This document shows, in pieces, positions 1-64,000 of a DNA stretch of 64,000 nucleotides. Position 1 is the first letter of the stretch, and every line of letters begins with the position of its first letter. The stretch lies in contig NW_027590143.1 in assembly GCF_964213995.1 (NCBI RefSeq), forward strand, positions 806,001 through 870,000, in the 5' to 3' direction. The DNA comes from Mustelus asterias. Taxonomy: Eukaryota. The notes below the pieces were generated by a model. The model worked only from the letters and a program-made list of their open reading frames with translations, was not told the DNA's origin and ran no database searches. The translations under genes were made by a program, and so were the position numbers.

Positions 1-13381: not shown

Positions 13382-14011
13382 CATTGTTGTTGTTTGCAAT
13401 GACAAAGCCTTGTTCAATGGCAAAGTCTTGTTCATTTCTTTGTCGTGCACACGGCAGGATGTGTTTTCCCGTGGTTTGGTTTGGGAAACTGACAACACAA
13501 GGAATCTAACAACACAATGCACTCACAGGCAATTCAAGATGTTTTCAAAAGTTGTCTATTCTTTTGGACATTCTCTTTACCCCTAGTCAACAATTCAGAG
13601 GACCCAATGCTTGTGGGTTCCGGCCGCTGGCTTTGTGTACATTGTTATTCATTCAGACGATGTGGCTGACTTCCCCACGCACTGTCTATATCTGTCTCTC
13701 TTTGTTTCTGTTTAACGACCTCATTATTTTTCACTCTCTCAGTCTCTCACTGTTCTCTATCCACTTTCCATAGTGTGTTCTTCTTTCCCTCTATTCTCGC
13801 ACTGTCTGTGTAACGAAGGTTCAATGGATTGATTGCTGTGATGAGACAGTTGCCCTTGGAGGAGAGATTCATTGTGGTTATCCCTTTCTCTCTAATAAAA
13901 AGTGATCCCATTGACAAGTCTGCAACGGCGAGACTGTTTGATAGTGTACATGCTGAGGGATTGTTTCCATCGCTCCCCCCAGTTCTCCTCCTCCCCACCC
14001 CCACCACCGCC

Positions 14012-14325
14012 TGCTGGGGTAAGCACAGTACGAAGTCTCACAACACCAGGTTAAAGTCCAACAGGTTTATTTGGTAGCACAAGCCACAAGCTTTCGGAGC
14101 ACTGCCCCTTGATCAGGTGAGTGGGAGTTGTGTTCACAAACAAGGCATATATAGACACAAACTCAATTTACAAAACAATGGTTGGAATGCGAGTCTTTAC
14201 AGGTAATCAGGTCTTAAAGGTACAGACAATGTGAGTGGAGAGAGGGTTAAGCACAGGTTAAAGAGATGTGTATTGTCTCCAGCCAGGACAGTTAGTGAGA
14301 TTTTGCAAGCCCAGGCAAGTCGTTG
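14012..14325 (-). mobile_element. Penelope pLTR (family A)
   Basis: Reverse complement of the pLTR at 1710-2020, including the cacctgatcaaggggcagtgctccgaaagcttgtg motif. Confidence 0.85.
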
Positions 14326-14329
14326 ACTA

Positions 14330-14890
14330 TCTCTAATAAGTCATTCCGTCTCAAAATGCCTGTAGATCCTGTCTCTTAAAATACCTTCCAACAACTTACC
14401 CATCACAGATGTGAGGCTCACTAGCCTGTAGTTCCCAGGCTTTTCCCTGCAGCCCTTTTTAAACAAGCACAACATTTACCACCCTCCAATCTTCAGGCAC
14501 CTCACCTGCGACTATCAACGATTCGAATATCTCTGCTAGGGGACCCTCAATTTCCTCCTTAGCCTCCCACAATGTCCTGGAATATACTTCATCAGGTCCC
14601 GGGATTTATCCGCCTCGATGCGAGTTAAGACTTCCAGCACCTCCTTATCTGTAATATGTACACTCCTCAAGACATCACAATTTATTTCCTGAAGTTCCCG
14701 AACATCCATGCTTTTCTCTACAGCAAATACTGATGAGAAATATTCATTTAGGATCCCACCCATCTCTTGTGGATCCGCACATAGATGATCTTGTTGATCC
14801 TTAAGAGGCCCTACTCTCTCCCTTCCTACCCTTTTGCCCTTTCTGTCTTTGTCGATGCTCTTTGGATTCTCCTTTGCCTTATCTGCCAAA
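14330..14890 (-). mobile_element. CR1 LINE internal fragment
   Basis: ORF 14536..14976 ERVGPLKD..EMGGILNEYFSSVF..EVLEVL. Confidence 0.8.
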
Positions 14891-15529
14891 ACAGGTATTT
14901 TGGCAGATAGGTTGCACATCTGCCTCATTGATGTGGTTGGTGGGTTCTGAAGATTGAAAGTTACACTTAGGAACATAGGAATTAAGATCAGCAGAAGGCA
15001 AATTCAGCGCTTCGAGCCTGCTCCAGCATTCAATCAGTTCATGGCTGATCTTTCCCTGGTCTCAAATCCACTGCCCCTTATCTGTTAATTCATTTTGTGT
15101 TGGAAATATATCTGTCTCCTTCTTTAAACCTTTTTAATGATTCAGACTCCACCCTTCTATGGAGCAGCGAGTTCCACAAATCGACGACCATTAGCAATAA
15201 GTAGTTCCCCAACAGCTCCGTTTTAGATCTACCGCCTCTCAACCTATTCATGTGACAGTAGGTTGGTTCTATTCTTTCCCCACAGATGCTGTCAGATCAG
15301 TTGAGATTTCCAAGCATTTTCTGTTTTTTGCACAGATTCCAGCATTCATCGTATTTTGTTTTTTTGTGTAATTGTGACCTCTTGATCTCGACTGCCCAAT
15401 AAGAAGAAACATTTTGTCTACGTTTACTCTATCAATCCCTCTTAAAATTTTATATAATTCGATCACTTCAGCATATTGTGGGACGATTTCGCCTCAGTGT
15501 CAATTTCATGCCCCAGCGAACTCCCAGCG

Positions 15530-16278
15530 ACTGTATACCACTGTGCCGCCACCTAGCAGAGATGGCAGCGCAGTGGTATACAATCGGGAGTGAGTTGCCC
15601 TGGGAATTCTTAACATCGACTCTGTAGTCTCATGGCTTCAGGTTAAACATGTGGAAGGAAACCTCTTACTGGATACCAGGTACCGTCCTCCTTCGGCTCA
15701 TGAATCAGTGATCCTCCATGTTGAAATACACTTGAAGGAAGCACTGAGGGTGGCAAGGGCGCAGAATGTACTCTGGATGGGGGATTTCAATGTCCACCAC
15801 CGAGAATGGCTCAGTAGCTGCAATACTGATCGAGCTGGTCGGGTCCTAAAATATGTCACTGTTAGACTTGATCTACAGCAGCTGGTGAAGGAACCAACAA
15901 GAGGAAATAACATACTTGACCTCATCCTTACCAATCTGCCGGCTGCAGATGCAACCGTCCACGACGGTATCAGCAAGAGTGATCACTGCATAATCCGTGT
16001 GGAGATGAAGTCCCGCCTTTGCATTGAGAATAGCCTCCATTCTGTTATGTGGCACTATCACCGTGTTTAATGGGACAGACTTCGAACCGATCTCGCAACT
16101 CAAGACTAGGCATGCATGGAGCGTTGTGGGCCACCAACAGCAGGGGAACTGTACTCCAGCACTATCTGCAATCTCATGGCCCAGAATATACCCCACTTAA
16201 CCATTACCATCAAGTCAGGGAACCAACTCTGGTTCAATGGAGAGTGCAAGGGTGTTGGGGCGGGGGGGGGGGGGATGT

Positions 16279-16310
<32 letters not shown>

Positions 16311-17125
16311 CGCGCAGGAGTAGCACCAGGCATACCAAAATGTGAGGTGTCAACCTGGAGAAACTACCAAACAGGACTCTGTACATGCCAAATGGCAAAA
16401 ACAACAAGTGATAGACAGAGGTAAGCGATCCCACAACCAACAGATCAGATCTAACCTCTTCAGTCCTTCCACATCCAGTCGTGAATGGTGGTGGACAATT
16501 AAACAACTCACTGGAGGAAGAAAATCCACAAATATCCTCATCCTCACTGATGGGGCAGCCCAGCACCTCATTGCAAAAGATAAACCTGAAGAATTCGAAG
16601 CAATCTCCAGCCAGGAGTGTCGACTGGATGATCCATCTCGGCCTCCTCCAGTGGTCCCCAGCATCTCAAATGCTAGTCTCCAGCCAATTCGATTCACTCA
16701 ATTTGATACCAAAAAACGGTTGGAGGCACTGGACACTGGAAAGGCAATGGGCCCTGATAACATTCCGGCAATAGTACTTGTGCTGTAGAACTTACCGCTC
16801 CCCCAGCCAAGTTCTTCTCGGACAATTACAACACTGGCATCTTCGCAACAATGTGGAAAATTGCCCAGGTATTTCCTGCACAAAAAAAGGCACGGGAAAT
16901 CCAACTAGCCAATTATCGCCAAATTCGACGACTCTCCATCATCTGTCAAGCGATGGCAGGGTCATCAACAGACCTCCTCAGCAAAGCCCAGTTTGAGTTT
17001 GGCCAGGGTGACTCAGCTGCTGTCCTCATTTAACCTTTTGTTCAAACATGGACAATGGAGCTGAATTCCCGAGGTGAGCTGAGAGTGATAGGCCTTGACA
17101 TCAAGGCTGCAGTTGACCAAGTGTT
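15530..17125 (+). mobile_element. Non-LTR retrotransposon (CR1/L2 group) APE endonuclease + RT N-terminal fragment, frameshifted
   Basis: WMGDFNVHH, EPTRGNNILDLILTN and SDH endonuclease motifs; KAMGPDNIPAIVL; LDIKAAVD; a related shorter fragment lies at ~17930-18350. Confidence 0.85.
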
Positions 17126-17171
17126 TAAACTACCACGTGTAACTTGCGGCTATAAACTAAAGTTGAACATA

Positions 17172-17232
17172 AGGCTCCAGCGAGGATTGAACTCGCAACC
17201 TCTGGTTTACGAGACCAGTGCTCTATGGAGCC
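17172..17232 (-). pseudogene. tRNA-Thr(CGT) pseudogene with D-arm deletion
   Basis: GGCTCCATAG^AGCACTGGTCTCGTAAACCAG...; 12 nt including the A box missing. Confidence 0.8.
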
Positions 17233-17567
17233 AATCCTTTGCAATTAGCTTGCAATAAATGTATAATAATCAGTGGAACAGACTGCATTTTCAGATGGAA
17301 ATAGATATGCTTGAGCGGGAGAGCAGGGAGTTAGAATATGTGGCGATAAATGGGCAGAATTTGACATGTGCCAGTTACTTCAAACGATCAATGTTTGCCG
17401 TGTGCCTGCCGATAAATTCTTCTTCTGAGCTTATACTTGTTGTTACACCTCTGACTTTTCCACGTCTGATACAATTCATCCAGTTTGAAGATTAACCCTT
17501 GTTTCTCCCTTCACAGACAATGTGAGGCCTAATTTGATTTAATGAAGAGTTAAACAAAAAAATGTTC

Positions 17568-17619
17568 ACCCGTGACTGGGAATCAATCCCGGGCACGGCG
17601 CCTAATCCTGACCACTAGA
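17568..17619 (-). pseudogene. tRNA-Glu-derived pseudogene lacking anticodon loop (older paralog)
   Basis: TCTAGTGGTCAGGATTAGGCGC^CGTGCCCGGGATTGATTCCCAGTCACGGG; flank paralogous to 4190-4330. Confidence 0.55.
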
Positions 17620-17744
17620 AAAGCTCATAAGAGAGATTTGCAATTAGACCATAAACATCTATTTTCCCATTGTCTCATTTCATGTCATTGTCTAAACTTT
17701 GCCAGATATTCACACAGTCAATTTATCATTTATAAGCAATTACA

Positions 17745-17920
17745 GCAAATACGTGGCCAATCCACCTAACATGCACACCTGGACACTGTGGGAGGAAACT
17801 GGAACACCGGCAGGAAACTCAGGCACACACGGGGAGAACGTGCAAACGCCTCACAATTACCAAAGGTTGGAATTGAAGCCGGGTCCCTGGCGCTGCGAAG
17901 CCACCGCGGCGCCCACTATG
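17745..17920 (-). mobile_element. HE1/V-SINE-type SINE
   Basis: V-domain core gtgggaggaaactggaacaccggcaggaaac and tRNA-derived head. Confidence 0.8.
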
Positions 17921-18682
17921 CGACAATCACTTCCACTGCAGCGTTGATTGCAAGACAAAGATGTTTGTGGATACATTGGAAACAACGAGAGCTCCCGGCA
18001 CTGGCAATCTTCCAGCAATTTTACTAAAGCGTTGTGCTCCTGAACTTGCCGCGCTCCGAGTCAAGCAGTTTCAGTACAACTGCATCACTGTTATCTACCT
18101 GGCAAACTGCAAATCAAATCAAGACAATTACCACCAGTCTGCTCTCGGTCATCAGGAATGTGATAGAAGGGGTCAACAAACATGGTATCAAGAAGCACTG
18201 ACTTCGCAGTAACCAGCTAACAGTTAATCAGAGAAGTCTGAACTAGGCAACAAAGAGGAACCTTCTCCAGTCAGCCTTTGTTCGCACATGGACAAAAGAG
18301 CTGTACTCCAGAGGTGTGACGAATGTGGCTGCCTGTGATATCAAGGCATTTAAAGTGCTCTTCTATACGGTTCTTAAGTGTGCTTAGTGTTGGTGTTCTT
18401 GCCTCTAACAACCTTTCAGGCAGTGGGTTCCAGATTGCCATCACCCTCTGATCCTCTCTGAAGCTCTTTCTCCATACCTTAAATCTAAGCCGCCTGGTTG
18501 TTCACCCTTCTGCTATGGGGAAACGACTATTCTTATCTGCCAATCCATGTCCCCCAAAATTTTGCACACTCAATCATGCCGGCCCTCAGCATTCAATGAT
18601 CAGGCGAAATCAGCCCCAATGTATTTCGTCCCTCTTCACAGCTGAAAATCTCCAGCGTCGTGTCCAGAACTAAAACCACTTG

Positions 18683-18764
18683 TAGCAGCGTTTGAATTGG
18701 AATTCACGCCTCCCCAAAGACTGGAACCTCAACCCAACGTCTTCGACCACTCGGACCCGCTACC
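18683..18764 (-). pseudogene. tRNA-Leu (AAG/TAG-type body, anticodon now GAG) pseudogene
   Basis: GGTAGCGGGTCCGAGTGGTCGAAGACGTTGGGTTGAGGTTCCAGTCTTTGGGGAGGCGTG...; long variable arm, B box destroyed. Confidence 0.7.
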
Positions 18765-20299
18765 ACCGAAGTGCAAACGATCACCAGGTATTTTAACGGT
18801 ATTGCTAGTGAAATAGCTCAGAGGCAAAGCATTTGGTATGAACCATTGGGTACTTCGAGTCCGTTCCGTCAGTTAATCAGAGAAGTGATCCATGCAACAA
18901 AGAGAAATCTTCTCCAGTCAGAAACACAATGAGCTTCAGTGAAGGGCCTGTACGATTTAAACTGTCCTTAACCTCGTCTGGTTCCTAATTTCCCGCCAGA
19001 AATGACAATAAAACTTCCTGTTGAATTTGGTCAGGGTCTTCACTTCAATGAGGGCAGGACATGAGGCGAGACCAGGATTCCTGCATTCGACAGGGAAATA
19101 ACTGAAATGTGTTTCATGGTTTGGACACGAGCAATAAATCTTCATATCCTGACCTGTAATCAAAACAGCAGTGAAAGTGTCAAACTCTATCCATCAGACC
19201 AGCAGGTTACAGCATGTTTTAAAATTTGCTTTATCCACGCTCCTTTTCTTATTTTTAAGCTCGCTGAAAGCACACTTGAACCAAAGGGATTCACCTGAAA
19301 AATGACACAATCTGCTTCAATACCAGTGATATGTTCAGCCATTGACAACATACAACAAACTCGCCACTTCAATTATTACATTCTTTCTGAGGGTTCGAAA
19401 CCGGACAGCAATATTTCTGCATGCTTTTCAATACAGAGTCAGGGAAACGTTTCATAATTTGTGTTTTTGGTAAATGTCAACTGATATGCTGAGTATTTCC
19501 AGCATTTTCTGATTGCAAAGTCAGGTGTCACTCGGTAAAAACAACAAAAGTGAAGGTCTGTGGTAGAGAGCAAGGCAAGGTGGATTAATTGACACAAGGA
19601 ATGATAGACAAGCCAACATTGAGCAGGTGATGCTGGAGAGCGGGTGGTCTCGTGGTTCAGATTCAAGGCTTTAACCGCCAAGGCCCAGGCTCAATGACAG
19701 GTGACAAATTGTGAAAATAGAATTTCGTATGAAACAACTTGTCTCTTTCTTATTCCTGATCAACTAATCACAACTGTTGTTTCAAAGCAATATGCCAAGA
19801 CTAATAAGCTGTTCCTCGACTGTAACTTTCTATAATTGTTTCATTTTCATCCCCACTGCTGCTGCCTTCACAATATTTCTTTCATCCTACAACCCATTAC
19901 TGCAAAATCCACCTTCTTCACTTGTGTTCAGCTCCTGTGACCTCATGGGACTGAGTAGATTCAATACGAAGATTATCATTTAGTCCGAGATTTGGAGCGA
20001 GATCTAGGCGATATTTGTGTCAGTGTAAAAGGTAAAGTCTGACCCATTACCACCCAAATATACTTTGCAACACCATCTCTATCGTCAGTGCGTTGCAGCC
20101 TATCGCTCTCCTTTGCTTAATAAAACAAATTATTGCTTATGCTGGAAACTGAAACAGAAACAGAAAATGCTGGATAATGTCAACAGTTTTAACAGTATCA
20201 GTGGATAGAGAACAGAGACGACGTTTCGAGTCCTGATGACCCGCCGTCAGAGCTCTGAACCTCTGACAAGTTGATTTCGAAACGTTGGCTCCAATCTCA

Positions 20300-21660
20300 T
20301 AGAGTCAAAGAGTCTTAGAGTCACAGAGGTTTACAGCATGGAAAAAGGCCCTTCTGCCAGGCTTGTCCATGCCACCCTTTTTTAACTACCAAGCCAGTCC
20401 CAATTGCCCGCGTTTGGCCCATATCCATCGATAGCAATCTTGCTCATGTAACTTTCTAAACGCTTGATAAAAGACACAATTGTACCCGCCTCTACTACTA
20501 TCTCTGGTAGATTGTTACAGACACTCACCACCCTCAGTGTGAAAAAAGAATGCTCCTCTGGATCCTTTTGTATCTCTCCCCTCTCATCTTAAACCTATGC
20601 CTTCCAGTTTTAGACTCCCCTACCACTGGGAAATGATATTGACTATCTAGCTGATCGATGTCTCTCAGTATTTCATAGACCTTTATAAGATCGTCCTGAG
20701 CCTCCGACATTCCAGAGAAAAAAGTCCCAGTCTATCCAACCACTCCTTGTAACTCAAACCATCAAGTTCTCGGAGCATTCTAGTAAATCGTTTCTGCATT
20801 CTTTCTAGTTTAATAATATCCTTTCTATAATAGAATGACCAGAACAGTACACAGTATTCCAAGTGTGGCCTTACCAATGATTGCACAACTTCAACAAGAT
20901 GTCCCAGTTTCTGTATTCACTGTTCTGACCAATGAAACCAAGCATACCGAATGCCGTATTCACCACTCTATCCACCTGTGACACCACTTTCAATGAGCTA
21001 TGAACATGTACCCCTAGATCTCTTTGCTATATAACTCTCGCCACGCCCTACCATTAACTGAGCAAGTCCTGTCCTTGTTCGATCTACCAAAATGCATCAC
21101 CTCGCATTTATCTAAATTAAACTCCATCTGCCATTCGTCAGCCCACTGGCTGAATTGATCAAGTTCCCGTTGAAATCTGAGATAACGTTCTTTCTTCACT
21201 GCCATCATTCTTGGTGTCATGTGCAAACTTACTAACCATGCCTCCTAAATTCTCATCCATATCATTAATATAAATGACAAGTGACAGTAGACCCAACATC
21301 GATCCCTATGGCACACCGCTGCTCACAGCCTTCCAGTTTGAAAAACAAGCCTCTACACCACCCTCTGTGTTCTGTCATCAAGTTAATTTTATATCAATTT
21401 GGCTACCGAGCTGGATCCCGTGAGTTTTAATCTCATGCAACAACCTACCATGCGGTACCTTGTCAAAGGCCTTGCTAAAGTTCATATAGACAACATCGAC
21501 GGCACTGCCCTCATCTACCTTCTTGGTTACCCCTTCAAAAAAAACTCAATCAAATTTGTGAGACATGATTTTCCACTCGCAAAGCGATGCTGACTGTCCC
21601 TAATCAGTCTTTGACTCTCCAAATGCCTGTCGATCCGATCTCTAAGAATTCCTTCGATAA
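20300..21660 (-). mobile_element. CR1 LINE RT/3' region, degenerate
   Basis: ORFs with LVRPHLEYCV..LER.QKRFTRM, WQMEFNLDKCEVMHFG, GKSCLTNLIEFF; continues at 22060-22370 after a SINE insertion. Confidence 0.9.
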
Positions 21661-21717
21661 ACTTAGTTGGGCGGGGCGGCGGGGGTGGGGGGGGGGGGGT
21701 GGGGTGAGGGGGAGGGG

Positions 21718-22055
21718 GGCGATAGCCTCGTGGTATTAACGCTAGACTATTAATCCAGAAACTCAACTAAGTTCTGCGGACCGGGGTTCGAACTCGGTCA
21801 TGACAGCCGGTGGAATTTGAATTCAATAAAAAAATTCTGGAATTAAGAATCTACTGATGACCATGAAACTATTGTTGATTGTTGGAAAGACTTATCTGGT
21901 TCACTAATGCTCTTTAGGGGAGGACATTACACGGTCTGGCCTATATGTGACTCCAGAGCCATAGCAATGTGATTGCCTCTCAACTGCTTTCGGGCAACTG
22001 GGGATGGGCAATAAATGCTGGCCAGCCAGCGACGCCCATGTCCCATGAACACGTA
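21718..22055 (+). mobile_element. tRNA-derived SINE inserted in CR1
   Basis: A/B-box-like head (gtggtattaacgctagac..ggttcgaactc) and tail ggggatgggcaataaatgctggccagccagcgacgccc. Confidence 0.8.
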
Positions 22056-24324
22056 AAAAAACTACAGCTGTGAGGCTCAACGGCCTGTAGTTCCCAGGCT
22101 TTTCGCGTTTAAACAAAGACACAACATTTGCCACCCTCCAATCTTCGGGCACCTCACCTATTCCTATCGATGTTTAAAATATCTCTGCTAGTGGATACAC
22201 AATTTCCTCCCTAGCCTCCTACAACGTCCCTAGGATAAACTTCATTAGGTGCTGAGGATTTATCTACCGGGATGCGCTTTAAGACTCCAGCCTATCCTTC
22301 TCTGTAAAACCTAAACTCCTCAAGATATTGCTATTTATTTTCCCAAGTTCCATCACACCCATGTCTTTCTGATGGTCTCTCTGCAAAAATGCCTTCAGAC
22401 CTGATGAGATATTCTAGTCCACTTCTGGCCTCCCCCTCCATTAGGAACATTCTCTCTGAATCTACCCTGTCTAACTCTGTTAGAATTTTGTCGGTTGCTA
22501 TGACTCCTCCCTGAATCTTCTAAACTAGAATGAATGTAATGCTAACCGACTTAGTCCCTCCTCATATGACAGGCCTGTCATCCCAGATATAAGCCTGGTA
22601 AACGTTCGCTGTACTCCCTGTAGGGCAATGAAATCCTACCCCAGATAAGGACACCAAAACTGCACACAATACTCACGGTGTGGTCTCACTAACACCGTAT
22701 ACAATCGCATTCATGACTGAAGAGGCTCGAAAGGCTGAGCGGCCTGCCCTTGTCCCTATTCCTTTTGGCATTGTTGATCCTCATGTTTTGGAACTCTCTT
22801 TCTCAATAATCGGTGACAACAGAGCTTTCATTATTTTTAAAGTAGATGTGGATACGTTTTTGCTGAGTCATACGTGATTGGTGATCAGGTGTAGGTGGAC
22901 TGCAAATTTGATGTTAGAATTAAGTTATGAAATGGAGGAGCGGGCTTGAGGGGCTTAATGTCCTACGTATCTTTCTATTTTGATTGTTCATACGACGATC
23001 TGAGAGAGAACACATTCCACATCATTGTCTTTAATGAGCGACCCCTTATTTGAAACTTTCTCACCCGGTTTTGGATTCTCTCCGAAATGGCAACATTCTG
23101 TGCACATCCACAATGTCAACATCCCTCAAGATCTTAAACTCTGCCATTAAGTCGCCTCTTACTATTCGAACTTTCAGTGTGTATATGTCTACTCTCTCCA
23201 ATCATCTCCATGAGACAACCCGCTCATTACTGGAAATCGTTTAGTAAACCTTCTCAGGACTGTCTCAAAGACATTTTCATTTCCCTTTATATATCGATAG
23301 CCAAAGGTATACACGTTATTTCTAATATGGGCTCACTATCAGAAGGGCTTGAACCTGCAAGGCTACGGAGCAGATGATAGAATGTGGGATTAGACGGAGC
23401 CACTAGTTCCATTTGTCTCTGTTGTATCCAGAGTATGCATGATGGGCTGAATGGCCCGTTTCGGCATCATTACTTTTCTATTCTTCTAGTTATCACCAGA
23501 GTTTTGTGCAACTGAATGGGTATGTATAAATAATATTGGGTGTAATTCATGTAAGATAATGTCCTTTTTTGTCAGGTTTATAAATAGCTGGACTGACATT
23601 TGTTTTAAATTCGAGCAAAAATAATAGAAGGAATTAAATATTACTAAGTAGAGTGAATTGAAGGTGAAAGATATTTCGAGAAGATAAAACGTGCAGATCG
23701 ATGGAATTGCATCCACACAGTCTGAAAGCAGCATGGCATGCAAAGGAAGATGTAAGGTTGGGTGAAGGGCACAGGACACATCCTCACTTATCATCAAAAG
23801 TACAGGAAATTTTACATGTGCTTCGGAACGCAGGTTGGACACCTGATTTACCTCTTGCACGGGTTAATCTCCATAAAATAATATCTGTGAACAATACAAG
23901 GGTAGATGGTTATTTTATCGGATTAAGACCTGTTTCTTGCTGAATACCAGCAGTGTAATATTTCTAATCATCCTGCTTTTGACACCTCTCTTTTATTAGC
24001 AGAAGCATCAACATTATTCCCCGAACCTGCACCAATTTCACTATTACAGTTTCATTGAAATTCTGAAATTGTAGATTGACATTATGAGATAGAAATATTC
24101 GTTACTGTCTTAATTCACGTCAGTTCAGTAACATAGTCTTAATCAATAATCCTATTTTTCACCAAACTGCTTGGGCCAATTTGTTTGTCTTCAGTCAGAT
24201 CATTTTCTTTGATTGCAAAGGACTTTCAATAAACATGTATTTTGCAAGAAAAGCTGAATTCATCTTGTTTGTTCGGCGATTGTGAATAATCGTGTAGGCA
24301 CAAAGTTTAATTGTTTCACCGGTG

Positions 24325-24620
24325 ACTTTACTCACTCCATAAATAGGCAATGCTTTCATTGTGCCCACCGGTGTTAAAAATAAGAGTGGTCTCCAGTACA
24401 ACCAGAGATCATTGAATCTCAGAGTCGATGAACCATGTTCTGGATTATTCCACTTGAGCTTCGTATTATTTGGGTACGTCACGATGTCTGAAGGATTTAC
24501 TACCCACTCCGTTGGTGTGACTGGTGAGTGTAATTTCACTATATTTATTACCCTTGTCCATGAGATCCAGTTAATAATATTATTATATGCAAACGTCATG
24601 TTCCTTATGTGCTAATGCAG
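24325..24620 (-). pseudogene. Possible decayed Ig-superfamily V-like exon
   Basis: ORF 24195..24599 has NMTF..ISW..GSSTLRFNDL; TGD follows after a frameshift; gtgagt donor-like site near 24325. Confidence 0.25.
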
Positions 24621-25224
24621 TGGGAAAAATTCTCTCTCTTCTCAGCAGCCATTCTCCCTACTGTCGCCTGGTGGTTGCTCTTTATTTCCCTCTCCCTCCC
24701 CTCCCCACTACCACGCCCCACCCCCCCCCCCCCACCCCCATCTCCTCGCTCCACCCACTCCGTCCCCACCTCCACCGGCCACTTTCACTGTTCCTGCCTT
24801 AGTATCTAAAGGGTCCTGACCTCAGTAAAAATATATATATAATTTCCAGTGCTGTGATTCACAGCCAATTCCAAATCAACTGATGCAATATCTACAAATG
24901 CAGAGTCTACAGCAGAGTCACAGCAGAGTGACCCGGACCAGGGACATTTGGTCCAAACCCATTGGCATCATTGTGTTTCCCAAATACAAATATGGAGAAG
25001 GCTTGAAAGTGGAGATCTGATCTGTTGGTGAATCTGCTTTCTTGCTACATCAATGCGGTGCTTTCCTACTGTGAACTCGGTCTCAGCGGAACCAGTGAAT
25101 CCATATTATTCTGAGGCTGGATTATGTGAAAACAAATACTTCAACTGCTCCCCAGAATCCTGACAGACCGCTGCTCCCGTTCTCAATCTGAAATATGAGT
25201 TAATTGTGTCTCTCTTCCTTACAG

Positions 25225-26335
25225 TGAACTTATCGACGATTCTTATCCTGTCTCGCGGAAGGTGTGGACTTTCAAAATGTGTCACACGTTCCTAATTTCC
25301 ATGTTAGCAGCGTGTGTACTGGTCGTCATCATCGACCTCATATTGAGGCAAATTCCTATCAGAGTTAATGATCAATTTATCTTCATGCATCATACTCAAG
25401 TGTGCAACATCCATACCGTCCTGCTGTACGCAGTCACCGATTGTTCTGTCTTGTTCACTGTCACTTTCACCTTTGATCGATTCGTGGCCATTACTTGTCA
25501 GAAACAGAAAATAAAATACTACACTGAGAAAACGGCAGTTGTGGTTATTGGAACAGTGAGTGTGCTGCTCAGTGCAAAGAACACGTTCTGGTACTATATG
25601 TCTGAGGATATAGTGTACTTTCCAATAATCTCTACTTCTGTTATGCAGATTCTGATGAATTGTTTTCACCAGCGTGAGTAGAAGTTGAAAGTCTGCATTA
25701 TATTTTAGCCAAAAGACCAGAAGACCATAAGACATAGGAGCAGCATTAGACCACTTGGCCCATCGAGTCTGCTCCGCCATTCAATCATGGCTGATATTTT
25801 TTCTCATCCCCATTCTGCTGCCTTTTCCCCATAACCCCGATCCCCTTATCAATCAAGAACCTATATCTCTCTGTCTTAAAGACACTCAATGAACTGGCCT
25901 CCACAGCCTTCTTCTCCAAACCTCATCTGTTCCTTTATTGCTGAATCTGCTGTTCAATATTTCAACCGTTAAACACATTTTATTGTCGAGCAAGGTTCTC
26001 CGTAGACCTCAGACGCAAAAGAGTGGGGAAAGTTCAAATGGCCAAGAGATAGAGAAGTGAAGAAAATCTACCATCTTACCCTTTGCGATGTCGGGAAATT
26101 TTATCCTGTTATGGTCAGGGTTCCTATTGTTTTGCCTTAATCAGCGATTGTACAAGTTGAATTTATTTCTGTTATTTTGCCATTATTTGTTCAGGAACTG
26201 GGATTTATGCTTCAACTCTAGAGTTGCTGCACCAACACATGCATTCATGCCATGACCCAGACGCAATTCAGAGCGGATCTGAAGAATGTGGTGAAATTTC
26301 CATTTACTGGAATTGTGAAGCTTATTAAACAGTGA
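25225..26335 (+). pseudogene. GPR139-like (class A GPCR) pseudogene, main coding exon
   Basis: After a ttacag acceptor: NL..ILSRGRCGLSKCVTR (frameshift), TVTFTFDRFVAI.CQK.KIKYYTEKTA; later RKSTIL..SGNFILLW and GFMLQL*SCCTNTCI..MTQTQFR. Interrupted by a CR1 tail (~25711-25910) and by stops. Confidence 0.85.
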
Positions 26336-26889
26336 TCAGATAGTTTACCATAACAGTGTGTTTATCTGGTGTACTGTACAAAACCCCATCTCAGTCAGAC
26401 ACGCACAGTGAGACCGTTTTTGTTTTGTTATTCTGATCAATTCATGAACAGCAAGCGCAGAAATAGAAAAATAATCGAATTTACTTCCAAAGGGCACTGG
26501 GTTTGGATCATTTCAATGCTGACATTCAGCATGGCCTGGGCAAAATGAGCTCCAGAGTAAAGTATCCCCATGGCAAAGCGGGAGGGAGATTGGTGACTGT
26601 GACATTTTGCGTCTACTCCAACACACCTCCAACAACAAACGGAGATGCCAGCCCCACCGTCCCTTAAACCTCACCGCACCATAAAACTTTATTATTTAAT
26701 AAGTCTGGATGAGAAAAGTACACATCACTTTAAATCAATAAAAGAGGTCATAAAATAATTAGCTGTTAATGCGCATATTTATTCGTGGGAAGATGAATGC
26801 CAATGTCAGTATTAAATTCATTATCCTTCGGCCAGATTTCCCTGTGAATATTACTGACACAGATACTAATGTCGTTGCTTTACTTGTTG

Positions 26890-27240
26890 GTTCCTTTCTG
26901 GGGAAACAAGGAAATAAATTTAACCTAAAAATCTCCTCAAACCTGTTTTGCTCTCTTGTCGTTAAAGTGATACAACACCACCATCTGCTGGCGCCGCACA
27001 GCAACTGCAGATTTGTGAGTCTCAAAGTTCAGTGTCTGGATGGCTGCATCCGCGAACCTTTTGCTGAAGTGTGACTATTGAACGATATTGTCCGAGATTT
27101 GAGTTTACAGAAGGAGCTCGGCTGGCGCATTCGCCCTTTTATATAACCAGACACCGCACAGGAACTGTGTTCTTCATTATCCTTTGGAGACATGGTCTGG
27201 ACATTGAAGTTGATGTTATTTCAGACTGCAATGCGTGCAT
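26890..27240 (-). pseudogene. Possible decayed Ig-superfamily V-like exon
   Basis: Across frames: NNINFNV / VWLYKRANAPAELLL / HFSKRF / TLRLTNLQL..SRWWCCITL..RLNLF. Confidence 0.35.
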
Positions 27241-27689
27241 TCGATGCAGTTATCAGAGGTTAAATCACATTCAAAATGGGAGTGGGCAAACTTTTCTTCC
27301 CTCTGTAATTCACTGTCAGACATTTTCAAGGTTTAATCTTATAGGGGCACGCGCACACAGACATTTACAGCAGCGCGCACATACACAAAGACATTTACAG
27401 GGGCCCACACGCGCAAACATACACACATAGAGATACAGGGGCGCGCACTCGTTCACAGAAATACAGAGTCACAAACACACACAGACACAGACATGCGCAC
27501 ACGCATACACTCACACAGACACACAGATCCTTATAAAGAATGTTCACAGTAACTTCATTGCAATGTTAATGTAAGCCTAATTGTGACACTAATAAACGTC
27601 AATGTTTCCAATATAATCCACTAAATTACACAATGATTCTTTGAAGATTGAAAACGAAATCATTTTAAGGCGCAGATTTTATTTCTTTG

Positions 27690-28520
27690 ATTGCATTTGA
27701 TTTATTTTTGTCACGTATATTACATACAGTGAACAGTACAGGGAAAAGACAAAGCATATCGTTCATAGAGAAGGAAACGAGACATTGAAGAATGTAATGT
27801 TACAGTCATAGCTTGGGTGGAGTGAAAGATCAGCGTTATGCAAAGTAAGTCCATTCAAAAGCCAGACGGCAGCAGGAAAGAAGCTGTTCTTGAGTCGGTT
27901 GGTGCGTGTCCTCAGACTTTGTATATTTTTCCCGCGGATGAAGGTGGAAGATAGAATGTCCGGGGTGCGTGGGATCCTTAATTATGCTGGCTGCTTTGCC
28001 GTGGCAGCGGCAGTCAATGGATGGGAGACTGGTTTGCGTGATGGATTGGGCTCTATTCATGCCTTCTTGTTGTTTCTTGCGGCCTTAGGCAGAGCAGGAG
28101 CCATACCAAGCTGTGATACAACCAGAAAGAATGATTTCTATGGTGCATCTGTAAAAGTTGGTGAGAGTCGTTGCTGACATGCCAAATTTCCTTAGTCTTC
28201 TGAGAAAGTAGAAGCGCTGGTGGGCTTTCTTAACTTTCGTGTCGGCATGGGGGGACAAGGACAGGTTGTTGGTGATCTGGACACATAAAAACTGGAAGCT
28301 TTCGACCATTTCTACTTCGTCTTCGTTGATGTAGACAGGGACATGTTCTCCTTTTCGCTTCCTAAAATCGATGACAATCTCCTTTGTTTTATTGACATTG
28401 AAGCAGAGATTATTGTCGCCGGAACAGTTAACCATATTGTTCATCTCATTCCTGTACTCTGTCTCGTCATTGTTTGAGATCCAACCCACTACAGTGATGT
28501 CGTCGGCAAACTTGAAATTA
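27690..28520 (-). mobile_element. Rex1/Babar-clade LINE 3' fragment
   Basis: KFADDITVVG.ISNNDETEYR..KTKEIVIDFRK..QRFYFLRRLRKFGM..FYRCTIE..CITAWYG. Confidence 0.9.
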
Positions 28521-28566
28521 TTTTGTATCTTCACAGCCTTGATTCACACTGTATCCGTGCTCGATC

Positions 28567-28831
28567 GAAATAGAAATAGAAATAGAAACCCTACAGTACA
28601 GAAGGAGGCCATTCGGCCCATCGAGTCTGCACCGACCACAATCCCACCCAGGCCCTACCCCCATATCCCTACATATTTACCCACTAATCCCTCTAACCTA
28701 CGCATCTCATAACACTAAGGGGCAATTTTAGCATGGCCAATCAACCTAACACGCACATCTTTGGACTGTGGGAGGAAACCGGAGCACCCGGAGGAAACCC
28801 ACGCAGACACGAGGAGAATGTGCAAACTCCA
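28567..28831 (-). mobile_element. HE1/V-SINE, 5'-truncated, with CR1-derived 3' tail
   Basis: V core gactgtgggaggaaaccggagcacccggaggaaacccacgcagacacg and (aataga)n tail. Confidence 0.85.
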
Positions 28832-29179
28832 TAATAAGCTTTTCCCATTTTGAAGCTCTTGGCCTACATTATAAAAGTTACTGTGATACAGAAAAAAAAC
28901 CATCTGTGTTGGAATGAAAATGTTCAACCTCCATTCTTGTTCCGATTTGCCCTGCCAGTTATATACCTCTACAAGTTTCGTACATATTCATCAGGGAAGG
29001 TTTCGGTGTTGGCTCTTGTGAAACTGGTGGGCCATTCCCTAACACACAATAAACACAGAGGCTAAATGTTGCTTCAATTGTTTCTGGAACTGATAGCATC
29101 CAGAATGGAGAGTTTGGTTAATGTCATTTTCTTTCAAATTTGAAGTATGTTTCTGTTTTACAATGTCTCAATGTCGCAC

Positions 29180-29831
29180 TGACACTCACTCAACACAAAC
29201 ATGTACTCACACACGCACAGTTACGCATTCAGAAACTCTCTCATAAACACATGCTGCCATATACACACTCTCTCACCCAAACAAACACACAGACTTATAT
29301 ATATAGACACAAACTTAAAAACCATACTCAAAAGCACACGCTCACACACAGGGGAACAGACAGAGAGAAACTGAAAACCTCACAGACACAGGGGCTCACA
29401 CACACAGTTACAGGGACACACAGATACTGAGGCACACACAGTTGCAAGGGCACATTCAGATACATGCGCATATTTAGATACACGGACACACAGACACAGA
29501 TACAGGGGCACAAACAGAGACATGGGGGCACGCACACAGATACAGGGTCACACACACAGATAGAGGGAGGGACATACATACAAATAGAGGGACACAGAAA
29601 GACAGATACATGGACACACACACACACACAAACAGATACACAGACACACACACACGCGCGTGCACGCACATACACGCATACACACACGGAGAGACACAAA
29701 GATACCGTGGCAAACACGCATATACAGTGACACACATGAAGGTAGATACAGGGACGCACACTCACACAGATACCAGGGTTCACACAGATACAGGGAGACG
29801 CACAGATTGAGGGGCACTCAGAGATAGAGGG

Positions 29832-29865
<34 letters not shown>

Positions 29866-30230
29866 AGATGCAGGAGCACACAAACAGAGATACTGGGGCA
29901 TACAGAGATCCAGGGGCACACGCAGACTCTGCGGCACACACACACAGAGTGGTGCACATACAGATACAGGGACAGACACAGAGAGGTAGTGGGGCGTACA
30001 CAAATTCAGGGGCACACACAGACTCAGCGGCACACACAGAGATATTGGGCATACACAGACCCGGGGCACACACATAGAGATTGGGCATACACATATTTAG
30101 GGGCACACACAGAGAGATAGCGGTGTATACACGATACAGGGGAATGCACAGAGTAAGGGGCACACAGACAGATATAGATGCACACACACAGCGATGCAGG
30201 GACTTAAACAGAGATACAGGAGCACAAACC
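29180..30230. repeat. CA-rich degenerate minisatellite (unit ~cacacagatacaggggca)
   Basis: Recurrent gatacagggg/cacaca units; produces spurious CV/HT-rich ORFs; a shorter related tract lies at 27345-27530. Confidence 0.9.
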
Positions 30231-30324
30231 TACTGAGAACTTAGAACTTCTGCTGTTTTTATTATCAATAAAGGTTTTATTATAAGGTAAAACACAGCAA
30301 GTTGGCAAAGGTCAGTAGAATGAG

Positions 30325-31350
30325 GTGCATCTCCTCGTAACAAGGGGATGTGACGCTCGACTGATTGATCGACAGTTCCGCCGCGCCTCAGCGAAAAACC
30401 GCACTGACCTCCTCAGAAGGCAAACAGAGGACATGACTGACAGGGTGACCTTCGTCGTCCAGTATTTCCCCGGAGCGGAGAAATTACGGCATCTTCTTCG
30501 GAGCCTTCAACATGTCATCGATGAGGCCATCGCCACACCCCCACCACTTGCCTTCAAAAACCGCGCAAACTCCAACAGACTATTGGTAGCAGCAAACTAC
30601 CCACCCTTCAGGAAAACAGCGACCACGGCACAAAACAACTCTGCCAAGGCAATCTCTGCAAGACGTGCCGGACCATCGACATGGATGCCATCATCACACA
30701 TGAAAATTCTCTCCACCCGGTACACGGTACATACCCATGCAACTCGGCCAACGTTGTCTACCTCATACGTAGAAAACGATGTCCAGAGGCGTCGTACATC
30801 GGCGAATCCATGCAGATGCTACAACGGCTGAACTGACACTGCACAATAGTCACCAGGCAGGAGTGTTCCCTTCCTTGCGGGGAACATTTAAGCAGTCAAG
30901 GGCATTCAGCCTCGGACGTCCGGCTAAGCACTCTCCAAGGTGGCCTTCAAGACATAGGACAACGCAGAATCGCCGAGCAGAAGCTGATAGCCAAGTTCCG
31001 CTTACATCAGCACGGCCTCAACCGGGATCTTGGATTCATGTCGCACTACATGTAACCAATTGGCGTGGAAGTGCAAAATCCTACTAACTGTCCTGGTTTG
31101 AGACAATTCGCACCTCCTTATCTTGTGATTATCCCTCTCGCCACTTGCATTATCTGTACCTGTAAAGACTTGATTGCCTGAAAAAACTCTCATTCCAACC
31201 ATTATCTTACAATTGTGTCTTTGTGTATATTTGCCGTGTTTGTGAAACCTGCCTCTACACTTACCTGATGAAGGAGCAGCTCTCCGAATGCTCATGATTC
31301 CAAATAAGCCTGTTGGACTTTAACCTGGTGTTGTGAGACTTCTTACTGTG
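30325..31350 (+). mobile_element. Penelope-like element 3' half with pLTR, degenerate
   Basis: ARLIDRQFRRA..NRTDLLRR..FVVQYFPGAEKLRHLLRSLQH, homologous to 960-1700; pLTR ctgatgaaggagcagctctccgaa at 31265. Confidence 0.9.
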
Positions 31351-31741
31351 GAACGAGGAAAAGGTAAACTTTCACTTGGATGGTATTTTTAGTACTGCAA
31401 AATTCTGCGATGGAAAGAATGGAGTTCAAACTAATTGCGTGTCAGTTCCATATTACAAAGCTGCTATGTTTGCGCTTTTTGTTTCATTGGGGTCACAATG
31501 ATGAGGTTGGTGGATTTTGGAAACTGAAAGATACACAAGAGCAACCTGTGGGACTATTTCACCTCACTGTCGATTTCATGTTCCAGGTTACAGCAAAAGG
31601 TGATGTCACTGGCTGAAGGAGTTACGCATATTCCATCTAAACATGGCATTTTGCCCATCGCAGGCATAGAACAAAAACTGAAATGAAAATAAAGCCCAAA
31701 TTTAATATAAATGGGTGAGGTTAAAGTGCAGGCAGACACCT

Positions 31742-31822
31742 TCCCTGCTGGTCTAGTGGTTAGGACTCGGAGGATTCGGAGCTTTCATTACCGCGGCCTG
31801 GGCTTAATTCCAGGTCAGTGAA
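31742..31822 (+). pseudogene. tRNA-Glu(TTC) pseudogene with 9-nt internal duplication
   Basis: tccctgctggtctagtggtt aggactcgg aggattcgg agctttca...; B box mutated; 3' flank paralogous to 9317-9390. Confidence 0.75.
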
Positions 31823-33178
31823 TGCAACTCTATTGCTGTCGTGCAGCACATGAATGAAGAGGAGCTGAAATTACTTCCTACTCGAAAACAGGGGCGGTAC
31901 TTGTGCCACTTCGAAAAATAAGGATTAAATTTCCATCCCATTCCACAATCCTGCCAATTGTCCCGAACAACATTGTATTTACATCCTCTCTGCTGGCTTC
32001 TTTTGCCCAAGTGAATAAGATGCTTTCTGCTGCATTAAATCTGAGCCATGGCATGATCGACCAAAAGTATTTCATGAAATTTAAAATAAATCAAATGAAA
32101 TATTAAAAACAGTGGAATACGATCCCACGCCTCCACAAAACATCAGTTCAGTGCCTTGGACCAAAGATCAAATTTACCAGTAGAAAAGGAATGCTGTCAC
32201 GGTTGCAGTTGCTAGTGGACAGAATCGATGGAGAAGGAGTGGGTCATATTTCCCTTCGACTCTCCTCCACCACGGAATAAGATCACGGTGGATCCCATGT
32301 TCAACACCAATTTGCCAACAAATCCCGAATCTCTTAATTCCCTTCGAGTTCAAAAACATTATCCTTCTCAGTATTCAATATCCTCACTGGTTGAGGATCC
32401 GCAGACCGTTGGGCTACAGAATTCCAAGCATTCACAAGCCTCTGAGTGAAGAATTCTCTCCTCACCTCGGTCCTAATGGTTGACGTACTATCCGGATATT
32501 GTGAGCCCAGTTTAAAACACTCCCGACTCGAGCAAGAGGCGGGGGAGGAGGAGGGGTGTAGGGGGCCGGGGGGGGGGGGGATGCGGTGGAGGGGTGTAGG
32601 GAGGCGAGTGGGTGAGGGGGGGGGGTGGAAACAATCTCTCAGCATGTACACTGTCAAACAGTCTCGCCGTTGCAGACTTTTCAGTGGGATCACTTTTCAT
32701 TATTCCAAACTCGAGAGAGAACAGGGTAGTCACAATAAATCTCTCCTCCAAGGGCAACTGTCTCATCACAGCAATCAATCCAGTGAATCTTGGTTACACA
32801 GACACTGCGAGAATAGAGGGAAATAAGAACACAATATGGAAAGTTGATAGAGGTACAGAGAGAGTCTGAGAGAGTGAAAAAGACAGATCGATACACAGAA
32901 ACAAAGAGAGACAGATATAGACAGTACGTGGGGGAGTCAGCCACATCGTATGAATGAATAACGGTGCACACAAAGCCAGCGGCCGGAACCCACAAGCATT
33001 GGGTCCTCTGAATCGTTGACTAGGGATAATGGGAATGTCCAAAAGAAGGGTCAACTTTTTAAATACTTTTGAGTGCGTTGTGTTATTAGATCCCCTGTAT
33101 TGTCAGTTTCTCAAACGAAACCGCAGGTAAACTCATCAAGGAATGAACAAGACTTTGCCATCGCAAACAACAACAATG

Positions 33179-33268
33179 GGGCTCGTCCGGGATTTGAACC
33201 CGGGACCTCTCGCAGTTTTGCGAATCATAACACCCAAAGCGAGAATCATACCCCTAGACCAACGAGCC
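33179..33268 (-). tRNA. tRNA-Pro(TGG) with 18-nt intron (33215-33232)
   Basis: Exons identical to the 13292 copy; intron tgttatgattcgcaaaac. Confidence 0.92.
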
Positions 33269-34381
33269 GCTGTTGACAGAGCTGCTCAAATACGGATATT
33301 ATATTGTCACACAAATCTGATCAGACAGCTGCAGTGAAAGTTGGAGGCGCTGGAAACACTCAGGAAGTCAGGCAGCAAGTGCACACAGAGAAAGGACTCT
33401 CTTCTTACACCTCCACAACCTTTCATTTAAGCTGGTAAAGTTTGGAAATGTAGGAAGTTTTAAACAAGTGATACCCAGGAGCTAGGAAACACACCAACAG
33501 GAAAGGGCCCTGATAGGGTACAATTCAAGAGAGATAAATGAGCAAGTACTTTGTGGTCCATGGCCTGAGCGTCAGGAAAGCAGAGTATTACAGAATGTTT
33601 GCACCGCACAATGAAATCATGCACAAGACCTTTGAAGCAGTCACGTGTGCTGCGGATAATAGGTAACCGGTGAGTGGACTGCACAACGATTACAGAGAAC
33701 TGCAGTGATGAAGTTGGTGGATTTTGGGAATTGAGAGGAACACATGAGCAGCTTGTGTGATTATTTCACGTCATTGCCGCTTTCATACTGCAGCGAAAAG
33801 TAATCGTTGTTGCCACTGAATGAAGGACTAACTTATGTTCTACCTAAACAGAACATCTTGAGAGAGAGACTTGCCTCTGGTGGAAATAGATCTGAGATGA
33901 AATAATGAAATATAAAATGAAGTAAATTAGATTAAACATCCAACGTATTAAAAATATTGGAGCATCCAACCTATTAGAAATATTGGTTCACAGCAAGTGA
34001 CATGAATTGATGCTGTGATCAGAGATATAGAACTGGAACCCACCGTCACACCGAGTGAATCCGCTGTCTGTTTAAATGTTGATCAAAGAAAATGTTTGAA
34101 CATCTTTCACAATGGAACATACGGGAACTCAGTCAATAAGCTGTCTCCACTCACAAATAACGGAAAGGGTCAATTTCATCTCGCAACTTTAAGCCTTTGC
34201 CATCTTATGTACATTCATCATGAAGATTTATGAAGTAAGTGAATAGAGTGTGTGATGGTAAAAAAAACGTGTTCACGCCCTTGGCGTACGTAAGCACAGT
34301 CACGCACACAGAGGAGCAAACATAAGCATACACCACGCGAGACAGAGCACTAAGGAGCGACAAAACGGAGGGCTTGTATTA

Positions 34382-34455
34382 AGGCAATGTAGCTTCGGGG
34401 CAGAGCATTTCACTACAGGTCAAGACGTTTCTGCATTCAAATCGAATGCCTCCAT
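34382..34455 (+). pseudogene. tRNA-Cys pseudogene
   Basis: Mirror of 12014-12086, more degenerate. Confidence 0.6.
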
Positions 34456-34841
34456 CCGCGCTTAATTAATTTTTTTTCAATTAAAACTGCCCGTATTTGA
34501 CTGGAAAGCGCTTTGTTACGTGCGGTGGTCGGGAGAGGTTCTATATAAATGCAAACATTTCATGATCTTCAATCCCAGTCCTCTGTTACTGTCAGTGGAA
34601 ACAGTCTGTCCCTCCCTGCTCTATTAAAACGGCCCTTTTCCCATGTTAGGAGAAGGGATTCACCATGACACACAGCAACACTGTGGGGTAAAATTTAAAA
34701 GAAATGCATGTTTAGATTTGTAAACGATGCCATCATTTGGTCTTACTGTGACAGGTTTGGTGAAAATTGAATTGGCGTCGAATTTGCAGCCAACACGCTG
34801 ACACCCTGATTTAGGATGCCATGTGGGCTGCAGCTGTCTCA

Positions 34842-34915
34842 GTCTCTGTGGCGCAATTGGTTAGCACGTTCGATTATTAACCGGAAAGTTAGTGGTTCGA
34901 GAGCATCCAGGGACT
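34842..34915 (+). pseudogene. tRNA-Asn pseudogene (anticodon ATT)
   Basis: gtctctgtggcgcaattggttagcacgttcgattattaaccggaaag...; anticodon and T stems disrupted. Confidence 0.75.
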
Positions 34916-36396
34916 GCGCTTTCGCTTCTTTTTCTCTCCATCTGCTTTCATTGTCTCTCGGTTTCTGAGTGTCACTGAGTCCTTGGGCAACATTGAAAAA
35001 GACTTATCGTGTGTTTCTGCCTCTACTGTTAGCCGACGTTAGTTTATTGAACATTTATCTCTAACATATTATTTGTAACAATTTATGTATTTCAAATATT
35101 ATTAAACTCAATAACTGAACTCGAAACTTTAACCCATGTTTGATCTTGGGTTGCCATTTTCCTGCACACGCCTCTTCTTTCCCGGAAAGATCAGGAATCT
35201 GTCTGTCCCAACCTGAAATGTGTTCAATGAGGGAAATAGACAGCAAGTCGGCAAAGATCAGTGGATTGAGGACAGAGTTAAACTTCCACCAGAATGCTGT
35301 TTTTATAATTGCAAAGTCCTGAGATTAAGAGCAGATAGTTCACATTTGAGGCGTTTCAGTTCTTTGAGAGATGAATGCCTGCCGTGTTTTACAAGGTAAG
35401 TTTCACAGGATCAGCAATGATGAGATTGGTGGGTTTTGGAAATAGAAAGTTACAGGCGAACAGCTTGTGGGACTATTTCATTTATCATTGCCGTCTTGCC
35501 GTTTTATGTTCTGATAAAACCTGTATTTATAATACAAGCATGAGATGGTGGAAATTCTCAGCAGGTTTGGCAGAATCTGTGGACACGCATCAAATTCTAA
35601 ACACTTCCATTTGTCACCTGTGTTCCTGAAGTATACTGATTATTGTGTTCAAAAAAACTGACAAAACCTTTTCAAAGCAACTGTCCCAACTCTATTTGTT
35701 ATTAAATATTAATGCATCACACTATCTCACCGCCATGTGGCATTTACAATTTTCCAGTGCTTGAATAATATTCTGCAACTGCAGTCATGGAGAAAGAGAG
35801 CAAATTCGTGACAAATGTTATTTTCTGAATCTTATGTGAGATCGATGACTCTGCCACATGGCTAAGGTTGTCAACAGAATTGTAATTCCAGAAAACAAGG
35901 ATTTAAACTGCAATCAGACTGCACGGTTTGATATTCTGGACCGGGCACAATAGTAGTGAGCAGAGTTTCTGGATTGTAGGAGTTAACATGTTCATTTCAT
36001 ATACGATGAGCTCCCCGATTCAAAATCAGGTCGAAACATCATCGAAATTAATATTTTGTTTTAATTTTCCCGGATTCGAGATCGTTGTTGCATCTGAACT
36101 GGATTGGAGCAGACAAAATGTTACTTTGTTCTTCGCCATTTATTGAAAAAATGCCCTCAACAAAGTCGCCACTGGCATATTGTTGCTTTTCTGCGTCCAC
36201 TGTCACACGCATGGTGCAGCTGTTGTAGGCTATATGGATTAGCCATGGCAAATGAGTGATGTTACAGTTATACGGTGGCAAAACGTGCCTCAGTAAGGTA
36301 CTCTGGGCTCACATTTTCTGGATAGCGTTTCAGCCATTTATGACTGAGATATGGAGACATTTCTTCCCTCAAAGGCTTGTGAATCTTTGGAATTCT

Positions 36397-36678
36397 TTGA
36401 CTTGTTATTGTCACATGTATTAGCATACAGTGGAAAGTATTGTTTCTTGCACGCTGTACAGACAAAGCATTCCGTTCATAGAGAAGCAGACGAGAGAGTG
36501 CATAATGTAGTGCTACAGTCATAGCTGGGGTGTAAGAAAATGAATTCAGCATTGTAGGAGAGTTTAAAAGAGTGACAATGAAGTTTTAGAAGCATAGAAC
36601 AAGAGGAAAAGATAGAGTTAGAAGGTATGCTGCGAATAGCTTGCAAGTGGTCGCCTCGCTCGGGCGCCATCTTGCATC
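36397..36678 (-). mobile_element. Short non-autonomous Rex1-derived element with TSD, inserted in a CR1 fragment
   Basis: aattct at 36391-36396 and 36679-36684; 3' part matches the Rex1 tails at 27690 and 58465; 5' part begins caagatggcgcc. Confidence 0.6.
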
Positions 36679-36893
36679 AATTCTGTCGCCGCACAGAGGT
36701 CTGTGGATCTTCAGTTGATGAAGACATTGAAGGTTGAGGTGGAGAGTTGTTGGAATCTAAGTAGATGAAGGGCTATCGGGATTAGGTGGGAAATTGCGAT
36801 TGAGGCTGTGGGTCTGCCTTGATTAAGTCGTGAAGGAGGCTCAATGGGTCATGTGTGCCAATTGTACTCCATTGATGAGTTCAGGGCAGTAAT

Positions 36894-37058
36894 GATGTGG
36901 AGTTGCCAGCGTTGGACTGGGATAAGCACAGTAAGTAGTCTCACAACACCAGGTTAAAGTCCAAGCACATCCCCTTCATCACGTGACTCACCTGATGAAG
37001 GGGCAGTGCTCCGAAAGCTCGTGCTACCAAATAAACCTGGTGCTGTGAGACTACGTAC
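36894..37058. mobile_element. Inverted Penelope pLTR pair (family A)
   Basis: Reverse pLTR end gatgtggag..cgttggactggg..tctcacaacaccagg followed by a forward pLTR ..cctggtgctgtgagact. Confidence 0.75.
36989..37023 (+). ncRNA. Minimal type I hammerhead ribozyme-like motif (Penelope-associated)
   Basis: CAC-CTGATGA-A-GGGGC agt GCTCC-GAAA-GC-TC-GTG: intact core, 5-bp stem II, palindromic AGCT stem III, 3-bp stem I. Confidence 0.65.
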
Positions 37059-37232
37059 AGGGCAGTAATATTAGTTGAAGCGTGTGATCGAATCTTATCA
37101 CCGCTATATGTCCAGTTAATTATCTTGACGAACTATCTTTGTTGTCACAGAATACCATGCAACTCAAATGTAAATTATTGTTGGCAATTGACAGGTTTTG
37201 GAACCAGTTTCCTTGAATCATTGCATCGCAAT

Positions 37233-37304
37233 GTTTCTGTGGTGTTGTGATTGTCACATTCGCCTTACACGCGAAAGGTCCCCTGTTTAATCCCGGCAGA
37301 AATA
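37233..37304 (+). pseudogene. tRNA-Val pseudogene (AAC/CAC-type body, anticodon TAC)
   Basis: gtttctgtggtgttgtgattgtcacattcgccttacacgcgaaaggtcccc...; A and B boxes mutated. Confidence 0.75.
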
Positions 37305-37319
37305 CTTTCATCATAAAGA

Positions 37320-37522
37320 GAAAAGGTTGGATATCTAAACAGACCTGACAGCATCAGTGGAGAGAAATAGAGCCAATGTTTCAAGCCTGGATGACCCTTC
37401 GTCATAGCTCCGGACTCGAAGCGTTGGCGCTATTCTCTCTCTACAGATGCTGTCGGACCTGCTGAAATTTTCCAGCATTTTTCTATTTTTGTTTCAGGTT
37501 CCAGCATCCGCAGTATTTTGCC
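37320..37522. mobile_element. Inverted Penelope pLTR pair (family B)
   Basis: gacagcatc..gagagaaatagagccaatgtttc mirrored by gaagcgttggcgctattctctctc..gatgctgtc; similar structure at 20135-20298. Confidence 0.7.
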
Positions 37523-38439
37523 TTCACAGAAAAAAAATCCAAATGTTTTTTATTTCAGAGGGATTCGATTACTGGAATTATTTGCGCGTTTGTCACTAAA
37601 CATGAATTGGCCTGCTGAGTATTCCCAGTATTTTCTGATTGTAAAGTCAGGAATCACTCAGCAAAAGGAAGAAAAGGAATTTCTGTGATAGAGCACAAGG
37701 TCGGATGGATTACATGACACCAGGAATGGTGGACAAGGCAACATTGAGCCAGTGACAGTGGAGCCTGGGTGGTCTAGTGGTTCAGAGTCAATGTTTCCAC
37801 CGCAAAAGCCCGGAATTGATGATAAACTGTTAACTAAACGGCACGTTGCTCTGCACGTACTTAGTTTCTGGAGCCGAAAGTCTTTGAACATGAAGGATGA
37901 AGACATAATTTGTTTCAGTTGGTTATAAGATGTTAGAATGACTGTGTGACAATGTCAGTAGCGAAAGTGACCTGAAATGAAGCAGTGGAGACAGAGATGG
38001 TTATCAACGAATTTCAGATCTCTGATATTAGCTTTCCTGGCGTCCCGTGGTCAGGTTTCGGCGCCACGTTCCGCGTTGGAGTCCCAGGCAAGTACTAGAA
38101 AACTTCTTATTCAACTCTTCATTAAACGAAAACACGCCTCACAGTGTATGTTAAGGAAGAAACAAGTTTAATCGTCAGCTGAATGAATTGTATCAGAGCT
38201 GGAAAAATCAGAGATGTAACAACAACAGTAAACTCTGAAGAAGAATGACACGGCAGACATTTATCACAAAAGCAACTGACACACATGTCAAATTCTTCCT
38301 CTTTCAAATCGCATTGATTAACTCCTTGTTCTCCACCTCGGATATTTCCACATCCATCAAATATCGCCCACCTGAAAATTCAACCTCTTCTTTGCTCCAC
38401 TGATGATGATACACTAACTCCGAGCTGGGCGCAGGAATT

Positions 38440-38466
38440 GGCTCCATAACTCAGTGGTTGGAGCAC
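38440..38466 (+). pseudogene. tRNA-Thr 5' fragment
   Basis: ggctccataactcagtggttggagcac, truncated; upstream flank paralogous to 47260-47647. Confidence 0.6.
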
Positions 38467-38489
38467 ATCGGGTATAAAGTTGGACAATT

Positions 38490-38768
38490 TAAAGTTTTTT
38501 AATTAAGCTTACAGTAATACTGCAATGAAGTTTCTGTGACAATTCCTTCGTCCGCAGAACCGGCACCTTCTCGGGTAAATTGACAGCGAATTTAGCATGG
38601 CCAATGCACCGAGCAGCACATCTTTCACACTGTGGGAGTAAGAAGGAGCACCGCAGGAAACCCACGCAACACGAGAAAGACATGCCGACTCTGCACAGAC
38701 AGTAACCAATGCCGGGAATTGAAACTGGGTCCCTGACGCTGTGAGGCAGCAGTGCCACCATGTTGCCC
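38490..38768 (-). mobile_element. HE1/V-SINE-type SINE
   Basis: Head tggtggcactgctgcctcacagcgtcagggaccc and V core; followed by a second SINE family copy at ~38845-39185 (-). Confidence 0.8.
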
Positions 38769-39269
38769 AGAAAGATATTCTCTTGTTCATAAACGGAGAA
38801 AGAGCAGACAATGTTTGAAAAGGTGACCTATTATTTTTTAATTCATTAGAAATGGGTGTCGCTGGCTGGCCAGCATTTATTGCCCATCCTGGTTGCCCTA
38901 GGATAGTTGAGAGTCAACCACGTTGCTACAGCTCTGGAGTCAATGTCGGCCAGGTCGGATAAGGGACGGCAGATTTCCTTCCCTCAAGCACATTACCGAA
39001 CTCCATGTTTCTTTTTCCGACAATCGGCAATGGTTTCATGGTCATCAGTAGATTCTTAATTCCAGATAGTTTTTATTGAATACAAATTCCACAACATGCC
39101 GTGGCAGGATTCAAAACCGGGGCCACATAAAATTGGGTGCGTTTCTAGATTAATAGTCTCGCGATAATATCACCAGGCCATCGTCTATCCTAGTTATAAG
39201 CGTTTATGTTGAAAGAGATTTGGGTGTGTTTGGACAAGGAACGCAGGAAGATAGCATGGTGGCGCAGCA

Positions 39270-40701
39270 AACAAACAACAAACAACAAAGAACAAAGAAC
39301 AATACAGCACAGGAACAGGCCCTTCGGCCCTCCAAGCCCGCGCCGCTCCCCGGTCCAGGATTGAATCCTGAATCCAGGATCCCCGCCCAATTTTCCAGCC
39401 TATCTACATACCAATATCCTATCCACCGAGCTGTCCCTCACAGCTACGATGCTTTGTCCATTACAACCTATTAACTCACCCCCACCCCCCCATTCCAGAC
39501 CATGTGATCTCCAGGGAGAGGCGAAAACCCAGAGTGAAAAACCCCAGGGCCAATATGGGGAAAATAAAATCTGGGAAATTCCTCTCCGACCCCCTGAGGC
39601 GATCGAAACGAGTCCAGGAGATCACAATGGCCCTGATCGGAAAATGCTTCCCAACCCTAGTCATTTCCACTTCCACGAACACCATATGAATTCCCTGCCC
39701 CCGAGACAGGTTCCCAACTATCCGCAGTCTCGCTCTGTACTGGCACCAGCAAGATGATCATAGAATGAAGCCTTGAAACGAGAAACAAGGAACAACTAGC
39801 CCGCGCCGCTCCCTGGTCCAAACTAGACCACTCTTTTGTATCCCTCCATTCCCACTCCGTTCATATAGCTGTCTAGATAAGTCTTAAACGTTCCCAGTGT
39901 GTCCGCCTCCACCACTTTGCCCGGCAACACATTCCAGGCCCCCACGACCCTCTGTGTGAAATATGTCCTTCTGATATCTGTGTTAAACCTCCCTCCCTTC
40001 ACCTTGAACCTATGACCCCTCGTGAACGTCACCACCGACCCGGGGAAAAGCTTCCCACCGTTCACCCTATCTATGCCTTTCATAATTTTATACACCTCTA
40101 TTAAGTCTCCCCTCATCCTCCGTCTTTCCAAGGAGAACAACCCCAGTTTCCCCAATCTCTCCTCATAACCAAGCCCCTCCATACCAGGCAACATCCTGGT
40201 AAACCTCCTCTGTACTCTCTCCAAAGCCTCCACGTCCTTCTGGTAGTGTGGCGACCAGAACTGGACGCAGTATTCCAAATGCGGCCGAACCAACGTTCTA
40301 TACATCTGCAACATCAGACCCCAACTTTTATACTCTATGCCCCGTCCTATAAAGGCAAGCATGCCATATGCCTTCTTCACCACCTTCTCCACCTGTGACG
40401 TCACCTTCAAAGATCTGTGGACTTGCACACCCAGGTCCCTCTGCGTCTCTACACCCTTTATGGTTCTTCCATTTATCGTGTAGCTCCTCCCTACATTATT
40501 CCCACCAAAATGCATCACTTCGCATTTATCAGGATTGAACTCCATCTGCCATTTCCTTGCCCAAATTTCCAGCCTATCTATATCCTTCTGTAGCCTCTGA
40601 CAATGTTCCTCACTATCTGCAAGCCCTCCCAGTTTTGTGTCGTCCGCAAACTTACTGATCACCCCAGTTACTCCTTCTTCCAGATCATTTATATAAATCA
40701 C
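39270..40701 (-). mobile_element. Young 5'-truncated CR1 LINE with long 3' UTR
   Basis: Uninterrupted ORF 39823..40701 (SKFADDTKL..WQMEFNPDKC..LVRPHLEYCVQFWSP..FTQRVVGAWN) and ttctttg-type tail. Confidence 0.95.
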
Positions 40702-41742
40702 AATAGGAAGGGAAATGGCATCTTGGTCTTTATTGCCAGCAGATTGCTGTATAAGAATAAAAACGCCAATTTACATTTATACAGGGTTTTGTTAGGAGCA
40801 ACTGTGAAATATTCGGAGCGTTTTTGATATCCACGAGGCTTTTCTTTGGAAAAAAGGCTATCCTTCCATTGGAGACGGTCCACTTGGTTGGTTCCAGCGA
40901 TGAGAGAGTTCTCCTGGGATGAGAGGCTGTGCAAATTGGGCTGAAATTCCCTGGAGTTTAGAAGACTGAGAAGCAATCTTATTGAACCGACAGAATACTG
41001 AGAGATTGTTTCCCAGTCTCAGATGAGGACTCATCGGAGAACTGACACACAAACACATCCAGCAAAGACTCTAATTCTGAACTTTAATTGCATGTTTGAA
41101 ATGAATATATATTATACCATGTGATATGTATGATACGAATAGTCATTAAATAAGTAATGTTGACAACACCTGACCACAGTAGAACGGCAACATTTGAGAA
41201 ATATTTTTATTGTTGCCTAGGTTCACAAGCCGGAACTGCGCGACAATGAATGCTGGTCGGGAAAATAAAAGTACAACCTCCGCCTCTGGATGGTAGTGAG
41301 CCACCAAACATTTGCTTACGAGTTGAACGCAGGAAGAAATTCCGCCACTGAAACTAAGACACACCATATCAGGGTATCAGCGAGTGCTGGATGTATCCAA
41401 CCCTAATTCTCTTTTCGTAAAATATAGTCGAGAACTACAACATGACCACATCGTTTGCAATACTATGCAAGCCCCTTGACTATTTCCCTCCCCACAGTAT
41501 TGCTGCGATTTCGTGGTTACCCGCTTCTGCTAACAAGGGAAAGGGCCGCTTGATGAAGTAGATAGGGACAAACTGTTTCCACTGATGAGGGTCAGTAGCC
41601 AAAGGATTGGGATTAAAGATAATTCAAGAAAGATCGACTTGTATTCATGTCGCGCCTTTCCCGGTTGCTGGACGTCACCACGCGCTTTGCAGCCAATGAA
41701 AGACAGTTGTAATTGAAAAGAAAAGTATCAATTAAACAAGAA

Positions 41743-41814
41743 AGGGGGCACTCGGATTTGAACCGAGGGCCTCTTGATCTGCAGTCAAATGCTCTACCAC
41801 TGAGCTATACCCCC
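41743..41814 (-). tRNA. tRNA-Cys(GCA)
   Basis: GGGGGTATAGCTCAGTGGTAGAGCATTTGACTGCAGATCAAGAGGCCCTCGGTTCAAATCCGAGTGCCCCCT; fully paired T stem CTCGG/CCGAG. Confidence 0.93.
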
Positions 41815-42891
41815 TCAGCTGTCAGTTGGTCCTCGGGATTCAATGTAGTTTTATTGAGGGGGATCGAGCGGTCAGATTGCATGCCGCTTTGTCTCATCGT
41901 AACTGGTTTCTGAGTGAAGTCGGAGAGCTTAGCGTTTAAGTTAGCGAGATGTTTTCTTGTGATTTGGCTGAGATTTGGATCCAGGTCTAGGAGATGTTTG
42001 TGTCAATCTAATCGATAAAATGTACCCCATTGTCATACAGATTTGACCTTGTATCCCCATCTCTATTGGCAGCGCTTTGCAGCCTATCACTGTCCTTCAC
42101 TATCTGTGTTTGTTCTTGAACAGTTGCCCATGTGACATTTCCAATTCGGACAGAAATATAGATCTAACTCCACTGCTTCTGATAGAGCTGTTTTCGATCA
42201 GGAAACAATTCAAGTTTGTTCAATGGATTATCAAGAACTTTAAATCTTAGCATATCGAAGCCGATCTATGACCCTGAAAGCGCCGAATCCTAAACAGTGG
42301 ACCACCAGGATTTCATCTTCCTGATTCTCCCAGATACTGAGTACAGGAATATGCAGTGTCAATTATTCACAGTCGCATTTCCTTCCAGTCTCGTGCATGT
42401 TGTTCAGCTTTGAAATTGTTCATCTTTTCACATTAGCTTCCAATGAGATGAAAGCGGAGCTGTGATAAGCTGAAGTTTTTCAACAGATTTACCACAATAA
42501 GGTTTATAACAAACATTGCTTTTTGAATGTGGTGAGCGACAGTGAAACTTAATGCAGTAGAAGGTAACTCACTCATTCTGACAGGATTTACCAGCAATTG
42601 CAATGTAAGTATGAGGTCGAGATACCGGCGTTGGACTGGGGTGGGCATAATAAGAAGTCTCACAGCATCATGTTTTACCAGCGCCCCGAAAGCTCCTGAC
42701 TCCAAGTCGACCTGGCATTGTGAGACTTCTTAATGTAAATGGATTGTTGTGGGTAGTTGACAGGATTGTGGAATCGTGCAGATTTTTCCTCTTTGCTATT
42801 CAATCTGCCACAAGTATCGCTCCCGTTTTCGATCAGGAAGCAATGCCCCCTCTCCTTAATTCATGTGTTGCACGAGAGCAATAAATCATCA

Positions 42892-42963
42892 TTCCCTGAC
42901 CGGGAATCGCACCCAGACCGCAACAGTGAAAGCTGTGAATTCTAACGACAGGACCAACATGGA
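42892..42963 (-). pseudogene. tRNA-Glu(TTC) pseudogene
   Basis: Mirror of 9235-9306; T loop GTGCGA. Confidence 0.75.
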
Positions 42964-44568
42964 AATTGAGATGGCTAGAGCATTCTTGAGCAAGTGTGTG
43001 CGTGCGTGCGTCTGTCTGTGCGTGCATGCGTGCGTGCGTGTCTGTGTGTGCGTGTGTGTCCGTGTGCGTTTGCGTGCGTGTCTGTGTGTGTGTCGTACCC
43101 TCGGGTAATCACTGATCAATGAAGCCGTCGACCTCTTTATCGCTCAACTGTTTGTGTTCTTGAGCAATCATCCTCTGGAGCTTGTGCAATGAGGCCAGGA
43201 GAGTAACACACTGCATCATCCCCAATGTGATTGCGGTGCGATTTGCTGAAAGTTGTTAATTTTATCAAAATCATCCATTGCGAATTGTAAATGAAATGAC
43301 CTTCAGTACCCGTTATGAATTCTCACAACATCAGGGTAAAGTGCAACAGGTTTATTTGGAATCACGAGCTTTCGGAGCGCAGCTCCTTCATCACTCACGC
43401 TGAGGATTCACCACATTTTTCTGTCTTTGAATGAAAGTAATAGATATCTCATCAATTCCCCGGTATCCTGAGTATCTGACATTGATTTCCACACTACATT
43501 GCTTTAAATCTTTGTTTTCAATGTGAAATTAAGCGTTTTGATTCCATGTGAAGGATTTACACTTATACCCTTCTGGGAAGATGGTGGCATAGTGGTAACA
43601 TCAGTGGAGTATGAATCCCATGGCTCAGGCTCACAGGTCACGATCCCACCACAGTCTAGAACTGAAACGGAAGTGAAAGCTAGTCTCAGTAATGAAGCTT
43701 TATTTTCTGATTGTCATGAAAACTCATGTGGATCTTTTGCAGAAGGAAATCTGCCATCCTTCCCCTTTCTGGTATCCATTGGACTGCAAACGCAAGGCAA
43801 TGTGATTGACTCTTAACTGCCCTCTGAAATGGCCGAACAAAATGCTCAGTTCAGTGGGAAATAGGGATGGACAACAAATGCTGGCATTGACAATGAAATA
43901 TACATTGCATTAGCAGCATTTTATGAAATGATTAATTCTCATTTTGTTTAATTTCATGTCAAACAGGGTGACATATTCTGGTGTCTTATTATTTAAAACC
44001 TCAGCCCTTTAACTATTTAAACAGGTAAGGTTCAGTCAGAGAAAAGTGATCCACTGTGATCCAAAACTAGGAATTGTAATTGCTGCAAATCCCACCTCAA
44101 AACAGAAAATGTTGGAAGCACTCATCAGCTTCAGCAGCTTCTGTGGAGAGGGAAAGAGAGTGAATGATTCAGGTTGCTGACCTTTGACCCTAACTGGAAC
44201 AAATTAGTGATTTAATGGTTTACAAACGAGTACAGAGTCATGGAAAATAGAGAGGGAGAGGAGGAAAGAACAAACGGTCTTTTGATAGGATGGAAGGCTG
44301 GAGTGATTGAATTACAATGGAGATGATTATTGTTCCCACTGACACAATCTCGCAGATCTGTGTTTAAATCTCATAATAAATGAGAACAAAACCTCTCGCT
44401 CAGTTCAGTGCTGAATACACCGCCTTCCAGTGAACCGGAGGCAGTTTTCAGTCAGAAAGCCGCAACTGTGAGATAAACAAAGTAGAAACGAGAAAGACTC
44501 AGTTTGAGCGGTGACACTTCTGGAGAAACAGAATTCACCCAGGAATGGGACAAATTTTAAAACAGCAA

Positions 44569-44633
44569 CGCCCAACGTGGGGCTCGAACCCACGATTAAG
44601 AGTCGCATGCTCTACCGACTGAGCTGGCCGGGC
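44569..44633 (-). pseudogene. tRNA-Lys(CTT) pseudogene, 8-nt deletion
   Basis: Mirror of 7613-7685 lacking the 3' anticodon stem and variable loop. Confidence 0.88.
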
Positions 44634-45470
44634 ACATGGGCGAACTTGCTTTCCATAACCTAAAATGCATAGAGCCAAATATGGCTTTTTCATCTGGTGT
44701 CTCAGCTTGTTCTGATTTCAAAGTTTACAATGAATCGACCTACATAATTCCCAAGGTTCCTATCCATCCTTCTCAATCATCAATTGCATCATTTCCATCT
44801 TCCAATTCCAAGCTTCACCTCTCCCAAACATTCCAAACTCCTCTTACATCATCCACCCTGTGTTTCTGTTCTTAATAATTTCGCCAGGGTTGGGGGGAAC
44901 AGCCTCTCAACATTTACACTGTCAAACTGTTTCCCAGTTTCATGCTTTTAAATAAGATCACCTCTGATTAATCTAAACTCCAGAGCAAACATACTCATCC
45001 CACTGAATCTCTCCTCCCAGGAGAAACGCAGAAATGAATCCAGTGAACCTTGGTTACACACAGACAGCGAAAGAATGGAGAGAGCAAGGAGCAAAAGAGG
45101 TCAACGTCATAAAATCAGTCAGAGAGACTGACAGCGTCTGCGGGAGATATATAGAGACAATGAAAGCAGAAATAGCGAGTGGGGTACACATCCACAATCC
45201 ACGTATGAATAACAATATACACACAGCCAGCTGTCTGAACCAACTAACATGGGGTCCTCTAAACTGGTGAACAGAAATAAAGTGAATGACCATAAGCATA
45301 TTAACCTTTTAATGTCATGATTTTCTTGTGTGAGTGTTGTGTTGATAGATTGCCTGCACTGTGTGTTCAGGTTCTCAAACCAAATCCCACGTAAACCAAT
45401 CCCACCGTTTGCACTAAAAATACATATATAAAACCTATGACTTGTCCAATACGAAACAACAGCAGAATGA

Positions 45471-45562
45471 GGGCTCTAGCCCGGCATGTGAACCCGAGAT
45501 CGCTTGCAAGTTTGTGGATGTTGACACCCTGGGCCCGAATCATACCCCTCGTCCAACGAGCC
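45471..45562 (-). pseudogene. Degenerate intron-containing tRNA-Pro (anticodon reads AGG)
   Basis: ggctcgttggacgaggggtatgattcgggcccaggg[tgtcaacatccacaaact]tgcaagcg...gagccc; 18-nt insert at the same site. Confidence 0.75.
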
Positions 45563-47261
45563 GCTGCTGGTGAAGTTATTCACCATTCAAAGCTGCTCAG
45601 ACTTCTGCAGTGAAAGGTGAAAATGCTGGAAAAACTCAGAAAGTCAGGAAAACAAATCTCATATTTTAGCTCCATAACCTTTCGTTGGGAATAACTGGGA
45701 ATTGTTAGAAATGTAGGAGGTTTTAAACAAGTGTTATCCAGCAGCATAACAAGAGGGGAGGCCTCTGGCCGGGTGGAAATCAGAAGAGATTAAATGAGGG
45801 AAACAAAGAATTTTAAAGTAATGGGGCCATTCCTAAGTCCCTTACAGGACTCCGTTGTGTTGTGGATGAAGGGGAACCTGTGGATGCAATGTACGTAGAT
45901 ACCATTGGAGCCACAGTGATGAGTTGATGGGTTTTGAAAATTGAAAGTTACACTTAGGAACATAGAATTAGGAGCAGAAGTGGGCAAATTCACCCCTTCG
46001 AGCCTGAACCGTCATGCAATCAGTTCATGACTGATCTCTCCCTGTTCTCAAATCCACCTCCCTCTCTGTTCCAATATCCCCTCATCCCTTTTATTATCAG
46101 GAATATATCGGTCTCTTTCTTGAAATCATTTAATGATTCAGACTCAACCGCGCTATGGGGCAATGCATTCCACAAATTCACGACCACCTGTGAGAAGCAG
46201 TTGCTCCTCATCTCAGTTTGAAATATACCATCTCTCAATCTATACATTTGACATGCTGTTCTCGATTGCGAGTAAGAAGAAAAAATCTCTACGTTTACTC
46301 TTTTCAATCCTATTTAGAATTTTGTAAACCGCAATCACTTCAGCATCTTGTGGGACTATTCCTCCTCACTGTCATTTTCAATTCCCAGCAAGCACAATCG
46401 GTGTTGTCATTAGCGGAAGTAGTCACGAATGTTCCATCCAAACTGGACATATTAAGGGATATATGTCAAGTGATTTTGAAAAACACAGTTCACTCGTGAC
46501 CCTGGGTGTCCAATGGGTTATGTTCAGTATTCTCCAGTGTTGTTTGGTCTCAATTCCCGCTCAGGAAACGATTATTTATCGCTCTCAGCAAACTATTAAC
46601 AAATAACCTGATTCACTATCTGATCGAAAGTAAATCCACTAATATCAGCCGAGTGAGTTTTGCATGTCGACACCACAGCTAGAAATGTCACATGTGCAAC
46701 AGGGTCAAGAACAAATACAGAAGCAGAAAGGCAGTGATCGGCCGCAAAGCGCTGACAATAGAGATGGTGATGTAAGGTTGTGCCGTGTCGTTTTTGGCAT
46801 GAACAAAGAGGAGCGACATACCAATGTAAACAGTTGTTGAGGTAAAGGAACGTGTGCGGAAGGAATGGAGAAAATTATTGTGGACTTCGGAATCGGAAAC
46901 AAAAGACACAATGCTGGAAAATCTCACCAGGTCTGGCAGCATCTGTAAGGAGCGAAGAGAGCTGACATTTCGAGTCCAGATGACTCTCTGTCAAAGCTGG
47001 GAGGAGTGGAGTTGCTCCGATAGAGAATACAAACGGTAGCACAGGCCGAATGACGATCTTCCGATTTAAACAACAGGATTGCCAACATTGAGACTGCAGT
47101 CCCGGCCCAGGGAAGATATTGGGATTTTCCAGGTGAGGTTCAAATCCTGTCATGAGCGCTTCCCGTCATTCCTCATTGTGACATTTGTTTATTGAAAGTT
47201 ATTGGAAATGAAGCAATGGGTGCAGAGATGATCAACCCATTGCAAATCTCTCACATCAGCG

Positions 47262-47323
47262 TCACTGATGGTCCAGTGATCAGCGTCGGCGGCGTGACGC
47301 GGTTTCGAATCCCAGTCACGGAG
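47262..47323 (+). pseudogene. tRNA-Glu-derived pseudogene lacking anticodon loop
   Basis: Mirror of 4327-4388. Confidence 0.6.
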
Positions 47324-47647
47324 TGAATAAATTTTCGTTCATTTCTTCATTTAATAAAAACACGCCTCATAGCTTCTGTGAAGGGAGCAACAAGCTTAAT
47401 CTTCCAGTTGGGTGAACTTGTATCAGAGCTGGAAAAGTCAGAGATGTAACATTAACAATAAACTCTGAAGAAGAGACACATGACACACACAACATACATG
47501 TCAAGTACATACACAATACACATATCAGATCATTTCACTTTCAAGTTGTGTCTTTTAACTTCCTGCTCTCCACCTCAGACATTTCCACATTCATCAAAAA
47601 TCTCCGACCTCAAACCCCATCCTGGTCCTCAATCCACTGATAATACT

Positions 47648-47720
47648 GGCTCCATAGCTCAGTGGTTATAGCACTGGTTTTGTAAACCAGGGGTCGCGAG
47701 TTCAATTCTCGCTAGAGCCT
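47648..47720 (+). tRNA. tRNA-Thr(TGT)
   Basis: ggctccatagctcagtggttatagcactggttttgtaaaccaggggtcgcgagttcaattctcgctagagcct; two stem mismatches. Confidence 0.8.
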
Positions 47721-50510
47721 ATAAGTAAAATTTAGCTGATAGAAATAAGCTGTGGGAAAGGGGCTGGGAAATGAATTAGAGACATTTGATGAGCGTCGGT
47801 CCAGATCGGGTGTAACTTTGGAAAACAAATAGGTATTTCCTTCTTCGTAAAAAAATAATAAGAACAAGACATATTTGCAGAGCTGAAAAAGGTAGGTGTC
47901 GATATTGAGAATAGAATAGATGCGTTTGTACAAGGAATGCATAAAGCTAGCATGTCGTTGCAGGTAATGATGCAGGTAATGATTGGAAGGAAAATTGTAT
48001 TTTGGTCTTTATTGACGGCAGACTGGAGTCCAAGAATAACGAGGTGTTGCTGCAGTTGCACAGGGTTTTGTTGAGACCATATGTTGAATATTCTGCACAG
48101 ATATGATATTCACATTTAATAAAGGATATGTTTCCATTGGAAACGGTGCAGATAAGGTTCAGCAGATGATCCCTGGGATGAGGGATTTGTCGGGTGATGG
48201 GAGGCTGAGTAAATTGGGCCGAAAGTCTCTGGAGTTTGGAAGAATGAGATGTGATTTCATTAAACCTACACAAGTCTGATTGGGTTTGATAGGGTGGAGG
48301 CTAAGAAATTTCTTCTGCTCGTCGGGAAATCTAACCCACGGCAGTACAGTCTCAGGAAAATGGGCTGATCATTTAGGCCTAAGATAAGGAGAAATTACTT
48401 TATTGAAATGGTTGTGAATCTTTGGAATTCTCTGTGCCAGACAGTTATGGAAGCTCCATCATCAAATACATTCAAGTTTGGGATACACAGGTTTCTGGTC
48501 TCTCGGGGAATTCAGGGACATGGGGAGCTGGTGGAAAACTGAATTGCACTCCAAGATCAGCCATAACGGTATTGAATGTCGGAACAGGCTCGATGGACCG
48601 AGTGGTTTACTCCTGCTCCTATTTATTGTGTTCATCTGTATGATCAAGCTAGTAATTCATGCTAAAATAAAAACAGAAAGTGCTGGAATTTGTCAGCAGG
48701 TCTTGCAGCAAATGTGAAGCAGAGAGTTAAGGTTCCGAGTCTCATTATGAATTTTCTTAAAGCAGTAACTGAGTGTGAGTTACAACAATTAGCACAATAT
48801 CGAGACAGGGAATTTAATTTAAATCCAGGCAGCGAAAGCCCTGAATTTAAACTCCTGTGTTATTTCTGTAGTAAACTTGTTCAGGAAACTTACCTGCCAA
48901 TTGAAAGTGTGGATGTTTGAGAGCCCCCCGAGCCAAATGGACTCCCGCTATTCCTGTTTCTGCTTGTGTTCCAGACAAAAATTTACTTTGTGCCCTTCTG
49001 TAACAGTGAAATATTGTCCAAACTTTGCCAGTCTTGCTGTTATTCAGTAAATTACCAGACTGTCATGACACAGAGGTTAATCCCCTTTATCTCACATCGT
49101 AATCTGGAAAAACTGTTTGTGACGCTGCTAACTCCTTTTACTTAACGTTCCGAGTCTTATTAATAAGACAAATGTCTGTCAATCACTTTGAGTGAATAAT
49201 TAACAAGCTATTTTATTGAAATAACCAAGAACTTTAAGTAAACAATTAACATGTTAATTAAGGTACGGTTCGACTGAAATGCTGTTCAAATAATACGAGG
49301 AACATTCATTACCAAAACAGCGATAACGGAATTTTCGTCACTCTCAAATAAATTATACAACCAGGCTTGATGGGATTCTCAGATTTAGGAGTTCTTCAGT
49401 AGTTGTGCGCTGTCTGTAAGGTCTTTCTAACCCCGTATCCTTCTGTTAGATAGTTTTCTTAAGCGATTTTTAAACTGGCAGGGATGGAGAACTGCTCCAT
49501 AGACAAATGGTTTTTTTTTTTAACAGGCTGCTCTGGCCTCTAGATATGTTCACCCAAGATATTATCTGGAGATGGCTGCTCCTCTGGCCCTTTTTACCTG
49601 CCATGACCTCGCAATTTTCTTGCACCACGATTGGTTTGATGCTGACAACAACAACAAAATCAAAGCTGATAGGTTCCCTTCAGCTGAGTGTTTACTTTAA
49701 ACTTATAGGCTGAGCTGAATGTCTTCTTTAACTCAAATCTTAACAAAATGCAAAAACTTGTGGGGCCTGTTACTAAGTCAAACCTGATGTTTGGTCCCTT
49801 TCAAACAAATGTTGCAACCTGGAGTCTGTATGTACTCTACATTTTAGCACATAACTCTAAAACAGCAATTCAAGGACTGTTTTCTTTCCCTCTAGCATTT
49901 TTTAAAACAATTCTTTTATCTGTTTATAAACATTATTTTATATGTTTACAAACTCAACTTGAAACTGGCAGATACAAGCTGGCTCTCATCTCTCTCTTTG
50001 CAGGATGGAATTCGTCTGGTCTACATGCTCACTGAAGCACCAACACGACAAGGAGCCATTTGCTGGTTCAATCCATCCTAGTAGTTCTAAGGAACTGTAC
50101 TGCCCAATGAGACATCGGTGTCCATACGTAAAGGAGAGAGTCCAACTGGAAAATAGTGTTGAAAAATACGTCAAGGAAAAAAATTAAGTGAGGTATGAAG
50201 TTTTATTTAATGTGAACTTGAACGGACAGTTTATGGAACATGTTTATTTTGTTTGACTATTTGGAATGTGCTGAAACCCAAATAACATTCTTATATTTGA
50301 CTAAGCTTCGTGTTAAATTGGTTGTTCAGGAAGAATACTCAATTTCTTCACTCGTCACTTACCTCCTACGCAATTAGAACATACCAGGCATAGCCTGCGA
50401 TGAGTGCATTAATTTCAACATCATGTTTCTATTGAATAGCGATGGTTTTGTCTCGGTATGTGGTATAAGTGATGATAAAGGAACACTGATTCCCCCCACC
50501 ACCAACAGTT

Positions 50511-50805
50511 GGGGTGGCACATTGGCACCGTGCGCAGCACTGCTACCTCACAGCGCCAGGGATCCATGTTCGATTCACAACTTGGATCAATGTCTGTGTG
50601 GAGTTTGCACATTCTCCCTGTGTCTGCCTGCGTTTCCTCCGGGGCTCCGGTTTCCTCCCACGGTCCAAAGATGTGCAGGTTAGGTGAATTGGCCATGCGA
50701 AATTCTCCCTGTGTATACAAACAGGTGCTGGCGTGTGGCGACTAGGGCATTTTCACAATAACTTCATTGCAGTATTAATGTAAGACTACTTGTGGCTAAT
50801 AAATA
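50511..50805 (+). mobile_element. HE1/V-SINE-type SINE
   Basis: gcactgctacctcacagcgccaggga..ggagtttgcacattctccc..ctccggtttcctcccac. Confidence 0.85.
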
Positions 50806-51006
50806 TACCTTAGTTCCATTCGCCCCACAACATTCAAGTGGGTATCCGAACAGCCATAATCCGTAAGCAGTACTACAAGTCTTTTTTCGTGTTACTTTTG
50901 AAATCATGTGCAAGTCTCTCCAAGTATCAATGTTTTGATGCTTCACGGTCTTTAAAAATATTTGATTTTATATGAGTAAGGCGGAACAGAATAACCTGAT
51001 ACTTAC

Positions 51007-51658
51007 GCTCATAGTACTCCAGGTGCCACCTCGTTTGTCACTCAGTTATCCTGCCTATGTTTCCTTGCAGACTCTCGGTCCTTTCTTACGGCTTACAGTT
51101 CACCTCGCCTGACAACATCAGAAGAATGCAAACATTTACTCTGCCTCTTTGTGTAAGTCATTAAAATAGCCGTTCATAGCCTTCCAACTTGAAGATGTAA
51201 CATTACTTATTTGTGCTTGTTCTAAATAACTTGTCCTCTTCCCATGCTGATATATTGGTAATTAAGAAGCAGAATAAAACCCTTTGGAATGCCAGGTTGA
51301 CTATTTTTTTTCTGATTGCAAAGTGCAATGTTGATACTTCCTCAGTAAGGCGCCCTGTCACTTTCACGATATTTTTGTCAAGTTAACTGCCCTCTCGTTG
51401 CCTGATTTCAGAGTTGCATTACTGTTCATTAAGATTGCATCCATAATTGGAAGAATAACTCCTCAACCAAGTCAATTTTCTGTGTGATGTCTTCATAGAA
51501 TTGATGTGCACCCACAGGTCTCTAAAGGGTTGGTCCATTCAGCAACTCCAGCAATATTACTCCTGCCACTGGAAATCCACATCAAGCACGTGTCCCACAG
51601 AGTTAGCTGCAGCACCCAGAATGAGAGCGGACAGAACACATAGACAACAAAAATGTAT
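51007..51658 (-). pseudogene. Probable osteocrin (musclin)-like pseudogene, two exons
   Basis: Hydrophobic signal HFCCLCVLSALILGAAANSVGHVLDVD; GVI..PTL..DITQKIDLVEEL; GS*LDK(+1)IS; exon 51108-51007 with ag/gtaagt boundaries encoding V..KP*ER..IGR(fs)LSDKRG. Confidence 0.4.
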
Positions 51659-52806
51659 TGAGATAGAGGCAGTTTAAGAATCACTGCAAGAGTGAGAGAC
51701 CAAGGCCGATGCACAGTAAAAAATATCAGCGGGGATTGAACTTGGAAGAAACAGATTAACTTCACAAGACCATACGATTTGTAATTTATGTTGGCAGGCA
51801 AAACGAATATTTTTAAAAATACTCATCTTTGAACAGTCCCCGATCCAGACACCAGGACACAACTGAACGTTTTAAACAGAATGCAGTATCTCTGAACAGT
51901 AATCGTTGTTGTCATCTTAGGAATTTTTAAAAAAATGATCTGGTTCAAAAAATACAAAACAACGATCTGAGGAATTACTTCTTGATGCGCATAACCTCTT
52001 TATCCATCTGTAAGAGAATCATGTTTTGATGCAGCGTAAGCAAATACAACCATGAAACTGACTGAAAATATCATCGCAAATCCCTGTCTAAACAGCGGCA
52101 ATGTATCTGACTTCTAAGAAGTCGACCGTCAATCTTCTCTTTTGCAGAAAGTCAAAAGAATGTCCAGTTTCTCCTGAGCCTGGTAATAAATAATCTGTCG
52201 TTTTCTGTAACAGTTTACAGTGAATTTTGATCTTCACCATTGGAACTCAGAACAGTGTAAACAGTTCAAAACGTCCGAGGTATTTTAGTTCGGTTTATTA
52301 GTTTTACAGATACATTCCCTAGATGAGTTAATTGCCTTAACCACTGGTCCTCCTTTATCTATTCTACTATTTATATCCTCAAAAAACGACCGTAGATTTA
52401 GTAAAACATGATATGCCTTTCGTAGGTCCATGCTTGCATTGTCAAATCCCATTGACGCTTAATAAATAGTTAGTTATCACGTTTTTCCTTATAATAGACT
52501 CGACCACCTTCCCGGCGACGAATGTCAGGCTAACTGGTCTATAATTCCCATTTTTTTCCATCCGTCCCTTTTTAAATAGTGAGTTTACATTTTCCATCCT
52601 CCAATCTGTATGAACTATTCCTGAGTCGATAGAACTTTGGAAGAGGATCATCAATGCATCCATCATTTCCAGGGCCACTTCCTTTATTACTGTGGGATGT
52701 AGATTATGAGGCCCTAGTGATTCGTCAACCTTTAACTCCATTCATTCCCCCAGCACGATTTTCTTATTCATACTGATTTCCTTCAGTTCCGCAGTCCCAT
52801 TAGACC

Positions 52807-54220
52807 TGAAGACGGGAATGGGTTAATGAATTCTAATACTCAAAGTGACAAAGTGAATTCTGTGCTATTTCGGAATTGTGTGAGAAACACTGTAGAACTC
52901 ATGTTTACGTTAGGGTGTTTTCATGCTCATGTATCAGGAGTATAGAAGCACAGAGGGACCTAGGTGTGCAAGTCCACAAATCCTTGAAGGTGGCAACACA
53001 GGTGGAGAAGGTGGTGAAGAAGGCATATGGTATGCTTGCCTTTAAAGGACGGGGTATAGAGTATAAAAGCTGGAGTCTGATGATGCAGCTGTATAGAACG
53101 CTGGTTAGGCCACATTTAGAGTACTGCGTCCAGTTCTGGTCGCCGCACTACCAGAAGGACGTGGAGGCGTTAGAGAGAGTGCAGAGAAGGTTTACCAGGA
53201 TGTTGCCTGGTATGGAGGGTCTTAGCTATGAGGAGAGATTGGGTAGACTGGGGTTGTTCTCCTTGGAAAGACGGAGAATGAGGGGAGATCTAATAGAGGT
53301 GTACAAGATTATGAAGGGTATAGATAGGGTGAACGGTGGGAAGCTTTTTCCCAGGTCGGAGGTGACGATCACGAGAGGTCACGGGCTCAAGGTGAGAGGG
53401 GCGAAGTATGACTCAGATATCAGAGGGACGTTTTTTACACAGAGGGTGGTGGGGGCCTGGAATGCGCTGCCAAGTAGGGTGGTGGAGGCAGGCACGCTGA
53501 CATCGTTTAAGACTTACCTGGATAGTCACATGAGCAGCCTGGGAATGGAGGGATACAAACCATTGGTCTAGTTGGACCAAGGAGCGGCACAGGCTTGGAG
53601 GGCCGAAGGGCCTGTTTCCTGTGCTGTACTGTTCTTTGTTCTTTGTTCTTTGTTGTTCTTTGTATCCATGAGCAGATAAAGGTAGCAGCTGTGGTATACA
53701 GGAATATGTTGTGACGGCTAATCTGTTCCGGAATGCGGCTAACCCCGCCATTTTGTATTCTTTAGTTATGTATTGCTGTGTAACAGTAGGGCCTTCTGTG
53801 ATCGTATAATGATGCATTCATATATATTCATCGTAAACTGTATCGATATAGATATTATACAAGCACCTACGAATATATATAAATTGCTATAAGCCAGTTA
53901 ACTTGTTTGTACGAGACTGTAACCTTGTACGTTTGTATGGTACCCCACCTGTGTTCAGAGAACAACAGTCATGGCCTTGACACGAAACCACCAAGGCAGC
54001 AAGATTCACACGATGGAAGACAAGCCACAGCCGGGGAACCAGTGAGGCCTGGGAAACTGAACGTGACAGGGGGGGGGGGGGGGTATAAATATATCTTAAC
54101 CTGTATTTGCTGAGAAGGAATGAGGCCGTGTTAGACATCGGACGAATCTCCCACAATTGTGAAAATAAACCAATGTATTTTGACCTACGAATAGACTGAA
54201 AGGTATCTTTACCTACGACA
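52807..54220 (+). mobile_element. Solo LTR (about 680 bp once the nested CR1 is removed)
   Basis: TG...CA termini, 4-bp TSD gacc (52803-52806 and 54221-54224), TATAAA at 54084, AATAAA at 54164. Confidence 0.7.
52936..53660 (+). mobile_element. Young 5'-truncated CR1 LINE (short 3' UTR form)
   Basis: Open RT C-terminus to 53571, close to the 39823..40701 ORF; TSD tgtatc at 52930-52935 and 53661-53666. Confidence 0.95.
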
Positions 54221-55264
54221 GACCCTTCGTGTTTTATCACTTCTGGGAGGTTATTTTTGTCCTCATTTGTGAACACTGAACCAAAGTCTGGGTGTTCTAT
54301 TCTTCCGCCACTTCTTTGTAATTATAATTACCCTTGCTTCTGCCAGGTACCAACATTAGTCTTTACTGATCATTTCCTCCTCAGATATGTAGTCAGTTTC
54401 TATGTTTCCTACAATTTTACTCTCATACTCTATTTCCCCCCTCAATTATGTTGTGTCATCTTTTGTTGAATTCTAAAAGGCTCCCAATCCTCAGGCTTGC
54501 TACTTTTTTGGCAATTTTATATATTTTCTCTGGAAGATGGAAGGTTCCCGCTCCTGAAGGACATTAGTGAACAAGGTGAGCTTTGATGAAATGTTGGTAC
54601 CTTTATCATTCATATTAATTGCAGAATGATTTTTGTTTCAGCTTTTTCAATGAATTGAACTGAAATTCCCGAGCTACCCGGTTGGATTTGAACTCCTGTC
54701 TCCAGAGCATTGTTTCAAGCTTCTGGATTACGAGCTTAGTAATGATATACTATACTATATGCTATACTACCTCTGGGAATATCATCACATCTAAAATGGA
54801 ACCACTCTCCTTGAGCACAGGACCAAAGGTTGAATCATGAATTGAGGCATCTGTTATGGGAGTTGAACACATTACCATTTGGCTTAGAAGTGATATTGCT
54901 TCCACTAAAAAGAAGACTTTTAGCTGATCACAGTTTGTATTTTGACACTCTGACATTTAACTCAGTGTGTCTGGAGTTTAGGACCTGTGTGCAGTATTAC
55001 ACGGATGCATTTGATTGTCAGAAGCTGGTCTTCTCTCTATACTAAAATACCTCAGAATTTTGTAATCTTTCACCATTTAAATATTAAGTGTATTTTATAT
55101 TCATCCTGCCAAAATGGACGTTTTCACATTTGACCACATTATACTCAATTTGGCGGGGCTTTGCCAATTAATTTAACCTATTTATGTCCCTTTATCGTCT
55201 CCTTACATGCACTTCACCATTTATTTTCCTACCTAGCTTTGTGTTGTCTGCAAATTTAGCATCC

Positions 55265-55562
55265 ATATCTGTTCTGTCAATATTAGTGTATTCTAACAAT
55301 TAATCCAGTTCTGCTTGATTACTGTTCTGTAACATATCAGTCTGCAATCTAACAATTAATCCAGTTCTCCTGGATTACTGCTCTTTGACACATCATGTGT
55401 AATCCAACAAGCAATCCAGTTCTCCTAGATTTCTGCTCTGTAACATATCATTGTGTATTCCAACAATTAAAGCAGTTCTTCTACATTATTGCTCTCTGTC
55501 ACTTAACTGTGCAATTCAATAATTCATCCTGTTCTCTTGGATTATGGCTCCCTAATATATCG
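55265..55562. repeat. Minisatellite, ~56-bp unit x ~5
   Basis: aacaattaatccagttct-like motif at 55295, 55351, 55406, 55462 and ~55519. Confidence 0.85.
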
Positions 55563-56500
55563 ATTTGTTCTGGAACCCTCTCCTGAAGCAGTGACCACAA
55601 AAACACTTTGAGGGATCGTCCTCTGGTGGTGATGTGAGGTAAATGGCCTCTTCTGGGAGATCAGTGAATTCTCAGGTTACTGAAGGATCTTGTTGCAGGA
55701 TTTTGCTGCTGTATTTTTTCTTGTTCTCATGATTCTAATTACAATATACTTAAATTCAGGTGGAGCCATGCACGGAACTAATACGAACTTCAGTCTGAAT
55801 CCTCATCAATGAATTGCTTTAGCTGTTTTGAATATTCCAGGCCCTTCTGTTGAACTATATTCTTGTTACAAAATTTGAAACCACAGCAATACTGATAAGA
55901 TTCGAACTCTCAATAAAGTTCTTTCCACACATCGAAAGGATGTAAATTTGAGTCCTACCTCACATTTATCAGGCAGACTGTTGGATTTCAGTGCACCTGC
56001 TTCAATTTTAAACTTTCCTCAGAGTTTTCGTTATGATATTTCAGCTAACATACCAGCTGTCCCCTAATGGGGCTTGGGGAATTTTTTTGAAATGGGAGAC
56101 TGGGAGAAATTGCATGTTCTACATTCTGCCCTTTCCTGGAAAACGATTGAGGGAAAGAGGGTCTCTGAGACACACAGAGAGGGGACGCCCAGTAGTGCTC
56201 AAAATATTGAGAATGCGGAATGGACACCGAGGCAAACAGAGAACCGGAAGCTCAGAGAAAGACAGGCAGGAGCAGACAGAGAAACAGTCAGATAAAGTTA
56301 TTGGGCTACAACCAATGTTGTTCGGTGGCCAATTTTTGACAACACTAAGCAACAAGCCACTCCTGTCATTGGGTAACGCCTCTTAGTCTCCCAATAAATG
56401 AGGACTGCCCATGATATAAAATTACTTCTTCACATCAGAGTAGAAGAGTTGACATAATTTAACAATTCTGATGACATTGTGGAATTCTTGAGCAGGAAGC

Positions 56501-56945
56501 ATGTTCTCCCAATTTTCTTTACTAATACTGTTGGTTTTCCTGCCCGGTGAGTCTGTGTTTAAATAGTCACTGTCTGTTCCCAGCGTTCTCCCCCAGATAT
56601 TTGAGAGATTCTGTAATTTGTTGCAGGAACCAATGGCAAAGATGAAGTGTCCCAAGATCCCGCTGAATTAACGGTTCAGGAAGGACAAACCAGAACACTG
56701 GACTGCAGTTACTCGATAGCTGGTGTTCCGACTCTGTTCTGGTACATCCAGTCTCACGGGGAAGCTCCGATTTATTTATTGACGATATATAGCACAGGAG
56801 CCATAGTTGAAGATTCTCCAGAGAGATGTTCTGCTGCTTTGCACAATAGAAGCAAAACGGTCCTATTAAGTTTCGCCGGAACACTTCTCTCTGACAGTAC
56901 CGTATATTTCTAGTGCAGAGATATAGCGAACCCCGGACAAAAACC
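56501..56945 (+). pseudogene. T-cell receptor alpha/delta V segment pseudogene
   Basis: Leader 56501-56546 (MFSQFSLLILLVFLP), GT-AG intron, V exon from 56627 (VSQDP..LDCSYS..LFWYIQ..LSDSTVYF*). The second Cys is lost by frameshift. The RSS is decayed: tatagcg, 8-nt spacer, acaaaaacc at 56937-56945. Confidence 0.85.
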
Positions 56946-57459
56946 CCAGACTGGGAGTTCCAGTTAGTGGTCAGCAGAGGGCGCGCTCGCACTGATGAAC
57001 AGAAGCAATTTTTTAGCCTGTGAGATTTCAAGGACGTTTCTAAAACAACACAACATTCAACATGAACAGGTGAGCAGCAACAGAGGAATTGTATTAGGCA
57101 CGTTGTAACTTGCATTTGTACTGCAAAATAATTTCGCAAATCAATTTATTATGCCCTCACTCACGTTTTGCATTTTCATGATCTTTTCCTGTCTATCTGA
57201 ATTAATGAGCAACACATTCTCAATCTCTACTCTCTGTGTCCCATTTATCACAGCCGGTGCATAGTGTCTCTGATTAGAACGTGTTGTTGATATGGACGCA
57301 GTTTTGTAGAAAATGAATACGTTTCACAATGTACCGATTGCACTCTTTAGTTACATCAATGTTTATTTTCCTTTCGATTGAATGGTTTCTGACAGAATTG
57401 ACAGCCCAGTGTCTTCGGCTTAAAGGAACCAGGCTTTAACCTTAAGACCAAATGACAAA

Positions 57460-58462
57460 GGGCCAGGGTAAGGCTCGGCCTCTGGAGTCTGTTCTGTCAT
57501 TCAATGGAATCATGGCTGTTCCAACATTCCTCACGTACCCTTTACGGCCCGTTCCCCGTAACACTTGATTCGCTTACTGAACAAAAATCTATCTATCTCA
57601 GCCTTAAATATACACAATGACTCCAGCCCCGCAGTTATCTGTAGCAATGAGTTCCAAAGACCCACAACCCTCTGTAAAAAGAAATTGAAATTGCTCCTCA
57701 TCTTAGTTTTCAATTAGCGCTCGTTTATTCTCAGACGATGTTTTCTGACCTCAGATTCTCCCACGAGGGGAACATCCTCTCAGCATTTACACTGTCAAAC
57801 CCCTCAATAATCCTATATGTTTGAACGAGGTCGCATCTCGTTTTTCTAACTTCCAGTGAGTAGAGTACAATCCTGTTTAACCTTTCTTCGTAAGACAATC
57901 CCTCCATACTGGGGATTATCCTCGTAAACCTTCGCTGAACTACTTCCAATGAAATAATGAAATAAGAAGCCCAAAACTGGTTCCAGTATTCCAGCTGTGG
58001 TCTCGTCAATATCTTGAAGGGGTTGTCGTATGAAGAGCGGTGTAGTAGCTTGGATTTATACACGCTGGTGTACAGACGAATGAGTGGGGATTTGATTGAG
58101 GTGTATAAAATACTCAACGTGATTGGTAAATTAATTGTTAACCAGATGTTTCCCCTTCTAGAACAGTCCAGGACAAGAGATCATAGTCATGGAGTAATTA
58201 TGGTGGGGGGTGGGGTGGGGGGTGTGGGGTCAAGACAGAGATAAGGAGAAGCTACTTCTCAAAGAGGTTACTAAATCTATGGAACTCACTGTCACACTGT
58301 AGCGGATACAAAATACATCAACGGATTCAGGAAAGAGATAGATACATATTTGATCAAAAGCAGGATAAAGGGCTATGGGGAAAAGGCAGGGAAGTGGAGT
58401 TAGGATTAGATGGAGCTCTGTTATGAACATATAGAATGGTGGAGCGGGCTCGAAGGGCTGAA
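57460..58462. mobile_element. Two CR1 3' fragments in opposite orientation
   Basis: (-) RPQLEY..LEVVQRRFTR up to ~58010; (+) GLSYEER..GDLIEVYKIL from ~58013. Confidence 0.8.
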
Positions 58463-58464
58463 TC

Positions 58465-59830
58465 GATTTGATTTGATTTATTATTATAATATGTATAGGT
58501 ATACAGTGAAAAGTATTGTTCCCTGCGCATTACACAGACAAAGCATACCGTTCATAGGGAAGGAAATTAGAGAGTGCGTAATGTAGTGTTACTTTCATAG
58601 TTACGGTGTACGGAAAGATCAACTTAATGCAAAGCAGGTCCATTCAAAAGTCTGATGGCAGCAGGGAAAATGCTGTTTCTTGAGTCGGTTGGTACATACC
58701 TCAGACTGTTGTATCTTTTTTTCCGATTGAAGGAGGTGGAAGAGAGAATGTCTGGGATGCGTGGGGTCCTTAATTTTGCTGGCTGCTTTGCCGAGGCAGC
58801 GAGAAGTGTAGACAAAGTCAATGGATGGGCGGCTGGTTTGCATCATGTATTGGGCTACATTCAGGACCTTTTGTAGTTTCTTGCGGTCTTGGGCAGAGCA
58901 GGGACCATGCCAATCTCTGATACAGCCAGAAATAATGCTCCCTATGGTACATCTGTAAAAGTCGTAGCTGACATGCCAAATTTACTCAATCTTCTGAGAA
59001 AATAATTGTGAGCTTGCTTGACTATAGTGCCAGCATGGCGGGACCAGGACAGCTTGCTGGTGATTTGGACGCCTAAAACCTTGAAGCTCTCGACCATTTC
59101 TACTTCATCTCCATTGATGTAGACAGGGGCATGTTCTCCACTATGCTTCCTGAAGTCGAATACAATCTCCTTCATTTTGCTGACATTGAGGGAGAGATTA
59201 TTGTTGCCGCACCAGTTACCAGATTCTCGATCTCATTTCTGTATCCTGTCTCTTCATTATTTGAGATCCGACCCACTATGGTGGTGTCGTCAGCAAACTT
59301 GAAAATCGAGTTGGAGGGGAATTTGGCCACACAGTCGTAGGTTGTAAGGAGTACAGTGGAGGGCTGAGAACAGAGCATTGTGGGACATCAGTATAAAGAA
59401 TGAACGTAGAGGAGGTCTGGTCCCATTCTTACTGATTGTGGTCTGTGGGTTAGGAAGTTCAGGATCCAGTCGCAGAAGGAGGAGCCCAGGCCCAGGCCAC
59501 GGAGTTTGGACATGCGTTTCGCAGGAATAATGGTGTTAAATACTGAGCTGTAGTCAATGAATAGGAGTCTGCCATAGGTGTCTTTGTTATTTAGGTGTTC
59601 CAGGGTTGAGTGCAGGGCCACAGAGATCGCGCCTGCAGTGGACCTGTTGCGGTGTTCGGCAAACTGTAGTTTATCCAGGCAATCTGGGAGGCTGGAATTG
59701 ATCCGTGCCTTGACTAACCTTTCAAAGCACTTCACAATGCTGGATGTCAGAGCCACCGGATGATAGTCATTAAGGCACGCTGCTGAGCTGTTCTTTGGTT
59801 CTGGGATGATGGTCGTCTTCTTGAAGCAGA
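58465..59830 (-). mobile_element. Rex1/Babar-clade LINE RT fragment, frameshifted
   Basis: CLNDYHPVALTS..KCFERLV..LQFA..LLFIDYSSVFNTI..KFADDTTIVG. Confidence 0.9.
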
Positions 59831-60424
59831 TATAGACCTCAGCATTGTCTAATCTCGCTCCTAATTCGTATGTTCCTAAAATGGGATGCAATATCTTATC
59901 TTGTCAGCTTGGGTATGTTTGTCACTCGTGTGCGAACTGTGAATTGGATTTTGAATTCGGTTTACTGAGCAAGCAAGAAATGGATGACCTCCCCCAAATA
60001 ACACCATGCTGACTGTTCTTGATTAATCTCTGCCTCTCCAACTGCAGATGAATTCCGTTTCTCAGAATTACTTCCAATTGTTTTCCACCACTGATGCCAG
60101 ACTGTCATGCCTGTGGTTTCCTGATTTATCCTTTCCTTTCTTCAGGAAGAATGATACCACATTGAATGTCCTCCAGTCCTCCAGCTGTGGCCATTATAAA
60201 CAGACAGGTCATTATAAAATTCGTGATTAAATGTATCATACAGTGCTCTGTGTTATCTCCAGTACATCATAACCGTGACAGTCAAACATTCCAGGCATCG
60301 AGAAAAGCGCTCTATAATATTTCTGTGTTCATTAAACAACTAGCCAATTCTCATCGATATGTTTTGTTGTGACGTATGTAGTACAACTGAAAGTATGTAA
60401 TTGAATTAAACGTATCAGATATCA

Positions 60425-61485
60425 TACATAGAAACATTCTATCATACATAGCAACATAGAAGATAGGAGCAGGAGGAGGCCATCTGGCCCCTCAAGCCTG
60501 CTCCACCATTCATTAGGATCATGCCTGATCATCCAACTCAATAGCCTAATCCTGCTTTTTCCCCATAACTTTGGGTCCCATTCGCCCCAAGTGCTATTTC
60601 CAGCCACCTCTTAAATGCATTCAATGTTTTGGCATCAGCTTTTTTCCTGTGGTCATGAATTCCACAGGCTCTTTGGGTGAGGAAATGTCTCCTCACCTCC
60701 GTCCTAAATGGTCTACCCTGAATTCTCAAACTATGACCCCTGGTACCGGACTCCTCCACCTTCGGGAACATCCTCCCTGCATCTACTCTGTCCAGTCCTG
60801 TTCGAAATTTTATAAGTCTCTATGCGATCTCCCCTCATTCGTCTGAACTCCAGCGAAAACAGTCCTAACCTAGTCAATCTCCTCATACATCAGTCCCGCT
60901 ATCCCTGGAATCAGCCTGATAAACTTTCTCTGCATTCCTTCGAGAAAAAAACATCCTTCCACAGAAAAGGAGACCAAAACTGCACACAATACTTTAGGTG
61001 TGGCATCACCAAGGCCCTGTATAATTGCAGCAACTAATCCCTGCTCCTGTACGCGAAACCTCTCGCAAATGAAGGCCATCATGCTATCTGCCTTCTTTAC
61101 TGCCTGTTATACCTGCATGCTTACCTTCAGTTTCAGTAACTGGTGCACATGGACACCCAGGTCCTGCTGCACACTCCCCCTCTCCCAATTTACAGCAATT
61201 CAGGTTGTAATCTGCCTCCCTGTTTTTGTTTCCAAAGTGAATAACCTCAACATTTATCCAAATTATACGGCATCTGCCATTGATTAGCCCACTCACCCAC
61301 CCTGTCCAAGTCATTCTGAAGGATCCCTGCATCCTCGTCGCAGTTCACTCTCCCACCCAACTTGGTATCATCTGAAAACTTTTTGTTTCCTCATCCAAAT
61401 CATTAATATATATTGTGAATAGCTGGGGTCCTAGTGCCGGTAACTGTGGCACTCAACTAGTTACTGCCTGCCAATTTGAAAAGCA
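60425..61485 (-). mobile_element. CR1 LINE 3' fragment, degenerate
   Basis: TRGHSLRIQGRPFRTEVRRHF, QRKFIRLIPG, (acatagaa)n tail. Confidence 0.88.
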
Positions 61486-61542
61486 ATGATCCCTGATCAC
61501 AATATTTGCCGAACGCAGTGTTATGTTGGGTGAGGCTCTGAG

Positions 61543-61581
61543 AGTTTTTGTACAGGTTCAGCCCAGCTCTGTGCCTCTGTG
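61543..61581 (-). promoter_or_regulatory. 23-RSS (recombination signal sequence)
   Basis: Heptamer CACAGAG (61581-61575), 23-nt spacer, nonamer ACAAAAACT (61551-61543). Confidence 0.92.
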
Positions 61582-62471
61582 GGTCTCAATGCGCAGTAAT
61601 ACACACCGGCGTCTGCCAGCTCTGTTTTAGACATTTTCAGCTGAATGGTGCGGGTTGTATCATTGAGCTCCGCTGATAAACGGTCCCCTGGGAATCTCTC
61701 TGTGTTCCCAGTATATTTGCTTCTCATCAGTAGATACTCCATGGATCCGCTGGGACACTGACGGTACCAGAATAGGTAATAATTGTCAATGCTTGCAGTT
61801 GTATAATTACAGAATAACTGAACATCATCTCCTTTACTCTCTGTGACTGCAGCCGGCATCTGTGAAATTGAATCTCCTCCACATTGTCCTGTAAGAGACA
61901 AGAGTAATGCTAAATTAAACGACGTGAGTTCACTTCGTCTAATGGCCGGATTCGGCCCGTCACCCTGGCCAATAATCTGAAAAATGAATCAAAGGATCTA
62001 AACAGAAACATATTTCCCGCAACACGCAGGTTGTAACGGGATCGTGTTTGCAGCGGTTAAATGACACTCCGTTAAATGAACACCTTCGAAGGAGATCAGA
62101 TCCTCGCCTTCGCTTTACGTTATTTGAAGGGGAAACTAAACTGTCCGTGGGTTTATAGATCTCGGGTTTGTCAAAGCTTTTATCCAGTTTATCGAGTTTG
62201 TCAAAGTCCCTCACCGGCTACAGTGGGGCCTGCAATCCCACTTTAACTCTTCGCTCTCATTCAGCTGAAGTATTTTGCCTCCTCCCTTGGTGAGACAAAG
62301 TGGATTCTAATTGATATTAGAATTAATATATATTTTACCAGTGTGTTAATCGAACTGCGCAATTGAATGCAGTGAATGGTAAATACGTAAAACACAGAGT
62401 TTGTAACTTGTGAACCTGCCGGTTAATAGAGCTGCAGCGGTGAAGAATAAGCTCAGAGTCACAGGAGACAT
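61582..62471 (-). CDS. T-cell receptor alpha/delta V gene segment (leader 62471-62420, V exon 61888-61582)
   Basis: MSPVTLSLFFTAAALLT leader; GDSISQ..VQLFCNYTT..LFWYRQ..MEYLL..DAGVYYCALR, open, with both Cys, the Trp and a 23-RSS; in-frame splicing needs a GC donor. Confidence 0.88.
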
Positions 62472-62569
62472 GTTTGCAGAGGGGCCGAGGCGGATGTGAG
62501 CAGAGATTGTTGAAGTTAACATTTTAATTGTCAAGAGCTGGTATGAAGTTGAGTTACATCCGGGCCATT

Positions 62570-62600
62570 GCTGATTGGTTTATTGCTGACAACGTCATTC
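62570..62600 (-). promoter_or_regulatory. Putative V-gene promoter elements
   Basis: On the - strand, TGACGT (CRE-like half site, ~62592-62597) and CCAATCA (~62572-62578), about 100-125 nt upstream of the ATG. Confidence 0.35.
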
Positions 62601-62789
62601 ATTGACATCCAGCCTTAGAATTCCATTGTCTTCAAATGACCCAATCAGCGCACGGCCCCTTTGGGTCTCAGCGCCGGGAGAAAGAAACTCAGTGAGTTTG
62701 TTCACCTTCCGGGGACCTGGACAGGGATGAGACCCAAACTTGTCCAGTTAATCTCTTCAACCTGGAAGGCGGAGTGAGAACAGGAAATC

Positions 62790-63253
62790 GGTTAATTTTT
62801 AACTGTTCTCTTCCTTTTATTCCTTTATTGTCTTTCTTATCCGCCTCCTACTCTTTCCCCTTTCCATTTCTTTTCTCCTCCTTTGCTTCGCTTTCCCCCC
62901 GTTTTCTCAATTTTACCTCTTTTCCATCCATCTCCCCCCTCCCTCCTTATCTTCATCTGTCACAGCTTACCCTCTGATTTCAGTTTCCCTGTCGTTTGGC
63001 CATTCACACCTACTAGTCTCTCTTTGGACTGCTAGCAGCGTTTCCCTTTGTTTTTGTGGCTATGACTCATATTTCATTCCTTTACCAAAAAGTATAAACA
63101 CCTCCCACTTCTCATGCCTTTTAGCTTTGACAGCGGGTCATCCGGACTCGAAACGTCAGCTCTTTTCTCTCCTTATAGGTGCTGCCAAAGCAGCAGAGAT
63201 ATTCCAGCATTTTTCTTTTGGTTTCAGATTCCAGCATCCTCAGTAATTTGCTT
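62790..63253 (+). mobile_element. Penelope-like pLTR (family B) with degenerate hammerhead motif
   Basis: Pyrimidine-rich tract, then gct-ttgacag-c-gggtc atccg gactc-gaaa-cg-tc-agc (63124-63160) and ttccagcattt..cagattccagcatc tail. Confidence 0.6.
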
Positions 63254-64000
63254 TAATTTGAAATTAGTTAATGTTGTTCCGGAATCATAGCCGGAGCCCA
63301 AATTAAAAGAGCTGATCTCTAACTGTGAAAACTCACCGTAGCTGATGCAAGAGGCCACTGAGTCCTGAGAGAATTGAATAGAACAATGTGGTAAATAGCC
63401 AAACACCATCTTTTAAATGGGACGAATGGAGGGCTAGAACTGGCTATTTAATAGATTTACGCAGAATGAGAGTGGATGGACATCGCATGTAGACCCTGAC
63501 CTTAGGATCTCGATCACTTGCAATATTCGCAGCATACTTATACAAAAAATCGTGTTTACGGTAAAGGGTTGGTTCGTCCAAACTATGTTTCTGCATTTGT
63601 TCCTTCAATCAAATGTTCTTCAATAAAGACACGCGCTCCGATAATGAACTTAATACAATGTCCTTCTGCCCTCTTCTGGTGGAAAAACAAAGCACTACAA
63701 TATACAACTTTAAAACAACCTGTTCCATTTCTGGAATCAAGATTGATTCCAACAACTGCTGATCATACATTCTCCTCAGTGTGAAGTATATTTTTAATTT
63801 CTCTTCTTTTTAATTGCGCCTGGTGGTATTCACATCTGAGAAAGTACCTGCACCGGTGTTCAACTGTTTTCGAACACTGAGATTTGGACGCAGGTCTAAA
63901 CGGCAGCTTTGCTTAGTTGCAGCCGAGAGTTGGTTAACATGATTTTTTTTGAAATGTCGGGTTGCGCAGAAATCGGTGTTGGCAAACTGCTTGATCATCA

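Follow-up and report, generated by a model that had tools for sequence, protein, structure and literature searches.

A three-way junction with two U-rich internal loops in the 3' UTR of an elasmobranch CR1 retrotransposon: a candidate ENE-like stabilizer

Why does one CR1 retrotransposon of Mustelus asterias carry, in its 3' UTR, 463 bp that a closely related copy lacks? We analyzed the 64,000-nucleotide stretch of DNA that holds both copies (contig NW_027590143.1, positions 806,001 to 870,000; hereafter the window). An earlier reading of this DNA, made from its letters and open reading frames, had described the extra segment (hereafter the module) as a nested multi-stem fold bounded by 23-bp direct repeats, and had suggested that it was a conserved structured RNA (ribozyme-like, for export, or for recognition by the reverse transcriptase, RT) or a passenger on CR1. 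The 11 coordinate ranges given in that reading all read as claimed.

The host is a 5'-truncated elasmobranch CR1, and its RNA strand is the - strand. It has the C-terminus of the ORF2 RT, the terminal hairpin and the microsatellite end of a CR1 LINE (Table 1). The - strand frame matched the RVT_1 domain (E 4.8e-5, under the curated cut-off), and contig depth in public sequencing runs dropped beyond ~40703. Among the best 120 ORF2 relatives listed, the most identical from named eukaryotes were elasmobranch proteins (62-68% overall; Stegostoma, 68%; Hypanus, up to 66%; Mustelus, 65%; Chiloscyllium, 64% identity to the ORF2 frame), and the named bird and turtle relatives were mostly 41-53% identical. 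Three other relatives (P0001, P0003 and P0094), labelled Klebsiella, Proteus and Clostridioides, are on contigs of 1.2-1.7 kb and are probably vertebrate DNA in bacterial records. A scan for ORF2 gave 10 candidates, none of them confirmed. The host may be the element labelled HER1. The accessible part of one source gives a HER1 LINE and an HE1 SINE for sharks (PMC3747384), and that of another puts CR1-group elements at 22-34% of elasmobranch genomes (PMC13343379).

The direct repeats are real: the two copies are 22/23 identical and 463 apart, and 100 dinucleotide shuffles of 39330-40000 gave no 23-mer repeat better than 18/23. They are not specific to the module: the repeat is the 5' arm of the stem in which a CR1 normally ends, here duplicated. 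In the minimum free energy (MFE) fold, the upstream repeat and adjoining sequence (39786-39815, - strand) form an 11-bp hairpin, which might prevent this repeat from pairing wrongly with the genuine terminal stem at the 3' end. The sister CR1 has the motif once (3 mismatches to the upstream copy) and lacks the 463-bp interval, as had been described; it is 86% identical to the long element across the aligned region (571/663). The terminal hairpin is common to the long element and the sister, and three more CR1-type ends in the window have the hairpin without the repeat. Because short CR1s without the module keep this hairpin, the role in RT recognition that had been suggested for the module is unlikely.

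Table 1. Features of the host CR1, the module and the sister element
Feature	Position in the window	Strand	Remarks
CR1 ORF2 3' remnant (RT C-terminus)	39823..40703	-	open frame 39823-40770; 5'-truncated near 40703
Direct repeat, upstream copy	39798..39820	-	just past the ORF2 stop
Module 5' part	39652..39797	-	z +0.9, not notably structured
Structured core, three-way junction	39499..39632	-	closed by P1, 39617-39625 with 39504-39512, extendable
P2 side hairpin	39588..39604	-	6 bp, bulged G, U-G pair, variable loop
Double ENE-like arm	39515..39587	-	P3-loop-P4-loop-P5-apical loop
P3, 7 bp	39581-39587 with 39515-39521	-	uninterrupted
Lower loop	39576-39580 / 39522-39527	-	AAUUU / UUUUCG
P4, 6 bp	39570-39575 with 39528-39533	-	between the loops
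Upper loop	39561-39569 / 39534-39541	-	U4-A-U4 / U5-CAC
P5, 5 bp	39556-39560 with 39542-39546	-	
Apical loop, 9 nt	39547-39555	-	
ORF2-derived remnant in module 3' part	39385..39409	-	23/25 match to 40559-40583
Direct repeat, downstream copy	39335..39357	-	5' arm of the CR1 terminal stem
CR1 3' terminus	39268..39330	-	terminal hairpin 39317-39330 and microsatellite tail, without poly(A)
Sister CR1, short 3' UTR	52936..53660	+	repeat once, no module

We used public sequencing runs to determine the state of the element family. Part of the module was present in 20 of the 24 runs listed, and at least half of its sampled words in 14; depth was analyzed in the contigs of four runs (X1, X2, X9 and X16). 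Long and short 3' UTR forms occurred together in these contigs, joined at the repeats, as had been supposed. The short form was seen directly in X1, as joints skipping 462-469 letters and as loose ends at both repeats, and the depth of short CR1s without the module at least equalled that of the module-bearing form. The two forms within one genome are a natural experiment with and without the module. Summed contig depth in X1, which is a rough guide and not a copy number, was 0.9-1.3 million over the module, 0.3-8 thousand over the flanks and 2.4-2.5 million over the CR1 just upstream. The module thus belongs to a high-copy CR1 subfamily that exists beside an abundant short form, and within that one abundant elasmobranch subfamily it is a constant component of the 3' UTR. 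In X16, which we guess to be an RNA run, depth was high across the module and higher over the core. X2 and X9 each had one contig across the module, of depth 5-10, with 3 and 7 differences; these contigs may be trace DNA and were not counted as independent carriers. The abundant CR1 ends in X2 have another UTR, and only that single low-depth contig covers the module.

The runs also gave the state of the core across the family. Position 39565 reads U on the sense strand in 715,652 of 826,834 depth in X1 (87%) and in 71,159 of 72,563 in X16 (98%). The A that interrupts the upper U-run is a change private to this copy, and the family majority has a pure U9. Among the rows listed, indels at 39537 and 39565 merely shorten U-runs, and there were three substitutions in the core, two at unpaired bases and one in a two-U register in which either U can bulge; these are the best-supported rows, with 350 weaker ones beyond them. 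One 578-letter contig in X1 shares only the core (39498-39651, ~83%, with 23 differences and 3 gaps), its other 427 letters being unmatched, and is perhaps another repeat family or a donor lineage.

The fold is confined to a small part of the module. The 150-nt core at 39490-39639, a segment picked after the fold had been seen, folded better than every one of 200 shuffles, both on + (z -4.0) and on - (z -4.1). Windows of 120 nt slid across the module gave z of only -2.2 to +1.5, and neither the 5' part (Table 1) nor the 3' part (39358-39497, z -1.7) was notably structured, which limits the structure to ~135 of 463 nt. In the long arm, the MFE structure is the same as the centroid and has an ensemble frequency of 0.60. 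Thermodynamics alone do not separate the strands. The sequence-only reading had the fold on the + strand, antisense to the LINE, with A-rich joiners. The A-rich joiners are there on +, and are U-runs on the LINE sense strand; it is this strand that is informative, through its U-rich loops and through the U-G pair of P2, which the opposite strand would replace by a mismatch and which so favors the sense strand. Of the former interpretation, the view of the module as a conserved structured RNA is supported, in that it has many copies and has homologues beyond the sharks; antisense folding is not supported.

Searches for known RNA families gave nothing at the module. An Rfam 15 scan of the window found only 7 tRNA matches, and a search of 39200-40000 at E up to 10 gave one chance match (E 8.9). 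A covariance model of the core found no further copy in the window. Other features of the window include eight tRNA genes and large inverted and direct segmental duplications (~1700-13750 and 32850-49250, 84-94% alike) that contain tRNA genes. There is also an immunoglobulin V-set ORF (61521-61988, - strand, E 2.5e-14), presumably resembling a T-cell receptor V segment, and an ORF fragment (25199-25681, + strand) that we take to resemble a G-protein-coupled receptor.

The long arm, with its two U-rich loops, has the layout of a double ENE (dENE); an ENE is an element that stabilizes RNA through a triple helix with poly(A). According to the accessible parts of two sources, an ENE is defined by a U-rich internal loop that adjoins G-C pairs and lies close to a 3' end, and a dENE by a pair of such loops with a short duplex between them (PMC7583470, PMC13541005). 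A descriptor requiring G-C/C-G pairs on the flanks of a U-rich internal loop, with thresholds set post hoc after the sequence had been seen, matched two places on both strands of the 64 kb; both are in the long arm, on the LINE sense strand. On 30 shuffled windows it gave three matches in total (mean 0.1), and 1 of 1000 module shuffles gave any. The arm thus has U-rich internal loops on the CR1 sense strand, G-C pairs adjoining them, and two loops split by the short P4 duplex. The lower loop is flanked by two G-C pairs below and a C-G pair above, which are invariant in all five sequences compared below; the upper loop has a C-G pair above and, below, an A-U pair followed by G-C. The core is ~250 nt from the 3' end of the element, which is the element end and not a mapped RNA end. 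The lower domain of a dENE of the TWIFB1 type, with a 3-4-nt bulge and an interrupted A-minor stem, was not found: the lower loop has two extra bases on each strand and only three U on its 5' strand, and P3 is uninterrupted. As for the adenosine triad and 3'-end binding pocket of that type, two conserved A are at the base of the lower loop. Because the lower domain departs from the TWIFB1 description in this way, we withhold that label and suggest that the arm may work like a dENE, not that it is a TWIFB1-type dENE.

Homologues of the core were found outside sharks. A metagenome scan identified four loci (L001-L004) that retain P2 and P3 and have a U-run on either strand of the loop. Their spacer differs from that of the shark, and each unit has a single loop, as against two loops in the shark arm. 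The four loci are a multi-copy repeat (~77-95% identity between loci; core in L004 at 1987-2068, + strand) without an ORF2 of its own. They are bird-type loci. A CR1 end is nested in L001, presumably of bird type, and in a search for protein matches to the translated core the one named match of 11 was from Columba livia. The CR1 ORF2 in L001 was considered as the carrier of the motif and rejected; it was dropped as evidence because it belongs to a nested insertion separate from the motif. Second tandem units occur ~175 nt on in three of the four loci (23-35 bits), and in two of the four they have a U7 / U5 loop closed by G-C. The tandem units keep the U-loop and lose P2. Over the ~175-nt tandem units the U-loop hairpin is progressively decayed, and many unnamed predicted proteins translate the repeat. 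These loci could be an ENE-bearing non-autonomous element or a lncRNA family.

Traces of the core were also found in other tetrapods. In a second protein search, which returned 22 proteins, the only named one was a Chelonia mydas gene model (P0153), which begins with an antisense translation of P2 and P3. In a set of 21 proteins, two (P0157 and P0162) look like chance repeats, and ten others whose records were consulted carried no names. We presume that the full core is present in the CR1 UTRs of turtle and frog. In the Xenopus CR1-2_XT row of the alignment of Suh et al., 14 letters directly after ORF2 equal the 3' strand of the core, a match of only 14 nt at a place where the authors had cut ambiguous columns. 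Together, these sequence matches suggest that the core probably dates from early in vertebrate history, with a single-loop form still present in bird, turtle and probably frog sequences. Four GTDB loci (L005-L008) were all chance bacterial matches without the fold, a viral locus (L009) was likewise a chance match, and the other viral scans for the core gave no matches.

We aligned the shark core with the four loci. All 75 of 75 cells pair, compared with 45-67% in slid controls. Three of the 15 pairs change on both sides; all are in P3 (3/7 of its pairs) and all separate the shark from the rest, so that the covariation is effectively between two lineages, the four loci being related to one another. 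The changed 3' partners in P3 had been left free by the search pattern. An alternative to these changes is one G-C pair inserted on both strands, possibly a single event. The covariation score was reached by 6 of 500 shuffles, a figure that is not a probability. In P2, all six pairs, including the U-G pair, are invariant in the five sequences.

On balance, and by analogy with known ENEs, we favor the reading that the core acts as an ENE-like stabilizer that protects poly(A) on the CR1 sense strand, a role absent from the proposals of the sequence-only reading. An intronless CR1 transcript would read past the end of the element and be polyadenylated at a downstream signal, and its poly(A) tail would fold back into both U-rich loops. 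If PAN, Evade and TWIFB1 are a guide, U.A-U triples would stack there (up to ~5 in the upper loop, three in the lower), and A-minor contacts would form at the G-C pairs beside the loops. Capture of the tail would slow deadenylation and lift the RNA level, giving more copies of the master element. CR1 primes at its hairpin and microsatellite and not at poly(A), so a hidden tail would not block insertion. The main gap in this reading is the tail itself: on its sense strand, the 3' UTR of the element lacks both AATAAA and any run of five or more A, and the nearest polyadenylation signal is in the flank, at 39077. As given in the accessible part of PMC13343379, Zenon is the only one of the CR1-group elements with a poly(A) tail, and the tail to be bound is therefore an assumption. 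For the ENE of Evade, the accessible part of one report describes a triplex with A20, a need for the flanking G-C pairs, and raised RNA levels and insertions (PMC12501189).

P2, the junction and the conserved apical motif are foreign to known ENEs and are not explained by the ENE reading, which leaves room for other roles. The sequence conservation of P2 in all five sequences and of the apical motif, common to the shark and L002, suggests specific recognition. The core could then be a platform for proteins that serve nuclear export, localization or assembly of the ORF1p/ORF2p particle, with the junction, P2 and the apical loop recognized and the U-runs forming U-U mismatches. Intronless LINE RNA needs an export route. 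We consider this platform unlikely: the known retroviral export elements generally have purine-rich loops, the core has no Rfam match (which also tells against the export element or ribozyme of the sequence-only reading), and the short form mobilizes without the module. A protein platform would also leave unaccounted for the doubling of the U-loop in the shark and the tandem units that lack P2.

It is improbable that the module is a passenger without present function, an older piece of CR1 3' UTR that was captured and amplified with the master element. The patchwork make-up of the module, with its ORF2 remnant and unstructured 5' part, fits such an origin, as do the abundance of short forms in X1 and the other UTR on the abundant CR1 ends of X2. 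Against it, only the core has been kept between the shark and the bird-type loci, with compensatory change; the core-only contig of X1 fits only 39498-39651, and the family majority retains a pure U-run. Least probable, and very much so, is a self-cleaving ribozyme or switch with a pseudoknot between the apical loop and P2 with its 5' bases: there is a three-way junction, ribozymes occur in other LINE UTRs, at their 5' ends, and the apical loop can pair with 39602-39607 (6/6 in L002, 5/6 in the shark, L001 and L003, 4/6 in L004). Against it, this pairing would exclude P2, depends heavily on G-U pairs and would have to bridge an arm to which an entire domain is added in the shark relative to birds. 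No ribozyme family matched, whether at the gathering score or with E relaxed to 10, and cleavage at the core would sever the ORFs from the 3' end needed by RT.

How the subfamily came by the module is a separate question. We think it likely that the module was gained. In this route, a chimeric or template-switch event would have brought in the core with neighboring CR1-derived scraps and left a second copy of the 23-nt terminal-stem arm. Gain is favored because the module is a patchwork with an ORF2 scrap, the repeats of the short forms are more divergent, and the core-only contig of X1 shares nothing else. The ORF2 remnant scored 40 with strict scoring, against a shuffle maximum of 32 (0/1000), with weaker colinear likeness on both sides; a longer alignment with lenient scoring (79, against a maximum of 85.5 in 300 shuffles) was not significant. 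The sequence after the upstream repeat, that is, the 5' part of the module, was considered as a decayed CR1 end and rejected, since it resembled the usual end of a CR1 no better than chance (518 of 1000 shuffles were as good). Loss is the less probable course; here, a long form would be ancestral, and the short forms would have come from it when the two repeats recombined.

A full-text literature search, with most subscription papers beyond its reach, found no ENE in a non-LTR retrotransposon and no paper on the core motif, and the accessible part of a preprint on human conserved structures (10.64898/2026.10.24.761493) mentions neither ENE nor CR1. The sequence is probably already within repeat consensuses; the structural reading appears to be new. 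Transposon ENEs are known from plants, fungi, slime mould and stickleback retroviruses, according to the available part of PMC7583470. We tentatively raise a broader possibility, that jawed-vertebrate CR1s carry an ancient, unannotated family of poly(A)-triplex elements (ENEs) set in a three-way junction, common to sharks and tetrapods, and gained, lost, doubled (in the shark) and tandemly repeated (in birds). If this is true, non-LTR retrotransposons would have their first ENE, CR1s would outnumber all other sources of ENEs in vertebrate genomes by a wide margin, and host transcripts that end near a sense-strand copy could be stabilized. CR1 is a dominant retrotransposon group in most vertebrates, and an ENE within it would bring non-LTR elements into the range of poly(A) protection, offer a testable reason for the amplification of some subfamilies, and bear on whether tail-less LINEs copy from polyadenylated RNA. 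The single, double and tandem natural versions would be a resource for RNA-stability engineering and for structural work on triplexes.

The module can be compared with several known systems. The RT recognition site of CR1, a 3'-terminal hairpin with a microsatellite, is described in the accessible parts of PMC4316615 and PMC3747384 and is present in the host element, in long and short forms; the module differs from it in lying upstream of the hairpin and in being dispensable. The conserved bodies of the SINEs UCON3, Deu and Meta are, like the core, short retroposon domains kept across vertebrates. Unlike such SINEs, the module has no Pol III head, and the UCON3 rows in the accessible part of the PMC7245038 supplement look unlike the core; a UCON3-domain SINE (tRNA head and UCON3 body) was rejected as an identity for the module, the core motifs being absent from that part of the supplement (compare PMC5753468, seen in part). 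The triple helix of MALAT1, MEN-beta and MALAT1-like loci shares a vertebrate U-rich internal loop with the arm, and differs in its downstream A-rich tract and tRNA-like structure, neither of which was found when sought in the module; the module also had no Rfam match. The single ENEs of KSHV PAN and Arabidopsis Evade/Copia93 have a U-rich loop and flanking G-C pairs in a 3' UTR, and the bird-type loci have this single-loop form. The ENE of Evade is in a retrotransposon 3' UTR (PMC12501189, accessible part), as is the shark core, close to the element's 3' end; Evade, an LTR element, has a poly(A) site that is defined, and the likeness is one of layout, with no sequence relationship claimed. 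The closest likeness in form is to the dENEs of plant and fungal transposons, such as rice TWIFB1, which share two U-rich loops, a short helix between them and adjacent G-C pairs; they lie near the 3' end of an intronless transposon RNA, as the core would if its RNA ends close to the end of the element. In contrast to TWIFB1, the lower stem here is uninterrupted, without a clear bulge or adenosine triad, and CR1 has no genomic poly(A); the host is a vertebrate non-LTR retrotransposon, and the arm is set in a three-way junction beside an invariant side hairpin.
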